Part shown: positions 1 through 64,000 of the stretch, one piece after another
Layout: each line of letters begins with the position of its first letter
How positions within the stretch are numbered: position 1 is the first letter of the stretch
Assembly: GCA_031362565.1 (NCBI GenBank)
Contig: JANLSU010000081.1
Coordinates: 32,001-96,000, forward strand
Origin: a bacterium
GTDB lineage: Bacteria > Krumholzibacteriota > Krumholzibacteriia > G020349025
Reading direction: 5' to 3'
Length of the DNA: 64,000 nt
Program-made: the position numbers and the translations under genes
Notes under the pieces: model-generated
What the model saw: the letters and a program-made list of their open reading frames with translations, nothing else
Told to the model about the DNA's origin: nothing
Databases searched by the model: none

Positions 1-589
1 TGGCGCGCCGGCGCGCGGCGTGCAGCCGTTCGGTATCGCGCTCGAGGGCCCAGAAATGCGCCAAGAACCACTGCGCCAAACGCATCGGCTGGGCGCGCTG
101 CAGATGCGTGTACGCCGGCAGGAGCGTGTCCACCTCGGCCGCGGCCCGGTCGAGGAGCGTGGCCTGCAGCGCCCGAACTCCGAGCATGATCTGGCCGGCA
201 CGGTCGCGCGCTGCCATCCGGAAAGCCGTCGCCACTTGGTCGTTGCGGCTGCGTCCCGTGTGCAGCCGCCGTCCGAGATCGCCGGTGCGGCGAATGACCT
301 CGGCCTCGATCGCCGTGTGAATGTCCTCCGCACCGGCCGGAATCCACCGTCCGGCACGCAAATCGTCCCGCATCGCGCCGAGTGTCGCTTCGAGTTGCAG
401 CGCCTCATCCGGACCGAGAACGCCGCAGCGCCCGAGCGCCGCGGCATACGCTGCCGAGGCTTCGAGATCGGGTTCGGCAAGCGGCGCGTCCTGCGCCAAG
501 GACGCCGACAGCTCGAAGAGCGCCGGGTGCATCCCGGTTTCGAAACCGCCGCCCCACAGGGTCGCCGGACGTTCGTCGTTGGCTGCCAT
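1..589 (-). CDS. argH: argininosuccinate lyase (5' part; runs off the window's left edge)
   Basis: Manual translation from ATG 589 (not in the ORF track): MAANDERPATLWGGGF...EDIHTAIE...RLHTGRSRNDQVAT...YTHLQRAQP, which are ArgH signature motifs; directly follows argJ. Confidence 0.93.
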   Translation of the reverse strand, partial: MAANDERPATLWGGGFETGMHPALFELSASLAQDAPLAEPDLEASAAYAAALGRCGVLGPDEALQLEATLGAMRDDLRAGRWIPAGAEDIHTAIEAEVIRRTGDLGRRLHTGRSRNDQVATAFRMAARDRAGQIMLGVRALQATLLDRAAAEVDTLLPAYTHLQRAQPMRLAQWFLAHFWALERDTERLHAARRRA

Positions 590-591
590 AC

Positions 592-1809
592 TCAGCTCCG
601 ATAGTGCGCGTTGATGCGCACGTAGTCCGCCGACAAATCACTGCCGAGGGCCGTGCCGGTGCCCTTACCGCCGCCGATCCGCAACGTCATTTCGACGCGC
701 TTGCCACGCAAGTGGCGCGCCGCACCGCGTTCGCCGGCGGGGTGCGCCGCACCGTTTTCGGCCACCAAGTGGCCGCCGATGCGCAGATCGAGAGCCTGCG
801 GGTCGAGCTTCACACCGGCGCGCCCGGCGGCCGCGAGAACGCGTCCCCAGTTGGGATCGCCGCCGTGCACCGCCGTCTTGACGAGATTGGATGCGGCGAT
901 CGTGCGCGCCACGGTTCGCGCATCACGCGCCGTGCGCGCGCCGGCGACGTGCACGATCATGATCTTCTCGGCGCCTTCGCCATCGGCAGCGACGGCCTCC
1001 GCGAGTTGGGCGCAGACCTGGCGCAGTGCGTCTGCTACCGCCGCTTCGGCGCGGCTGCCACTGGCGATCGTGCCGCCGGCGGCGCCGTTCGCGAGCAAGA
1101 AGACACAGTCGTTGGTGCTCGTGTCACCGTCTACCGTCAGCGTGTTGAAGCTGGCGTCGACCGCGTCCCGCAACAGCTTCCGGGCCTGCGCCTGACGCAG
1201 CGGTGCATCGGTCGTGACGACGGCCAAGAGCGTCGCCATGTCGGGGTGAATCATGCCGGCGCCCTTCGCCATGCCACCGACGGTGTAATCCCTGGAGCCG
1301 GCACGCACCCGCACCGCCGCTTGTTTGCGACGCGTATCGGTCGTCATGATCGCATCCGCGGCACGGCGCGCGCTGAGCGCCGTCGTGCCCACCAAACAGG
1401 CCAGGCGCGGCAGCGCGACCAGCAAGCGTTCGACGGGAAACGGCACGCCGATCACGCCGGTCGAAGCCACCAGCACTTGATCCGCGTCGCAGTCGAGGAG
1501 TTCGGCCACAACCGCCGCACTGCGGCGCACCGCAACGTCACCGGCCGTGCCGGTACAGGCGTTGGCATTGCCGCTGTTCAAGAGCACCGCCCGGGCTCGC
1601 CCCTTGGCATCGATGACGCGCCGCGACCAGGTCACGGGCGCTGCTTGCACCAGGTTCGTCGTGAACACGCCCGCCGCTACCGCCGGCCGGTCCGACACCA
1701 CGAGCGCCACATCGTCGCGCTTGCCGCCGGGCTTGATTCCGGCGCGTGCCGACCCGGCGCGAAAGCCGCGTGGCGCGGTCACCCCGAGCGTCAGTGACCG
1801 CGCGCTCAA
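592..1809 (-). CDS. argJ: bifunctional ornithine acetyltransferase/N-acetylglutamate synthase
   Basis: NSGNANACTG, STGVIG, IMTTDT, KGAGMIHPDMAT (autocleavage Thr), DGDTSTND, DGEGA, DPNWGR, C-terminal INAHYRS. Confidence 0.96.
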   Translation of the reverse strand: MSARSLTLGVTAPRGFRAGSARAGIKPGGKRDDVALVVSDRPAVAAGVFTTNLVQAAPVTWSRRVIDAKGRARAVLLNSGNANACTGTAGDVAVRRSAAVVAELLDCDADQVLVASTGVIGVPFPVERLLVALPRLACLVGTTALSARRAADAIMTTDTRRKQAAVRVRAGSRDYTVGGMAKGAGMIHPDMATLLAVVTTDAPLRQAQARKLLRDAVDASFNTLTVDGDTSTNDCVFLLANGAAGGTIASGSRAEAAVADALRQVCAQLAEAVAADGEGAEKIMIVHVAGARTARDARTVARTIAASNLVKTAVHGGDPNWGRVLAAAGRAGVKLDPQALDLRIGGHLVAENGAAHPAGERGAARHLRGKRVEMTLRIGGGKGTGTALGSDLSADYVRINAHYRS

Positions 1810-3038
1810 GAACCTGCCCCCGAGCCTTCGAGCGACCCGGCGCTGCGATGCATCTCTGCTTCGAGCGGCAAACCGAGCAAGCGAATGAAACCGCCGGCAT
1901 CGGCCTGGTCGTAACCGGAGCCGGCTCCGAACGTCGACAAATTGGCGTCATACAGCGACCGCGGTGACCGGCGACCGATGCAAAGCACGCTGCCCTTGTA
2001 GAGCCGGACTCGCACCTCGCCGGTCACGGGCTCCATGAGGCGCGTGACGAGTGCATCGAGCGCCTCGCGCACCGGCGTGAACCACACGCCGCGGTAGATG
2101 AGATCCGCCAGCGCTTCCCCGGCCCGCATCCGTTCGCGGAGTGCGGCGGCATCGAGCGTCACACCCTCCAGGTCGCGGAGGGCGGCATACAGAACCGTAC
2201 CGCCAGGCGTCTCGTAGACGCCGCGCGATTTCAGTCCGACGACGCGATTCTCGACGATATCGATGCGGCCGACACCGTGGGCACCGGCGATGGTGTTCAA
2301 TTCTGCGAGCAAGATTTCGGGCGCGAGTTCACGGCCATCGAGTCCGGCCGGCAGCCCGCTTTCAAAGTGCAGCACGACCTCGCGCGGTTCGTCGGGCGCG
2401 CGGCGCGGATCCACCGTCAATTGGAACAGGTCGTCGGGCGGCGCGCACCAGGGGTCCTCGAGGACGCCGCCTTCGTGCGACAAGTGAAACACATTGCGAT
2501 CGCGCGAATAGAGCGAGCCCTTCGACACCGGCACCGGAATGCCGTGCTTGTCGGCGTATTCCAGCGCATCCTCGCGCGACTGGATGTCCCACTCGCGCCA
2601 CGGCGCCACGACTTTCAGATCCGGCGCCAGCGACCGGTAGCCGAGTTCGAAACGCAGTTGGTCGTTGCCCTTGCCGGTGCAACCGTGCGCCACGGCATCG
2701 GCACCGACGCGGCGTGCCGCCCGCACTTGGCCGCGCGCCAACACCGGACGCGCGAGTGCGGTGCCGAGCAAATAGCGGCCCTCGTAGAGAGCGCCGGCGC
2801 GCAGCGCCGGCCACACGAACTCGCTGACGAATTCCGCTTCGAGGTTTTCGATACAGGCCGACGAAGCGCCGCTTCGCAGCGCCTTGGCTTCCAGGCCGTC
2901 GAGTTCTTCGGCCTGGCCGACGTTGCCGGTGTAGGTGACCACCTCGCAGCCGTAGTTCTCGAGCAACCACTGCACGATGATCGAGGTGTCGAGGCCGCCC
3001 GAATAGGCGAGCACAACCTTGCGTACGCGTTGCTTCAA
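1806..3038 (-). CDS. argG: argininosuccinate synthase
   Basis: LAYSGGLDTS, HGCTGKGNDQ, ENRVVGLKSRGVYETPGG. Confidence 0.97.
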   Translation of the reverse strand: MKQRVRKVVLAYSGGLDTSIIVQWLLENYGCEVVTYTGNVGQAEELDGLEAKALRSGASSACIENLEAEFVSEFVWPALRAGALYEGRYLLGTALARPVLARGQVRAARRVGADAVAHGCTGKGNDQLRFELGYRSLAPDLKVVAPWREWDIQSREDALEYADKHGIPVPVSKGSLYSRDRNVFHLSHEGGVLEDPWCAPPDDLFQLTVDPRRAPDEPREVVLHFESGLPAGLDGRELAPEILLAELNTIAGAHGVGRIDIVENRVVGLKSRGVYETPGGTVLYAALRDLEGVTLDAAALRERMRAGEALADLIYRGVWFTPVREALDALVTRLMEPVTGEVRVRLYKGSVLCIGRRSPRSLYDANLSTFGAGSGYDQADAGGFIRLLGLPLEAEMHRSAGSLEGSGAGS

Positions 3039-4342
3039 CGGATGCCTCCCGAAGTATGGACCGCGGCCTCAGAGGCCCTGTTTGTCTGGCGCGGGGCCGG
3101 CGCCGTCACCACGGTGGCGCCGCGCACTCGCCGGCGCGGTGCCAGCGACTCGAGCGCGGCGCTCAAGATGTCGATCGCCGAGTCGATCTCCGCATCGCTG
3201 CAGACCAAAGGCGGCAGAAACCGGATCGCATCGTCCCCGGCGCGGGTCACGAGCAGGCCGCGCTCGCGGGCCGCCGCAATGACTTCGCCGCCGCGTTTCT
3301 TGAACGCCGGGGCCAGCACCAAGGCCTGCATGAGGCCGCGCCCGCGCGTGCCGCGCGCCGCTGTCGAACGCGCCGTGACCGCTGCGAGGCCCGCCGCCAA
3401 GTGTTCGGCGCGGGCGGTGACTTCGGCCAAGAATTCGGGCTGGGCGACGGTGTCGAACACCCGGTTGGCAACCGCGCACACGGCGGGCCCGCCGGAGAAC
3501 GTCGAACCGTGCTGGCCGGGCACCAAGTGGCGCGCGACTTCTGCGCCGATCAACGTCACGCCGAGCGGCAGGCCGGCGGCAATCGGCTTGGCGAGCGTCA
3601 CGAGATCCGGCACGACGCCATACGACTCGTACGCGAAGAGAGTTCCCAAGCGGCCGAGCCCGCACTGCACTTCGTCGAAGATGAGCAAGGCGCCCGTCGC
3701 GTCACACACTTCGCGCAGCCCCTGCAGGAATTCGCGGGTCGCCGGTACGACGCCACCTTCGCCCTGCACCGGTTCGACGATTACGGCCGCGGTGCGCTCC
3801 GTCACCGACCGGCGTACCGATTCGAGGTTGTTGAAGGTCGCAAAACGCACCCCCGGCAGGAGCGGCAAGAAGGGCTCGCGATACGACGGATGATAGGTAA
3901 CGGCGAGCGCCCCGAGCGTCCGGCCGTGAAATCCGCCCTTGAAGGCGACGAACCCTTTGCGATCCTTGCCGCCGCGGGCGTTGGCCGTGATGCGCGCGAA
4001 CTTGAGCGCCGCCTCGTTGGCTTCGGTGCCGCTGTTGGCGAACCACACCCGGCTCGCGAACGAGGCCTTGGTCAGACGTGCGGCGAGGTCGAGGGCCGGC
4101 ACGTTGCCGTACAGGTTCGAAACGTGGCCCAGCGTCGCGAACTGATCGCGCAGAATCTCGGCGAGATCGGCCCGGCCGTGGCCCAGAGCCGCGACCGCCA
4201 GCCCGGCCGTGAAATCGAGATATTGGCGTCCGGCAGTGTCCCAGACGTACGAGCCTGCGCCGCGCGCGAGGATGAGCCGCGGGTGAGCGATGACCCCGGC
4301 GAGCGTTCGCGACTCGTCCGGCTGCACAACTGTTTCAGTCAC
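3035..4342 (-). CDS. argD: acetylornithine aminotransferase (class III PLP)
   Basis: NSGTEANE, FHGRT, EPVQGEGG, FDEVQCGLGR, TLAK, HGSTF; arg operon context. Confidence 0.93.
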   Translation of the reverse strand: MTETVVQPDESRTLAGVIAHPRLILARGAGSYVWDTAGRQYLDFTAGLAVAALGHGRADLAEILRDQFATLGHVSNLYGNVPALDLAARLTKASFASRVWFANSGTEANEAALKFARITANARGGKDRKGFVAFKGGFHGRTLGALAVTYHPSYREPFLPLLPGVRFATFNNLESVRRSVTERTAAVIVEPVQGEGGVVPATREFLQGLREVCDATGALLIFDEVQCGLGRLGTLFAYESYGVVPDLVTLAKPIAAGLPLGVTLIGAEVARHLVPGQHGSTFSGGPAVCAVANRVFDTVAQPEFLAEVTARAEHLAAGLAAVTARSTAARGTRGRGLMQALVLAPAFKKRGGEVIAAARERGLLVTRAGDDAIRFLPPLVCSDAEIDSAIDILSAALESLAPRRRVRGATVVTAPAPRQTNRASEAAVHTSGGIR

Positions 4343-5145
4343 GACTGGCTTCCTCTCTCCGAGGGTCGACCCACGACGCGCGTGCCGCGGATTTCGTGCA
4401 GCGCTTCACCACTGAAACCGCCGATGTGAACTTGTTGGACGCCAGCGGTCGCGGCGCGGGCGGCGGCACGCAGTTTGGGAATCATGCCGCGCGTCGCCTC
4501 CCCAGACGCGATGAGCAACTCGACCGCCTGGGCCTCGACTTCCGCAGCCCAAGAATCCTCGACCCGCACGCCTTCGACATCGGACAAAAGGAGGAGCCGC
4601 TCGCCCCCAAGAGCGGCGGCGAGGGCGGCGGCCGCTTCGTCGGCGTTGACGTTGACCGCTTCGCCATCGGGCCCGAGTGAGACCGGCGACACGACGGGGG
4701 TCAACCCGGCGTCCAACAAGAGCCGCAAGAGTGACGAATCCACGGTGGCCGGTGTTCCGACCCGGCCGAGGCCCGGTTCGAGGGTGCAGACGAGCGTTCC
4801 GGCGTCACTGCCTGTCACGCCCACCGCGCGGCGCCCGGCGGCTGCGAGCGCCCGCACCAACGCGCCGTTGACGTTGCCCGACAACACCATTTCGACGGCG
4901 AGCAAGTCGGATATGGATGTCACGCGGCGGCCTTGTTCAAACCGTGGTTCCAAGCCGAGCTGCGCTTGCAAGCGCGTCACGGAATCGCCGCCGCCGTGCA
5001 CCAACACCAGGTCGTTGTCGAATGCGGCGCAAACCTGCGCCAGTCGCATGCGGCTGTCACGATCCTCGCACAGGCGCCCGCCGATCTTGACGACCCAAAC
5101 CGGACGTGCGGGAGTCCTTCGGGATTCGACGCGGGCGCCGTTCAT
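4339..5145 (-). CDS. argB: acetylglutamate kinase
   Basis: VVKIGG, VHGGG, GRRVT, NVNAD, LSDVEGV, GMIPK; ATG 5145 overlaps the argC stop (ATGA). Confidence 0.93.
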   Translation of the reverse strand: MNGARVESRRTPARPVWVVKIGGRLCEDRDSRMRLAQVCAAFDNDLVLVHGGGDSVTRLQAQLGLEPRFEQGRRVTSISDLLAVEMVLSGNVNGALVRALAAAGRRAVGVTGSDAGTLVCTLEPGLGRVGTPATVDSSLLRLLLDAGLTPVVSPVSLGPDGEAVNVNADEAAAALAAALGGERLLLLSDVEGVRVEDSWAAEVEAQAVELLIASGEATRGMIPKLRAAARAATAGVQQVHIGGFSGEALHEIRGTRVVGRPSERGSQS

Positions 5146-6281
5146 CCGACTGCCCACCCTTCGAGCGGCAAGCCGGTTTCTTCCGGCCAACCCTGCATGC
5201 GGTTCCAGTTCTGAATCGCTTGGCCCGCGGCACCCTTGCCCAAGTTGTCGATGGCAGCGAAGGCCAGCAGCAGCCGCCCCCCGGCAACCACCCGCACCGC
5301 CACATCGCAGCGGTTCGAGCCGCGCACATGCCGCGTCTCGGGCAATGCCGCGCCTTCGAGCAGGCGCACGCAGGGCGCGGCGGCATAGCGCTCGCGATAA
5401 AGTGTCTGGAGTGAATCCACCGTCATCGGCGTCGAAAGCGGGATCGCGACGTTGGCGACGATGCCGCGCGACATGGGCACCAGGTGCGGATTGAAGGCGA
5501 GCGGCAGCTCGGCGGCTTCGTTCGGCACCAGGCGTGCGACCGACGCAGCGCCACCCAACACGCGCCGGAGCGATTGCTGGATCTCGCCGAGATGGGGGTG
5601 ATCCTCCCCCACCTTATAAGGACTGGCGCCTTGGCCACATTCGACGAAGTGCGTCGCGAGCGACGGGGCGCGCCCGGCGCCGGAAACCCCCGAGAGTGCA
5701 TTGGCGACGAGCGGTGCGCCGTTCCACACCCCGGCGGCCATGGCCGGCAGGGCGGCGAGCAGTACAGCCGTCGCGTAGCAACCAGGATTCGCGACCAGCG
5801 TCGCACCCTCGACCGCATCGCCACTCCATTCGGCGAGTCCATAGACGGCGCGCGGCAAGAGATCGGGATCCGGGTGCGCCAGGCCGTAGCGCCGCGCGTA
5901 CTCGGCCGCATCACGCAGGCGAAAATCGGCCGACAGATCGATGATGCGCAGGCCGGCATCCAAGAAACGCCGCGCGCGCCCGGCGAGAGCGCCGTGCGGC
6001 AGCGCCGCGAAGACGATTTCGACCCCGCGCTCGACCCACGGCGTGGGATCGAGGAGATCGTCGTCGAGAACGAGTGACGCATCACCGAGCGCGCCGCTCG
6101 CAGTCGCGAGCGGTTGGCCGGCGTACTGGCGCGATGCCGCCGCCACGAGCCGGGCATGCGGGTGCGTGCCGAGCAAACGGACGAGTTCCAACCCGCCGTA
6201 ACCGCTCACACCCAAGATACCGACGCCGATGTGCCGCTGCGGCACCGCGGGCGCCGATGCGCGGCCCAAGACACTCGTCAT
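5142..6281 (-). CDS. argC: N-acetyl-gamma-glutamyl-phosphate reductase
   Basis: GVSGYGG, ALPHG, DLSADFRL, ANPGCY, SGVSGAGR, IDNLGKGAAGQA. Confidence 0.96.
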   Translation of the reverse strand: MTSVLGRASAPAVPQRHIGVGILGVSGYGGLELVRLLGTHPHARLVAAASRQYAGQPLATASGALGDASLVLDDDLLDPTPWVERGVEIVFAALPHGALAGRARRFLDAGLRIIDLSADFRLRDAAEYARRYGLAHPDPDLLPRAVYGLAEWSGDAVEGATLVANPGCYATAVLLAALPAMAAGVWNGAPLVANALSGVSGAGRAPSLATHFVECGQGASPYKVGEDHPHLGEIQQSLRRVLGGAASVARLVPNEAAELPLAFNPHLVPMSRGIVANVAIPLSTPMTVDSLQTLYRERYAAAPCVRLLEGAALPETRHVRGSNRCDVAVRVVAGGRLLLAFAAIDNLGKGAAGQAIQNWNRMQGWPEETGLPLEGWAVG

Positions 6282-6775
6282 GCGAGGCTCCTTCCGACCA
6301 GCGATTCGAGCCGCTGGCGGAATTTCTTACCGCCGGCAGGCGACGCGGCGATCACGAGCACCGTGTCGTCACCGGCGAGGGTGCCGGCCACTTCATCCCA
6401 ACCCAAGAGATCGAGGCTGCGAGCGACGCCGTGCGCATTGCCGGGCGGCGTTCGCACCACGACGAGATTCCCCACCACGCGCACGTCTTGCACGAACGTC
6501 TCGAGCTCGATCTGGCGCCGGCGGGTGTCGACGACATCGCGCGACGGCCCGGGGAGCGCGTACCGCGGGCCCGCGTCGGTGGGGACGCGGCCGACGCCGA
6601 GACTCCGCAGGTCGCGCGACAGGGTCGCCTGGGTGGCGCGAATGCCGCGCTGGCGCAGGAGCTTCGCCAGTTCATCCTGGCTCGCCACCCGGCGTTCGCC
6701 GAGCAGTTCGACGATGGCCTCGCGGCGGGCCGTGCCGCCCTCGTCGCCATTTCCCGATCGTGCATGATCATTCAT
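6278..6775 (-). CDS. argR: arginine repressor
   Basis: SQDEL, TQATLSRDL (wHTH), RTPPGNA, GTLAGDDT (Arg-binding). Confidence 0.95.
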   Translation of the reverse strand: MNDHARSGNGDEGGTARREAIVELLGERRVASQDELAKLLRQRGIRATQATLSRDLRSLGVGRVPTDAGPRYALPGPSRDVVDTRRRQIELETFVQDVRVVGNLVVVRTPPGNAHGVARSLDLLGWDEVAGTLAGDDTVLVIAASPAGGKKFRQRLESLVGRSLA

Positions 6776-6796
6776 AGAGTTGAATAATCATGCATT
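6759..6796. promoter_or_regulatory. tandem ARG boxes (ArgR operator)
   Basis: TGCATGATCATTCA (6761-6774) and TGAATAATCATGCA (6781-6794) match the TGAAT-N4-ATTCA/ATGCA ARG-box core; they overlap the argR start codon. Confidence 0.85.
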
Positions 6797-6812
6797 GCCG
6801 TCCGCATGTCAA
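6784..6812 (-). promoter_or_regulatory. sigma70-type promoter of the arg operon
   Basis: TTGACA (6812-6807), 17 bp, then GATTAT; 8 nt upstream of the argR ATG. Confidence 0.55.
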
Positions 6813-6836
6813 CCCCCGGGCAAGGCGCCCGGGGGT
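6812..6836. terminator. GC-rich hairpin just downstream of the 6852-7682 gene
   Basis: ACCCCCGGGC-aaggc-GCCCGGGGGT perfect 10-bp stem; no real U-tract. Confidence 0.4.
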
Positions 6837-6851
6837 GAAGAGAGGTGTGGG

Positions 6852-7682
6852 TCAGCGCTTGGCTTGGGCTTCTTCCGGCATTGCCGTGTGCGGATCGGTG
6901 AAGACCGCGGCGTCGACAGCCGCCGGCGTTTCGACGACCGGGAAATAGATGCGGCCGGGTTTGCCGCCCACCATGCGGCGGTCGCGCGACATCATGACGC
7001 CGCTGCCCATCTTCTGCCAGTCGCTCCATTGCCAGACCGTGGCGTTTTCGAGCGACGGCGTGCCTTCGGTGCCTTCCAGGAAGTACGCCCAGCGGGCCAT
7101 CATGTGCGTCTTGCGATCGACGAACGCCCAGTACTGATCGCCCGGTGTCAGCCCGACCTTGTTGAAGGTGATGTGCAAGACGTCGAACTCCTGGCCGTCG
7201 ACGGTGCGCCGACCGAGCGACTCGACGTTGGCTCCCGGATCATCGAGCTTCCACGGCATGAGGAGCCAGTAGCTGTCGTTGATATAGCGCGCGTACGCCT
7301 TTTCCATGTTGGCGGCGCTGTCGGCACTCGCCACCGCTGTGCCGTCGATCCACGTGCGTCCGGCATGCGAATTGATGTCGAAGAGCGACTGCACCTGGTG
7401 GCCCTCTTTGTTCTTCCACTCGACACGGTAGTGGCCGGTCGAACGGTCCCAAAGATGCTTGACGCGCACGACTTCCTTGCCGTCGCGCTCGACGGCCCAA
7501 TCGAAGCGCAGGTAGCGCGCCGCCTGCCAGTGATCGGCACCGCCCATGGCGTCGCGCATCGAGCGCAGAATCGGCGCCGCATCGCCGGGTGTCGCCGGTG
7601 TGTCCGCCGCCGCCGGCAATACCGCGAGCCCACTGGCGCCGAGCGCCAGTGCAACGGCCCAATGCTTGCGAGTCATTTTCAT
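6852..7682 (-). CDS. secreted hypothetical protein (DUF6503-like beta-rich fold)
   Basis: Signal peptide MKMTRKHWAVALALGASGLAVLPAAA; AMGGADHW, NDSYWLLMPWKLDDPG, GLTPGD motifs; ATG overlaps the upstream stop (ATGA). Confidence 0.7.
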   Translation of the reverse strand: MKMTRKHWAVALALGASGLAVLPAAADTPATPGDAAPILRSMRDAMGGADHWQAARYLRFDWAVERDGKEVVRVKHLWDRSTGHYRVEWKNKEGHQVQSLFDINSHAGRTWIDGTAVASADSAANMEKAYARYINDSYWLLMPWKLDDPGANVESLGRRTVDGQEFDVLHITFNKVGLTPGDQYWAFVDRKTHMMARWAYFLEGTEGTPSLENATVWQWSDWQKMGSGVMMSRDRRMVGGKPGRIYFPVVETPAAVDAAVFTDPHTAMPEEAQAKR

Positions 7683-9616
7683 GCTGCTCCCTCCGCGACG
7701 GCTGGTTCGAGACGCACGCCCTCGTCGTAGTAGGCGGCGCCTTCGCCAGCATCGGTGAGGCGGGCTCGCACGAGCGCATTCGCACAACCGTGCTGCAGCC
7801 AGCCGCCTTTCGCGATCATCAACATATCGCGCCGCAACGCCGCGTCATGGCGCAAGCGCGCCCGCACCCGGCCGACGCGGCTCACGAGCCACACGTCACT
7901 GCCGTCGGCGATGCCCGCCGCGACGTCCGGATGACAGCGCGCCTCGGCCGGTGCGCCGTCCCAGGCGGCCGACCACTGCGAGGCCTGGGCGCGCGGCGTC
8001 GAGAAGGACGCAAGTTGGAGAGGATACTCCGCATCCGGCGCCGCGTCTTGGAGATCGACATCGGTCACGAAATGGAATCGCCGGTCGGCGGTCGCGAACT
8101 GCTTGCCGGCGAACAGCACCTGGGTGGCGTGCGGATTGCGAACCACGCCACGCCGCAGATCGTCCAACCGCACGCTGTCCGCGACCGGCGCGAGCAAGCG
8201 AGTGGCCCACTCTTCGGCACTGCCCTGCAGGCGATCGGCGAAGCCCAGGCGCGCGGCGAGAGCTTGATAAATTTCGAGATCCGATTTCACTCCAGCCGGC
8301 GGACGCGCCACCGGATTCGCAGCGCTCAAATAGTGGTGTCCGAACGCGCCCACGAGGTCGTGCTCCTCGAGCATCGTCGTCACCGGCAGGACGACATGCG
8401 CGACGCGCGCCGTGTCGGTCATTTGCTGCTCCAGGACAACGGTGAATTCGCGCGACCGAAGCGCACGGGCCACGGTGTGTGAGTCGGGCAGCATGGCGAC
8501 CGGATTGCCGTTGTCGACGACCACCGCGCGCACCGGCGGATCGGTGGCGGCCAGAATCTCTTCACCGAGTCGCGGCTCGACCAAGCCGCGGCGCGATTCC
8601 GGCGCCCGGTAACGATCGACGTCGAAAGCCGCCCGCCGCCGGTAGTAGAACGTGACGCCGCTCCCGGGCACCCCGTAGTTGCCCACCAAGGCCGCCAGTG
8701 CGTCGAGAACTCGAATGGTCACGGAACCGTGCAGGCGGCGTTGCAGACCCCAGCCAATCTGGATATTGCCTGGGCGCAACGTGCCGAATTCGACGCCCAG
8801 CGACTCGAGCGCCGCGGGGTCGAGATCGGCGGCGCCGGCCCACTCGGCCACGGAACGCGTGAAGGCCAAGCGCTTGAAGGCTTCGTGTCCGGTGCTCCAG
8901 TCGGCGAGCGTTGGATCGACGAGGCCGCGCTCCCACAGAACACGCGCCATGCCCAGGCCGAGGAAGCGGTCGCTGCCGGGACGCGGCCGCAGCACGACGT
9001 CCGCAAAGCGCTCGGTCTTGTTCGGTACCGGATCGATGAGCACGATCCGGGCGCCGCCTTGGCGGGCCTGTTTCAGAACCGGCAACAGATGCAGGAATGA
9101 GGTGGCGACATTCTTGCCCCAGAGCACGATCAAGCGGCTCGCGAGCAGATCTTCGATGGCGTGCGATTCGCTCGTGCCCAGATCGGCGATCTGCGCCGCT
9201 TCGCCGGCGCCGGAACAGATGTCGCCCTTCTTGACGCGCGCGCCGCCAAAGCACTCGAAGAAATAGTCGTTGAGGGCTTTCAGAATGCCGAGCGATCCAC
9301 CGGACCGGTAGTGCAGAACCGCCTCAGGACCCGACTCGCGGCGGATGCGCTCGAGGCGTTCGGCCACCAGGTCGAGCGCCGCATCCCATGAGGCCGGCAC
9401 GAACTCGTCCCCGCGCCGCACGAGCGGTGTCGTCAAGCGTTCGGGGTGATATTGCAGATGCAGGTAGCGGCTCGTGCGCTCGCACAGGAAACCGCGCGTG
9501 ATCGGGTGTGACTTGTCACCCGCGAGGGCGACGACCCGTCCGTCCTCGACCGTCGCCAGGATGCCGCAAGCATCGGGACAGTCACGCGTACAGGTCGTGC
9601 GCAGGGTCTCTTGCAT
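7679..9616 (-). CDS. molybdopterin-dependent oxidoreductase (DMSO reductase superfamily, cytoplasmic)
   Basis: CTRDCPDAC...GFLC FeS motif, GDICS, WGKN, IDP, RPGSD, NP, TDTA..A..VLP; C-terminal molybdopterin-binding domain; no Tat signal. Confidence 0.88.
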   Translation of the reverse strand: MQETLRTTCTRDCPDACGILATVEDGRVVALAGDKSHPITRGFLCERTSRYLHLQYHPERLTTPLVRRGDEFVPASWDAALDLVAERLERIRRESGPEAVLHYRSGGSLGILKALNDYFFECFGGARVKKGDICSGAGEAAQIADLGTSESHAIEDLLASRLIVLWGKNVATSFLHLLPVLKQARQGGARIVLIDPVPNKTERFADVVLRPRPGSDRFLGLGMARVLWERGLVDPTLADWSTGHEAFKRLAFTRSVAEWAGAADLDPAALESLGVEFGTLRPGNIQIGWGLQRRLHGSVTIRVLDALAALVGNYGVPGSGVTFYYRRRAAFDVDRYRAPESRRGLVEPRLGEEILAATDPPVRAVVVDNGNPVAMLPDSHTVARALRSREFTVVLEQQMTDTARVAHVVLPVTTMLEEHDLVGAFGHHYLSAANPVARPPAGVKSDLEIYQALAARLGFADRLQGSAEEWATRLLAPVADSVRLDDLRRGVVRNPHATQVLFAGKQFATADRRFHFVTDVDLQDAAPDAEYPLQLASFSTPRAQASQWSAAWDGAPAEARCHPDVAAGIADGSDVWLVSRVGRVRARLRHDAALRRDMLMIAKGGWLQHGCANALVRARLTDAGEGAAYYDEGVRLEPAVAEGAA

Positions 9617-9707
9617 GCCGGAACTCCGTGGGCGTGGGCGTAGGCGCGCGTCGACGTTAGGCTTCGCGGGCCAGGGGGTCAACCCAGCCAAGAAGGGGCC
9701 AGGACGC

Positions 9708-10466
9708 TCACGGAGTGGATGGGAGGGCGGGCAGATCGAAGGCGGTGGCGCCCAGCACGTGGTGCGATTGCGGGTCTTGCACGTACACCACGATGCCGGC
9801 GTGATCGCGCCGGACGCCGGCGGGCAGGTCGAGGAAAAGCGTCCCTTTGGGGCCGGCGTCGAGGGTCACGGTGCGGAAAACACGCACCACATTGTCGTGC
9901 GCCAAGGTGCGGCCGCGGTTTTCGCCACTCGCGACGTGCGACACGAGATCGCGCTCCACGAGGGCGGCGTGCAGTTCGGCGCCGCGGTGCACCGGCGTCA
10001 CCTGGTATTCGACTCGCAGCCCCGATCCGGGGACGAGCGTTCCGCCACTGGCTTGGACGTCGACCGCAGCGGCAGTCGCGAGCGCGGCTTCGATCGCCTG
10101 GGTAGCGCGCACGCGGTCCGAACCGACGAAGGACTCGGCGCCGTTCACGACCATCTGTGGAGTGTAACGCGATTCGAAGCGGCCGCCGTAGATCGCCTGG
10201 CGTTCCGAAAATGCGGCGTCACTGTATGGATCGCGCCAGCCGAGCCGGTTCCAGTAGTCGACATGAAAAGCGAGGCAGTAGATCCGCGTGCTGTCGCGGC
10301 GGGCGGCGGCGGCAAGTTCACGCAAGAGCGCATCGGCGGGCGGACAGCTCGAACAACCCTCAGAGGTATAGAGTTCGAGTAACGCGGCCGGTGCTGATTT
10401 CGCCGCGACCGGCGAAACGAGCCCAAGCGCACAAAGAATGACGCCCACTCCAGCCAACACGCGCAT
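9708..10466 (-). CDS. DUF1223 family secreted thioredoxin-like protein
   Basis: Signal peptide; ELYTSEGCSSCPPAD, FHVDYWN.LGW.DPY, YTPQ, GENRG..L.H.NVVR. Confidence 0.88.
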   Translation of the reverse strand: MRVLAGVGVILCALGLVSPVAAKSAPAALLELYTSEGCSSCPPADALLRELAAAARRDSTRIYCLAFHVDYWNRLGWRDPYSDAAFSERQAIYGGRFESRYTPQMVVNGAESFVGSDRVRATQAIEAALATAAAVDVQASGGTLVPGSGLRVEYQVTPVHRGAELHAALVERDLVSHVASGENRGRTLAHDNVVRVFRTVTLDAGPKGTLFLDLPAGVRRDHAGIVVYVQDPQSHHVLGATAFDLPALPSTP

Positions 10467-10527
10467 CCTCGCTCGCTCCCGTGACTTCGCGCACGGTAAG
10501 CAACCGCGCCGTCACGCAACCTATTCC

Positions 10528-10890
10528 CTACGCCTTCCCCGCCCGCGTCGCTTTGATGAGCGCCTCCATGTGCCCTAGATAACGGTCCAGCGCCCGCTTG
10601 CCGGCCGCGGTCAGCGAGTATTCCGTGCGCGGCACCCGGCCCTCGAAAGACTTGCGGCACGCAACGTAGCCGCCTTCCTCCAACTTGCGGGCGTGGACAC
10701 TGAGATTGCCGTCGGTGAGGTCGAGAAACGCCTTCAGTTCGTTGAACGTCAGCGCGGCGTGCACGGCGAGGGCGCTGACGATCGCCAGCCGCACGCGCTC
10801 GTGAATGAGCCGGTCGAGATCCGAAACAACGCTTTCCGCCGGTCCGCTCTCGATCGGATGCCGGAGCGCGGCGCGTTTCTTAGCCACCAT
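10528..10890 (-). CDS. winged-helix transcriptional regulator (HTH_34/ArsR-like)
   Basis: LDRLIHERVRLAIVSAL, LTDGNLSVH.RKLE, PRTEY.LT.AG. Confidence 0.88.
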   Translation of the reverse strand: MVAKKRAALRHPIESGPAESVVSDLDRLIHERVRLAIVSALAVHAALTFNELKAFLDLTDGNLSVHARKLEEGGYVACRKSFEGRVPRTEYSLTAAGKRALDRYLGHMEALIKATRAGKA

Positions 10891-11482
10891 GTCGCCTCGC
10901 GATCCACAGGCCAAAGCCGATATGCAGGCCGCCGAAGCCCGCTGCCAAGCACCAGTTGCCCCAACCGGGCGGCACGGCGAGTGCCACGGCGCCCAGCAGC
11001 ATGAGAAGCGCGCCGAGAAGCGGTACGACGCGCACCGAATAACTCCCGGCCGCGACGACACCCGCACCATACGCCAGGAGCCAGAGGCCCGGCAGGACGT
11101 CGAAAGTGCCGCGCCACACCAACGCGATCGTCAGCAGCGCGCCCGCCGCGAGCGGCGGCACGAGACCGCGCACGAAACTGCGGCCGGGAGCACTGCGGAT
11201 CGGCGGACCGGCGCGCCGTGCCTTGCGGGCGATGGCCACGACGCCGATCGGAAACGCCACCGCGGCGGCTCCGAGCCAAACCAGCAACCAGGAGTGCGGT
11301 TCGCGGTGCGTCGCCGCAAGCACCGCCGCCGCCACCGCGATACATCCCATCCACACGCCACCGTGGCCGGGAACTGCCGTAAACGCCGCGCTGCGTTCCA
11401 TGGTCTGACGAATGAATCGCAAGTCATCGAGCGCCCGGGACTCGAGGGCGGCCGGAGGCGCGAAACGCGGGTCCTCGGTCAT
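10880..11482 (-). CDS. integral membrane protein, about 6 TM
   Basis: ALDDLRFIRQTMERS N-terminus, hydrophobic helices, GFGGLHI; overlaps the HTH gene. Confidence 0.75.
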   Translation of the reverse strand: MTEDPRFAPPAALESRALDDLRFIRQTMERSAAFTAVPGHGGVWMGCIAVAAAVLAATHREPHSWLLVWLGAAAVAFPIGVVAIARKARRAGPPIRSAPGRSFVRGLVPPLAAGALLTIALVWRGTFDVLPGLWLLAYGAGVVAAGSYSVRVVPLLGALLMLLGAVALAVPPGWGNWCLAAGFGGLHIGFGLWIARRHGG

Positions 11483-11494
11483 CGCGTCCTCAGG

Positions 11495-11523
11495 AGAATA
11501 GGGCCGAAACTACGCGTGGTCAA
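11495..11523 (-). promoter_or_regulatory. sigma70-type promoter
   Basis: TTGACC-17 bp-TATTCT upstream of the 11482 start. Confidence 0.5.
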
Positions 11524-11544
11524 GTACTCTGCCGCGTGAAGCGA

Positions 11545-12387
11545 CTAGCGCGTCGCCGGCGGCAGCCAGGCTTCGCCGCCCGGATCATGCATCGTCCAGT
11601 ACGGAATGCGCGCCGCCTTCGCCAGCCGGTACTCGGTGCCGTCGTCGCGCTGCAAGCGCAGCAGCCGGTGCGGCGCTGCCGTCTCGAACACATACGCCTG
11701 CCAACGCCCGGCACGTTCGAGGCGCACTTCGACACCATCGAACGTCCCCGCCGGTACGGTCACCGTCGCGGAACCACCACGGCGCACGTTCCATTGCTGA
11801 GGTTCGGTGTCCGTGAAGCGTCCCATGAGAAGCGACGGATACACCACGAGCGTTGCCGGACACGGACCCGCGGCGTAATCGCGCAAGAACAGCGGCAAGC
11901 CATCTTCGGGGATGGCGCCCATGGGCCATCGGTGCGCCCGGTCGCCTTGGCCGTCGAAGTAGGAGCGCGTGCGCAGGGTGCCGCGTGTCATGTCGGCGCT
12001 CGAGATACCACAGGCTTCGCTGCTCGTCGCCGCGATCTTCTGCAGCGCCCCGGTGTCGCGCCGCACGAACACGCTCGCCATCTGGTGATAGGTGTAGATG
12101 CCGGTCGGCACATCGCGAAGGTGATTGAGCTTGAGGACATCGAAACCGTCGGGCCGCGGGGTGTCGGCTTTGACATCCAAATCGGGCGCCCAGGGTTCCT
12201 TGACGACGACGAGAATGGCGCGGCCGGTGTACTGGTGGTTGTAGCGGGCCCAGGTCACTTCATAGGCACAGAATTCGGCGTTGCCGTCGTCCCAGAGCGC
12301 GTCGTGGCGCCAGGATGCAGGTGCAGTCGAAGCGGCGGTCGTAACCGTCGCGCTCAGCAACAGGAGGGCGGCGCAGGTTCGATGCAT
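11545..12387 (-). CDS. secreted hypothetical protein
   Basis: Signal peptide from ATG 12387; WDDGNAE..Y, RY...Y.G.A, VLKLN, TGIY.Y, EACG, YF.GQGD, YW motifs look conserved. Confidence 0.65.
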   Translation of the reverse strand: MHRTCAALLLLSATVTTAASTAPASWRHDALWDDGNAEFCAYEVTWARYNHQYTGRAILVVVKEPWAPDLDVKADTPRPDGFDVLKLNHLRDVPTGIYTYHQMASVFVRRDTGALQKIAATSSEACGISSADMTRGTLRTRSYFDGQGDRAHRWPMGAIPEDGLPLFLRDYAAGPCPATLVVYPSLLMGRFTDTEPQQWNVRRGGSATVTVPAGTFDGVEVRLERAGRWQAYVFETAAPHRLLRLQRDDGTEYRLAKAARIPYWTMHDPGGEAWLPPATR

Positions 12388-12410
12388 GGTGGCCTTCTTT
12401 CCGCCGTGGA

Positions 12411-13808
12411 TCATAGCGTATGCGGCGCGGCGCCGTGGCGCTCGAAACGCGACAGGAGCCAAACAAGAAGCGCCACGGCCAAGGCCGGGAAGATGGGTTC
12501 GAGGTGCAGCCAGTACACGCCTTGGTTCGCAAAGGCGATCCACACGGTGGCAACAAGTGCGGCCGACAGCATGGCCGTGCCGGCGGCGCGGGCCGACATG
12601 CGCGTCCGCGGGTCGAAACTCGCCACCACGGGCACCAAGAGCGCCGGCGTCCCGATGCTTCCCAGGTGGTGCCAAACTTCGACGACCGACAGCCCTGATG
12701 CCGCGATCGCGACGGAACCGGCGCAGGCGCCCGCCAGGCCGAGGCGCGTCCAGGCGTTGTCGCCGAGCCGCGCGCCGGGCCACCGCGCCAGCAGGTCGTG
12801 GCCGATCGTCTGCGCCGAAATGAACAAGTAGCTATCGACCGTCGACATCACGGTGGCCAGCATGCCCGCGAAGAACAGGCCGCGCAAGACGGGCGGCAGC
12901 ACTTGTTCCGCGAGGGCTGGAAACGCCCGGCTGGCGTCCTGCAAATCCGGCAACAACGCCCGCGCATAGAGTCCCGTCATCGTCGTCATGGCATCGAACA
13001 CGATCCAGAACAGGACCGAAACGAGAATGCCGTTGCGCGCCGTGCGCCCGTCACGGGCTGCGAAACACGCTTCGTAGAACGTCGGTTCGACGAGAGTCGA
13101 AAGCGCGATCACGTACCACACGAGGATCGATTGCACCGGCTGGCCGCCTGTCCACGTGAAGAGCGCCGGGTCGAGATGGGCGCGCAGAAACCCCAAGCCG
13201 CCGACGTGGGTCAAGAGTCGCACGACGATGATGGCGAAACCCGAGTACATCAGAATGAAATAGAAGCGGTCGGCGGTGACGATGGCCCGCATGCCGCCAA
13301 AGAGCAGATACGAGCTGGACAACAGCACCACGCCGACGACGGCCACCAGGCGCGGAATCGACAAGATCTCGCCGACAATCGTTCCCGCCATGAGGGCGTA
13401 GGCGCCCGGCAGCGTCATTGCCAGCACGATCGCGGCACCGATCGTCGCCACCCGGTTGCCGTACGCGGCGCGCAATTGGTCCGGGATGGTGAGGGCGCGT
13501 GAGCCGCGCGCCCGCGGCGCGATGAACAGCGCGAACACCACGGCGGCGACGTAGTAGGGAACGCCGAAGACGATCCAGTTGGCGACCCCATGGCGATAGG
13601 CGTATTCGCCGACGCCCAGGATGCCGCCGTACCAAGACGCCACCAGGTTCATGACGAATCCGGGCAGAGAAACCGCCCGCCCGGCAGCCAGATACGCCGC
13701 CACATCGTCGCCGCGGCGCCGCCGGCCGCGCACGAGCGCCAGCCAGCCGAGCGCCATGACGTACGCCAAGATCACCAGGCGGTCGAGGATCGAAAAGGAA
13801 CCAGTCAC
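12411..13808 (-). CDS. sodium:solute symporter (SSS family)
   Basis: YLAAGR, WYGGILGVGE, TIPD.L...YG, GGMRA, MSTVDSY; about 13 TM. Confidence 0.88.
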   Translation of the reverse strand: MTGSFSILDRLVILAYVMALGWLALVRGRRRRGDDVAAYLAAGRAVSLPGFVMNLVASWYGGILGVGEYAYRHGVANWIVFGVPYYVAAVVFALFIAPRARGSRALTIPDQLRAAYGNRVATIGAAIVLAMTLPGAYALMAGTIVGEILSIPRLVAVVGVVLLSSSYLLFGGMRAIVTADRFYFILMYSGFAIIVVRLLTHVGGLGFLRAHLDPALFTWTGGQPVQSILVWYVIALSTLVEPTFYEACFAARDGRTARNGILVSVLFWIVFDAMTTMTGLYARALLPDLQDASRAFPALAEQVLPPVLRGLFFAGMLATVMSTVDSYLFISAQTIGHDLLARWPGARLGDNAWTRLGLAGACAGSVAIAASGLSVVEVWHHLGSIGTPALLVPVVASFDPRTRMSARAAGTAMLSAALVATVWIAFANQGVYWLHLEPIFPALAVALLVWLLSRFERHGAAPHTL

Positions 13809-13817
13809 GAATGCATC

Positions 13818-15167
13818 CTAGGTGAACGCCGCGATCGCGAATCCGAGCGTGACGAGGGTGGCATAAACGGCGAAGAACAGTAGCCCATACCCCATGATGT
13901 CGCGGAAAGAAAGCCGCACCATGGTGAGGAGCGGAATCGCCCAGAAGGGTTGAATGATGTCGGTCAGCATGTCGCCCCACGCATAGGCGAGCACGGTCAG
14001 GTCCAGGCGCGCACCGAGAACGTGCGCCGCCTTGACCACATACGGCGCTTCGATCGCCCACTTCGAGCCGCCGGACGGAATGACGTAGTTGAGCAGGCCC
14101 GAATACCACAGCACGACGAGCGGATAGGTCGACGGGCGCGACACGCCGGTAAACCAGCCGGCGATGACATCCTGCAGTTTGGATTCCTTGATGATGCCGA
14201 AGATCCCGGCGTAGAACGGAAACTGCAGGATGACGCCCCACACGTAGCGTCCACCGCGCTCGGCGGCGGCGAGGAGCGCCGATGGGCGGCCGTGCAGCAG
14301 CACCGCCAGCATGAGAAAGGTGAAGTTGACGGTGTTGAGGTTGATGCCTTGCAGTCCGTGGGCCGCGAACCACCACCCGAGCCACACCAACCCGCTTAGC
14401 CCGACGATCCAGTTCACGAGCCGGCTGTCCTCGAGCCGCGCTGCCGGCGTGCGCGCCGCACCGGCGGGTGGCGCGACGGGAGGCGCGTCGTCGTCATCGT
14501 CGGGGGTCGAACTCCAGTCGACCAGCGGTTCGACGCCGCCTGCCGGCTGCAGACGTGCCGCCAGGGTCGTCAACACGATGATGGTCGCCGCCACAAGAGC
14601 CAGATTGAGCGGATGCAACAGGGTGCGCGTCACCGGAATGACGCCGAGTTCCTTCTCCATGAAGTGACCCGGTGTCGCGACGAGGAGCGGCATCGAGGCC
14701 GAAAGGCCGGCGTGCCACAGCGTTCCCAGGCCGAGATACGCGCAACAGACCAAGAGCCGGTAGTCGGCGCGCGGCTGCTGGCGCGCCACCCGCCGCACGA
14801 ACACCGCACTGCCGACGATGGACAGGCCCCAGTGGATTGTCGCGAGGCCGAGCGACAAGAGCGCCGTCATCACGACCGCGCCGCGCGGGCTCTTGGCGCG
14901 CCTCGCCAGTGCATCGAACATGCGGCGCACTGGAGCCGCGACCGCGAGCATGTACCCCGTCACGATGATGAGGCACATCTGCATGCCGAAGGACAGCAGT
15001 TCCCAGAAGCCGCTCCCCCAGTAGCGCACCAGGTCGAGTGGACTGGAGGCGGTGAAAACGAGCCCGAGGACGAAGACGAAACCGGTGAGCAAGACCGCAA
15101 TGACGTAGGCGTCGGGCACCCATCGGGTGCTCCACGCCGTCAAACCACGCGCCACGCGTTGCAACAT
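13818..15167 (-). CDS. atoE: short-chain fatty acid transporter (AtoE family)
   Basis: VPDAYV, WG.GFW.LL.F.MQM, WHAGLS.S.PL, QFPFYAGI.G, IPSGG.KW, QPFWA.P. Confidence 0.88.
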   Translation of the reverse strand: MLQRVARGLTAWSTRWVPDAYVIAVLLTGFVFVLGLVFTASSPLDLVRYWGSGFWELLSFGMQMCLIIVTGYMLAVAAPVRRMFDALARRAKSPRGAVVMTALLSLGLATIHWGLSIVGSAVFVRRVARQQPRADYRLLVCCAYLGLGTLWHAGLSASMPLLVATPGHFMEKELGVIPVTRTLLHPLNLALVAATIIVLTTLAARLQPAGGVEPLVDWSSTPDDDDDAPPVAPPAGAARTPAARLEDSRLVNWIVGLSGLVWLGWWFAAHGLQGINLNTVNFTFLMLAVLLHGRPSALLAAAERGGRYVWGVILQFPFYAGIFGIIKESKLQDVIAGWFTGVSRPSTYPLVVLWYSGLLNYVIPSGGSKWAIEAPYVVKAAHVLGARLDLTVLAYAWGDMLTDIIQPFWAIPLLTMVRLSFRDIMGYGLLFFAVYATLVTLGFAIAAFT

Positions 15168-15188
15168 GGGGGCCTGGCAGCCCTTGGC

Positions 15189-15935
15189 TCAGTTGTGCAG
15201 ATTGAACTGGATCGGAATGACCATCCACACCGCGACCGGCTTGTCCTTTTGCAGCGCCGGCTTGAAGACCGCCGTCTGCGCCGCCGTCGCCGCCGCATCG
15301 TCGAGCATGGGCACGCTCTTGATGATGATCATGTCTTTGACGAAGCCGTCCTCGCCGACCAGCACGCGCACCAACACTTCACCCTCGACACCGGCTTCCT
15401 TGGCGATATCGGGATACTGGGTTTCCTGCATGCTGACGAGTTCGGGTTCTTTTTCGTAAGCGACGTAGTCCTCGGGGCCCGGCAAGCCATCGCCGCTGAC
15501 GACGAGGCTGTCGGTAGCGCCGAGCGCGGTCGCGGTCGTGTTGTTGCTCATGGCTGCGATGTCTTCGGTGGAGGCGATCGTTTCCTCGACCGCCAAGTCG
15601 TCGCGCACCGGCTTCGGCATGGCGATGGCGGGGCGCGTCTTGAGTTCCACCTTGACCTGCACTTCCTGCTGCGGCGTCAAGGATGGCGGAACCCCGAGAT
15701 CGGCGGCGGTCATGATCGCAATGCGCTTCTTGACCGGTCCGGCGGGCCCATGATTCTTGTGCAACGCTCGGAGGACGGCTTCGTAGCCCATGTATCCGCC
15801 CCACGCCACCACGGCCACGATCATCGTCGCCGCGAAGGCGCGCGGCATGAACTCGTTCTGGTCGAACTTGTCGAGATAGCCCCAGCGCGGGAAGCGCCCC
15901 GGCCCAGAGGGCGGCTTGTACGTTGCGACGGACAT
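15189..15935 (-). CDS. tonB: energy transducer TonB
   Basis: N-terminal TM, Pro-containing linker, TonB C-domain YP..A..AGVEG.V.V..LV..DG...FKPA. Confidence 0.88.
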   Translation of the reverse strand: MSVATYKPPSGPGRFPRWGYLDKFDQNEFMPRAFAATMIVAVVAWGGYMGYEAVLRALHKNHGPAGPVKKRIAIMTAADLGVPPSLTPQQEVQVKVELKTRPAIAMPKPVRDDLAVEETIASTEDIAAMSNNTTATALGATDSLVVSGDGLPGPEDYVAYEKEPELVSMQETQYPDIAKEAGVEGEVLVRVLVGEDGFVKDMIIIKSVPMLDDAAATAAQTAVFKPALQKDKPVAVWMVIPIQFNLHN

Positions 15936-16447
15936 CAGTCGCCCCCTGCTTTGCCCTTGACCTCGGTCAATTCTTCCGGGGTCATCTGGTCGAAGCTATA
16001 GCGCGTGACCTTACCGACGATGAACTCGTCGATGACGTCCACCATCCAGTGGTACGGCGCGTCGCCGTCGAACTTCACGAGCGTGATGAGCTTGTCGTTC
16101 TGCTTCAGGATGTCCTTGATCATGGTGCGCATGCCCGCGAACGGCACCGGCTCGAGCGGTCCATCGGTGCCGATGCGATACACCATCTTGCCGTCGTCAT
16201 AGACATAGAGCATGAGGACGTTCGACTCCGCGACGTCGACCAGGGCGTCCTTGGGCGGCAGGTTCAATTCCATGGCCTGCGGTAGACGGAACACCGTCGT
16301 GACCATGAAGAAAATGAGCAGCAAGAACGCGATGTCGACCATCGGGGTCATGTCGATGGCAATGCCGACGCGTTTCTTGACGTGGCTGAGGACGCCTTTT
16401 TTCTTGCCGCCGCCTGCAGGCTGCGCGCCGAGGTCCATGCCGCCCAT
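15935..16447 (-). CDS. exbD: biopolymer transporter ExbD/TolR
   Basis: IDMTPMVDIAFLLLIFFMVTT. Confidence 0.9.
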   Translation of the reverse strand: MGGMDLGAQPAGGGKKKGVLSHVKKRVGIAIDMTPMVDIAFLLLIFFMVTTVFRLPQAMELNLPPKDALVDVAESNVLMLYVYDDGKMVYRIGTDGPLEPVPFAGMRTMIKDILKQNDKLITLVKFDGDAPYHWMVDVIDEFIVGKVTRYSFDQMTPEELTEVKGKAGGD

Positions 16448-16513
16448 CGTGTCCCACCTCGCCTTCGCCTCGCGGTTCGCCTGTGGTGCTCACACCAAAC
16501 GGCGAACCCGCGG

Positions 16514-16945
16514 TCAGGGTACGTCCTGCTCGAGTTCGGTGACCAAGTTGAAACGGGTCGTGTTCGTCTCCTGCAAGATTTTCATGACCTGGCCCATGGT
16601 CTTGTACTTGACGTCCTTGTCGGCGCGAATCGCCATGCGGAGCTTCGGGTTGTTGGCGCGGCTGGTCAGGATCAGGTTCCGCAGGTCCGCCATCTGGACG
16701 ATGCTCGCATCGGTCGCGTTCAAGCCTTTTTGGAAGGCGATCGTGCCGTCCGGCCCGATGCTGAGCACGATGACATTGCTCTCGGGCACCTGGATTTCCA
16801 CGTGCGACGACGGCAGTTTCACCTCGACCGGATCCGGCGGTTTGAACGACGTCGTCGTCATGAAAAAGATCAGCAACAGGAACGCGACGTCCACGAAGGG
16901 AGTCATGTCGATCCGAATGCCGACCCGGCGCTTGCCTCTGCTCAT
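16514..16945 (-). CDS. exbD: biopolymer transporter ExbD/TolR
   Basis: IDMTPFVDVAFLLLIFFMTTT, IRAD..V.Y. Confidence 0.9.
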   Translation of the reverse strand: MSRGKRRVGIRIDMTPFVDVAFLLLIFFMTTTSFKPPDPVEVKLPSSHVEIQVPESNVIVLSIGPDGTIAFQKGLNATDASIVQMADLRNLILTSRANNPKLRMAIRADKDVKYKTMGQVMKILQETNTTRFNLVTELEQDVP

Positions 16946-16975
16946 TCCAGGACCCTCCGCGGCTCGCGCCGGCGA

Positions 16976-17704
16976 TCAGCCAACCAGTTTTTTCTCTTTG
17001 CGGGCGAGCAAGCCCAGGATCTCGTGCACGGTCTCGTCCATCATGTAGTTGTAACTGTCGACGCGGGTCACGAAGTAGTTGTACATGACGATGCCGACCT
17101 GCGCGATGATGAGACCGCCCAGCGTGTTGACGAGCGCTTCGGAAATACCCAACGCCAACTGCGTCGCGTCGGGCGCTCCGGCCTGCGACATTGCCGCGAA
17201 GGAGCGGATCATCCCGTACGTCGTTCCCGTCAGGCCGATCATCGTGCCGATCGAGGCGATGGTCGACAGGAAGACCAGATTGCGTTCGAGAAGCGGGGTT
17301 TCGAGCGCGTTCGCCTCTTCCAGATGGCGCCGCGTCTCTTCCATCCGCTCGTCCTCGGTCATTTCCTTGCCCTCGGTCGAGATGTAGGCGTCGAGGCCGG
17401 CCTGCACGACGCTCGCGAGCGCGCCGCGCTGGCGGCGGCAGAGGTCGATGGCGCCTTCCAAGTCGTTGTTCTGAATCGCCGTCTGCAACTTCTTCGCGAA
17501 CGTCGCCAGCGATTCCTTGCCCTTGGCGCCGCGCAGCGTCCACAGACGCTCGACGACGATGACCACCGTGAACATGAGGGCTGCAATCAGCAGCGCGACC
17601 AGCGGGCCGCCGCGGCGGACCTCTTCCGGGAGCATGGGGCGCATCACGAATCCGGTCACGATGCATCCCGCCAGCACTAACCAGAGCCAGAGTTGATTCC
17701 GCAC
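16976..17704 (-). CDS. exbB: MotA/TolQ/ExbB proton channel protein
   Basis: GG, VERL..L, LE.NL.FL.TIA.I.TM.GL.GT..GMI.SF, LA.GISEAL.NT..G; GTG start 17704 preceded by GAGG. Confidence 0.88.
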   Translation of the reverse strand: MRNQLWLWLVLAGCIVTGFVMRPMLPEEVRRGGPLVALLIAALMFTVVIVVERLWTLRGAKGKESLATFAKKLQTAIQNNDLEGAIDLCRRQRGALASVVQAGLDAYISTEGKEMTEDERMEETRRHLEEANALETPLLERNLVFLSTIASIGTMIGLTGTTYGMIRSFAAMSQAGAPDATQLALGISEALVNTLGGLIIAQVGIVMYNYFVTRVDSYNYMMDETVHEILGLLARKEKKLVG

Positions 17705-17990
17705 TGTCCAACGCCTCGCTTTCTTGTCGTCGGGTGGGGCAAGGATGCGCTCAGCCCCGGTCAGAGGTTGCCGTACGATCCGATACTTTTGTTTGATCGA
17801 GTGCTTGCGCCGATGCGGCGCCCGTCTCGTTCCAGCCTGCATGCGCTTCTGCTCCGTCAAACGGCGCGCCCGCTCCTCGATCGCCGCACGCATGTGCGCT
17901 TCGGAGACGCTGTCGTCCACGAGACGCATCTGGTGCGAAACGACCAGATCTTTCGGCCCGAGACTCATCGAGCTCTTGCCGAAAGGAAGC

Positions 17991-18332
17991 CTAAGCCCCC
18001 AGCGTCTTGAGGGCGTCTTCACGCGAGTCCGCGAGCTCGAAGACGAGCGAGAGCTTCGTGACGACGAAGACATTCTGAATCCTCTTGTCGACGTTTGCCA
18101 GCAGGACTCGCCCGCCACGCTTCTGGTAATTGGTGTGCGCCCGAACCAGCAAGCCGATGGCGATGCTGTTCAAGTGCTGCACTTTCCCGAGATCCAAGAC
18201 CAGTTTCTTGTTCTCGGCGGTCTGTAACTCACCCAGCGCCCGGTCGAGATCGTCGGTTTCCTTGCCACCGTAGAAGTTGCCTTCCGGCGCCAGGACCATG
18301 ACCTCACCGTGCTTCTCGGTACGCACGCCCAT
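17991..18332 (-). CDS. STAS-domain anti-sigma factor antagonist
   Basis: LVLDLGKV.HLNS.AIG.LV, L.N....I..VF..TKL..VF. Confidence 0.88.
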   Translation of the reverse strand: MGVRTEKHGEVMVLAPEGNFYGGKETDDLDRALGELQTAENKKLVLDLGKVQHLNSIAIGLLVRAHTNYQKRGGRVLLANVDKRIQNVFVVTKLSLVFELADSREDALKTLGA

Positions 18333-18365
18333 CGACGGTTCCCCTTCGTACGATCGAACCAAGCT

Positions 18366-20165
18366 CTAGTGCGAGCCCACAGCGCTGCTCAGCAATTGCA
18401 GGCCGTCCTTGGCGTCCTTGTTGTTCGGGTCGAGCTTCAACGCACGTTGCAAAGCTTCGCGCGCGTCGGAGTGCTTCCCGGAGTTCAAGAGCGCTTGCCC
18501 CAACCAGACCCAGCCATCCACGTCGTCAGGTTCTGCTGCCGTGGCTGCGGTCAAAAGCTGGATCGCGTCAGTGTACTTCTCGAGCAACAAGAATATAAGC
18601 CCCTTGCCCCGCATGGCCTCGACACTCTTGGGGTCCAGGGCCAGGGCACGGTCGAAGGCCTTGCTGGCGGCGGCAGTCGAGTCGGCCGAAAGGGCGGTCC
18701 CGAACGCCACCCACACCGGGACGGAATTGGGCGCCAAAACCGTCGCCTGGCGGTAGGCCGCGAGGGCCTCCTGCTTCTTGCCCATGCCGAGCAGGATGTT
18801 GGCCTTGTTCATGACCGATAGGACGTGCTTTGGGTCCATCTCGAGCTTCTTGTCGAAGGCCTGCAACGCCCCCGGCATGTTCTTGGCGCCCATTTCGATG
18901 AGACCACGCACGTAGTACACGTCGGAGTTGGCGGGATCGCGCTCCGCGGCCTGGTCTAAGAAGACCTTGGCCTCGTCGGCGCGCTTCGCCTTGACGAGGG
19001 CGCGCGCCACGCCGACGAGATCGGCGGCCGGCGCTTCGGTCTGGACGTCGACGTCCTGATAGAGCGGCAACGATTTGTCGAGCATGTCGCCGGCGGCATA
19101 AGCGCGGGCCAGTGCCACCTTGGCTTCAATCGAGGCATTCTCCTGCAGTGCCGCCTCGAGCAGCGGAATCGCTTCGAGCGGCTTGGCGGTGCGCGTCAAC
19201 GCCGTGCCCAAATCGAGGCGCGATTGATAGGTCGGCTTCTGCTGTACAGCGCGCGACAGGACTTCGGCGGCCTGGGCGGAGCGCCGGGTGTCGAGCAAGT
19301 ACAAGTGCCCGACGGCGGCGAGCGCCGGCGTGAATGTCGAGTCCGACGCCAGTACCTTTTGATACAGCTTGAGCGCGTCGTTGTAGTTCTTCTGCTTTTC
19401 GGCGGCGCGTCCCATGCGGAAGGTGAGCAGCGGGCTCGAGCCCGTCTTCTGCTCGGCCTGCTGCAGCACGATGGCCGCCTGGCTCCACTGGTTGGTGGCT
19501 TCGTACATCGCCGCCAGATTCATCGTGTGTTCGATGGTGTTGGGAGCGAGTGCCCGCGCCTTGATAAAGCTCGTAGCCGCGCCATCGGCATCGTTCTCGG
19601 CGAGAGCGACGCGGCCCATGCCGGCCTCGAACAGGTCGCGCCGGTCGGCGCGGCCCTTCAGGCCTTTGCCCTTTTCGAACTGTTTGAAGGCGGCTTCGTG
19701 CTGGCCCTTGGTGACGAGCACGCTGCCGAGCGCGTAGTTCGCGAGCCATGAACCCTTGTCGGATGCAACGGCCAGATTCGCCAGCGTTTCGGCGCCGGCG
19801 AGGTCGTCTTCGCCGAGCGCCACGAGCGCCAGGCCGGCCTGGGCTTCGCCGTCGGCGCCACCCAAATCCTTGGCCTTTTGGTATGCCGCTTTGGCCTTCT
19901 TCAGATCGCCACGGCGCCACGCGGCTTCCGCCAAGATGAGGTGCGTATCCGTCACCTCGGGGTCCAGCGCCAACGCTTTGGTTGCCTCGCGGTCGGCGAC
20001 CAGCAAGCTGTCCTGTGCTAGCGCACTTTGAGCCGGAAACAGCTGCCGTTTGACATCCGCGTTCGGGGTGTGGCCTGCCCACGCGCTCGAGAACGCCAAC
20101 ACGCTCGACAGTCCGAGAACCAGAGCTCCCGAACGGCAATCGCGGCTCGACGTCAAATTCAACAC
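18366..20165 (-). CDS. secreted tetratricopeptide-repeat protein
   Basis: AGGAG RBS then GTG 20165; signal-like N-terminus (...LAFSSAWA); many TPR-like repeats ending ALKLDPNN. Confidence 0.85.
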   Translation of the reverse strand: MLNLTSSRDCRSGALVLGLSSVLAFSSAWAGHTPNADVKRQLFPAQSALAQDSLLVADREATKALALDPEVTDTHLILAEAAWRRGDLKKAKAAYQKAKDLGGADGEAQAGLALVALGEDDLAGAETLANLAVASDKGSWLANYALGSVLVTKGQHEAAFKQFEKGKGLKGRADRRDLFEAGMGRVALAENDADGAATSFIKARALAPNTIEHTMNLAAMYEATNQWSQAAIVLQQAEQKTGSSPLLTFRMGRAAEKQKNYNDALKLYQKVLASDSTFTPALAAVGHLYLLDTRRSAQAAEVLSRAVQQKPTYQSRLDLGTALTRTAKPLEAIPLLEAALQENASIEAKVALARAYAAGDMLDKSLPLYQDVDVQTEAPAADLVGVARALVKAKRADEAKVFLDQAAERDPANSDVYYVRGLIEMGAKNMPGALQAFDKKLEMDPKHVLSVMNKANILLGMGKKQEALAAYRQATVLAPNSVPVWVAFGTALSADSTAAASKAFDRALALDPKSVEAMRGKGLIFLLLEKYTDAIQLLTAATAAEPDDVDGWVWLGQALLNSGKHSDAREALQRALKLDPNNKDAKDGLQLLSSAVGSH

Positions 20166-20421
20166 CGGCTGTCTCCTGCTGTTGAAGCCCTTGGCCCCGC
20201 ACCAATCCGGAACGAGGCAGGGGGACGAATCCCCCGAAGCATGTACCCGTGACGCGCCGCTTCGATTCCGTGGGGCCCCCGGGGCCCGTTCCACGGCCAG
20301 CCGGGGAAGGGGTGGGAGCGAAACCTGGCGCAATATAGGGGTAGGCCGGCGCCCGATGCAAGCGGGCCCGCGCCCAGCGCCGGCCCGCGGGCCTACCCCA
20401 ACCCCTTGTCACTGGCGCATC

Positions 20422-21435
20422 TTAAGTCCTGACACGCGCGCCGGCGGGGCGCACCGCCTCCCAAAGGAGCGGCAGCGACCGGTCGAACCGGTACGAGACA
20501 TCCATATGGCCGTCGTCGAACTCCTCATGCGTGTGGCGCACGCCAAGGCTTTGGAGCCGGGCGGACATCTGCCGGGCGCCCCACTGCAAGTTGAACTCGT
20601 CGCGGCGGCCGCAATCCAGGAACACCAGGCGGGCTCGCCGCAGCCTTGCGGCCGCATGTGGTACGAGCCGCAGCGGATCGTAGGCCAGCCAACGGCGCCA
20701 AACGTCGGGCCGCGGGGCGCCGCTCTGCGGCTCGAACGGCAGGTCGAACCCGAATGGCTTGCGGCGTGGGTTGGGCGCGTAACACGCCGCCATCGCGAAC
20801 ATGTTCATCGCCTCGATGAGATCGTGCGTCTTGCGCGGCGCCGCCGCGAAGGCACGCAAGAAGCCGCGTTCACCGCCGTGCTTTTCCAACTGCACGAGCA
20901 ACTTCGGGAAATCCGGGAAGTAGCAATATTCGAATGCCATGTCGCCGCTATGCGAGGCGAAGGCACTGAAAAGATCGGGGCGCTGCATGCCGTGCAAGAA
21001 GGCGCCGTAGCCGCCGCTCGACTTGCCGAACACGCCGCGATGGCGCGCCGTGGGCAAGGTGCGAAAGGTGCGATCGACGAACGGGATGATTTCGTCCAGG
21101 AGATAATCGGCGTAACGCCCGACGGCACTCGAATTGATGTACTGGCTGCCGCCATAGCGCGTGAAGCAATCCGGAAACACGACAATCATTGGGCCGATCC
21201 GGCCTGCGGCCTGCAACCGGTCGAGACGCGCGTCGAGCGGCTCACCCCAGCCGGAAGGATTCAAGAGCTGCACGCCGCGCCCGGTGAAACCGGCGAGCGC
21301 GTACAAGACGGGATAGCGCGCGTTCGATGTCGCGTAACCGGGCGGCACGTACACCGGCAACGACCGTTGGCTCGGGTCGCGGAGCGGATTGCCGCGCAGG
21401 ACTCGGCTCGCGAGCGTCGTGTAGACGACCGGCAT
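20422..21435 (-). CDS. alpha/beta-hydrolase esterase (enterochelin-esterase-like)
   Basis: VYVPPGY, YPVLY.L.G, GKSSGG nucleophile motif, DCG..DEF, GH. Confidence 0.85.
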   Translation of the reverse strand: MPVVYTTLASRVLRGNPLRDPSQRSLPVYVPPGYATSNARYPVLYALAGFTGRGVQLLNPSGWGEPLDARLDRLQAAGRIGPMIVVFPDCFTRYGGSQYINSSAVGRYADYLLDEIIPFVDRTFRTLPTARHRGVFGKSSGGYGAFLHGMQRPDLFSAFASHSGDMAFEYCYFPDFPKLLVQLEKHGGERGFLRAFAAAPRKTHDLIEAMNMFAMAACYAPNPRRKPFGFDLPFEPQSGAPRPDVWRRWLAYDPLRLVPHAAARLRRARLVFLDCGRRDEFNLQWGARQMSARLQSLGVRHTHEEFDDGHMDVSYRFDRSLPLLWEAVRPAGARVRT

Positions 21436-21440
21436 GGCGG

Positions 21441-22766
21441 TTACCGTCCCGCGACGGGTTCACGCCGCGCGTCGAAGACCACGTGGCCGCCTTGCAAGAC
21501 AAGGACCGGGTGGCACAACACGGAGATATCGGCGAGCGGATCGCCGCTGACCGCCACCAAGTCGGCCTGCTTGCCGGCCTCGACGGTGCCGATTTCTTTT
21601 TCGAGTCCGAGCAGATCGGCGGCGTTGTGGGTCCCGGCTTGGATCGCCGCCATCGGCGTCATGCCTTCCCGCACCATGAGCACGAATTCCTCGCCGTTCG
21701 TGCCATGACGCCCGACGCCCGCATCGGTGCCAAGAGCGATTTTGACGCCGGCCTGCACGGCCTTCTTAAAACTCGCCCGCATCTTGGGAGCGATGGTGCG
21801 TGCCTTGTCGACCGCCCAGATTGGCAGCGTGCCCTTGTCGGCTGCGGCGAGCACATTCTCGGCCGCCGAAAGCGTCGGCACCAAGTAGGTGCCCTTGGCT
21901 TTCATGAGCCGGATGGCTTCGTCGTCCAGCATCGAACCGTGCTCGATACTCGCGACGCCGGCCCGGATCGCCGCCTTGATGCCCTCGGTGCCGTGCGCGT
22001 GCGCCGCCACCCGGCGGCCGCCGCGAGTCGCTTCCTCGACGACGGCGCGCAGTTCTTCCTCGGTCAATTGCTGGGCGCCAACGGCGTCACCTTGCGACAA
22101 CACGCCGCCCGTGGCGCAGACCTTGATGACGTCGGCGCCGTATTTTTCCGCATAGCGCACCGCGGCGCGTGCTTCGTCGGGGCTGTTGACGATGCCGTCG
22201 CGCCAATCGGGCTCGTGGTCGAAGATGCCGGGCCGGAAGCCGTTCAAGTCGCAATGGCCGCCGGTGATCCCGATGGCATGGGTGGCGACCAGCAGGCGCG
22301 GTCCTACGACCAGGCCGGCGCGAATCGCGTTGCGCAATCCAACATCCGCGAAATCCGCCGCACCGACGTTGCGCACCGTCGTGAATCCGGCTTCGAGCGT
22401 CCGCCGTGCATAGGTCGTGGCAATAGCCGCGGCCTCGGTCGGCAGTTGGCGCACCTCGCGATTCGCCCAGTCGCCGTCCATTTGCATCGTCAAGTGCACG
22501 TGGCAATCCACGAAGCCGGGCAGCACGGTGAGGTCGCCGAGGTCGAGCCGCTCGGTGCCGGCCGGCGCGTCGACATGCGAAGCGATCGCCGCGATGCGGC
22601 CGTCGCGCAGCAGCAGTTCGACGTCGCGGCGCGGCGCCGTGCCGGTGCCGTCGACGAGCACGCCGACGTGCAGTACGAGCGGCGGCGTTTCGGTGCCCGA
22701 TGCCGGTTGAGCCGCCGCGATCGCCGTGCCGGCGAGGGCGGCGAACAAGGCGCGTCGAATGCCCAC
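21441..22766 (-). CDS. secreted metal-dependent amidohydrolase (Xaa-Pro dipeptidase-like)
   Basis: PGFVDCHVH, GFTTVR, IK.CATGG, AHAHG, IEHG, GTD; GTG start with GGGAGG RBS. Confidence 0.88.
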   Translation of the reverse strand: MGIRRALFAALAGTAIAAAQPASGTETPPLVLHVGVLVDGTGTAPRRDVELLLRDGRIAAIASHVDAPAGTERLDLGDLTVLPGFVDCHVHLTMQMDGDWANREVRQLPTEAAAIATTYARRTLEAGFTTVRNVGAADFADVGLRNAIRAGLVVGPRLLVATHAIGITGGHCDLNGFRPGIFDHEPDWRDGIVNSPDEARAAVRYAEKYGADVIKVCATGGVLSQGDAVGAQQLTEEELRAVVEEATRGGRRVAAHAHGTEGIKAAIRAGVASIEHGSMLDDEAIRLMKAKGTYLVPTLSAAENVLAAADKGTLPIWAVDKARTIAPKMRASFKKAVQAGVKIALGTDAGVGRHGTNGEEFVLMVREGMTPMAAIQAGTHNAADLLGLEKEIGTVEAGKQADLVAVSGDPLADISVLCHPVLVLQGGHVVFDARREPVAGR

Positions 22767-22836
22767 GAGGTCCTCCCGTTCGACAAGGAAACGCCATGCT
22801 ACGCTCGCGCCCGAGCGCCGCGCAACCGCACCCACG

Positions 22837-22866
22837 TTGACCTTGGCGCGGCAAGCCCACTACAAT
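22837..22866 (+). promoter_or_regulatory. sigma70-type promoter of the YitJ-like gene
   Basis: TTGACC-18 bp-TACAAT. Confidence 0.55.
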
Positions 22867-22913
22867 CACGGCGGCTTGATTCGTAGCACTCCCACCGAGC
22901 GAGGAGCCTTCCG

Positions 22914-24809
22914 GTGACGCCCGAACTGCTCGAGCGCCTGACGCGCGACGTTCTCGTCGCCGATGGAGCCATGGGCTCGATGATCGCGCGCGGGCTCCCC
23001 GAGGAGAGACCGGCGGCGATTGCACGCACCCTCCTCGAGGTCAACCTGACCAACCCCGAGATCGTGCACAACGTGCACCTGCAATACATCGCCGCCGGCG
23101 CCGATCTCATCGAGACCAACACCTTCGGCGCCAGCCACGCGCGCCTCGACCGGCTTGGGTTGGGCGAGTTGGCGGCGAAGATCGTTTCGGAAGCGGTCAA
23201 GATCGCGCGCGAAGCCCGCGACGCGAGCGGCCGGGCGGTGACGATCGCCGGCGCCGTGAGCCCGCTCGATGCCGATTGGATTCTCGATACGAATCCCGAC
23301 GCCCGTGCGCAGGCGTATGAATTCGAAGCCCAAACGACGTTGCTCCTCGACCGCGGCGTCGAACTCGTGGTGCTCGAGACGTTCTCGCGCTTGCCGGATC
23401 TCCTGCTGGCGATCGACGCCGTGCGGCGGGTGAGCCGCACGATTCCGATCGTCGCGCAGATGAGTTTCGACGAGCGCGGCATGCTGGCCTCGGGTGAGGC
23501 GGCGGAAGTCGCGGCGCGGCGTGTCACCACCGCCGGCGGCGTGCAGATGTTGGGGGTCAACTGCAGCCTGGGCCCGCAAGCGAGCTTGGCGGTGCTGGAA
23601 CAGCTGGCGCGCGGCACGACGCTTCCCTTGTCGATCATGCCCAACGCCGGATTCGCCCAGCGCCTCGGCGGCCGGGTGCTGTATCCGGACATGTCGGCCG
23701 GCTACTACGCCAACTTCGCGCGCGACGCGCGCGACATCGGGGCGCGCTTGGTGGGTGGCTGTTGCGGCACGACGCCACGCCAGATCGCCGCCATTGTCGA
23801 AGCACTGCATGCACCGCAAGTGGCGCCCACGGAAGGGTCGGCGCGGCCGCGGGTGCGGGCCCGTGAGCGCGCCGAACTCGTCGACGAGGACATGCCCGGG
23901 CTGCCGGCGGTCCAACCTTCGGGACTGGCGCTGCGTTTGCGGGCGGGAGCCTTCGTGCGCAGCCTGCAGATCGATCCGCAGCGCGGACCGTACGACGCCG
24001 CCAACCGCAAAGTGATCGACGCCTTGCTGGGGCGGGACCTCGTGCACCTCATCGACATCAACAGCTCGGGCGCGAGTTCGCGGCAGGATTCACTGCAAGT
24101 GGCGGCCGGCGTCGAATCGCTCGGGATCGAAACCCTGGCGCACATCACGCCACGCGACGCGAGCGTCGCCGGCATGCTGTCGCAGGTTTTGGGAGCCTAC
24201 GATTGGGGTGGCGTGCACAACGTGCTCGTCATTGCCGGCGATCCACCGAAGGGCGATCTGTACGCCGAAGCGAAGGGGGTGTATCAGGTCGACGCCATCG
24301 GTCTGGTGCGCGCCCTGCACGCGTTGCGCAGCGGCCAGCGCGTCAACGAACGCATGACCATGCCGCCGTTTCCGCTCACCATCGGTGTCGCACTCAACCA
24401 AAACGCCCCCGACTTGGATGCGGAGTTGGCGCGGCTCGAAGCCAAGATCGCGGCCGGTGCCGACTACGTGATGACGCAGCCGTTCTTCGCGCCCGAGGAT
24501 TGGGAGCGGTTCCGCGTCCATTTGCGCCCCTACTCGATTCCCGTGCTGTTGGGCGTGTGGCCGCTCACGAGTTACCGGCAAGCATGCCGCGTCAATGAAA
24601 ACGTCGCCGGCGTCGTCGTGCCGGAGGCGGTACTCCGGCAATTGGAAGGCGCCGGTGCCGACGAGCGCGAAGTCGGCTTCCGGCTCGCGACCGACCTGCT
24701 CGTGGCACTCGAGCGCGACAAGAGCGCCGCCGGTGCGTACGTCGTCGCGCCGTTCAAACAGCCCGTGCAAGCGCTCGAGATCTTCGAGCGTGCCGCTGCA
24801 TTGCTCTGA
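22914..24809 (+). CDS. bifunctional homocysteine S-methyltransferase / methylenetetrahydrofolate reductase-like (YitJ-type)
   Basis: DGAMGS, AGAD.IETNTFGA, GVNC and GGCCG Zn ligands; C-terminal MTHFR-like H.T.RD, GDPP, K..AGAD...TQP. Confidence 0.88.
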   Translation: MTPELLERLTRDVLVADGAMGSMIARGLPEERPAAIARTLLEVNLTNPEIVHNVHLQYIAAGADLIETNTFGASHARLDRLGLGELAAKIVSEAVKIAREARDASGRAVTIAGAVSPLDADWILDTNPDARAQAYEFEAQTTLLLDRGVELVVLETFSRLPDLLLAIDAVRRVSRTIPIVAQMSFDERGMLASGEAAEVAARRVTTAGGVQMLGVNCSLGPQASLAVLEQLARGTTLPLSIMPNAGFAQRLGGRVLYPDMSAGYYANFARDARDIGARLVGGCCGTTPRQIAAIVEALHAPQVAPTEGSARPRVRARERAELVDEDMPGLPAVQPSGLALRLRAGAFVRSLQIDPQRGPYDAANRKVIDALLGRDLVHLIDINSSGASSRQDSLQVAAGVESLGIETLAHITPRDASVAGMLSQVLGAYDWGGVHNVLVIAGDPPKGDLYAEAKGVYQVDAIGLVRALHALRSGQRVNERMTMPPFPLTIGVALNQNAPDLDAELARLEAKIAAGADYVMTQPFFAPEDWERFRVHLRPYSIPVLLGVWPLTSYRQACRVNENVAGVVVPEAVLRQLEGAGADEREVGFRLATDLLVALERDKSAAGAYVVAPFKQPVQALEIFERAAALL

Positions 24810-25032
24810 GCGCCCTCCCGGACCGCCTGGACTTACGCAACAGTACGCACCGGCCCCGTTAGACACTGTCTCGATCGAGACACTGCCATCCAATCGGCTG
24901 TAGTTGTCGCGCCCGCCGTGACATTTCGCTTATGATGGCGCCGCATCGCGCTCGGAAAATTTGTCATGGCGGCCCACGTTGCGCCCCTCGTTTCGTGGGT
25001 TGTCACTCGAACGTGCGGAAAGAGGTGCGGCT

Positions 25033-25686
25033 TTGGAGGAGCTGCGGGCGGTGCTTTTCGACATGGACGGAGTCCTGCTCGAAAGCGAAGAGGCCTGGTT
25101 TCGTCTCTTGAATGCCGCGGCGCGGCATTTTAGGAAAGCGGATATCGAACGGGATCGTTTCAAAGCGAGCTGGGGACAAGGAGTCGAGGCCGACGTGCGC
25201 GACTTCTTTCCGGGCTGTGCACTGGCCGAAGTCGAGAGGTTCTACGAGGACCATCTACTCGACTTCGGTGAACATGTGCGCGCCGACGCGACAGCGCGCG
25301 ACACCTTGATGAAATTGCGCGGCCCGAGCCTGCCGGGAGATCTGAGTGCGCCCCGCCGCGACGGCGTGCTGCGCGGCGTGATCACCAACACCCCGACGTT
25401 CCTGGCGCGCGACATGCTCGCGTGGACCGGGCTCATTGGTTTCATCGACGTCACCATCGGCCCCGGCAATGGTGTACGCTCGAAGCCGGATCCCGATATC
25501 GTGCTGCAGGCCTGCAAGCAGCTCGACGTCGAGCCGCGGCACGCTGTCGTCGTCGGCGATTCCATCTTCGACGAGAAGGCCGCCCAAGCAGCGCAAACGC
25601 AGTTCTTGGGATTCCGCATGGCAGCCAAGCAGTCGGTGCAGTCGCTGGCCGACGTCGTGCGCTGGGTGGAGCGATTGCGCTCCTGA
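25033..25686 (+). CDS. HAD-superfamily hydrolase
   Basis: FDMDGVL, ITN, KPDPD, VVGDS.FD; start uncertain (TTG 25033 after GAGG). Confidence 0.85.
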   Translation: MEELRAVLFDMDGVLLESEEAWFRLLNAAARHFRKADIERDRFKASWGQGVEADVRDFFPGCALAEVERFYEDHLLDFGEHVRADATARDTLMKLRGPSLPGDLSAPRRDGVLRGVITNTPTFLARDMLAWTGLIGFIDVTIGPGNGVRSKPDPDIVLQACKQLDVEPRHAVVVGDSIFDEKAAQAAQTQFLGFRMAAKQSVQSLADVVRWVERLRS

Positions 25687-25695
25687 AAACGGATC

Positions 25696-27459
25696 ATGCG
25701 CCTCAAGTGGAAGCTGCGACTCTACTACGGGGCGCTCCTCGTAGTGCTCCTGGGACTCGTCGGCGCGGCCATCACCGGCCTCGTGCTGCGCGAGTTCGAG
25801 CACGAACGAGAGCGGTCTGAATCCGAGGCGGCGCACTTCGCGCGCCGGCTCGTCGAAGAACAGCGCGCGGCCATCGACTCCGCGGTGGCGCGCGCGGCGC
25901 ACGACCCCGAGTTGCTCAATCTCGCCCGCCGCGACCTGGCGCGATCGCGCGACGAAACGCTCGTCGAGTGGTTGCCGCATGCACCGCGCCTCGCCCAGCA
26001 ACACGGCCTGCCACTGCTCAAGATTCTCGATGCCGAAGGCCGCATCCTGTCGAATGCGCATTGGCCGGCGGCATACAACGTCACCGACACGCCGGGCTTG
26101 ATTCTGGCCTGCGAAGCCGCGACCGGTGCCCGCTTGGTGCATGAGCGGGACGCCAACGGCGAATTCTTGGCGCTCGAGGCGCCCTGCTGGCTAGCGCCGG
26201 GGCGGCGCTTTGTGGTCGTGGGCGGGGTGCGCGCCGATTCAGCGTTCGTGCACGATTTGGCGGCCCGCGCCGGGGTGCCGCTGACGCTCGCCATGCGCGA
26301 CAGTTCGGCACGCGAGGCCTTTCCCATGGCCCCGCCCCAGCCCGTCGTGCCAACGGGGCGGATCGCGCGCGGCCTCGATCTGCTGCGCGCGGCGGCGAGC
26401 GACATCCGCACCTCGCACTTGGAATGGGTGCCGATTCCCACCTCGCCGCTCGACGCCGAGGGCGGGGTGCGCTTGCGGCTCGACCGAACCGGCCTCTTCG
26501 ATTTGCAGCGCCGGCTGGTGCAGATCTTTGCCGCCGCGGCGATCTTGGGCGGGCTCGTGGCATGGCTGCTCGGTTGGTGGGTTTCGAGCCGCGTCACCGG
26601 GCCCCTCGAACGCTTGGCGGACGGCGTTGCGGTACTGGCCGAAGGGCGTACCCCGCCGCTCATTCGCGCCGAGGGTTCGGCCGAGGTGCGCGACCTCGTG
26701 GCCAGCTTCAACCGCATGGCGGAAAACCTCGCCGAGAGCCGCGAGCGGCTGCGGCGCGCCGAACGCATCGCGGCCTGGCGCGAGGTGGCCCGGCGCGTCG
26801 CGCACGAGATCAAGAACGCCCTGGCACCGATTCAAATCTCGGTCGAAAACGTCGCCCGCAGCCTGCACACCGGCAAGGGCGACTTGCGGGCCCTGGTGGA
26901 CGAGAGCGCCACGACGGTGCGCGGCGAGGTCGAGGCGCTGACGCGTTTGGTGAACGCCTTCAACGAAATGGCGCGGCTGCCCGATCCCGAGATGGCACCG
27001 TGCCGGCTCACCGAAACCTGGGAACGGGCCGCGGCACCGTTTCGGGACGTGCTGACGCTCTCGGCAGGCGGCCTCGAGGCCATGCCACGGCTTTTGTACG
27101 ACGATGACCAAGTGCGCCGCGCGCTGCACAATTTGCTTTTGAACGCCCAGGAGGCCGGCGCGGTCTGTGTCGTGCTGCGGGCCCAGGCGACGGCCCGCGG
27201 CTGGGATGTGACGCTTGCCGACGATGGGCCGGGCATTGCGCCGGACGACCAGGGGCGCATCTTCGAGCCCTATTTCACCCGGAAACCGGAAGGCACCGGG
27301 TTGGGGCTCGCGATCGTGTACAAGATTTGCACGGACCATGGCTGGGCCGTGACTGCGCGCTCGCCGGCGGGCGCCGGCGGAGTCGCCGGGGCGACCGCAC
27401 CCGGCACCGTTTTCGCCATCGCCATTCCGGCGCGGGCGGCGGCGGCGCCGGACGCGTGA
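25696..27459 (+). CDS. HAMP-domain sensor histidine kinase (NtrY-like)
   Basis: Two TMs, HAMP, AWREVARRVAHEIKN H-box, NLL.NA, DDGPG, FEPYFT.K..GTGLGL. Confidence 0.92.
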   Translation: MRLKWKLRLYYGALLVVLLGLVGAAITGLVLREFEHERERSESEAAHFARRLVEEQRAAIDSAVARAAHDPELLNLARRDLARSRDETLVEWLPHAPRLAQQHGLPLLKILDAEGRILSNAHWPAAYNVTDTPGLILACEAATGARLVHERDANGEFLALEAPCWLAPGRRFVVVGGVRADSAFVHDLAARAGVPLTLAMRDSSAREAFPMAPPQPVVPTGRIARGLDLLRAAASDIRTSHLEWVPIPTSPLDAEGGVRLRLDRTGLFDLQRRLVQIFAAAAILGGLVAWLLGWWVSSRVTGPLERLADGVAVLAEGRTPPLIRAEGSAEVRDLVASFNRMAENLAESRERLRRAERIAAWREVARRVAHEIKNALAPIQISVENVARSLHTGKGDLRALVDESATTVRGEVEALTRLVNAFNEMARLPDPEMAPCRLTETWERAAAPFRDVLTLSAGGLEAMPRLLYDDDQVRRALHNLLLNAQEAGAVCVVLRAQATARGWDVTLADDGPGIAPDDQGRIFEPYFTRKPEGTGLGLAIVYKICTDHGWAVTARSPAGAGGVAGATAPGTVFAIAIPARAAAAPDA

Positions 27460-27481
27460 CGCATTTCGAGCTGGGAGCAAC

Positions 27482-28888
27482 ATGTCGGGCGAGATCCTGA
27501 TCATCGACGACGAGGCGAGCTTGCTGCGGTCGCTGCGCAGCATGCTCGAGATGGAAGGCTATGGAGTGCTCACGGCCTCGACCGCGGCCGAAGGCTTGGC
27601 GCAACTCGGCGAGTGCGATCTCGTGCTCTTGGATGTTCGGTTGCCGGACCGCAACGGTGTCGATGTGCTGGCGGAGATCCGCCGCAAGTGGGATGTACCG
27701 GTGCTCATGATGTCGGCGCACGCGACGATTGCCGATGCGGTCAAGGCCACCCAACTGGGCGCCCACGATTTCCTCGAGAAGCCGTTCACGACCGAACGCG
27801 TTCTGCTCGTGGTGCGCAATGCGTTGCATGTGCGCCGCCTGGAGACCGATCGCGCCGAACTCGAAGCCCGCGCCGGTGTCGCGTCGTTGCTGTTGGGTGA
27901 GAGTGTCATCATGCGGCGCGTGCGCGAACAGATCCGGTTGTGTGCGTCGACGAACGGCCGCGTCTTGGTGACCGGTGAGACCGGTACCGGCAAGGAAGTC
28001 GTGGCGCGCGCCATTCACGCCCAGAGTGAGCGCCGCAACGGTTCGTGGGTGGCGGTCAACTGCGCCGCGGTGCCGGGTGAGCTGATCGAAAGCGAGCTCT
28101 TTGGGCATGAAAAAGGCGCCTTTACGGGCGCCTTGCGGACGCGGCGTGGCAAGTTCGAACAGGCCGACGGCGGTACGCTGTTTCTGGATGAAATCGGTGA
28201 CATGCCGGCGCACATGCAGGCCAAGTTGTTGCGAGTGCTCGAAGAAGGCGAGATCGAGCGGGTCGGCGGCGACAAGCGGTTGCGCGTCGATGTGCGGGTG
28301 CTCTCGGCCACCAATCGGGATCTCAAAGCCGACATTGCGGCGGGCCGCTTTCGCGACGACCTGTTCCACCGGTTGAACGTCGTGCAGATCCACATTCCAC
28401 CGCTGCGGGACCGGCGCGAGGACGTGCCGCTTCTGGTGCGGCACTTCGTCGATACGTTGAGCAAGCTCGCGGGCCTGCGTGCCGTCGAACTGGATGCGGC
28501 GCTGTTGGCGCGCCTGCAACAACACGACTGGCCGGGAAACGTGCGCGAGGTGCGCAATACCGTCGAACGGCTGCTGATCTTCAGCCAAGGCCGGCCGCCC
28601 GGAATGGCGTTGCTCGAGGAATTGTTGGGCGGCGAACCGGTCGGGTTTCCGCATCTCTTGACGCCGGAAGATGCCGGCGAGGTGGGCGAAGCGGCGGCCA
28701 CCGACAGCGGATCCGATTCCCCCAACTTGCGGCAGGCGGTCGAGGGCTTCGAGCGCCAACACATCATGGCGCGGTTGCGCGCCCACGGCGGCCAAGTGGC
28801 GGCGACCGCCCGCGAACTGGGGCTCGAGCGCAGCCATCTGTACAAGAAGATGCGGGCGCTCGGCGTCGATCCGGATGCGGCGCGCTGA
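27482..28888 (+). CDS. sigma54-dependent response regulator (NtrX/NtrC-like)
   Basis: REC (IIDD, LLD, KP), GETGTGKE, GAFTGA, FLDEIG, WPGNVRE, C-terminal Fis HTH. Confidence 0.94.
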   Translation: MSGEILIIDDEASLLRSLRSMLEMEGYGVLTASTAAEGLAQLGECDLVLLDVRLPDRNGVDVLAEIRRKWDVPVLMMSAHATIADAVKATQLGAHDFLEKPFTTERVLLVVRNALHVRRLETDRAELEARAGVASLLLGESVIMRRVREQIRLCASTNGRVLVTGETGTGKEVVARAIHAQSERRNGSWVAVNCAAVPGELIESELFGHEKGAFTGALRTRRGKFEQADGGTLFLDEIGDMPAHMQAKLLRVLEEGEIERVGGDKRLRVDVRVLSATNRDLKADIAAGRFRDDLFHRLNVVQIHIPPLRDRREDVPLLVRHFVDTLSKLAGLRAVELDAALLARLQQHDWPGNVREVRNTVERLLIFSQGRPPGMALLEELLGGEPVGFPHLLTPEDAGEVGEAAATDSGSDSPNLRQAVEGFERQHIMARLRAHGGQVAATARELGLERSHLYKKMRALGVDPDAAR

Positions 28889-29055
28889 GCGCGGCTGCGT
28901 GTCCGGCGATCCACGCCGGAGCGGCCACGTGTCCGGAAAGCCGCACCGCAGCGGTGCACGCGGTGCGGCATCCCGGCCCCGCCCTTGCCCGGGCTTCGAA
29001 AGTCAAATTCCCCATCGTCAATGACTTCACCCCCGCAGTACGCCGTTGCGTGGAA

Positions 29056-29072
29056 TCGGCACACGACGTGCG
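29056..29072 (+). promoter_or_regulatory. putative sigma54 -24/-12 promoter
   Basis: tcGGCACacgacGTGCg with exact GG-N10-GC spacing; immediately downstream of a sigma54 activator gene. Confidence 0.55.
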
Positions 29073-29082
29073 GAAGGCCGTG

Positions 29083-29486
29083 GGCATGCGGCCGGGGCCG
29101 CAGTGTTCCGAGGGTGGCTGGCAACACGGGGTTCGGATGGGAGTCGGAACATGAGGTGGTTCTGTCGCGCGCATGCGGCCGTCCGGCGGATGCTTCGCGG
29201 CGTCCCCGGCCGGGCGCTGCTGCGGCGCGCGCGCTCTTGGTGCGGCCAAGGTCCGATTGGCTGGTAGCGCGGGAATCGTTACTGGCAGTTCGCGCTCTTG
29301 TGACACCCGGCGTTCTGCCCTTGGTGCCACTTCGGATTGACGCCGCGCCTTCTGGCGTTCCCGGCTCACACAGCGATCGCGGCCAAGCCCGTGTGAGCTG
29401 GGAACGCACCTGTTCGGGCGCCCGACCGGGCCGTCGGCCGCCCCCAAGGGGCTCCGGAATCCTCCGATCCGGGGCCCTTTGCTTTT
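29083..29486 (+). ncRNA. candidate structured small RNA (may encode a 38-aa peptide at 29151-29267)
   Basis: Bounded by the sigma54 motif and an intrinsic terminator; contains a 17-bp stem (29355-29371/29391-29407) and other hairpins; matches no RNA family I recognise. Confidence 0.4.
29446..29486 (+). terminator. rho-independent terminator
   Basis: AAGGGGCTCCGGA-N9-TCCGGGGCCCTTT stem (two G-U pairs on +) followed by GCTTTT. Confidence 0.7.
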
Positions 29487-29493
29487 GCCCCCG

Positions 29494-30549
29494 TTAGAGG
29501 CTCGCGTGACGGCGTGGCGCCGCCGCGCGCCGGGTCTCGATGGCCTCGACCACTGACTCGACGGAGATCTCTTCGAACCGGCACTGCTTGGGATCGCGTG
29601 GGCAGCGGCCGGGACAAGCTCCGGCCGCGGGCAGGACGATGCGGGCCTCGTTGCCTTGCGGGCCCCACAGCAGGGGCGAGCACGCTCCCGAAGGACAGAA
29701 AAGACTGATGGTGGGGACGCGCAGGGCGGCGGCGGCATGCATGGGACCGGTGGATGCCGAGACGAGTGCGCCGAGCTGCGACAAATCGGCCAACAGTGCA
29801 CGCAGCGGACGGCGGCCGCGCCGGTCGATGAGGTGCGCCGAGGCGGGATAGGCGGGGGTCGTTTCTTCACCGGTCAGCACGATGCGCAGGCCGGCCGGTT
29901 GTTGTTCGAGGACGTGAGTCGCGAGTTCGACGTAACGCTCCGGCTGCCAGTTGGGTGACGAACCGCCGGACGTCGAATGTAGGCCGAGCAGAAAATCCCC
30001 TGGCGCGGCGCCGGCGGATTGCAGTTCGGCCTGGGCGGTTGCACGCTCGGCGCTGGTCACGAAGAGTTCCGTTGCCAGAGTTTCGGGCGTTGCGTCGGCC
30101 TGCACGCCGATCTTGCGGCCGAGGTCGAGGCAGTAGTCCGCTTCGTGGCGCATCGGAATGTACTTGTGGCGGCTGACGCTCTGCATACCCGTCATGACTT
30201 CATAAATCTTGTGGCCGACACCGATGCGGCGCGGGATCCCGGCCCAAAACAACGCCCAGGCGGCGCGCTTCGTCGGCAAGAGCAAGAGCGCGGTGTCGAA
30301 ACGCTGGCGCTGCAGCTCCCAGACCAAGCGCATGAAACCCCGGCGGCCGGCGTGCGCACCTTGCGTGTCGTCGACGAGCACGGTGTCGAGATGCGGGTTG
30401 TGCAGCCAGAGATCGCGCCCATACGGACGCACGAGTGCCGCCAAGTGAGCGTTGGGAAACGTGCGGCGCAACGCCCGCACCAGGGGGGTCGCCAGAACGA
30501 CGTCACCCATGCGGTCGGTGCGAACGACGAGAATGCGGCGCTGGCGCAT
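29494..30549 (-). CDS. glycosyltransferase family 9 (heptosyltransferase-like)
   Basis: RILVVRTDRMGDVVL, NPH.D, STGPMH.AAAL..P. Confidence 0.9.
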   Translation of the reverse strand: MRQRRILVVRTDRMGDVVLATPLVRALRRTFPNAHLAALVRPYGRDLWLHNPHLDTVLVDDTQGAHAGRRGFMRLVWELQRQRFDTALLLLPTKRAAWALFWAGIPRRIGVGHKIYEVMTGMQSVSRHKYIPMRHEADYCLDLGRKIGVQADATPETLATELFVTSAERATAQAELQSAGAAPGDFLLGLHSTSGGSSPNWQPERYVELATHVLEQQPAGLRIVLTGEETTPAYPASAHLIDRRGRRPLRALLADLSQLGALVSASTGPMHAAAALRVPTISLFCPSGACSPLLWGPQGNEARIVLPAAGACPGRCPRDPKQCRFEEISVESVVEAIETRRAAAPRRHASL

Positions 30550-30600
30550 GCGACGAGCCTCCCGCCGCGCTCGACGGGCGCGGCGGCCGGCAGCATAGCA

Positions 30601-31977
30601 TCACGAATGGGGGGCGACTTCGATGGCCGGCAGGGCGGCGTGATCGCGCCCGGCGAGGACAGGTGCAGATGCGGGTGCGCCGGTTGTGGGAAGCACGGGC
30701 GGCACGGCGTGCGCCTCTTGAGCGTGCAAACGCTGGTCATAGCGGCGTACGAACGGCGCATACAGGAGGTAGGCAATCGAGAAGTTGAGCGCCACCAGAA
30801 CGAGGGCCTTCGGATCACCGGTCGTGCCGAACGCCCCCAACGGCGTCGGCAGCGTCCACAGGATGTCGAGATGCGGCCGCGCCACGAGTTGAAAGTGGAA
30901 GGCCGCCCACGCGGTCACCGCGCAGAGCAAGGGCGCGATCACGAACGGCACCGCCAGGGTCGCATTCATGACCACCGGCACGCCGAACATGATCGGATCG
31001 TTGATATTGAAGAGTGCCGGCACGAGTCCCACCTTGGCAACGCCGCGCAACTGCGCCGAGCGGGCTCGCACCATGTGTGCCACCAAGGCGAGTGACGTGC
31101 CCGAGCCGCCCATCCACACGAACCAGATGTAGAACTCCCGCGGCGCGATGTTGGGAATGGCCTGGCCGGCAAGGGCTGCATCCATGTTCTGCGTCAGCAT
31201 CGCCAGCCACAGCGGCTTCATCACCGCCAGAATCGTGATGGCGTGGATGCCGAAGAGCCAAATGGTCGAATCGATGAGCACGACGAGCAGGATGCCGGGC
31301 AAGCTGTTGCCGACCGCCTGCAACGGCCGCGACAAGGTTGTGATCAGGGTGAAGATATCAAAGCCGAGTCCGTGCACCACGAACCACAGGCTCGCAATGC
31401 TGACGAAGGCCGGCACCAACGAGATGAAACTGCGCGACACGGAATCCGGCACCGTATCGGGCAGGCGCACCACCATGTTGCGCCGCACCACGAAGCCCTG
31501 TACGGCGACAACATAGAGCGCAATCAAGATACCGACGAAGAGCCCCGCCGGCCCGACGTTCTCGAGCGGCAAGGTCCACGCCGGAGCGCCGTCCGGTTTG
31601 AGAACGGCTTTGATTGGACCCACGACCGCCAGATGCGCCGTGACCGCGATGAGGCCAGCGGCCAGCGGATCGAGTTCGCGCCGTTTCGCCAGGTGGTACG
31701 CAATGGCAAAGGCCGCGTACACCGAGATCATGCCGGTGGTTGCCTTGAACACCAATACGAAGCGCGGGATCCAACCGGCCATCGCCACGGCGTAGGCCTT
31801 CTGCCACTCGACGCGGACGAGCGGTGGCTCGACCAGGAGATAGAAGAAGCTGCCGATGAGCACGAGCGGCAACACGGCGACGATGCCGTCGCGCATCGAC
31901 AAGAGCACGACGGATTGCCCGGTACGCTCACCGGCCTTGGTGAGAGCGTTGCGCAGAGTTCGAAGAATGCGCTGCAT
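30601..31977 (-). CDS. PTS sugar transporter subunit IIC (cellobiose/chitobiose Lac family)
   Basis: MRDG....P...GS, G..GLF..I, LPD.VP..V..SF..L.P, W.FGIH, MGGSG.S, P.LFNIN.P..FG.P.V.N, WT.P. Confidence 0.88.
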   Translation of the reverse strand: MQRILRTLRNALTKAGERTGQSVVLLSMRDGIVAVLPLVLIGSFFYLLVEPPLVRVEWQKAYAVAMAGWIPRFVLVFKATTGMISVYAAFAIAYHLAKRRELDPLAAGLIAVTAHLAVVGPIKAVLKPDGAPAWTLPLENVGPAGLFVGILIALYVVAVQGFVVRRNMVVRLPDTVPDSVSRSFISLVPAFVSIASLWFVVHGLGFDIFTLITTLSRPLQAVGNSLPGILLVVLIDSTIWLFGIHAITILAVMKPLWLAMLTQNMDAALAGQAIPNIAPREFYIWFVWMGGSGTSLALVAHMVRARSAQLRGVAKVGLVPALFNINDPIMFGVPVVMNATLAVPFVIAPLLCAVTAWAAFHFQLVARPHLDILWTLPTPLGAFGTTGDPKALVLVALNFSIAYLLYAPFVRRYDQRLHAQEAHAVPPVLPTTGAPASAPVLAGRDHAALPAIEVAPHS

Positions 31978-32059
31978 GACTCCACCCTAGGACGTGCGCG
32001 GCGACATCGCAACGCCGGATGCCGGGGCGTCGTGGTCTGGACGCCGCTGCACCCTGGCC

Positions 32060-32077
32060 GTGCAAGATCGAAGCCGT
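32060..32077 (-). promoter_or_regulatory. possible sigma54 -24/-12 promoter upstream of PTS IIC
   Basis: Minus strand acGGCttcgatcTTGCac, GG-N10-GC. Confidence 0.4.
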
Positions 32078-32215
32078 GGTGGGATTCAGGAACGCGAGCT
32101 GCGGCTGTCGCGGGTGCGCCAGCGCGACAGTGCGCCACGATCGAGGCAACGGAGTCCGACCAGGAGGACGACGAACGCGCCCGCAAGTTGAATAGGATCC
32201 AGCATAAAAATGCGG

Positions 32216-32614
32216 TTAGCGCCGCGGGTTTTTCACATCGATTCCGAGGGCGTCGTAGGTGGCTTTGTCCAGGTTTCCGGTGGGCTTCCGGCCGATGGAC
32301 GCCTGGAAGAGCTTGAGAGCTTCTTGGGTCTCGATGTCGAAGTTGCCGTTCAGGCGGCCGTGATAGAAGCCCTTGGCGGTCAGAACGATCTTGGCGCGCT
32401 CGATCGTCGATTTGACTCGCTCGCCGCGCGCCGCGAAATGCACCGAGTCGCGGGGGCTCGAGCGGGGTGACGAGGCATCCGCCGCGGTTCCGCCCTGGCT
32501 GGCCGCGGGCCGGGCGCCGATCGACTCGTCGTGGCGCAACGTCCGAACCACGAGTCCACCCACGATCAGCACCACGACTACGACCCCAATCCACGACAGA
32601 CGATTCGTCGACAT
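32216..32614 (-). CDS. membrane-anchored peptidoglycan-binding domain protein
   Basis: N-terminal TM; PG_binding_1-like L..KGFY.G..NG.F...T.EAL..FQ...G...TG.LD..T..ALG. Confidence 0.8.
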   Translation of the reverse strand: MSTNRLSWIGVVVVVLIVGGLVVRTLRHDESIGARPAASQGGTAADASSPRSSPRDSVHFAARGERVKSTIERAKIVLTAKGFYHGRLNGNFDIETQEALKLFQASIGRKPTGNLDKATYDALGIDVKNPRR

Positions 32615-32744
32615 CGGCAAGCTTTTCCTCCGCGCCAAAATTCGACCGAGCAGCCCGCGTCCCCGCACTCCGGGCGGGCGCCAGCCGGTGATGATACTCG
32701 GTCGCTCGGAGGCCCGAAACCCCCTCCCAACCCCGAGTCTGGAG

Positions 32745-32774
32745 TTGCCGCGGGGGGTCCAGACGGGGTACAAT
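32745..32774 (+). promoter_or_regulatory. sigma70-type promoter
   Basis: TTGCCG-18 bp-TACAAT upstream of 32874. Confidence 0.4.
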
Positions 32775-32873
32775 AAGGGTTGGTAGCCCGCCAGGGCTTG
32801 CCGCGCCCCCCAGGAGTGGTTTCTCGAGAATCCGTCAACGGGCCCGTGCTGACGGACTGCAAGGAAGCATACC

Positions 32874-35800
32874 GTGCTGGTACAGCGCTCTCGCGCGTGG
32901 GGTCCGGCTATCTGTTGCGGCGTCCTCGGCCTTTTGGGGGCTGCCGGCGGGGCGGCGGCGGCGCCGACGTTGACCCGTGGTCCCTTCCTGCAGCAAGTCA
33001 CGTCGCAAACGGCCCAGGTGGTCTGGCGGACGAGCACCGCGGCGGCCTGTACCTTGACCGCCACTGGACCGGCGGGGCCGAGCCTTGCCGTCGCGACACC
33101 GTCCGGCACCGAACATGTGGCGGTGCTGGCGGGGCTCCTGCCGGCGACGCGCTACGACTACAGCGTGCGCTCGAATGGCCTGGTGGCCGGCGGCACCAAC
33201 TATTTCGTGCAGACGGCGCCGAATCCCGGCACGGGTGCCACGACGCGCTTCCTCATCTTCGGGGATTCGGGGACCGGCAGCGCGACGCAAACCGCGGTCG
33301 CGGCCACGCTCGTCACTCAGACCGCCGATTTCGGCATTCATGTCGGCGACATCATCTATCCGTCGGGGGAAACGCAGTACTACGACCCGCGTTACTTCCA
33401 GCCCTACGCCGCGATGATCCGCCACCTGCCCATCTTCGCCATTCTCGGCAATCATGACGCCGGCAACTCCACGTCGTTCTTCGACGCGTGGCATTTGCCG
33501 ACCAACTCGCTCGACGGCACCGAGCGCTACTACTCGTTCGACTTCGGCGACATCCACTTTGTCGGATTGGATACGACGAAGCCGCTCACGTCCGCCATCT
33601 TGGCTTGGCTCGCGGCCGACCTCGACGCGTCACCCCGGCGTTGGAAGATGGTGTTCTTCCATCACACGATGTACAGCTGTGGTTTGTACCATGGTACGTC
33701 GACGTCGTTGGTGAATGCCCTGGCGCCGGTGTTCGAAGCGCACGGCGTCGATGTCGTGTTCTACGGGCACGACCACCACTACGAGCGCAGCTTCCCGATC
33801 CGCGCTGGGGCGGCGCTGCAAACCGCTCTCAACCCGAATTTCGTCAGCCCCGGGGCGCCGATGTATGTGGTCAGTGGCGCGGCCGGCGCGTCGCGCGATG
33901 CAGCCTCCAACTGCTTTTTTACCGCGCGCGCCATCGCGACCCCGTCGTTCGCGCGGGCGAGCGTCACGGCCGACCTGTTCACCCTCGAGGCCATCAGCGC
34001 CGACGGTACCGTCCTCGATCAGATGACGCTCTCCAAGTCGGGCACGCCGCCGCCGCCACCGCCGGCCGAAACCGCCAAGGTCTTGTCGCCGAATGGCAGT
34101 GAGGTGTGGCTCGCGGGCCAAGCCGCCATGCTGCAGTGGTCGGCGAGCCAGGGCATCGCTGCGGTGCGGATCGAGTTGTCACGCGCCGGGGCGCAGGGCC
34201 CTTGGGAAACGCTGTTTGCATCGACTCCGAATGATGGCGCCGAACCGTGGACGCCGACGGGGCCGGCGGCGAGCCAATGCTTGCTGCGTGTCGCCGATGC
34301 GAGCGACGGATCACCAAGCGACCTCTCGGACGCGGCGTTCCAAATCACCGTGGCGCCGCCGCCGCCACCACCACCGCCGTCGGGCATTGTCGCACTCATC
34401 AACTTCCAGCCCGATGGCGTGCCCGTGCCGACTGGCTACCAGGTGGATACGGGTGCCATTTTCGACACGGTGCGCGGCTATGGGTGGAACACGGCCCAAA
34501 CGACGCGCGCGCGGGCGCTGCTTCCCGCCGACCCGCGCGACACCTTCGTGGACGTTACCAATACGTCGACGGCAACGTGGGAAATGGCGCTCGCCAACGG
34601 GACGTACTATGTGACGCTCTTGTGCGGCGACGCGCAAACGACGGCGTCGCACCGCGTCGCTCTCGAGGGCACGACGGTGCTCTTGGATACGAATACGGGC
34701 GCCAGTGAATTCTTGCAGCCGTTCGATATTCCCGTAACGGTGCAGGATGGCCGGCTCACCATGACGGTCGGGGGAAGCGGCGCCTTTTCGCACACGAAGG
34801 TCGACGCCATCGTCATTGCCAACGGTGCGGTCGTTTCACTGCCGTATACGCTTTCGACACCGGCACCGGCGGACGTGCGTTGCATCGGCAGCAGCGCGCC
34901 GATTCGCTGGTCTGGCACCGGCGGCACATTGCCGATGCGCGTCGAGCTGTCGCGCGCCGGCCTGGCCGGCCCGTGGGAACCGGCGGTGATCGTCACGGCC
35001 GACGACGGCGAGGAGCTCTGGACGCCGGTGGGGTCACCATCCCCTTGTGGCGCGATGCGCGTGCTCGACAGCACGGGACATCTGCTGGCCGCGACCCCCA
35101 AACCTTTCGCACTTGGTGCGCCATCATTGCAGCTCCTCGCCCCCAACGGCGGGGAAACGTGGACGGTGGGGACGGCGCAGTCGTTCGGATGGACGAGCAG
35201 TTGCTACGCGGGCAACGTGCGGATCGACGTGTCGATGACGGGCCCGGCCGGTCCGTGGACCACGTTGATCGCAACGACCCCCAACGACGGCACCGAGGCC
35301 TGGACGGTGCGGCCGGAAGACGCCGGTTCGATCTACGCGCGCATTATCGCTTTGCCCTTCGGCACGCCCAGCGACGCGAGCGACGCGGCTTTTAGCGTCA
35401 TCACTCCACAGCCGGCCCCGTCGCAGACCTGGAAGTTCGACTTCACGGTGAACGGCGCGGCACCCGCCGCCGGCTCCACCGCCGAGACCGGGACGCCCTA
35501 CAGCGCCGCCCTGGGCTACGGTTGGTTGCAAGCAGTGAGCATGAAGCAACGCAACCTCCTCCCGGGCGACTGCCGCGACACGTTCGTGCAGGTGACCAAC
35601 AACACGACGGCCACTTGGGAGTTCGGGTTGCCGAATGGCACCTATAAGGTGTCCCTCACCTGCGGCGATCCGCTGACCTCGGGCACCCACCGAGTGGCGC
35701 TCGAAGGGCAAGTCGTCGTCGCCGACGTGTTTGCGTCGGGGGGCGAGTATGTGACCCGGACCGATCTCCCCGTCGTCGTCGCCGATGGGCGCCTCAGCAT

Positions 35801-36209
35801 GAAGCTGGGCGGCAGCGGCCAAATCACCAGCACCAAGGTCGGCTGCATCGAAATTCACTCCGCGGGCACCCCACCTCGCACGGTCCGGCATGGGCCACGT
35901 GGCGATCAAGTGCCGGTCATCAGCAGCAGCATCACGCGTACACGGCTCGTGGCGCCCGCGGGGCCGGTCCACAACGCAGCGCGTTTTGGAATCGAACTCG
36001 TGCGCGAAGCCCCGGTGCGGCTTGCCCTCTATGACGTGCGTGGACGCCGGGTCATGACCCTTTTCGAGGGGCTCTTGCCGGCGGGACGCAGCGACATCAC
36101 ATGGGACACCCTGGACGCGCGGGGACAGCGGCTCGGTTCCGGTGTGTACTTCGCACGGTTCGAGACCGACGGCGCCAAGGACGCGCAACGCGTCGTCCTC
36201 GTTCGCTGA
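32874..36209 (+). CDS. large secreted modular metallophosphoesterase (purple acid phosphatase-like) with Ig-like/carbohydrate-binding repeats and FlgD-Ig-like C-terminal domain
   Basis: Signal peptide; RGPFLQ, GDSG, GDIIY, GNHD, GHDH.YER; duplicated PNGGE.W plus beta-sandwich modules; C-terminal YDVRGR.V..L...WD.LD..G..L.SGVYF. Confidence 0.85.
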   Translation: MLVQRSRAWGPAICCGVLGLLGAAGGAAAAPTLTRGPFLQQVTSQTAQVVWRTSTAAACTLTATGPAGPSLAVATPSGTEHVAVLAGLLPATRYDYSVRSNGLVAGGTNYFVQTAPNPGTGATTRFLIFGDSGTGSATQTAVAATLVTQTADFGIHVGDIIYPSGETQYYDPRYFQPYAAMIRHLPIFAILGNHDAGNSTSFFDAWHLPTNSLDGTERYYSFDFGDIHFVGLDTTKPLTSAILAWLAADLDASPRRWKMVFFHHTMYSCGLYHGTSTSLVNALAPVFEAHGVDVVFYGHDHHYERSFPIRAGAALQTALNPNFVSPGAPMYVVSGAAGASRDAASNCFFTARAIATPSFARASVTADLFTLEAISADGTVLDQMTLSKSGTPPPPPPAETAKVLSPNGSEVWLAGQAAMLQWSASQGIAAVRIELSRAGAQGPWETLFASTPNDGAEPWTPTGPAASQCLLRVADASDGSPSDLSDAAFQITVAPPPPPPPPSGIVALINFQPDGVPVPTGYQVDTGAIFDTVRGYGWNTAQTTRARALLPADPRDTFVDVTNTSTATWEMALANGTYYVTLLCGDAQTTASHRVALEGTTVLLDTNTGASEFLQPFDIPVTVQDGRLTMTVGGSGAFSHTKVDAIVIANGAVVSLPYTLSTPAPADVRCIGSSAPIRWSGTGGTLPMRVELSRAGLAGPWEPAVIVTADDGEELWTPVGSPSPCGAMRVLDSTGHLLAATPKPFALGAPSLQLLAPNGGETWTVGTAQSFGWTSSCYAGNVRIDVSMTGPAGPWTTLIATTPNDGTEAWTVRPEDAGSIYARIIALPFGTPSDASDAAFSVITPQPAPSQTWKFDFTVNGAAPAAGSTAETGTPYSAALGYGWLQAVSMKQRNLLPGDCRDTFVQVTNNTTATWEFGLPNGTYKVSLTCGDPLTSGTHRVALEGQVVVADVFASGGEYVTRTDLPVVVADGRLSMKLGGSGQITSTKVGCIEIHSAGTPPRTVRHGPRGDQVPVISSSITRTRLVAPAGPVHNAARFGIELVREAPVRLALYDVRGRRVMTLFEGLLPAGRSDITWDTLDARGQRLGSGVYFARFETDGAKDAQRVVLVR
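34077..35860 (+). repeat. intragenic domain duplication
   Basis: Module (S/A)PNG.E.W...GPW.TL...TPNDG.E.WT...SDAAF + YGW...RDTFV.VTN..TATWE..L.NGTY.V.L.CGD....HRVALEG occurs at about 34077-34820 and 35127-35860. Confidence 0.8.
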
Positions 36210-36289
36210 ACGAACCGGCGTTTGACGCGATTTCGAGGTTCGGGTATCGTGCGGCGGCGGCCTTCGGCCGCATGAGCAAAGGAGCCGCC

Positions 36290-36850
36290 GTGACCGCGAG
36301 CCGCCCGCGATTGCGTCTATTGCAAGCCACCGACTTCACGCCCGAGGGCACCGAAGAACTCTACCGCCTGTTCAACGATTCCATCCTCCAAGGTGGCACG
36401 ATAGGGTTCCTGCGACCGATGACCCGGCGTAAGGCGCAGGAATACTTCGAGTCGCTCCAGCGCGGGATCCACAAAGGCGAAACGATCGCGGTCGTGGCCG
36501 GCGCCAAGCCGTTCACCGGCTTCGGCCTGATTCGTCGCGATGACGGCGAGCTCTTCCGGCACTGCTGGGAATTGGGCCGCGTCATGGTGCGGCCGACGAT
36601 GCAGCGCCACGGCCTGGGCGCCGCCATCGTGCAACGCCTGGTCGCCGAGGCCAAGCGGCGCAAGATCGAAGTGTTGTGGCTCGACGTTCGCATCACCAAC
36701 GTCCCGGCCATCGAACTCTTCCAAAAAATCGGCTTCCGCACCTGGGGTATCTTCCCGAATCGCATCAAAGCGGGCCGGGAGTATACCGACGTCCTTTACA
36801 TGGCCTGCGATCTGCGCACAACCTACCATCCCCTACGCGACCTGCCGTAG
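36290..36850 (+). CDS. GNAT family N-acetyltransferase
   Basis: V.P..Q.HGLG, L.V...N.PA..LF.K.GF; GTG start after AAGGAG; TTGACG-17-TATCGT promoter at 36222-36250. Confidence 0.85.
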   Translation: MTASRPRLRLLQATDFTPEGTEELYRLFNDSILQGGTIGFLRPMTRRKAQEYFESLQRGIHKGETIAVVAGAKPFTGFGLIRRDDGELFRHCWELGRVMVRPTMQRHGLGAAIVQRLVAEAKRRKIEVLWLDVRITNVPAIELFQKIGFRTWGIFPNRIKAGREYTDVLYMACDLRTTYHPLRDLP

Positions 36851-36851
36851 A

Positions 36852-37436
36852 TTAGTGCAGGCGCGCGGCGGGTGCGCCCTGGCGCGCTTTCGCATAGCTC
36901 CAGCGGCCTAGAATTGCGGCGCCCGCGGCGGCAGCACACAGTGCCGAGCTCCACAGACTGGCGCGTGCGGCGGCGGACTGCGGTGATGGAATGGCATGTA
37001 CTGCGCCGCTCACGAGCCGGAAGTAGGGCTGCAACCACTCGGATGCGAGCGCCAACGAACCCGGCGCGTACTGCGGCAGCCAGGTGGCGAGCACGGCACA
37101 GCAGAGAGCAAAGATGAACGCCGGGTCCGTAAGAAGCATCCTCCACCACGACTCAACGATCGGCGCTTCATCACCGGCACGAAGCGGGATCGCCCGCTGT
37201 GCCACACGCGGATCACGGCTTGCGATGCCGGCCGGAGAGGTGATTTGGCCTAGAACTCGCGACGCAAAACCGGCGGGCGCGTGCGGTGGGCCGGCCGCCA
37301 GCGCCGCATCAATGGCGCGCGCCGTGGCAAGTGCGGCGCGGCAATGCTCACACGTCGCGACGTGCATTTGCATCGCCGCCGGCGGCTCAGCGCCGCCGGT
37401 CGTATCGAGCCACAGTTCGAACCCAGTGCAGTTCAT
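36852..37436 (-). CDS. zinc-binding (ZAS, zf-HC2) anti-sigma factor with C-terminal TM helices
   Basis: MNC...HVATCEHC (HxxxCxxC); start overlaps the ECF sigma stop. Confidence 0.78.
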   Translation of the reverse strand: MNCTGFELWLDTTGGAEPPAAMQMHVATCEHCRAALATARAIDAALAAGPPHAPAGFASRVLGQITSPAGIASRDPRVAQRAIPLRAGDEAPIVESWWRMLLTDPAFIFALCCAVLATWLPQYAPGSLALASEWLQPYFRLVSGAVHAIPSPQSAAARASLWSSALCAAAAGAAILGRWSYAKARQGAPAARLH

Positions 37437-38011
37437 CGTGCTTCGTCCTCCTGCCAAGCCCGGCGGAGCGCGGTGCGAGCCCGATGGAGGTGCGTCTTCA
37501 CGGTGTTCTCATTGAGACCCAAGAGGTGCGCAACGTCCACCACCGAGCGATCCTCGAGATAAAACAGCGTCACCACGGCCCGCTGCGCCTCCGGAAGCTC
37601 CGCCACCAAGCGCTCGATGCGCAAGCGCGTCCGTGCATCCGGCGGTTGGAGCGGCGAAACCGGCTCCAGCAGCCCGTTGTCCAAACTCGTCTCGCGCTGA
37701 TCGCGCGCCTTCAATCGCGCCAGCCGGTCGAGGGCACAACGCACCACGATGCGGTGCAGCCAAGTGCTGAACATGGCGTCGCCACGAAACCGCGGCAAAG
37801 CGTTCCAGGCCTTGACGAAAGCATCCTGTGCCACCTCCTCGGCCTCGGGAGCCAGCCGCACGATTCGGAGTGCGAGCCCGTAGGCGCGGTCCGCGTGCGC
37901 GTCCACGAGGGCGCGAAACGCGTCGGCGTCCCCAGATCGGGCTCTTGCGACCATCTGGTGTTCGGAGCCGGCCGTCCCGGCGGAACACGGCTTCGCACCG
38001 GGAGTTTCCAT
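37433..38011 (-). CDS. ECF RNA polymerase sigma factor (SigW/RpoE-like)
   Basis: GD.DAF..LV, AEEV.QD.FVKAW..L..FRG...FSTWL.RI, TVKT.L.RAR. Confidence 0.92.
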   Translation of the reverse strand: METPGAKPCSAGTAGSEHQMVARARSGDADAFRALVDAHADRAYGLALRIVRLAPEAEEVAQDAFVKAWNALPRFRGDAMFSTWLHRIVVRCALDRLARLKARDQRETSLDNGLLEPVSPLQPPDARTRLRIERLVAELPEAQRAVVTLFYLEDRSVVDVAHLLGLNENTVKTHLHRARTALRRAWQEDEAR

Positions 38012-38018
38012 TGCTGCA

Positions 38019-38049
38019 TTGGACGGGACGCGGGCCCCGCGAGGTTTCA
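38019..38049 (-). promoter_or_regulatory. ECF-sigma promoter (autoregulatory)
   Basis: TGAAACC-17 bp-CGTCCAA, 7 nt before the sigma ATG. Confidence 0.75.
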
Positions 38050-38123
38050 AGGGTTCTGCCGACCCCGCGCCCTCCGCAACGCCCGCCGGCCATCCAACCC
38101 TCGCGCGCCCCGCACCCGAAAAC

Positions 38124-38154
38124 TGAAACCGCGCGCCGCCCGGTGCCCGTCCAA
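38124..38154 (+). promoter_or_regulatory. ECF-sigma promoter
   Basis: Same TGAAACC-17 bp-CGTCCAA elements, facing the 38235 gene. Confidence 0.75.
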
Positions 38155-38234
38155 GAAGACGTGCGGCGGGGACGCGCTCCGCCCGATCGTGCTCATCCGG
38201 CGCCTCTGGCGCGGAAACCGGGAGATCTGCAGCC

Positions 38235-38642
38235 ATGGGTGATTTCAAGTTCCTGTTGCTCATCCTGCCTATCATAGGCGTATTCGGCGGACTGACGCTC
38301 GGCGTCGTTCGCACCGTGGGGCGCCAGCGTCAAATCGAACTGTTGCAACGCGAGCGCATCGCCGCCATCGAGCGCGGCATCGATCCCAAGATTCTGCCGA
38401 CCCTCGGGGGCATGGGCCAGGATTTGGACGCCCTGCAGTCCGAGTTCGACCCGAACCGCCGGTTGCCGCGTCAGTTGCTGGTCGCGGGGGTGCTCACCCT
38501 CTTCATGGCGGCGGGCTTGACGACCGTCTTCCTGATCACTGAAGAACAAGGCAAGTCTTGGGCGATCGGCATCGTGCCTGGGGCGCTCGGCCTCGGTTTG
38601 ATCGTGTCGTCGTGGCTCGTGCAGCCCCGCGGCCCGCGCTAA
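38235..38642 (+). CDS. small membrane protein (DUF6249-like)
   Basis: N-terminal TM, ER.AAIERG motif, two C-terminal TMs. Confidence 0.72.
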   Translation: MGDFKFLLLILPIIGVFGGLTLGVVRTVGRQRQIELLQRERIAAIERGIDPKILPTLGGMGQDLDALQSEFDPNRRLPRQLLVAGVLTLFMAAGLTTVFLITEEQGKSWAIGIVPGALGLGLIVSSWLVQPRGPR

Positions 38643-38651
38643 GCGCGCGTC

Positions 38652-41447
38652 CTACGGCCGCCGGTAGGCGCGCGCAGTGGGGCGGAACGGACGGGTAAAC
38701 CACTCGGGGCGCCGCAGGCCGTCGGCGCGCGGTTTGACGGTCGCGAGCGCCAGCCACTCGTGATACGCCTGCATCGAGGCGGCAGTGTCGACTTCCACAT
38801 CGCCATAGCGATCGTCCCGTTCGGCGCGCGTCACCGTGACCTTTTGATGCCAACAGTGCATGCCGGAAATGGGATCGGGTTGCACCGCGAACGTCAGGTT
38901 CTGATGCACACCACCATCCGTCCACCACACGCGGCTCGAATCGGGATCTTCGGACTTGAACGGCTTGATGTCGCCCGTGCGGCGCACGCGCCAGCGGCCG
39001 GGACCCGGTTGTTCGATGCGCACCGGCGGCGCCGCCCAACGATCGGTACCCGGCTGGCCCTCGAGCCGCCAGCGCCCGAGATGATGTGAACACGCGATCA
39101 CGCCCGGCCGGATCCCTTCGGTCACCCAGGCCTTGTTGACGAAGAACCCGATGCGCGTTGCGACGCGCACCAGATCCCCGGTCGCGACTCCCACGTGCGC
39201 CGCATCTTGGGGGTGAATCCACACCGGATTGCGGTTCGAGAGTTCATACAGCCATTTGGAATTCCCCGACCGCGTGTGAATCAGCGTCGGCAAACGGAAT
39301 GTCGGCACGAGAACGAATTCGTTGCGCGCCCGGTCGAGCGTCGAGGGATGCACGTGACTCCGGATGTAGCCCGGCAGCACGGCATCCGAATATCCCCAAT
39401 CGTCCATCGTCGGCGAAAAGAACTCGAGTTTGCGGGACGGTGTTTCGAAGCCGATCGCCGGTGCGCCGCGCGATTGCACCGCAATCGCCTTACCGTCGCG
39501 CGACCACACGCCGCGTTCCATATCCAGCGTCGCGCCCGCAACATCCGCCGGTGCGGTATGTGTGCCGTACACCACCGGCTCGACCTCGAACGCACCGTGG
39601 CGCCGCATGTATTCGAGCGGCGTCACCGCCTCGCGGGCCGCAGCCGCCGGCAGGCCCGGCACCGCGTTTTCGAAGATCCACCGGTACTGTTCCTCGACGG
39701 TCAAGCGTTCCCCCGGCCGGTACGGCGATTCGAAGTACTGCCGCACCCCAAGACTGCCATCCGGATCCACCGCCCACGAGAGCGCAATCCAGAACTCGTC
39801 CTCTTCCCAGACTTCGCCCGGGTTCGCCTGCCAGGTCCACTCGAACGTCTCGCCGGCGCGCTCGCGCGCCACGCGCTGCACCGGCTGCCGGAAGCCGATC
39901 CAGCGCGACGCATGCGTTTCCTGGCTCATGAGATCGTGGCGCTCGGGTCCCAATCCCATCGGCAATACGTAGTCGGCAAAGAGTGCTGTCTCGCTCCACA
40001 CCGGCGTCAGTGCGGCGTGCAGGCCGATCTTCGATTCGTCCTGCAACACTTCCATCCAGGTGAAACCATCGGGATTGGTCCACACCGGGTTGTAGACGCG
40101 CGTGAAGTAGACGTCGACCTTGCCGCGGCCTTCCTTCAAGAAGTGCGGCAAGAGAAACGACAGTTCGTGATGCGACAGCGGCCACTCCGGGGGGAAGAGC
40201 AATTCGCTCCACACGTCCTGCGGCGGCGGCTTGCGCCAGCGCGCCGGCACGAACTTGTTCGCTGTGTGTTGCGAGGTACCGCCCGGCGTATTCACCGAAC
40301 CCGTGAGCACGGTGAGAAACTGCAAGCAACGCGCTACCTGCCAGCCGCCGCGATTCCCGGATGCGGCGTTGCGCCACACGTGCGACGCGAAGGCGCCGCG
40401 GGCGCGGCCGATCTCGCGCCCCACGTCCCGCACGACATCAGCCTCGACGCCGCACTCTTCCGCCACCCACTCGGGCGTGTAGCGCGCGTACTCGGCGCGC
40501 AGCAGGGCGCGGAACGCTTCGAAAGTCGCCGGCTCACCCGGTTGGCGCACCGCGAGCCATGCATCCCAATTGACCCACGTGCGCATGAACTCGAGGTCTT
40601 CCAAGCCTTCCGCCAAGATGACGTGCGCGAAGCCGAGGAGCAGTGCCGCTTCGCTTCCCGGATGCGGCGCAATCCACCAGTCGCTCATGGATGCGGTATT
40701 CGACAAACGAATGTCGACGGTGGCGATCTTGCAGCCCGCATTCTTGGCATCCAGAATGCGCTGCGCTTGTGGATTGAAGTAGTGGCCGGCCTCCAAGTGC
40801 GCCGACAAAAGTAGAATGAACTTGGCGTTCGCGTGATCTGGCGACGGCCGATCGCTCCCCGACCACAATTCATAGCCCAAGCGCGCCGCCGCCGAGCAGA
40901 CGTTGGTGTGGCTGTTGTGGCCGTCCACACCCCATGCCTGCAGAATGCGCTCCATGGCGCCATCGTGCCCCGGGCGGCCGACGTGGTACATCACTTCGGT
41001 ACGGCGATTCTCGACCAAGGCCTTGCGAATGCGCGCCGCGAAGGTCGCGATGACCTCGTCCCAAGTTGTCCGCTCCCACTGACCCGATGCCCGCGGCCCA
41101 ACGCGCTTCAGGGGATAGAGAATGCGCTCCGGATCGTCGACTTGATTGAGCGTCGCCGGGCCCTTGGCGCAGTTGCGGCCGCGCGAACCCGGGTGGTACG
41201 GATTGCCTTCCAGCTTGCGAATCTTGTTGGTCTCGCGGTCGACATAGGCCACGAGACCACACGCCGCCTCGCAGTTGAAGCAGATCGTCGGTACCAGCCG
41301 GTAGTGATGCTCGACGCGCCGCGGCCACGCCTTGGGATCGTATTCGACCCAATCGTCCCAGCGATCGCGCGGTGGAAACGATTCCAGCTTGGTCACTTGC
41401 CAGGCCGCACCCGACGGCGCGACGGCGGAATCTTCGGTTGGCTTCAC
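38652..41447 (-). CDS. molybdopterin oxidoreductase catalytic subunit (Psr/Arr/Soe-like branch), no Tat signal
   Basis: CFNCEAAC...CAKG FeS, GHNSHTNVCS, SETA.FAD.VLP, HTRS, W.HP.DA. Confidence 0.88.
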   Translation of the reverse strand: MKPTEDSAVAPSGAAWQVTKLESFPPRDRWDDWVEYDPKAWPRRVEHHYRLVPTICFNCEAACGLVAYVDRETNKIRKLEGNPYHPGSRGRNCAKGPATLNQVDDPERILYPLKRVGPRASGQWERTTWDEVIATFAARIRKALVENRRTEVMYHVGRPGHDGAMERILQAWGVDGHNSHTNVCSAAARLGYELWSGSDRPSPDHANAKFILLLSAHLEAGHYFNPQAQRILDAKNAGCKIATVDIRLSNTASMSDWWIAPHPGSEAALLLGFAHVILAEGLEDLEFMRTWVNWDAWLAVRQPGEPATFEAFRALLRAEYARYTPEWVAEECGVEADVVRDVGREIGRARGAFASHVWRNAASGNRGGWQVARCLQFLTVLTGSVNTPGGTSQHTANKFVPARWRKPPPQDVWSELLFPPEWPLSHHELSFLLPHFLKEGRGKVDVYFTRVYNPVWTNPDGFTWMEVLQDESKIGLHAALTPVWSETALFADYVLPMGLGPERHDLMSQETHASRWIGFRQPVQRVARERAGETFEWTWQANPGEVWEEDEFWIALSWAVDPDGSLGVRQYFESPYRPGERLTVEEQYRWIFENAVPGLPAAAAREAVTPLEYMRRHGAFEVEPVVYGTHTAPADVAGATLDMERGVWSRDGKAIAVQSRGAPAIGFETPSRKLEFFSPTMDDWGYSDAVLPGYIRSHVHPSTLDRARNEFVLVPTFRLPTLIHTRSGNSKWLYELSNRNPVWIHPQDAAHVGVATGDLVRVATRIGFFVNKAWVTEGIRPGVIACSHHLGRWRLEGQPGTDRWAAPPVRIEQPGPGRWRVRRTGDIKPFKSEDPDSSRVWWTDGGVHQNLTFAVQPDPISGMHCWHQKVTVTRAERDDRYGDVEVDTAASMQAYHEWLALATVKPRADGLRRPEWFTRPFRPTARAYRRP

Positions 41448-42943
41448 GAGATCGCCACCGCCTGTCCGGCGCGAATCCAGGCGCGCTCATAGAGCAGCAA
41501 GGCAAAGGTCGCAAGTGTCGCGGCGAGCGCGCCGCAAACCGCCGCCGGCACCGGGCCCGACAGCACCATGTGCCCCGTCCCCAGCATCGCCGCACCGGCT
41601 AGGAAAAGCGGCAGTTGCGATTTCATGATGGCGCGCCCGAGATACACCTGTGCCTTGCGCGCATCGGTGGTGCGCGGCCGGTGGCGTAATTCGCCGCCAA
41701 GCACCAGCGTGTTGACGAGCGACAACGCCGCCAAAAGCGCCCCCGCCGTATGCAGCACTCCCGGCGCACCGGGCAGCACGACGGCCACGGCTGCGCCGAG
41801 GAACGCAGCGCGCAGGACGAGCCGCGTGAACAAACCGCGCTCCAACCACAGATCGCGGCCACGACACTGGGCGAACAACCAAGCGCTGTAGCCCGAAACC
41901 AAAATCCCGAGTGGTACTCCGAGCCAACGCGCTACATCGGCGAGCATGCCTTGGCCCAGAACGCGCAGAACGAGCGATGCGCTCGTCGTCGCGCCAAACG
42001 CCATCAGCACCCAAGCGCCCTTGACGAGCCATGATTTCGTATTCGGCCGCAAGACGAGGCGCCAAAAACGCTCCGGCCGCCCCAAGTCATGAATCAACAG
42101 CACGCTCGTGATCGCCGTGAACAGGAGTGCGACGACCTCTGGCACGTAGTCACGCGCCGCCCCCGCACGCACGCCCAAAAGCCCCAAGAACGGTGCGACC
42201 AGCGCCGCGCCGGCGGCGATGTTCTTGGTGACGAGATATGTCCAGACATGCCAGCCCCACTGTGGCGCGTGTCCGACATCGAGCGTCGTCGTGACATCGG
42301 GAACGGGGTCGAGCCCGGCGACGCGCGGCGGCGGCGGCGTAGCGCGATCCGACCACAGCCAGGCGGCAGGTTCGGCGGCCGCGCCGGGCACGAGCGCTTC
42401 CGGCAGCGCATCGATGTACCACACCCGCGGCCCGGTGCCCTTTTCGAGCCGGCGGCGGCTCGTGGGCTCGTCCTGAATGAGGCGCGCGATCTTCGATTCG
42501 GGATCACTCACATCTCCGGAGACGATGGCTTCCGCCGGGCAGACGATGACGCACGCCGGTTCGAGACCCAGTTCGGTGCGATGCGCGCAGTAGTGGCACT
42601 TTTCCGCCACGCCCGTGTCGGGATGGAAGTAGAGCGCGTCATACGGGCACGCTTGCATGCACGCGCGACAGCCGATGCACTTGTCACGGTCGAGATCGAC
42701 GATCGCATCCGGGCGCTTGTTCAACGCATTCACGGGGCAAATCTCGACGCACGGCGCGTGGTCGCATTGATTGCAACGCAGCACCGTGAAGTGCCGGCGG
42801 ACCGACGGAAACGTGCCCTTTTCGACGTACTTGACCCAAGTGCGGAAGCTGCCGAGCGGGACCTCGTTCTCCTGCTTGCAGGCGACAGTGCAAGCGTGGC
42901 AGCCGATACACTTCCGTTGGTCGATGACGAAGCCGACCTGCAT
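41444..42943 (-). CDS. fused 4Fe-4S dicluster (NrfC/DmsB-like) + NrfD/PsrC membrane anchor
   Basis: CIGCHACTVAC, CNQCDHAPC..CP, CIGCRAC..ACP, KCHYC...PAC..CP; then WGW.V..YL, DLGRPERF, SW...GAW and about 8 TMs. Confidence 0.9.
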   Translation of the reverse strand: MQVGFVIDQRKCIGCHACTVACKQENEVPLGSFRTWVKYVEKGTFPSVRRHFTVLRCNQCDHAPCVEICPVNALNKRPDAIVDLDRDKCIGCRACMQACPYDALYFHPDTGVAEKCHYCAHRTELGLEPACVIVCPAEAIVSGDVSDPESKIARLIQDEPTSRRRLEKGTGPRVWYIDALPEALVPGAAAEPAAWLWSDRATPPPPRVAGLDPVPDVTTTLDVGHAPQWGWHVWTYLVTKNIAAGAALVAPFLGLLGVRAGAARDYVPEVVALLFTAITSVLLIHDLGRPERFWRLVLRPNTKSWLVKGAWVLMAFGATTSASLVLRVLGQGMLADVARWLGVPLGILVSGYSAWLFAQCRGRDLWLERGLFTRLVLRAAFLGAAVAVVLPGAPGVLHTAGALLAALSLVNTLVLGGELRHRPRTTDARKAQVYLGRAIMKSQLPLFLAGAAMLGTGHMVLSGPVPAAVCGALAATLATFALLLYERAWIRAGQAVAIS

Positions 42944-42969
42944 GACGCTCCCTGGCTCGGGAAGCGGCC

Positions 42970-42999
42970 AGCATGTCACGCGCGTTGCGTCAGTGTCAA
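42970..42999 (-). promoter_or_regulatory. sigma70-type promoter of the FeS-NrfD/Mo operon
   Basis: TTGACA-18 bp-CATGCT. Confidence 0.5.
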
Positions 43000-43114
43000 T
43001 TCGGTGCTGGGTGAACCGTGCGATGCGTCCGGACTTGACGCGACGCGCGCCGCCGCTAAGAATCGCGGTTGCGGCCTTGGAAAGCCGCGCGGCCGCCTTG
43101 ACGAAGGAGAACCC

Positions 43115-44200
43115 ATGGTTTCGCGCCGAGGCCTCGTGATGATGTGGTGCGTGGCAAGCGCCACCGGAATGACTCTCGCCCGCACGGCGGCCGCGCAGCC
43201 GAGCGTCACGGCAGCGCCGATTCCACTCGGCCTTCTCGAGGACGAGCGCAACACGATCGCGGTCTTCCGACGCTGCTCCAGGTCGGTCGTCTTCATCGTC
43301 AATGCCCGAACCCGGCGTGACATCTTCACGTTGAACGCGGTCGAAGTCCCGCAGGGCTCCGGCTCCGGCTTCGTGTGGGACACTCTCGGCCACGTCGTGA
43401 CCAACTTCCACGTCGTGCAGGGCGGCGATGCGTGGAGCGTGACGCTCTCCGACGGCAAGCGCTATGACGCCGAACTGGTGGGAGCGGAGCCCAACAAGGA
43501 CTTGGCGGTCTTGCGCATCAAGGCGCCGGCATCCGCCCTGGTAGCGCTCGATCTCGGCAATTCCGAAGGCCTCGTGGTGGGACAGAAGGTCCTCGCGATC
43601 GGCAATCCGTTCGGGTTGGATCAGACGCTCACGACGGGCGTCATCAGCGCCCTCGGCCGGGAAATCAAGTCCGTCGCTGGAACGACTATTTCTGACGTCA
43701 TTCAAACGGATGCGTCGATCAATCCGGGGAACTCCGGCGGGCCATTGCTCGATTCACCCGGCCGGCTCATTGGATTGAATACCGCGATCTACAGCCCGAG
43801 CGGTGGAAGCGCCGGCATCGGCTTCGCGGTGCCGGTCGCGACCATCAAGCGCGTCGTGCCGCAGATCTTGGAGTTCGGGCACGTCAAGCGTGCGGGCCTC
43901 GGCGTGACGCCGCTCGCGGACGGCGTGTCGCGGCAGTACGGGATCGACGGGGTCGTGATCCGCGATGTGGCGCGCGGCGGCGCCGCGGCCCGCGCCGGAC
44001 TGCGCGGGTTGCAAGTGGACCGCTTCGGCAGCGTGATCCTGGGCGACATCATCATCGGCATCGATGATCGCGAGATCCACACCTTCGACGACATGTACCA
44101 AGCGCTCGACCGCCGGCATGCCGGTGATCACGTGCGCGTGCGCTTGCGCAACGATCGTCGGGAACGCGCCGTGGATCTTGTGTTGCAGGAGCTCGACTGA
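43115..44200 (+). CDS. HtrA/DegS-like trypsin serine protease with PDZ
   Basis: GSGSGF, TNFHVV, DLAVL, IGNPFG, QTDASINPGNSGG; AAGGAG RBS. Confidence 0.92.
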   Translation: MVSRRGLVMMWCVASATGMTLARTAAAQPSVTAAPIPLGLLEDERNTIAVFRRCSRSVVFIVNARTRRDIFTLNAVEVPQGSGSGFVWDTLGHVVTNFHVVQGGDAWSVTLSDGKRYDAELVGAEPNKDLAVLRIKAPASALVALDLGNSEGLVVGQKVLAIGNPFGLDQTLTTGVISALGREIKSVAGTTISDVIQTDASINPGNSGGPLLDSPGRLIGLNTAIYSPSGGSAGIGFAVPVATIKRVVPQILEFGHVKRAGLGVTPLADGVSRQYGIDGVVIRDVARGGAAARAGLRGLQVDRFGSVILGDIIIGIDDREIHTFDDMYQALDRRHAGDHVRVRLRNDRRERAVDLVLQELD

Positions 44201-44435
44201 GGCGCGCGCGGCGCCGGACGAAGAGGATCCCCAGCGCCCTGCCAAGGGGTCACGAACGACGTGGAGCGGCCGGCACGGATTGAATGATCGCCAGACGGGG
44301 GGTGTACGCGGTAGATTCCCCCCCGCGGCGAGCCCCAAACCTCGCCGTTCGCCCGGCCAAGCCTTGGCGCTCGAGCCCGGTGACTCACACCAGCGTTGCC
44401 ACACAGGCCCATGCCGGCCTCAAGAAGGACTCGCA

Positions 44436-45050
44436 ATGCCGCGCATCCCGGCCCGACTCGTCGCATCCGTCGTGGGATTGTCGCTCTTGGCTTCCACGGC
44501 GCACGCCCAGTTCGGCGGCGTCGTCCCGCGCCAGAAGCTGTTTGTTTTCGGGATCGGCGGCGGCGTCGCCGTGCCGGTCAGCAATGCGCGAGATGCCTTC
44601 AAGAACGGCTTCAACGGGCTCGCCTACGTTCGCGTTCAGCCGCCCGTCTTGCCGGTGAGTTTCGGTGTCAACGTCACGTTCCAGCGCTTCGACCTCGCTG
44701 ATGCGGAAGTGACCGTCGGCGGCGTGACCACGGCGCAGTCCAGTGGAACGGGTGAACTCCTGGCCGGGCTCGGCGACATCAAATACGATCTCTGGCCGGG
44801 ACCGATCCACCCGTACCTCATCGCGGGATTGGGCGCCTATAACCTGAAGACCGACCCCAGCGGGGCCGCCGCGAGTTCACAGTCCGAGACGCGTTTTGGT
44901 ATCAACGGCGGAGCGGGCTTGGCGCTCCGGTTCGGCCGGATCAGCGGCTACATTCAGGGGCGAGTGGACAACGTGTACACGAGCGACACCGGTGCCATCG
45001 ACACCAAGTCCATTCGTGTTATCCCCGTGACTCTCGGCATCGAGTTCTGA
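44436..45050 (+). CDS. outer-membrane beta-barrel protein (OmpA-TM-like)
   Basis: Signal peptide ending AHA, amphipathic strands, PY..AGLG.Y, C-terminal Phe (LGIEF). Confidence 0.8.
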   Translation: MPRIPARLVASVVGLSLLASTAHAQFGGVVPRQKLFVFGIGGGVAVPVSNARDAFKNGFNGLAYVRVQPPVLPVSFGVNVTFQRFDLADAEVTVGGVTTAQSSGTGELLAGLGDIKYDLWPGPIHPYLIAGLGAYNLKTDPSGAAASSQSETRFGINGGAGLALRFGRISGYIQGRVDNVYTSDTGAIDTKSIRVIPVTLGIEF

Positions 45051-45070
45051 GTTCTGCCGGCGCCGTCCGT

Positions 45071-45826
45071 TCAGCGTTTGCCGATCGTCTTGTCGAGGTA
45101 GCTGCGAATCGCCGCCGCGGATGCCGGCGAGCGCCACATGGCGCGCACTTGGGCGTCCATTTCGCGCTCGAAACGGGCGATGCGATCCACCGTCGGTTGG
45201 CGGAGTTCGCGTTTGGCGAGCGCGAAGGCGCCGGCGGGAATGGCCGCGTAGGATTCCGCCGCAACTCGCGCCCGTTCCAACAAATCGTCGGCGGGCACGA
45301 CTTCATCCACCAGCCCGCGCCGGCGTGCTTCTTCGGGCGCAAACGTGCCGCCCCCATAAATGATCTCCGCCAGACTCTGGTGATTGGCGCCAAACCGCAC
45401 TAGCTCGAGCGCCACGGTCGGAAATGGAACGCCGACGCGTAGTTCCGGCACCCCGACCCGGCCCTTACCGTCGGCCATCAAACGCAGATCGCCGGCACAC
45501 GCCAGCACGCAGCCGCCGGCGATCGCATGGCCGTTCATGGCGACAATGACGGGACGCGGAAACGTGAAGACGCGGAACAGCACTTGCGACAAGAGCGGCA
45601 AGAAGCGATCGACGTACTCGGCGCCGCCGTCCAAGACACGGAAGAGATCGACACCGGCCGAGAACGCACTCCCGGCGCCGGTCAGAACCACGGCGCGCGC
45701 ATCTTCCTGCTCGAGACCCACGAACGCCTCGCCGAGCGCCTGCAACAACTCGACGTCGAGGGCGTTCACCTTGCCGCGCGAAAGCCGCAGCACCGCGATC
45801 TCGCCCCAGCGCTCTCGTTCAATCAT
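45071..45826 (-). CDS. enoyl-CoA hydratase/isomerase family protein
   Basis: VNAL, FSAG.DL, NGHAIAGG, PE..VG, GLVDEVV. Confidence 0.9.
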   Translation of the reverse strand: MIERERWGEIAVLRLSRGKVNALDVELLQALGEAFVGLEQEDARAVVLTGAGSAFSAGVDLFRVLDGGAEYVDRFLPLLSQVLFRVFTFPRPVIVAMNGHAIAGGCVLACAGDLRLMADGKGRVGVPELRVGVPFPTVALELVRFGANHQSLAEIIYGGGTFAPEEARRRGLVDEVVPADDLLERARVAAESYAAIPAGAFALAKRELRQPTVDRIARFEREMDAQVRAMWRSPASAAAIRSYLDKTIGKR

Positions 45827-45846
45827 GTCGCCAGTCTCCTCTTCGA

Positions 45847-48009
45847 CTACGGCCGGGCCGGGCTCTGCAACCAGCGGTCGAGCCACGTGAGCACGGCGTC
45901 GTGCCACAGAATCGACGTCTGCGGTTTCAGGATCCAGTGGTTTTCGCCCGGGAAGTACATCATCTCGGACGGGATGCCTTTGCGCTGCAAGGTTGCGAAG
46001 GTCGCGAGCCCTTGGCCCTCGGGAACGCGGTAGTCGCGGCCGCCGAAGGTCACGAGCATGGGCGTTTTCCATTTGTCGACGAAGGCGCTCGGCGACCAGC
46101 GCGCATAGGCGGTCGGATTCTCCCACGGCGTGCCGCCGAACTCCCATTCCGGAAACCATTGCTCTTCGGTTCCGCCCCAAAAGCTCGCCATGTCGAAGAG
46201 CCCGGCGTGACTGACGAGGCAACGGAAGCGATCGGTGTGCCCGGCGATCCAATCCACCATGTAACCGCCGTACGAGCCGCCGGCCGCCGCGAGGCGCGTG
46301 CTGTCGATCCACGCGGTTGTCGCAATCGCGTGATCGAGGGATTTCATGAGGTCCTCGTACGGTTTGCCGCCCCAGTCACTATTGATGCCATCGGTGAACG
46401 CCTGGCCGTAGCCGGTCGAACCGCGCGGATCGGGCGCCAGCACGCCGTACCCGGCACCGGCGTAGACTTGCGGATTCCAGCGATAGCTGAAGCGATCGTC
46501 CCACGAACTTTGCGGACCGCCGTGCACGAGCAACACGAGCGGATATTTTTCGCCCTCCCGCCGTCCCACCGGTGGGAACAACCACGCATGGACGCGCGTC
46601 GCACCGGCACCTTCGCACCAGATCTCTTGTGGTTCGCTCAGATGCACGTTGGCAAGTGCCGCGGTGTTGGATTCGGTCAGGCGCGCGATATGGCTGCCAT
46701 CCGCAAGGCAGGTCCACACTTCCCCGGGTGCGGTCAGCGACTCGCCGACGAAGACCAGCCGCTCGCCCCCAGCCGAGCGAAACGCCCGCACTCCGGTCGC
46801 AGAACCTGGATGCGCGATCTTGCGCGCCTGACCGCCGCCTACGTCGACGGCATAGAGTTGGCGGCGCGCCTCGTCGCCGACGCTCACATACAGTTTCTTG
46901 CCGCCCGGGGACCAGACGATCTCACCCGGCGAACGGTCCCACGCTTCGGTGACGACGCGCCGTGTGCCGCTCGCGATGTCGTAGATGACGATGCGCTCGC
47001 GGTCGGCTTCGTAGCCGGGGCGCACCATGGCCAAGTAGGCCACCGATTTGCCGTCCGGCGCAAACGCCGGCGCGGTATCGACGGCGAGATTCGAAGCCGT
47101 GATGCAACGGAATCCCGAACCGTCGGCGGCCCCCAAATAGAGATCAAGATTGGTCGTCCATGCCGCCGACGGATTGTGCGACCGCGCCGTGAAGACGACG
47201 TTGGTGCCGTCCGGCGACCAATCGTAGGACTCGGCGCCCCCGAACGGCGGCGGCGGCGCATCCATTTCGGCGCCGCGCACGATGTCGATGGGCGTGCCGC
47301 CCTTGGCCGGTACGACGAACAAATGTTTGACGCGGCCCGAGTCCCAAGTATCCCAGTGGCGGATCAAGAGATGATCGTAGCGCCGCACGAGGACACCGTT
47401 GCCTTCGAGCTTCTGGGTGCGCTCTTTGGTGCACGCGAGTGTCGCGCAGTCGGGATACACCTCGGCGGCGAATGCGAGTGCGGCGCCGTTCGGTGACCAA
47501 CGAAAGTTCTCGACATCGACCGGCAGGTCCGTCAGCGCGCGCGGCTCGCCACCGGCTAGATCGAGGTTCCAGATCTGCGTCGAACCACTGCGGTCCGACA
47601 AGAAAGCGACGCTCCGGCCGTCCGGCGACCAGCGCGGGCTCGAATCGCTCGCCTTCGCCGTCGTGATGCGCCGCGCCGTGCCACCCGCGACCGGCACGAG
47701 CCACAGGCTCGACCGGCCTTTGTTGGCTTTGACATCGAAACTCTTACGCACATAGGCAACCCAAGCGCCATCCGGCGAAGGTTGCGGATCGGAGACGCGT
47801 TCGAGCGCCCAAAGGTCGCGCACGCCGAGAGCGTGCGGCCCCGATGGCGGTGCAAGGCTGTCGGGTGGTGCCAGCGGTTGCGAGGCGCCCGTGCCGGTGC
47901 CGGCGCAGAACAACGCCACAGCGCCGAGCCACTGACCCGTCCATCTCGCCCGACGGTCCCGTCCACGTACTGCTCCGCGCCGCTTCACAACGCAGGAGAT
48001 TGCCGGCAT
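45847..48009 (-). CDS. S9 family peptidase (dipeptidyl-peptidase 5/acylaminoacyl-peptidase-like)
   Basis: PD40-like WSPDG repeats, HGGPQ, GSTGYG, GGSYGG, DYRVP, ENHW; start uncertain. Confidence 0.92.
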   Translation of the reverse strand: MPAISCVVKRRGAVRGRDRRARWTGQWLGAVALFCAGTGTGASQPLAPPDSLAPPSGPHALGVRDLWALERVSDPQPSPDGAWVAYVRKSFDVKANKGRSSLWLVPVAGGTARRITTAKASDSSPRWSPDGRSVAFLSDRSGSTQIWNLDLAGGEPRALTDLPVDVENFRWSPNGAALAFAAEVYPDCATLACTKERTQKLEGNGVLVRRYDHLLIRHWDTWDSGRVKHLFVVPAKGGTPIDIVRGAEMDAPPPPFGGAESYDWSPDGTNVVFTARSHNPSAAWTTNLDLYLGAADGSGFRCITASNLAVDTAPAFAPDGKSVAYLAMVRPGYEADRERIVIYDIASGTRRVVTEAWDRSPGEIVWSPGGKKLYVSVGDEARRQLYAVDVGGGQARKIAHPGSATGVRAFRSAGGERLVFVGESLTAPGEVWTCLADGSHIARLTESNTAALANVHLSEPQEIWCEGAGATRVHAWLFPPVGRREGEKYPLVLLVHGGPQSSWDDRFSYRWNPQVYAGAGYGVLAPDPRGSTGYGQAFTDGINSDWGGKPYEDLMKSLDHAIATTAWIDSTRLAAAGGSYGGYMVDWIAGHTDRFRCLVSHAGLFDMASFWGGTEEQWFPEWEFGGTPWENPTAYARWSPSAFVDKWKTPMLVTFGGRDYRVPEGQGLATFATLQRKGIPSEMMYFPGENHWILKPQTSILWHDAVLTWLDRWLQSPARP

Positions 48010-48109
48010 CGCGTCGCCTTTCATTCTCGGGACGAAATTGCGTGCATTGATCACGGCGGCATTCGGGGCGGGAGTGTACCAGAGCGGACCACAGATGTGG
48101 CCGCCGCCC

Positions 48110-49519
48110 TCACGGCCCGTAGAGGGCCTGCAACACCGGCGGGTCCGGCTCTTCGACTGCGAGCACGGAATGGCACGTGCTGCAATCCTGGCTGATCGTG
48201 CGGCCAGCGCTCGAGCGGTGTCCATCGTCGTGACAACGGAAACAACCGCTGTCGTCCTGGTGTCCCAACATACTTGGATGCACCGCCCAGCCGACGTTCA
48301 TGTCCGGAAACACATTGCGCTGGTAGATTGCCCGCAATGCCGTTGCCGCGGCGGTGATGTCCGCGGCGCGGGCGGTCACGAGCGACGGATCGGTGCGGCC
48401 GTAGAACGCCCGCAGCGAATCCTCGAAACCAGCCAGCGCCGCTTGCTTGCTCGGGTAGTCCGCTTGCAAGAGGCGCATCGCCTCGCGCTTGACGGACGGC
48501 AGGTCACGCGGAATGCGCCGCGCCTCGAGCGCCGCATCCAAGGCGGCCGCGGGCAGCTCGAATTCGTGTGATGGACGGTTGTGACAATCGATGCAGTCCA
48601 TGCGCCGCTTCGGCAACGCCAGGATGCTGTCTTTGCGCGCCTCGTCACCGCCGCGCCAGTATTCGCGCACCGCGCCGGTGGAATCTTCGACGCTGATCCA
48701 ATGGATCGTTCGCCGGTCGGGGCTCGAACGGTACTCGACGTGGCTCATGGTGTGCCAATGAATGCCGGTTGCGAAACCGGACTGCGGCTTGCCACCGCCG
48801 ACTTTGAGCAAGAGCACGGTCGCCTGGCGGGTGTTGGCCGCGTCCTCGGAATAGCGGCGCAGAACCTTGATTCGATCGCCGTGAAATTTCTCCGGCCAGT
48901 GGCATTTCTCGCATGTCTCGCGCGCCGGCCGCAAGTTGGCGATCGGCGCCGGGATCGGTTTTGGGTAGGTGTGAAGCGTGACCGCCGCCACCTGACGCAG
49001 TCCTGAAAGTTTCGATTTCACAAACCAACTCGCACCCGGGCCGATGTGGCACTCCGTGCAGGACACGCGCGAGTGCGACGAGTTTTGATAAGCGGTGTAC
49101 TCGGGTTCCATCACCGTATGGCATACCTTGCCGCAGAACTGCGGCGACTCCATGTATTCGACTGCATGGTAGCTGCTGAGCGCCAGCACGATGACGTTGA
49201 TCCCGGTCAAGGACAGCAGGATGACGATGCGGCGGTGGTCGAGACGCAGCGGCAGTGCGCCGTCGCCCGCACCGCGACGGCGGTTGCGCGCCACCGCCAC
49301 CGCGATCAACAGCAATCCGGCGATGAAGACGCCGGGCAGGACGAGGAAGGCGAAAATTCCCGTGTACGGCGGCAAGCTCTCGATCGTCAGCACCAGGATC
49401 ATCAGCACGACGATGCCAATCGCCGACACCGTCACGAGCGCGATCGCGAACAGCCCCAAAAGGCTCCGTGACCCTACCGCAACCATCTCACGGATCGTTT
49501 TCCACATGGCGCGCATCAT
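48110..49519 (-). CDS. membrane-anchored NapC/NirT-type multiheme c cytochrome (ImcH-like)
   Basis: Three N-terminal TMs; CGKVCH, CTECH, CEKCH, CIDCH, CFRCH, CSTCH; KSKLSG.RQ and RPARETC motifs. Confidence 0.85.
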   Translation of the reverse strand: MMRAMWKTIREMVAVGSRSLLGLFAIALVTVSAIGIVVLMILVLTIESLPPYTGIFAFLVLPGVFIAGLLLIAVAVARNRRRGAGDGALPLRLDHRRIVILLSLTGINVIVLALSSYHAVEYMESPQFCGKVCHTVMEPEYTAYQNSSHSRVSCTECHIGPGASWFVKSKLSGLRQVAAVTLHTYPKPIPAPIANLRPARETCEKCHWPEKFHGDRIKVLRRYSEDAANTRQATVLLLKVGGGKPQSGFATGIHWHTMSHVEYRSSPDRRTIHWISVEDSTGAVREYWRGGDEARKDSILALPKRRMDCIDCHNRPSHEFELPAAALDAALEARRIPRDLPSVKREAMRLLQADYPSKQAALAGFEDSLRAFYGRTDPSLVTARAADITAAATALRAIYQRNVFPDMNVGWAVHPSMLGHQDDSGCFRCHDDGHRSSAGRTISQDCSTCHSVLAVEEPDPPVLQALYGP

Positions 49520-49670
49520 ACCAAAGGACCCGATGCAGATGTCGCGCCGCATTTTGATGACGACATCGTCATTTTTCGGCACCGTCGCCGGTGCGATGAC
49601 TCTCAACGCATGCAAATTGTCGTTTGAGGCGCGAAAAAGCCGCGATTCCTTCTCTCCACGGCGGCCGGTT

Positions 49671-49687
49671 CCGGTATGCTCATTGCG
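49671..49687 (+). promoter_or_regulatory. putative sigma54 -24/-12 promoter of the tetraheme cytochrome
   Basis: ccGGTATGctcaTTGCg, GG-N10-GC. Confidence 0.65.
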
Positions 49688-49780
49688 TCGTTCGTACATG
49701 AACGGTATGAAGGAACGGCGATCACGCGGACAAATGTGCGTGCGCTGTCCGTACCAGAGGCTGAAGGGTGGCGTGTGCAG

Positions 49781-50335
49781 ATGAAGCGAAGGGCGTACGT
49801 GCGAGCTGCGAGTGTGGCGGTGCTGTGCATCGCGGCGTTCGCAGGGCGGGCGGCTGCCGAGGGTGCCGCAGTCCACAAGTATATCGGCGCCGAGAAATGC
49901 GCCCTGTGTCACAAATCCGAAGCCAAGGGCAATCAGTACGGCAAGTGGCTCACGACCGCACATGCGAAGGCGTGGGCAACGCTCGCCAGCCCCAAGGCCC
50001 TCGAGATTGCCAAGAAAAAGGGCATCACGACGCCGCCCCAACAAACGGACGCCTGCGTCAAATGCCACGTCGCCGGTTTTGGACAGCCGGCGGCGATGTT
50101 CGACGCGAGTTTCAAGAAAGAGCTGGGCGTGCAATGTGAGGTCTGTCACGGACCGGGCAGCGACTACAAGGGTATCAGCGTCATGAAGGACAAGACTGCA
50201 GCGATCGCGGCCGGGCTCCTCGTGCCGGACGAGTCGACGTGCAAGAAGTGTCACAACGCCGAAAGCCCGACGTTCACGACCTTCGACTATAAGGCGATGT
50301 ACGCCAAGATCACCCATCCGCGTCCAAAGACGTAG
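49781..50335 (+). CDS. periplasmic tetraheme cytochrome c (c554-like)
   Basis: Signal peptide; YIG..KCALCH, W..T.HA.A, CVKCH, GVQCEVCHGPGS, CKKCH. Confidence 0.88.
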   Translation: MKRRAYVRAASVAVLCIAAFAGRAAAEGAAVHKYIGAEKCALCHKSEAKGNQYGKWLTTAHAKAWATLASPKALEIAKKKGITTPPQQTDACVKCHVAGFGQPAAMFDASFKKELGVQCEVCHGPGSDYKGISVMKDKTAAIAAGLLVPDESTCKKCHNAESPTFTTFDYKAMYAKITHPRPKT

Positions 50336-50475
50336 TCCCAAAGCCGGTGCGCGCGCCAAGGGCATCGTTCCCTTGGCGCACGCACGCGGTGCGGAGAGTT
50401 TGCTACACTCCTCGGTGTTCCCTTTGGATCCTTGGCCGTGAGGGCCTACGGGCGGACCGCACCGAGGCAAAGCGC

Positions 50476-53016
50476 ATGCGAACCCTAATTCTCGTCTTTC
50501 TGACCTGCGGGCTTTGGAGCCGTCCCGCGCCGGCAGAAGACCTGTACGTGGGGCACCCCAAACTGCTCTTCACGGCCGCCGATGTGGCGGGATTACGCGC
50601 CAAGGTGGCCGATGGCGGCGCCGACGACGCCACCTACGCCGCAATGCGCACCTGGGCCCAAGGGGCGCTGGCTTTTCCGACGACCTCCCTGCTCTCCTAC
50701 GCTGAAGGCATCTCGGCGACCGGACAAATGGCTCTGGTGTCGCAGATCGAGACCAACGGCGCGGCGTACGCGGCCAAAACGCGCCAGCTCGTGCTCGAGG
50801 TGGCGCGCAACCGCCCTTCCACCAACGACGAGTTCGCCTCGGGCCTGCGGCTGCAGGTGATGGCGCTGGGCTATGACCTCGCATTCGCCGGCGCGACGCC
50901 GGCCGAACGCGACGAGGTGCGCCACGCGATGCGCGCCGCACTCGACTTCATGCCGCCGCGCTTCAACTACTACTGCCAGGCCTACAACCCCTACTGCGGC
51001 AACCACGGGATGACGGTCGGAGCTTCGATGGGGCTCGCAGTCATCGCACTCTGGGATGACGTGTCGCCGGCCGGCCAGGACTCACTCGCAACCGCCTTGG
51101 CATTCGCCGATCCCATCATTCAGAAGTGCCTGACGGATATCCTGCCGGACGATGGCGCGTACCGCGAAGGCGTGCTGTACGCCGGCTGGATCCTGCATGT
51201 TACAGCGCCGTACTTCGAAGCCCGGCGCCGCTTCGATGGCACTGATTTCGCCGCCGACCCGCGCTTCGCGCGCCTGATCGAATGGCTGTGCTACGAACTC
51301 GCGCCCGATGGCGGCGGGCGCACGAACAATCTGAACGATTCGCCGTGGTCGTCGCGGCCGTTGGCTCTCCACGGCACCGTGATCGAATGGGCGCAGACAC
51401 GGCTCGGCAGCCCGCTCGCGGCGTATCTGCACGACCACGTTCTCGGCAGCTTCGGATTCGACTACGGACCGCCGGCCGACCGCCTCGCAACGGTGCTCTG
51501 GTGGCAACCCATCGCACCGCTCAACCCCGCGGCACTCCTGCCCTCCGGGCGGCTCTTTCCGTCCCGCGGCCTGTACTATTTCCGGAACGGCTGGAAGACG
51601 GGTGCCAGCGGCGACGAGGTCGTGTTCGCGTTCTCGTCGGGCAAGTTCTATGGCGGGCACGCGCAGGAAGATCGGAATCAATTCACTCTCGCTGCCTACG
51701 GCCAGCGCTTCGTGGTCGATTGCGGCGCCGTCGGCAGCACCGCAACCCCGAAGCAGAGCGAAGCCCACAATCTCGTCCTCGTCGATGGCATCGGACAGCA
51801 CAACGCCGGAAACTCGATCGGCACCGACGGCGCCATCGTCTCGTCCCTGGTATCGGGATTCGCCGACTACGTGCGGGGCGATGCACGGGCTGCTTACGCC
51901 ACCTACAGCGCATTCAACTCCCCCGGCGTGCCGTTCGCGGCCTCCGACTGGAGCTGGGGATACGACGGCGGCAATCCGCTCGAGCGCGCCGATCGCACCT
52001 GCATCGTCGTGAAGGACGGCACCGCGCCGCCCTGGATGCTCGTCGCCGATGACATGCGCAAGGACGCGGGGTCACATGCGTGGGACTGGCTCCTGCACAC
52101 GTCACAGGTTCATACGATCGATGTCGCGAGCGACCCGGCGCAGGTGACGGGCTCACAAGCGACGCTCGACCTTTACTTCGCGCATCCGCGCCCGGCGGAC
52201 TTGGCGCTTTCGTGGGCGCCGTTCACCCACGGCGGCACCGATCCGCCGACGAATCGCCTTGTCGCGCACCACAACGCCGTCGAACCGCGCTTCGCCGTCG
52301 CGCTCGTTCCGCGCCGCAACGGCGACGCGGCGCCGCTGTACGCCTCCACCAGCGACAGTGTTTCGACGGAGTTGTCGCTCGACTGGGGATCGGCGCGCGA
52401 CGTCTTGGTTTTCAATCCGCACCGCGTGCGCGTCACGCACGAGATCGACACCGATGGTGTGGCCGCGTTGGTCCGGCGCGCCGCGGGGGCCGTGCGCGGC
52501 TACCTGCTGGCCGACGGCACGTTCATGCGTGAAGGCGGCATCGACCTCGTCGTGCTCGGCGGGGTCGCATCCGCGGCACTCGCGGGCGATTCGCTCGAAC
52601 TCTCCAGCGACGATGTGCCGTTCACGGCCTGGGGTCCCGAAGTCGTGGCCGTCCGCGGGCCCTCGGGCCCGCGCGCCTTCGTGCGGGACGGCGACGTCGT
52701 CCGGAATCCAACGGCGACGGACGTTGCAGCCCTCGGGGCGAGCCTGCAAATCGAACCGCTCCGGCCCCAACCGGCGCGCGGCGGCGCGACGCTGCGTCTC
52801 GCGCTCAACCACTCCGCCCGGACTCGAGTGCGGATCGTCGACGCCCGTGGCGGGCTCGTCCGCGATCTTGGCGAGCGCACCCGTTCAGCAGGTGCCGTCG
52901 CAATTCCCTGGGACGGCCGCAGCGCCTCGGGCCGCCCCGTTTCACCCGGCGTCTACTTCTTCGTCATCGAGCTGGCCGGACACTCGACGGCCCTGAAGGT
53001 CGTGCTGATCCGCTGA
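50476..53016 (+). CDS. secreted heparinase II/III-family polysaccharide lyase-like protein with FlgD-Ig-like C-terminal domain
   Basis: HPKL.F, NH, DG.Y.EG..Y, R.GW, GHAQ.D.N.F.L...G, AHN.VLVDG; C-terminal WDGR...G..V.PGVYF. Confidence 0.78.
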   Translation: MRTLILVFLTCGLWSRPAPAEDLYVGHPKLLFTAADVAGLRAKVADGGADDATYAAMRTWAQGALAFPTTSLLSYAEGISATGQMALVSQIETNGAAYAAKTRQLVLEVARNRPSTNDEFASGLRLQVMALGYDLAFAGATPAERDEVRHAMRAALDFMPPRFNYYCQAYNPYCGNHGMTVGASMGLAVIALWDDVSPAGQDSLATALAFADPIIQKCLTDILPDDGAYREGVLYAGWILHVTAPYFEARRRFDGTDFAADPRFARLIEWLCYELAPDGGGRTNNLNDSPWSSRPLALHGTVIEWAQTRLGSPLAAYLHDHVLGSFGFDYGPPADRLATVLWWQPIAPLNPAALLPSGRLFPSRGLYYFRNGWKTGASGDEVVFAFSSGKFYGGHAQEDRNQFTLAAYGQRFVVDCGAVGSTATPKQSEAHNLVLVDGIGQHNAGNSIGTDGAIVSSLVSGFADYVRGDARAAYATYSAFNSPGVPFAASDWSWGYDGGNPLERADRTCIVVKDGTAPPWMLVADDMRKDAGSHAWDWLLHTSQVHTIDVASDPAQVTGSQATLDLYFAHPRPADLALSWAPFTHGGTDPPTNRLVAHHNAVEPRFAVALVPRRNGDAAPLYASTSDSVSTELSLDWGSARDVLVFNPHRVRVTHEIDTDGVAALVRRAAGAVRGYLLADGTFMREGGIDLVVLGGVASAALAGDSLELSSDDVPFTAWGPEVVAVRGPSGPRAFVRDGDVVRNPTATDVAALGASLQIEPLRPQPARGGATLRLALNHSARTRVRIVDARGGLVRDLGERTRSAGAVAIPWDGRSASGRPVSPGVYFFVIELAGHSTALKVVLIR

Positions 53017-53486
53017 GGTGCGAGCGCCCCGGTGCGGCCGGGCTGGAAATTCACCACCGCCGCCTTGGAACCGCCCAGTTGCTCGATATAGGGACGCGCG
53101 ACTTCCTCGAGCGTCGCCGCCTGCAACGTATCGCGCACGGCATTTTCGACGCGCGCAAACACGTCCAGGAGCGAACAGTCGCCGGCCAACGCACAGTCGG
53201 CGTCGCCCGTGCAGTCGAAGGCACGCACCGGGCCATCGATCTGCTCGATGATGTCGGCGACGGTGATTTCATTGGGCGCGCGCTGCAGGCGGAAGCCGCC
53301 GTGGTGCCCCTTCATCGACGCGATGAGTCCACCTTTGACCAGCCGCTGCAGGATGTGGGCGAGCAGGAAGTGCGGCGTACGCATCGTCTGAGTGATTTGT
53401 TGCAGCGGCACGTAGTCCGCCGTGGGCCGCGCCGCGAGATAGATCATGGCCCGCAGGCCGTAGTCGGCACTTCTCGACAGCATCAT
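52953..53486 (-). CDS. Rrf2 family transcriptional regulator
   Basis: DYGLRAM..LA, S.KG..GGF.L, C-x5-C-x5-C FeS ligands. Confidence 0.9.
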   Translation of the reverse strand: MMLSRSADYGLRAMIYLAARPTADYVPLQQITQTMRTPHFLLAHILQRLVKGGLIASMKGHHGGFRLQRAPNEITVADIIEQIDGPVRAFDCTGDADCALAGDCSLLDVFARVENAVRDTLQAATLEEVARPYIEQLGGSKAAVVNFQPGRTGALAPQRISTTFRAVECPASSMTKK

Positions 53487-53570
53487 CGTGGTTCTCCCCC
53501 GAGTCGCTCCGCGCACGGCCGGCGCATGAGTCACGGCGGCGATGGCGAGGCACGTTCTGCAGCGGGAGCA

Positions 53571-53625
53571 TTGCGAGCCGCGTGCCGTTCCAGGACGCCG
53601 CGCCGCAGAACACAACGGGTTGATT
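53571..53625 (-). promoter_or_regulatory. sigma54 promoter plus IHF site upstream of the Rrf2 gene
   Basis: acGGCACGcggcTCGCAa (53588-53571) and AATCAAcccgTTG (53625-53613), an exact WATCAR-N4-TTR match. Confidence 0.75.
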
Positions 53626-53745
53626 TCATGTCTTTTGGGCGTTGGGCGCCAAAATGAGCCGACGCCGCACGTGTGTCGAAAAGACGCACTGGAGCGAGCG
53701 GACGCAGCCGCCGGCGCGTTGGATCCTTGCCGCCACCCGCATCGT

Positions 53746-56700
53746 TCAACGAGCCACGACCGCGAAGGCTCCCTCCCGGCGCAGCTGTCTGGCGCGCCAC
53801 AATTTGTAGATCGGCGGATACACCAGCAGTTCGAGCAGGAACGAGGTCACGAGCCCGCCGATCATCGGCGCCGCGATCCGCTTCGTGACGTCGGCGCCGG
53901 CGGCGGTCGACCACAGGATGGGCAGCAGGCCCAAGAATGCCGCCGCCACGGTCATCATCTTGGGCCGGGCGCGGCGCACCGCGCCGTGCAGAATTGCCGC
54001 ATCGAGGTCGGCCATGGACCGCAAACGGCCGGCCTTTTGCGCTTGTTCGTACGCCAGATCCAGGAACAGCAGCATGAAGACGCCGGTCTCCGCATCGAGC
54101 CCCATGAGAGCAATCATCCCGACCCAGGCGGCGATCGAGACGTTATACCCGAGGATATGGAACAGCACTACGGCGCCGACGATCGAAAACGGCACCGCCA
54201 GCATGACCACCGAGGCCTTGAACGCCGAACGGGTGTTCGCATAGAGCAGCATGAAAATGAGCGCCAGCGTGATCGGCACGATGAGCTGCAAGCGCTCGCG
54301 GACCCGTTGCATGTTCTCGTACTGGCCGCTCCACTGCAGCACCACGCCCGCCGGCAGTTCCACCTGGTCGCGCACGACCCGCTTCGCTTCCTCGACATAG
54401 CCACCCAGGTCGCGGTTCGAAATGTCGACATAGACGTAGCCGGCGACGAAGCCATTTTCGTCGCGCACCATCGACGGCCCCTCGGCCAGCTTGACGTCCG
54501 CCAGTTGGCCGAGCGGCACCTGAGCGCCGCGCGGTGTCGAGACCAGCACGCGCCGCAATTGGTCGATGTCGTCGCGCCACTCGCGCGGGTAGCGGACATT
54601 CACCGGGTAGCGTTCCCGCCCTTCGATGGTCGTCGTGACGTTCTCGCCGCCGATGGCGCTGACGATGACCCGTTGCAGGGATTCTACGGTCAATCCGTGG
54701 CGCGCCAACTGTTCGCGACGCGGTTCGAAGTCCACGAAGTAACCGCCGGCGATGCGCTCCGCATACACGCTGCGCGTTCCCGGTACGTCGCGCAACACGG
54801 CCTCGATGTGCTCGCCGATGCGTTCGATTTCGCGGGCATCGCCCCCCAGAATCTTGATGCCCACCGGGGTGCGGACGCCCGTCGACAGCATGTCGACGCG
54901 GGCCTTGATGGGCATGGTCCACGAATTCGTGGTGCCCGGAATGCGCAGCGCCGCATCCATTTCGTCGACGAGTTGCTCGTACGAAATGCGATCGGGCCAG
55001 ATCGGGCGCACCAGGCGCTGCACAGGATCCGGCATCCAGCTCGAATACCAGCGTGGGCGGGCCCGCCATTCCCGGTCCGGTTTCAAAACGACCGTGGTTT
55101 CCATCATCGAAAACGGCGCGGGATCCGTGGAGGTGTCGGCGCGGCCGGCCTTGCCGAAAACCCGCTCGACCTCCGGAAAACTCCGCAAGACGCGATCTTG
55201 AGTCTGCAGCAGCTCTTGCGCCTGCGCCACGGAAATCCCCGGCAGAGTCGTCGGCATGTACATCATCGTGCCCTCGTGGAGCGGCGGCATGAACTCCGAA
55301 CCGAGGCGCACGTAGGCCGGCAGCGCCAGCAAGACGATCAAGACCGCGCCGCCGATCACCTTGCGTGGATGCCGCAATACGAAACGGCAGGCCGGGTCAT
55401 AGACCCGGGCAATGGCGCGGCTGATCGGGTGGCGTGCCTCAGCGTGGTACGTGCCGACCGCCAAGTGCGTCACGAACCGCGCCAACCATGCCGGCCGGAA
55501 GCGGAACGGGTCGACGCGCGTGAACATCATGCGCATCGCCGGATCGAGAGTGATCGCCAGCAGTGCGGCTATTCCCATCGCCAGGTTCTTGGAGTAGGCG
55601 AGCGGCTTGAACAAGCGCCCTTCCTGATCCACGAGTGCGAAAACCGGCAGAAAGGCGACGGCAATCACGAGGAGCGACAGGAACACCGCCGGAGCGACTT
55701 CTTGCATCGCCTGCAGGCGCACCTGGTGGAAATCACCGTGGCGGCCGCCGGCGTGCCATTCGTGCAGTTTGTTGTAGGCGTTTTCGACTTCGACAATCGC
55801 CCCATCGACGAGCACGCCGATGGAGATGGCGATCCCGGCGAGCGACATGATGTTGACGGTGACACCGAGGGCGTAGAGCGGGATGAACGACAACAGCACC
55901 GCCACCGGGATCGTGACGATGGGAACCACCGCCGACGGGATGTGCCACAGAAAGACCAGGATGACCAGCGACACGATGATCATTTCGACAAGCAGTTCAT
56001 GCCGGAGAGCGTGGAGAGCGCGATGGATGAGATCGCTGCGGTCGTAGGTGGTGACGATTTCTACACCATCGGGCAATGAAGGCTCGATGTCGCGCAGTTT
56101 CTGCCGGACCCGGTCGATGACGTTGAGTGCGTTTTCGCCGTGCCGCATCACAACGATGCCGCAGACGTGATCGCCCAATCCGTCCAGGTCGGCAACGCCG
56201 CGGCGGATTTCCGGGCCGATCTCGATGTGCGCCACATCCCGCAACAGGATCGGCGTGCCCGAGGAATCCGCCTTTACCACGACCGACGCCAGATCCTCGA
56301 CCGAGCGCGCATAGCCGCGGCCGCGCACCATGTATTCGCGGCCGCTCCATTCCAGAAGACGGCCGCCGACTTCATTGTTGGAGCGGCGAATCGCCTCGAC
56401 GACGTCGTCGAGCGGTAACCGGTATGCCGCCAGTTGATTCGGATCGACCGTCACTTGGTACTGCTTCACGAAACCGCCGATGGCGGCGACTTCGGCGACC
56501 CCCGGTACCGACTGCAGCGCATACCGCAGCGTCCAGTCCTGAAACGACCGGAGCTCGTCCAAAGAGTGTTTTCCGGAGTGATCGACCAGTGCGTATTGAA
56601 ACACCCAGCCGACACCCGAGGCGTCCGGCCCCAGTTCCGTCTGCACGCCGGCGGGCAGGCGCGGTTGAATCTTGGACAAGTATTCGAGCACCCTGGAGCG

Positions 56701-57015
56701 CGCCCAGTAGATGTCGGTACCATCCTGGAAGATGACATAGACGTAGGAAAATCCAAAATCCGAGAAGCCGCGCACGGCGCGAACCCGCGGCGCTCCCAAG
56801 AGCGCCGTGACGATGGGATACGTCACCTGATCTTCTAGAATATCGGGGGATCGTTCCCAGCGCGAATAGATGATGACTTGAGTGTCGGACAGGTCGGGCA
56901 ACGCATCCAAGCGGATGACCCGCAGCACGTGGATCGCGAAGGCGCACGCCGCCACGGTGGCGAGCAGGACGAAAATGCGGCGTTCGGCCGAGAATGCGAT
57001 GATGCGCCGGATCAT
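53746..57015 (-). CDS. cusA: CusA/SilA-type heavy-metal efflux RND permease
   Basis: LDALPDLSD.QVI, GPDA.GVGW...Y, MSL.GIAI.IG..VD; Met triad equivalents YMPTT, SMMET, TMPIK. Confidence 0.92.
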   Translation of the reverse strand: MIRRIIAFSAERRIFVLLATVAACAFAIHVLRVIRLDALPDLSDTQVIIYSRWERSPDILEDQVTYPIVTALLGAPRVRAVRGFSDFGFSYVYVIFQDGTDIYWARSRVLEYLSKIQPRLPAGVQTELGPDASGVGWVFQYALVDHSGKHSLDELRSFQDWTLRYALQSVPGVAEVAAIGGFVKQYQVTVDPNQLAAYRLPLDDVVEAIRRSNNEVGGRLLEWSGREYMVRGRGYARSVEDLASVVVKADSSGTPILLRDVAHIEIGPEIRRGVADLDGLGDHVCGIVVMRHGENALNVIDRVRQKLRDIEPSLPDGVEIVTTYDRSDLIHRALHALRHELLVEMIIVSLVILVFLWHIPSAVVPIVTIPVAVLLSFIPLYALGVTVNIMSLAGIAISIGVLVDGAIVEVENAYNKLHEWHAGGRHGDFHQVRLQAMQEVAPAVFLSLLVIAVAFLPVFALVDQEGRLFKPLAYSKNLAMGIAALLAITLDPAMRMMFTRVDPFRFRPAWLARFVTHLAVGTYHAEARHPISRAIARVYDPACRFVLRHPRKVIGGAVLIVLLALPAYVRLGSEFMPPLHEGTMMYMPTTLPGISVAQAQELLQTQDRVLRSFPEVERVFGKAGRADTSTDPAPFSMMETTVVLKPDREWRARPRWYSSWMPDPVQRLVRPIWPDRISYEQLVDEMDAALRIPGTTNSWTMPIKARVDMLSTGVRTPVGIKILGGDAREIERIGEHIEAVLRDVPGTRSVYAERIAGGYFVDFEPRREQLARHGLTVESLQRVIVSAIGGENVTTTIEGRERYPVNVRYPREWRDDIDQLRRVLVSTPRGAQVPLGQLADVKLAEGPSMVRDENGFVAGYVYVDISNRDLGGYVEEAKRVVRDQVELPAGVVLQWSGQYENMQRVRERLQLIVPITLALIFMLLYANTRSAFKASVVMLAVPFSIVGAVVLFHILGYNVSIAAWVGMIALMGLDAETGVFMLLFLDLAYEQAQKAGRLRSMADLDAAILHGAVRRARPKMMTVAAAFLGLLPILWSTAAGADVTKRIAAPMIGGLVTSFLLELLVYPPIYKLWRARQLRREGAFAVVAR

Positions 57016-58439
57016 GGGCGGACTCCCGCCGCGGGCGCCGTCGCGGCGGGCTCGGTCAGTGCGCCGCGCAAGCGCGATTCCGAGTCGAGCAGGAAGTTGG
57101 CGCGCACGACGACGCGTTCGCCGGTTTCGACGCCGGAAAGCACCTGGGCACGGCCGTCGCTGCGCAATCCAACCTTGACGTTGCGCGGCTCGAAGCGGTC
57201 ACCCTCTGTTTCCACGAACACGATCTGATGTTCACCGGAGTCGAGCACCGCGGATTCCGGGATCACGACACCCTCGGCCGACTGCACCGACAACCACACA
57301 TCGACGTACATGGAAGGCTTCAGCATCAGGCGTGGGTTCTCCAGATCGAACCGCACCTTGAGGGTGCGGGTCTCGGGATCCACGTAGGGATACACGTAGG
57401 ATACCTTGGCCATGAGGGTGGTCCCGGGGTCGTACGGCAGAGTCAGTTCGGCCGTTTGCCCGGTGGAGACGAGGTGGGCCTCGTTCTCGTAGAAATCGGC
57501 CTCGACCCACACGTGCGACAAGTCGGTGACGGTGAACATTTCGTACCCGGGCTCGACCTGCTGGCCTTCGATGACGTTCTTCATCGTGACGTAACCGGAA
57601 ACCGGCGCGAAGTACGTCACCGTGCGCTGCGGCCGGCCGTTCCGTTCCACCGTCGCGATGAAATCGGCGGGCACATCCAGCAACTGGAGGCGCCGCCGCG
57701 CCGCCGCCAACAGGTCCTCGGCGCCACGCCGCGTCTCCTCCGGAGCATCGGGCGCCAATTGCGCCACCGCGGTGCGGGCGTGCAGCAGCTCTTCCTGGCT
57801 TGCCAGAAGTTCCGGCGAATACAGTGTGAATGCCGGATCTCCCTGGCGCACGCGCTGGCCCGTGACGTTCATGAGCAGATTCTCGACGAACCCGCCGATC
57901 TTGACGTGCATGTGGTGGATGCGGGTCTCGTCGGCCACGATGATGCCGACGGTCCGAATCCGGCGCGCCAAGTGTTCACGCACCGCAACCGCCGTCTGCA
58001 CGCCGGCAAGCTGCCGCGAGTCGCCGTGCAACGAGATGCCGGCATGCCCGGCGACGGGAATCGACGCCGGGGGCCCCGAATCCGCAAAGACCGGCACGAA
58101 GTCCATCCCCATCGCATCTTTCGCCGGCACGTCGGACCGAACGGTGGGGTCCATCGGGCTGCGGTAGAAGAGAATCCGCGGCTTGGTGGCGTGTTTCCCG
58201 CCCGCTTGGGCGTGCTGCGTCGAATCGGCGGCGACCCGCGGCACCAATCGCATGTTGCAGATCGGACAGTCGCCCGGATGATCGGTGACGTAGGCCGGGT
58301 GCATCGGACAGGTGTACTCCTGCGCCGTTTGGGTCTTGTGAGTGCATCCCGGCATCAGAGCCATGGCGACCGTGATGCCGGCTACGAGCGCCAGGCGCCA
58401 TCCGATTGACCACAGCCGCCGCCAAGCCAGTGCTTTCAT
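57012..58439 (-). CDS. cusB: CusB-type RND periplasmic adaptor with heavy-metal-binding domains
   Basis: YTCPMHP...CPICNM.L, YRSPMDP...MGMD, YSPEL..Q.E, FLLDSES. Confidence 0.9.
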   Translation of the reverse strand: MKALAWRRLWSIGWRLALVAGITVAMALMPGCTHKTQTAQEYTCPMHPAYVTDHPGDCPICNMRLVPRVAADSTQHAQAGGKHATKPRILFYRSPMDPTVRSDVPAKDAMGMDFVPVFADSGPPASIPVAGHAGISLHGDSRQLAGVQTAVAVREHLARRIRTVGIIVADETRIHHMHVKIGGFVENLLMNVTGQRVRQGDPAFTLYSPELLASQEELLHARTAVAQLAPDAPEETRRGAEDLLAAARRRLQLLDVPADFIATVERNGRPQRTVTYFAPVSGYVTMKNVIEGQQVEPGYEMFTVTDLSHVWVEADFYENEAHLVSTGQTAELTLPYDPGTTLMAKVSYVYPYVDPETRTLKVRFDLENPRLMLKPSMYVDVWLSVQSAEGVVIPESAVLDSGEHQIVFVETEGDRFEPRNVKVGLRSDGRAQVLSGVETGERVVVRANFLLDSESRLRGALTEPAATAPAAGVRP

Positions 58440-59734
58440 CGCCAACCTCCCGCATGCGTCGCGTTGCCGGCCGGCGCCGGCGGATGCACGAGCGCCTCGA
58501 TTTCCGCCCAGGTGATGTAACGTTGCGCCTCGCGCCGGAAGAGCGCCCGGCGGGCGCCGATGGCGATTTCCAGATCCTCGAGCACCGTCGCGAAGTCACC
58601 ACGGCCCGCCCCGTAGGTCGAACGCGCCACATCGAGTGCCGACTCGGCTTGCGGCACGATCTCGTCGTGGTAGCGGTGCACTTGCGCATCGTCGCGCACC
58701 CACTGCGCGGCGAGCCGCACCGCCTGCGCACGCACGTCGTTCTCCACATCGGCGAGCTCGAGGCGCGCGGCATCGACTTCGGCATCGGCGGCATGCACCG
58801 CAGGACCCTGCTTGGCGCGCCGCCACACCGGCAGGTCGGCGCCAACTCGCAGCCCGATGACCGGATCGAGCCCGCCACGATTCGCATAGCCGGCGCCCAC
58901 AAAGACGTTCGGCTTACCTTCTTGGCGCTGCGCATGCGCCCGGGCCTCGGCGGCAGCAATCGAAGCGCGTTGCCGCACGACCGCCACCGAGGCGGCAACG
59001 GCGCGCACCGGCAATTCGGCAGCCGCAACTTGCGTCTCCGGCAGGCGCACGAAGGCGCCGAACGAAGTGCCTGGATCCCGTCCGAGCCAACGATTCAGAT
59101 CGGCGCTCGCACCGATTCGCTCGGCCGCAAGATCCGCGAGTTCGGCGTCGACGCGTGACAGCGCCAACTGGGCGCGCAGTTGCGGCTCCATCGCCGCGTC
59201 GCCGGTGCTGTAGCGTGCGGTTCCCGAATCGCGCAGCAGCAACGCCACGTCGCGCGCCGCATCGAGCGCATGGCGCTCGGCATCGAGAGCGTAGAGACGC
59301 GCGTACTGGGTGCGCACCGCGACAGTGACGCGCCGCGCTTCGTCCACGATGTCGACGTCGAGCACGCGCGCCTCCTGTTCGACGGCTTGGCGCTCCGCGC
59401 CGCGCCGTCCGAAGCCACCGAGTTCTTGACGCAGTTCCACCCCCAGCGTCGACATCTCATCCTTGCCAACCGTCCAGCGCGGGAAGCTCACATCCTCGAG
59501 GCCGAATTCGAGCCCCGGATCGGCAAGTGCACCGGCAGCCCTGGCGCGCAGATGCACGGCGGCGGCGCGCGCCCGGCGCGCCGCGATCGAGGGCGCCGAC
59601 GTGAGCGCCGTCGCGACAAGACTGTCGACGGGTGGCGCCTCGGCGCCCGTGCCGACCGGGGTTACGCCGGCGGCCGGCAAAGCGGCGAGCGTCAACCAGG
59701 CGACCAATAGTGTTCGAAGCGAATCGGACAACAT
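58436..59734 (-). CDS. TolC-family outer-membrane efflux protein (CusC-like)
   Basis: Signal peptide, LADP, Y.TG and Y.AG..DF repeats, LP.W; operon with cusBA. Confidence 0.85.
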   Translation of the reverse strand: MLSDSLRTLLVAWLTLAALPAAGVTPVGTGAEAPPVDSLVATALTSAPSIAARRARAAAVHLRARAAGALADPGLEFGLEDVSFPRWTVGKDEMSTLGVELRQELGGFGRRGAERQAVEQEARVLDVDIVDEARRVTVAVRTQYARLYALDAERHALDAARDVALLLRDSGTARYSTGDAAMEPQLRAQLALSRVDAELADLAAERIGASADLNRWLGRDPGTSFGAFVRLPETQVAAAELPVRAVAASVAVVRQRASIAAAEARAHAQRQEGKPNVFVGAGYANRGGLDPVIGLRVGADLPVWRRAKQGPAVHAADAEVDAARLELADVENDVRAQAVRLAAQWVRDDAQVHRYHDEIVPQAESALDVARSTYGAGRGDFATVLEDLEIAIGARRALFRREAQRYITWAEIEALVHPPAPAGNATHAGGWR

Positions 59735-59888
59735 GACCTTCCTCTCGCCATTCCGGCCCGCCCGTGCCGCAATGCTCGCTGACCCCAAGGGACGCCGCGA
59801 AGCCGCGCGCCTGCCGCAGGACAAACGGCAAGGCAACGCCGCACCATGGAGGCGCGCTGCGCAAATGCATGATCGAGAAGGGTCGAGG

Positions 59889-60266
59889 TCAGACGACGAG
59901 AGTGCAGAAGAGCGTCAATATCGATTCGCTATGATGCGCCGCGATGCGTGAGTCGGCCGCGGGCTGCACCAGGTCCGGGCGGCTCGCGGGCACCAGAAAA
60001 TGGATTGGGTAGACGGCGGCCACGAGGTGCGAACTCTGCAAGCCGGTCCGCGATGGAATCTCGCCGCTGGGTGCGAGTGGTGCGGGTGTGGACGCCGGAC
60101 GCGGATGGCAGGAGGCTCCCGGACCGCAGCGGCAGACCCTCCCGGCGCAACACGAACTCACGGCCGAGTGAACCGTTGGTGCACATCGGACGGGCGGCTG
60201 CGCACGCAGGGCGAGCGGCGTCGTGGCGACGAGCCACGCGGCAGCGATTCGAACCCAGGGACGCAA
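59889..60266 (-). CDS. small Cys/His-rich protein upstream of the cus operon
   Basis: Hydrophobic N-terminus, SCCAGRVCRCGPGASCH, C-terminal HHSESILTLFCTLVV; GAGGAGG RBS; start uncertain (60266/60269/60284). Confidence 0.55.
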   Translation of the reverse strand: MRPWVRIAAAWLVATTPLALRAQPPVRCAPTVHSAVSSCCAGRVCRCGPGASCHPRPASTPAPLAPSGEIPSRTGLQSSHLVAAVYPIHFLVPASRPDLVQPAADSRIAAHHSESILTLFCTLVV

Positions 60267-60297
60267 CACGGCCTCCTCGTCCACAAGCGCACCTTCA

Positions 60298-60326
60298 AGG
60301 GTAGAAGGCGCGCCAAAGGCTGTCAA
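60298..60326 (-). promoter_or_regulatory. sigma70-type promoter of the small-ORF/cus operon
   Basis: TTGACA-17 bp-TACCCT; dyad CCTTC-N7-GAAGG overlaps the -10. Confidence 0.55.
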
Positions 60327-60391
60327 CGGGCGGCAGCCCACGCGGTCTTCCACACCTGCAGGTCATCCAGATTCGTGCCATGATGGGACGA

Positions 60392-60796
60392 TCAGTTCGT
60401 GTTCCGTGCGGCTTGGTTGAGGATCCGCAGCAGCATCGCTTCGAGCGACTCCGAGTCGACGGGCTGAGCCAGGTAGAACAGCACCCCGGCGCGCCGCGCC
60501 GCCCGTTCGAGTTCGAGCGAGTGCTCATGGGCGATGTAGACGACGCGGACATCGGGCCGCACCCGGTGGACATCGTCCACGAGTTCCGGCCCCGGACGTT
60601 CCGTCACCGCATCGTCGAGAACCAGGAGCGCCGGATTCAAGAGACAAAGCGCCGTCAGACACTCAGCGGCCGATCCAACTTGGGTCACCCGTGGAGCCCG
60701 CGCCCCGAGCGGCGTAAACGCCTCGGCAACGTGCGCACTCAATCCCCGATCGCGGGTCGCAACCACAACCTGCGAACTCTTAGCCGCGAAGGGCAT
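60392..60796 (-). CDS. stand-alone receiver-like (pseudo-REC) protein
   Basis: REC fold pattern VVVA..D, P.LLVLD, G.ELV..., VVYI, AR.AGV..YL.QP; conserved Lys and Thr/Ser absent. Confidence 0.72.
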   Translation of the reverse strand: MPFAAKSSQVVVATRDRGLSAHVAEAFTPLGARAPRVTQVGSAAECLTALCLLNPALLVLDDAVTERPGPELVDDVHRVRPDVRVVYIAHEHSLELERAARRAGVLFYLAQPVDSESLEAMLLRILNQAARNTN

Positions 60797-60862
60797 TGCC
60801 GCTCCGATCCAAGCCGCGCCGCGCCTCGAACCTCGGCGCGCGTGCGACCTACACACTCCCCA

Positions 60863-60880
60863 GTGCGAGACCCATGCCGG
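60863..60880 (-). promoter_or_regulatory. putative sigma54 -24/-12 promoter
   Basis: ccGGCATGggtcTCGCAc, GG-N10-GC. Confidence 0.6.
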
Positions 60881-60990
60881 TCGCAGCAAACACCCTGCTT
60901 TCGGCCCAGCCGCGCGCCGGCTCGGGCGCTCGAAGGCATCGAGTCGGTCGTCTCGAGCCCTACAGGCCGATGTGTTACCGCACTCGAGCT

Positions 60991-61012
60991 CTTTGTGAAA
61001 TTTTTCACAAAG
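60991..61012. promoter_or_regulatory. Rex-type operator palindrome
   Basis: CTTTGTGAAA-TT-TTTCACAAAG contains TTGTGAA-N4-TTCACAA. Confidence 0.7.
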
Positions 61013-61263
61013 TCTCGCACAGTCCCCAAGTCGCCAATTCCGACCCCGCATGCCCCCGAAAGCCCCATCCCCCGAAGAAACCCCTGGCGCCAACGGACAC
61101 AACCCCCGCAGGGGCAACCGGACCTGGTACGAAGTGAGGATCGCGTTTGGAGCGTGGAATGGGACTCGCCACGATTCCGACTCCGATTCCGACTAGTCGC
61201 ACGCCTCCGAAGACCGCCACGCACCAGCAGTCGCGCGCGTTCGCGCGTTCGCGCCGCCGCGCA

Positions 61264-62751
61264 TCAGTCTTCCGAAACCGCGATTCCGAACTTGCGGATC
61301 TTAGCGTAGAGCTGTTTCCTCGAGATGCCGAGCATTTTGGCCGCGCGCACTTTGTTGCCTTCCGTCATCGCGAGCGCCCGCGTCAGCAGCGCGCGCTCCG
61401 AATCCTCGAAGGTCGGCAGTTCGTCGCTGTTGAACATAAGAACGGGATCGCGGCGCTCGACATGCGGCGCCAGCCCGGACATTTCGAGCGGCAGGTCTTC
61501 GAGAGCGATGGAGTCGCCGCGGCCATACGCAAACGCCACCTCGATGGCATTCATAAGTTCGCGAACATTGCCCGGCCACGCATACCTCGCCAGCGCCGCC
61601 GAGGCGTCAGCCTCGATGCCCTTGACGACGCGCGGGTAGCGCTCGTTGAAGAGGTCGATGAAATACTCGACGAGCAATGGCACGTCTGCCGCACGATCGC
61701 GCAGCGGCGGCAGCGCCAGAGTGTGCACTTTGAGCCGGTAGTAGAGGTCCTCGCGCAGCTTGCCCTCGGCGATCGCCAGGGTGGGATCGCGGTTCGTCGA
61801 AGCGATGAACCGCACATCGACCGCAGTCTCCTGCGTCGAGCCGACCGGCCGCACGCGCCGGTCTTGCAGAACACGCAGCAACTTGGCCTGCGTCTCCGGC
61901 TGCATTTCGGTGATTTCGTCGAGGAACAACGTCCCGCCGTCCGCGGCGCGAACCAGCCCCAGGTACTCGCCCACCGCACCACTGAAGGCGCCCTTCCGGT
62001 GGCCGAAGAGTTCGCTCTCGATGAGCTCCCGGGGCAACGCGGCGCAGTTCACGGCGATGAACGCCGACTTGCCTCCCGGCCCGCACTCGTGAATCGCGCG
62101 GGCGACGAGTTCCTTCCCCGTACCGCTCTCGCCGGCGATCAGGATCGAGGCGCGCCCGTGGGCGGCTTGCTGAATGCGGCTGTACATCTGGCGCATTGCC
62201 GCACTCGCACCCACCATGCCGTGAAAGCTCGTGCGCTGCGCGGCCTCGGGATCGAGGCGTTCCAGATCGAGTTCTTGCCGGCGGGTGCGGGCCGCACTAC
62301 GCGCGTCATGGACGCCGAAATACACCTGCGCGAGCAGGATCATGCGAACGTGCGACAGCTTGTCGAACGTCAGGAGCACATCGGGCCCCTTGGCCAGAAT
62401 CGACAGCTTGTGGCGGAAATAGTGTGCGGCACTTTCCTCGAAGAGATGCATCGAGGCGATGATTTCCTCGAACGGCACACCGCGCTCCACCATGCGCGCC
62501 CCGACCTTCTGCACCTCGCGCGCCAGGGCCACGATGTCCCGCTCGAGGAGCGTCGAGACCACGGCATCCAGATCGAGGCCGAAATACGACTCGAACTCTT
62601 CGCGCGCGAAGGTCCGATCGGGACCGAAATGCAGCGTATAGAGTTCGTACCAACGCTCGAGAACACCGGGGCGATTGTCGCGCAAGATGCGCAGAATCGG
62701 CCCGAGACGTTCGATCTCTTCGTCGTTGATGAGATGGAAATAGCGCGCCAT
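61264..62751 (-). CDS. sigma54-dependent enhancer-binding protein with N-terminal globin-like (RsbR-N/protoglobin-like) sensor
   Basis: GESGTGKE, ESELFG, GAFSGA, FLDEI, WPGNVREL, Fis HTH; about 165-aa all-helical N-domain; GGAGG RBS. Confidence 0.88.
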   Translation of the reverse strand: MARYFHLINDEEIERLGPILRILRDNRPGVLERWYELYTLHFGPDRTFAREEFESYFGLDLDAVVSTLLERDIVALAREVQKVGARMVERGVPFEEIIASMHLFEESAAHYFRHKLSILAKGPDVLLTFDKLSHVRMILLAQVYFGVHDARSAARTRRQELDLERLDPEAAQRTSFHGMVGASAAMRQMYSRIQQAAHGRASILIAGESGTGKELVARAIHECGPGGKSAFIAVNCAALPRELIESELFGHRKGAFSGAVGEYLGLVRAADGGTLFLDEITEMQPETQAKLLRVLQDRRVRPVGSTQETAVDVRFIASTNRDPTLAIAEGKLREDLYYRLKVHTLALPPLRDRAADVPLLVEYFIDLFNERYPRVVKGIEADASAALARYAWPGNVRELMNAIEVAFAYGRGDSIALEDLPLEMSGLAPHVERRDPVLMFNSDELPTFEDSERALLTRALAMTEGNKVRAAKMLGISRKQLYAKIRKFGIAVSED

Positions 62752-62843
62752 GCTCCTCCGAGCGCTGCCGCGCCGATGCTGAGCGCCGCGGCAAGGCGGC
62801 ACTCTATCACGCGCCCACCCATCGGGGGGGCACCGCGTGCAAA

Positions 62844-64000
62844 TCAGCCTTCTTCCGGACGGAGCGGTTCGAAGACGGGCTCGCTCGTTTCGCGCGCCCT
62901 CTGGAGCGCACGCTTTGCGGCTTCGTACTGCCGTAATTGCGAGCGAAACGGGTCTTCGCCTTTGGCGGGACGGCGGCGCTTGTAGGTGCCGTCGGCTTGT
63001 AAACGCCGGGCCTTGACGTTGTCCTGAAATACCGCCTCGAGCGCTTCGAGCACCTTGCGGCGGCATGCCGGGTGCTCCACCGGAAACATCAATTCGATGC
63101 GCCGGTCCAGGTTACGCGGCATCCAGTCGGCACTGCCCAAGTACACCTCTTCGTCGCCACCGTTATGGAAATGAAAAATCCGCGAGTGCTCCAGGAACCG
63201 GTCGACGATGGACACGACCTCGATGTTGTCGCTGGTGCCGCGCACGCCCGGGCGCAAACAGCAGATGCCCCGCACCGCGAGTTGAATCTTGACGCCGGCC
63301 CGCGACGCCTCATAGAGAGCGCGAATGAGATCGCCGTCGACGAGCGAATTCATCTTGGCCCGGATTGCCGCCGGCTGCCCGGCCTCGGCGCGGCGTTGCT
63401 CGCGCTCGACAAGATCGAGGCAGCGGGCGCGGAGGAACGTCGGCGCCATGACCAGTTTGTCCATGCGCGGCGGATCGGAATAACCCGTGAGGGCGTTGAA
63501 AAACGCCGAGGCATCGGCGCCGATCTGCGCATCGGCGGTCATCAGGCCGAAATCGGTGTAGAGGCGTGCCGTCTTGTCGTTGTAGTTGCCGGTGCCCAGG
63601 TGCACATAACGCTCGATGCCACGCCGGCCGCGCCGCACCACCAGGCAGATCTTGGCGTGCGTCTTGTAGCCGCGAATTCCATAGATGACATGCGCGCCCG
63701 CCTCTTCCAAGCGGCGCGCCCAACGGATGTTGGATTGCTCGTCGAATCGCGCCATGAGCTCCACCAGCACCGTCACCTGCTTGCCCTGCTCGGCCGCTCT
63801 CACGAGGCCGCGCACGACCGGCGAGTCACCACTCGTGCGGTACAGCGTCTGCTTGATCGCCAGCACGTCCGGATCGTCGGAAGCCCGGTGCATGAAGGCG
63901 ATCACCGGTTCGAACCCGTCATACGGATGATGGAGAAGGATGTCGCGTTCCTGGAGCACTTCGAAGAGATCGTCGGTTTCGGCAAGATCCGGCAACGGCA
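62844..64000 (-). CDS. ppk1: polyphosphate kinase 1 (3' part; 5' end beyond the window)
   Basis: LLHHPY, IKQTLYR, ARFDE..N, KTHAK, GTGNYN, KMNSL, RFLEHSR, GSADWMPRN. Confidence 0.96.
   Translation of the reverse strand, partial: PLPDLAETDDLFEVLQERDILLHHPYDGFEPVIAFMHRASDDPDVLAIKQTLYRTSGDSPVVRGLVRAAEQGKQVTVLVELMARFDEQSNIRWARRLEEAGAHVIYGIRGYKTHAKICLVVRRGRRGIERYVHLGTGNYNDKTARLYTDFGLMTADAQIGADASAFFNALTGYSDPPRMDKLVMAPTFLRARCLDLVEREQRRAEAGQPAAIRAKMNSLVDGDLIRALYEASRAGVKIQLAVRGICCLRPGVRGTSDNIEVVSIVDRFLEHSRIFHFHNGGDEEVYLGSADWMPRNLDRRIELMFPVEHPACRRKVLEALEAVFQDNVKARRLQADGTYKRRRPAKGEDPFRSQLRQYEAAKRALQRARETSEPVFEPLRPEEG

Follow-up and report, generated by a model that had tools for sequence, protein, structure and literature searches.

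A σ54 activator with a globin-fold input domain and its predicted regulon in Krumholzibacteria

We analysed a 64,000-nt stretch of a Krumholzibacteriia genome (the window), in which two multiheme cytochrome genes, an Rrf2-family regulator gene, cus-like efflux genes, a stand-alone receiver and a one-component σ54 activator lie close together (Table 1). Profile matches bore out the identities that a first-pass annotation had proposed for the tetraheme c554-like, CusA/B/C-like and weak receiver (REC) proteins. Its ImcH-type assignment also held, by hydrophobic segments at residues 22–40, 54–72 and 94–112, a CX3CH at 125 and five CX2CH motifs; the features given for ImcH are three N-terminal membrane helices, an adjacent CX3CH and 5–9 CX2CH motifs (excerpt of PMC6295460). 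The Rrf2 protein falls below all equivalog cut-offs, and its three cysteines, kept in 5/5 relatives compared, support the Fe-S type suggested earlier.

Table 1. Genes and predicted control elements at the locus (window positions)
Feature	Position	Strand	Details
ImcH-type membrane multiheme cytochrome	48110–49507	−	3 hydrophobic segments, CX3CH, 5 CX2CH
imcH promoter remnant	49534–49550		positional only; −2.7 and 5.1 bits (two matrices), no enhancer
Tetraheme c554-like cytochrome	49781–50335	+	own motif 49671–49687 weak
Orphan enhancer-like site	50416–50432	.	13.4 bits; no promoter >7 bits 45–115 bp away
Heparinase II/III-like gene with C-terminal FlgD Ig domain	50476–53016	+	846 aa
Rrf2-family regulator	52953–53486	−	C92-x5-C98-x5-C104, likely Fe-S ligands
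rrf2 σ54 −24/−12 promoter	53572–53588	−	rank 1/3672 (relatives-only matrix), 4/2466 (second matrix)
Exact IHF site	53613–53625	−	between rrf2 enhancer and promoter
Predicted rrf2 enhancer	53672–53688	.	centre 94 bp upstream of −24 GG
cusC-cusB-cusA-like heavy-metal efflux genes	53746–59734	−	between receiver and rrf2
Stand-alone atypical receiver	60392–60796	−	weak REC, below Pfam cut-off
Receiver σ54 −24/−12 promoter	60864–60880	−	12.1 and 14.9 bits (two matrices)
Perfect Rex operator	60993–61010	.	between receiver enhancer and promoter
Predicted receiver enhancer	61085–61101	.	15.3 bits; centre 215 bp upstream of promoter
One-component σ54 activator	61264–62751	−	globin-fold input (~residues 1–150), AAA+ with GAFSGA loop, Fis-type HTH

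The activator matched Sigma54_activat (218.8 bits) and HTH_8 (49.2 bits) in Pfam, with AAA+ domain, lid and Fis HTH all present, and its input domain adopts a 3/3 globin fold in the structure model (pLDDT 89.9), as the earlier description of a globin-like input had it. The AAA+/HTH part forms one clade (support 100/99). The genome contains rpoN and 22 strong σ54-activator domains, 12 of which were taken into the C-terminus comparison. The canonical loop of such activators is GAFTGA; it is absent from all 21 homologues, 20 of which have GAFSGA and one GSFSGA. The recognition helix, ISRK[QK]LYAKI, is invariant (21/21). The activator is present in 7/7 genomes of the family and in 0/54 other genomes of the class.

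Heme globin-coupled sensors head the fold matches of the globin domain (4uiq at Z 15.6, then a second at 15.2). RsbR-N (2bnl) aligns over 128 residues with Z 14.4 and rmsd 2.3, and 3zta and 3pmc, of the RsbR/RsbRD_N/pXO1-118 type, are also among the matches. Helix F of the window protein (model residues 73–90) contains no proximal heme His; position 87 is Leu in 34/37 sequences and Met in two (alignment columns). Because the domain lacks this residue, direct heme–O2 sensing is not the default reading. Conserved His columns occur only at 6, 41, 102 and 134 (H41 and H134 invariant), and H102, E105, E106, D130 and H134 are invariant or nearly so by column counts. An Arg ends helix F in 21/21 homologues (Arg90), possibly the counterpart of the invariant Arg reported for fatty-acid-binding RsbR-type globins (excerpt of PMC8717448). 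No Pfam family matched the domain at E 0.01, RsbRD_N included; the nearest Atlas clusters (0.89–0.90) carry RsbRD_N in 18–22% of members, which we treat as a lead. As leads to a ligand we consider either a hydrophobic anion lodged in the globin pocket or a metal site of His/Glu/Asp residues. In relatives a hemerythrin gene stands ahead of the activator, and metagenomic protein P0002 has DUF2249 and hemerythrin fused to the globin-fold input domain. Since hemerythrin was not found in this genome (one query) and is truncated in relative G005, it cannot be an obligatory sensor.

Three σ54 promoters had been proposed for the locus, and GG-N10-GC motifs do lie at 49673 (+), 53586 (−) and 60878 (−); this spacing alone is uninformative, occurring 1,417 times in the 66% GC window. 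We scored the motifs with σ54 and enhancer matrices trained on relatives only, with this genome outside the training set. The promoter scores were 16.2 bits at 53586 (rrf2), 12.1 at 60878 (receiver) and 5.0 at 49673 (c554), and the combined promoter and enhancer ranks among the genome's 3,672 candidates were 1, 231 and 2,343. The motifs at rrf2 and the receiver are each conserved in position in 6/6 relatives, and none above 2.5 bits lies upstream of the four close c554 orthologues scored, out of five retrieved; the relatives are kin, so counts among them are not independent. With its background score (5.8 bits in a second matrix) and equal sites so frequent (864 per Mb above 5 bits, one strand), the c554 motif is chance-level, leaving the rrf2 and receiver promoters of the three proposed.

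Footprinting in six same-family genomes yielded a palindrome, TGTNTCC-N3-GGANACA, at fixed distances upstream of −24/−12 promoters. In relatives, this predicted enhancer stands at fixed spacing ahead of rrf2, the receiver gene and imcH in 16/16 regions and is weaker in four PFOR upstream regions. In the held-out genome, the relatives-only matrices placed rrf2 first and an RpoS-like sigma gene second, both at an offset of 102–103 bp. Across 183 kb around 16 distant homologues (mostly Binatia), the same matrix scored 16 sites higher than 15 bits, against a mean of 1.5 and a maximum of 4 in 30 shuffles; most of the 16 lie between genes and have a σ54 motif as partner. The second matrix includes these 16 sites, and its scores are not independent of this test. 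A strict enhancer-plus-promoter pattern occurs in 5/7 family genomes (absent from 2/6 relatives) and in 0/54 others of the class; in a second class it occurs in 6/11 activator-bearing genomes (absent from 5/11) and 2/70 without the activator, with 3/81 in the reversed control. Fixed spacing to −24/−12 boxes and a TGT...ACA frame are typical of activator enhancers. Because the motif tracks the activator across two classes and the recognition helix is invariant, we take the activator to be, very probably, the protein that binds the palindrome.

Activator, receiver and Rrf2 emerge as a conserved σ54 unit joined by a common predicted enhancer; to this extent the proposed activator-driven cascade stands. 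By synteny, an RpoS-like sigma gene follows rrf2 in relatives. The rrf2 enhancer lies at 94–95 bp in all six relatives. The IHF site annotated at rrf2 was recovered exactly; exact matches of this kind are uncommon, with 23 genome-wide (0.27 per 64 kb). Among relatives the site is exact in 1/6 and absent in 2/6, and in another 3/6 its AATCAA core survives at an unchanged offset. At the receiver, enhancer, Rex box and promoter stand in series, with the enhancer at 215 bp in the window versus 80–84 bp in relatives. The genome holds 16 sites as strong as the predicted receiver enhancer, with 0.0014 expected in the intergenic stretch where that enhancer lies. The Rex-type palindrome recognised earlier is a perfect match to TTGTGAA-N4-TTCACAA (excerpt of PMC2883068). 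A rex gene is present, and boxes with at most one mismatch number 11 in the genome versus 0 and 0 in two shuffles. With at most two mismatches, the box recurs at the receiver promoter in 4/7 family genomes (3/6 orthologous promoters).

The receiver is the activator's most constant neighbour as well as its predicted target, and a homologue lies divergent from the activator in 11/16 distant loci. Its phospho-Asp is kept (D61 and D62 invariant). We rejected a canonical phosphorylatable receiver on the loss of the Lys (replaced in all six family rows), the Ala that the window protein has instead of Thr/Ser and the sub-threshold Pfam match. A receiver–activator complex model scored 0.58 versus 0.17 for the best control (contacts agreeing to 54% or more, pLDDT of the partner 77 or higher), which is weak support given that in the benchmark 18 of 157 true pairs scored at or under 0.60, as did the two false passes among 215. 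This score may reflect solved NtrC-type REC-AAA+ proteins. That the receiver feeds back on the activator is a tentative proposal, somewhat short of even odds.

The best-scoring predicted targets in this genome lie on other contigs: qNOR (the top-scoring one), the RpoS-like sigma, resB/ccsB and a REC + ADH operon; PFOR sites are weaker here. qNOR was found in this genome alone of the seven in the family and is a target without a conservation check. Among distant targets, Usp, CBS or Hsp20 genes account for 9 of the 22 scanned, with COX2, ADH and a Crp/Fnr-type protein besides. The regulator's theme is wider than electron transfer. In this genome, its predicted targets comprise rrf2, probably the receiver and the unlinked qNOR, RpoS-like sigma, resB/ccsB, ADH and PFOR genes.

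Two other ways of wiring these elements were weighed. The palindrome could be real and yet have a different reader, whether Rrf2, some other activator among the 22 or a protein of the Crp/Fnr type; we consider this very unlikely. The motif stands upstream of rrf2 in 7/7 family genomes, which would suit autoregulation, and the two genomes that match the pattern without the activator also suit another reader; its co-occurrence with the globin activator, its enhancer-like frame and spacing with an invariant recognition helix, and the absence of Rrf2 matches from the 16 distant loci searched argue the other way. It is also improbable that a single local cascade spans all of 48110–62751, driving c554 and ImcH directly and using cus for metal balance. 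In relatives, 4/4 close ImcH orthologues are strong predicted targets, and c554 orthologues end an enhancer-bearing resB-ccsB operon there; the window retains remnant motifs at 49548 and 49673 and the orphan site at 50416, one asymmetric matrix scores a site 155 bp away from 49673 at 9.2 bits, and the stretch from the receiver stop to cusC yielded no terminator-like call. Against this, both cytochrome promoters score at background (best enhancer 2.1 bits, symmetric model), the imcH promoter has decayed in this genome, the cus genes have no enhancer–promoter pair (second matrix) and cus orthologues are unlinked to the activator in relatives. The cus genes are probably passengers, with read-through from the receiver promoter possible. 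The local quinol-to-periplasm route posited earlier therefore finds no backing here: only part of the neighbouring genes belong to the predicted regulon, which is not the contiguous 14-kb block and has the activator and receiver genes as its core.

As to the signal, the globin domain might bind heme non-canonically and sense O2 directly. The heme sensors heading its fold matches, the title of 4uiq, which puts heme at the dimer interface, and the invariant H41 and H134 are in keeping with this; a helix F without His, the few conserved His columns, an RsbR-N match within ~1 Z, the RsbRD_N content of the Atlas clusters and the possibly RsbR-like Arg90 make it improbable. Sensing of NO or Fe-S damage, NorR-like, through the His/Glu/Asp site or a hemerythrin relay is rather unlikely, if worth keeping in view. 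It would account for qNOR as top target, for the resemblance of the three-Cys Rrf2 to NsrR/IscR, for the near-invariant metal-site residues and for the hemerythrin and DUF2249 links, but qNOR is confined to one family genome, and the PFOR, ADH, ImcH, resB/ccsB, Usp and CBS targets fit anoxia generally.

We favour, at about two chances in three, the activator as a one-component master regulator for low-O2 or reductive (possibly nitrosative) adaptation, since qNOR, resB/ccsB, ADH, RpoS-like, Usp, CBS and Hsp20 targets fit low oxygen; that the inducing condition is low O2, redox or NO is, on its own, likely. This reading builds on fold, missing His, motif, spacing, co-occurrence and gene identities, all computed directly. 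A signal received by the heme-less globin domain would release the AAA+ domain of an activator bound through its HTH 50–110 bp upstream, and DNA looping, IHF-assisted at rrf2, would bring it to σ54 polymerase at −24/−12 promoters. The first tier here would comprise the Fe-S regulator Rrf2, the RpoS-like sigma, the quinol-dependent NO reductase, resB/ccsB cytochrome c maturation, the REC + Zn-ADH operon, PFOR and the receiver, which would be a candidate feedback partner and whose promoter Rex would additionally gate by NADH/NAD+. ImcH and c554 would be wired in among relatives, with the wiring in the window decayed after rearrangement. More tentatively, hypoxia/redox master regulators may include a new class, exemplified by this protein, in which a heme-less globin is joined to a σ54 activator and tuned by binding of a co-regulated atypical receiver. 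In Binatia such a regulator would run survival genes in the manner of DosR; in Krumholzibacteria it would run anaerobic respiration (ImcH, cytochrome c maturation, PFOR, qNOR, RpoS-like sigma).

NorR, NifA and other one-component σ54 activators share the sensor-AAA+-HTH layout, an NO reductase target and an upstream enhancer at 50–110 bp with IHF between it and the promoter; here the input is not GAF, PAS or V4R, the operator differs and the regulon is wide. Desulfovibrio hmc rrf1/rrf2 likewise pairs a stand-alone receiver and Rrf2 with multiheme redox genes, and in the Borrelia Rrp2-RpoN-RpoS cascade σ54 drives an RpoS-type gene; we know of no globin-fold activator in either. The mycobacterial DosR regulon shares the Usp, CBS, Hsp20 and phosphoribosyltransferase classes seen in distant loci and differs in its LuxR-type response regulator, heme-GAF kinases and independence of σ54. 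Its Usp link is also stated in an excerpt of PMC11841059, which describes the Myxococcus xanthus NmpRSTU system: a σ54 activator, a globin sensor, hypoxia, and CBS, Usp, oxidase and hemerythrin genes as targets of the regulator NmpR. By analogy, the activator is best read as working like NmpR or DosR. NmpRSTU relies on a phosphorelay, a heme-binding protoglobin kinase, a REC-type activator and a GCGCA-N5-TGCGC site (same paper), whereas the present globin fold is part of the activator itself, its helix F has no His and the predicted site differs; we rejected membership on the activator's lack of REC and its different site. RsbR/RsbRD_N/pXO1-118-type sensors share the 3/3 globin fold without proximal His and may share the invariant Arg near the end of helix F (excerpt of PMC8717448). 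Known carriers of non-heme globins are stressosome proteins, kinases and DsrT (excerpt of PMC6018805) and PucR-type factors such as MabR (excerpt of PMC11617747); here the output is a σ54 AAA+ activator.

A literature search found no published description of the activator family. The analysis supplies this family with an operator and a regulon that can be tested, in two uncultured bacterial groups. To our knowledge, few ligands have been established for non-heme globin sensors, RsbR among them. The one-component fusion can be placed on a σ54 reporter in a laboratory strain for direct ligand screening and, if our reading is right, would offer a single-protein, reporter-readable model for what such domains sense, while the operator would mark respiratory modules co-switched in these organisms.

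The heparinase-like gene and the enhancer sites had not figured in the first-pass annotation. In the fetched loci, only the FlgD tail of the heparinase-like protein had matches besides itself, and the gene is probably a passenger.

The activator is a one-component σ54 regulator with a predicted operator, and its predicted low-oxygen/redox regulon is common to two distant lineages. The source genome (5.4 Mb, 65% GC) contains rpoN, a rex gene and 26 matches to the σ54 activator domain, 22 of them strong. A second σ54 activator in the window, of the REC type, lies at 27482–28888 (+) together with a kinase. The genes at 38652–42943 (−) we take, from their N-terminal sequences, to be 4Fe-4S/NrfD-like and molybdopterin-oxidoreductase-like.

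Genes around the activator, in right-to-left order (window coordinates), followed by targets predicted in the source genome (C-numbers, contigs)
Feature	Location	Strand	Remark
ppk			right of the activator; first in the order
Activator	61264-62751	-	
Atypical receiver	60392-60796	-	
cusC/B/A-like	53746-59734	-	
Rrf2	52953-53486	-	
Heparinase II/III + FlgD protein	50476-53016	+	
Tetraheme c554-like	49781-50335	+	
ImcH-type cytochrome	48110-49507	-	
Predicted target: qNOR	C89		
Predicted target: RpoS-like sigma	C9		
Predicted target: resB/ccsB operon	C121		ATG 364 bp away by crude gene call
Predicted target: rrf2	window		
Predicted target: divergent pair	C110		forward side, REC + unknown + Zn-ADH

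The activator input domain is present in 6/6 same-family genomes and 0/54 other genomes of the class. The usual gene order in these relatives is RpoS-like sigma, rrf2, hemerythrin and activator. Next may come a c554 paralogue, PFOR and a gene of the dihydroorotate-dehydrogenase-like type; a Hox hydrogenase reading of the last two was rejected. After these stands the receiver (6/6 relatives), followed by a 9-heme cytochrome or two-component genes. Activator, rrf2 and receiver form a conserved unit. ImcH matches occur in 5/6 relatives (close orthologues, 56–58%, in 4) and none adjoins the activator, and cusA matches lie on different contigs or 2 Mb away. Three relatives have a c554 gene next to the activator, but it is a 42–48% paralogue, the 59–61% orthologues being located elsewhere. 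In one relative (G005) all that is left of the hemerythrin gene preceding the activator is a C-terminal remnant (L013:344–481). A short, Cys-rich, low-scoring ORF at 59889–60353 (−), between the receiver and cusC, has no convincing counterpart in the fetched loci.

Gibbs sampling of 20 upstream regions from the relatives, with the source genome left out of training, gave a single motif at a fixed distance from the −24/−12 box: 103–104 bp for rrf2 (6/6 relatives), 89–93 bp for the receiver (6/6) and 116–118 bp for imcH (4/4). Motif matches upstream of PFOR are weaker and less regular in the relatives; at PFOR on C92 of the source genome the family spacing is kept (92 bp), with weaker scores (9.0 + 10.4 bits). 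Helical phasing of the enhancer distances was unconvincing by eye. When the source genome was scanned with the relatives-only matrices, the rrf2 promoter ranked first of 3672 (16.2 + 23.7 bits, offset 103), followed by the promoter of the C9 RpoS-like gene (offset 102). The strict enhancer-plus-promoter pattern is carried by 5/7 family genomes vs 0/54 others and, in a second class, by 6/11 activator-bearing genomes (one of the six a training genome) vs 2/70 others. Across 21 homologues the recognition helix does not vary, and in a tree with four other activators of the source genome their AAA+/HTH parts group as a single clade (100/99, with long outgroup branches).

The window contains all three GG-N10-GC motifs reported by the first-pass annotation, as well as its IHF site and Rex box. 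Exact GG-N10-GC spacing was dismissed as evidence: the window holds 1417 such sites, so only conservation can rank the three motifs. Under the relatives-only matrices the rrf2 motif stands at the top; the receiver motif at 60878, kept in 6/6 relatives and with a good box, ranks 231/3672; and the c554 motif at 49673 (rank 2343/3672) is not supported as a conserved site. The proposed regulon spanning 48110–62751 captured the core, but its boundary had been set by proximity.

The cytochrome arm is an ancestral part of the regulon that looks decayed in the window, as judged from the enhancer and promoter pattern of the relatives and the low window scores. The window promoters of c554 (5.8 bits) and ImcH (5.1 bits) are both without an enhancer. 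In G001, G002 and G004 the c554 orthologue is the last gene of a resB-ccsB operon; this operon has enhancer and promoter in G001 and G004, and in G002 no enhancer above 10 bits was found. G005 keeps the enhancers, and its promoter, which lies directly before c554, has the GG changed to AG. Multiheme genes also lie near imcH: in G004 the gene directly upstream encodes 1031 aa with 42 CXXCH motifs (L065:2719–5814), and in G001 19-, 10- and 4-heme proteins are encoded downstream (L064).

With a symmetric matrix scored against two shuffled genomes (best scores 23.4 and 26.7), six enhancer-promoter pairs of the source genome, from five enhancer sites, clearly exceed the shuffled best, and a seventh does so marginally. 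The receivers of C110 and of the window are not close homologues (probability 7.8%). Two similar 160-aa proteins with no Pfam/NCBIfam match occur in the predicted target operons, after qNOR (C89:39446–39928) and between REC and ADH (C110:7607–8086). A 21-bit enhancer-like site at C33:89410 lies within a called gene, ~2.6 kb from a second RpoS-like gene.

Among named homologues of the input domain, the closest (64–68%) come from records titled Ca. Krumholzibacteriia/Latescibacterota; remoter ones (37–48%) are mostly from Binatia or 'delta proteobacterium', plus one Myxococcota and one Terriglobia record (three weak Firmicutes matches, 26–27%, were excluded). In 16 distant loci the relatives' matrix picks up 33 sites above 12 bits (shuffle mean 8.4), 16 above 15 bits (1.5) and 8 above 18 bits (0.2), a few palindromes being counted on both strands. 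These sites show the palindrome TGTNTCC-N3-GGANACA and are mostly intergenic, 50–110 bp from a σ54 motif. A receiver homologue is divergent from the activator in 11/16 loci, and 14/36 enhancer-promoter pairs aim at a receiver-like gene, a count not independent of training; Rrf2 had no match within the 16 loci. First genes of 22/36 pairs were scanned (13 receiver-led pairs and one duplicate excluded), and 9/22 encode Usp, CBS or Hsp20. Others encode DUF2267, Zn-ADH, acetyl-CoA hydrolase, COX2, cytochrome c, two phosphoribosyltransferase-type proteins, a Crp/Fnr-type protein, MacB, HlyD and a hydrolase; two have no family. This target set resembles the DosR regulon; a literature search for the DosR target classes together found no paper. 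CBS, Usp and oxidase classes are also shared with the NmpR hypoxia regulon, which comprises CBS, Usp, oxidase and hemerythrin genes (PMC11841059).

The input-domain model (pLDDT 89.9) has a 3/3 globin fold and aligns with a globin-coupled sensor (Z 15.6, rmsd 2.7, 144 aligned) and with RsbR-N (Z 14.4, rmsd 2.3, 128 aligned). Foldseek returned globins or phycobiliproteins throughout, none at E 0.001, and the domain sequence had nothing in the PDB below E 0.1. Kinases, SpoIIE and GAF proteins also carry the domain, but most of the longer matches scanned (38/127 scanned) have a σ54 activator domain.

Helix F has no His, which excludes heme binding through F8. The invariant residues (H6, W34, Y38, H41, R90, E96, E105, E106, D130, K131, H134, R136) leave as candidates a His/Glu/Asp metal site and a fatty-acid-like ligand on R90, the latter by analogy with PMC8717448. 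A relay from hemerythrin is another candidate: hemerythrin adjoins the activator in relatives and is fused to the globin domain in the metagenomic protein P0002, and was not found in the source genome with one query. P0002 joins DUF2249, hemerythrin and globin domain in a single chain, with the AAA+ start running out of frame. A receiver-activator complex was modelled at 0.58 vs 0.17 for the best control (contact agreement of 54% or more, partner pLDDT of 77 or more); the tool itself classes this predicted pairing as weak, and resemblance to solved REC-AAA+ proteins may lie behind the score.

The activator's architecture and operator are apparently undescribed: no description was found in the mostly non-subscription literature on globin input, σ54 activators, hemerythrin, Binatota and RsbR, and the main text of the paper on the D. 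vulgaris σ54 regulome (PMC4641369) contains none of rrf, hmc, Rex or globin.

The window receiver promoter has a 14.9-bit −24/−12 box with the enhancer 215 bp off and the Rex box in between. In the relatives' receiver promoters the enhancer is 80–84 bp off, and a Rex box (at most 2 mismatches) lies upstream of it in 3/6; a block inversion would explain the window order. The Rex box was dismissed as the activator's enhancer, as other Rex boxes of the source genome lack a strict σ54 match; these presumably precede rex, nuo-like and alternative-complex-III-like genes, to go by N-terminal sequences. Downstream of the receiver, three relatives (L009:5410–8486, L011:10880–13902, L013:2945–5559) encode a 9-heme lipoprotein-like cytochrome next to a protein without a Pfam match, a candidate outer-membrane partner; the two could form a porin-cytochrome conduit driven by the receiver promoter. 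On C11, a pair of perfect Rex boxes (12280 and 12314, 34 bp apart) lies downstream of a second Rrf2 gene; that gene and a flavoprotein/Rieske/cytochrome b operon are divergently oriented.
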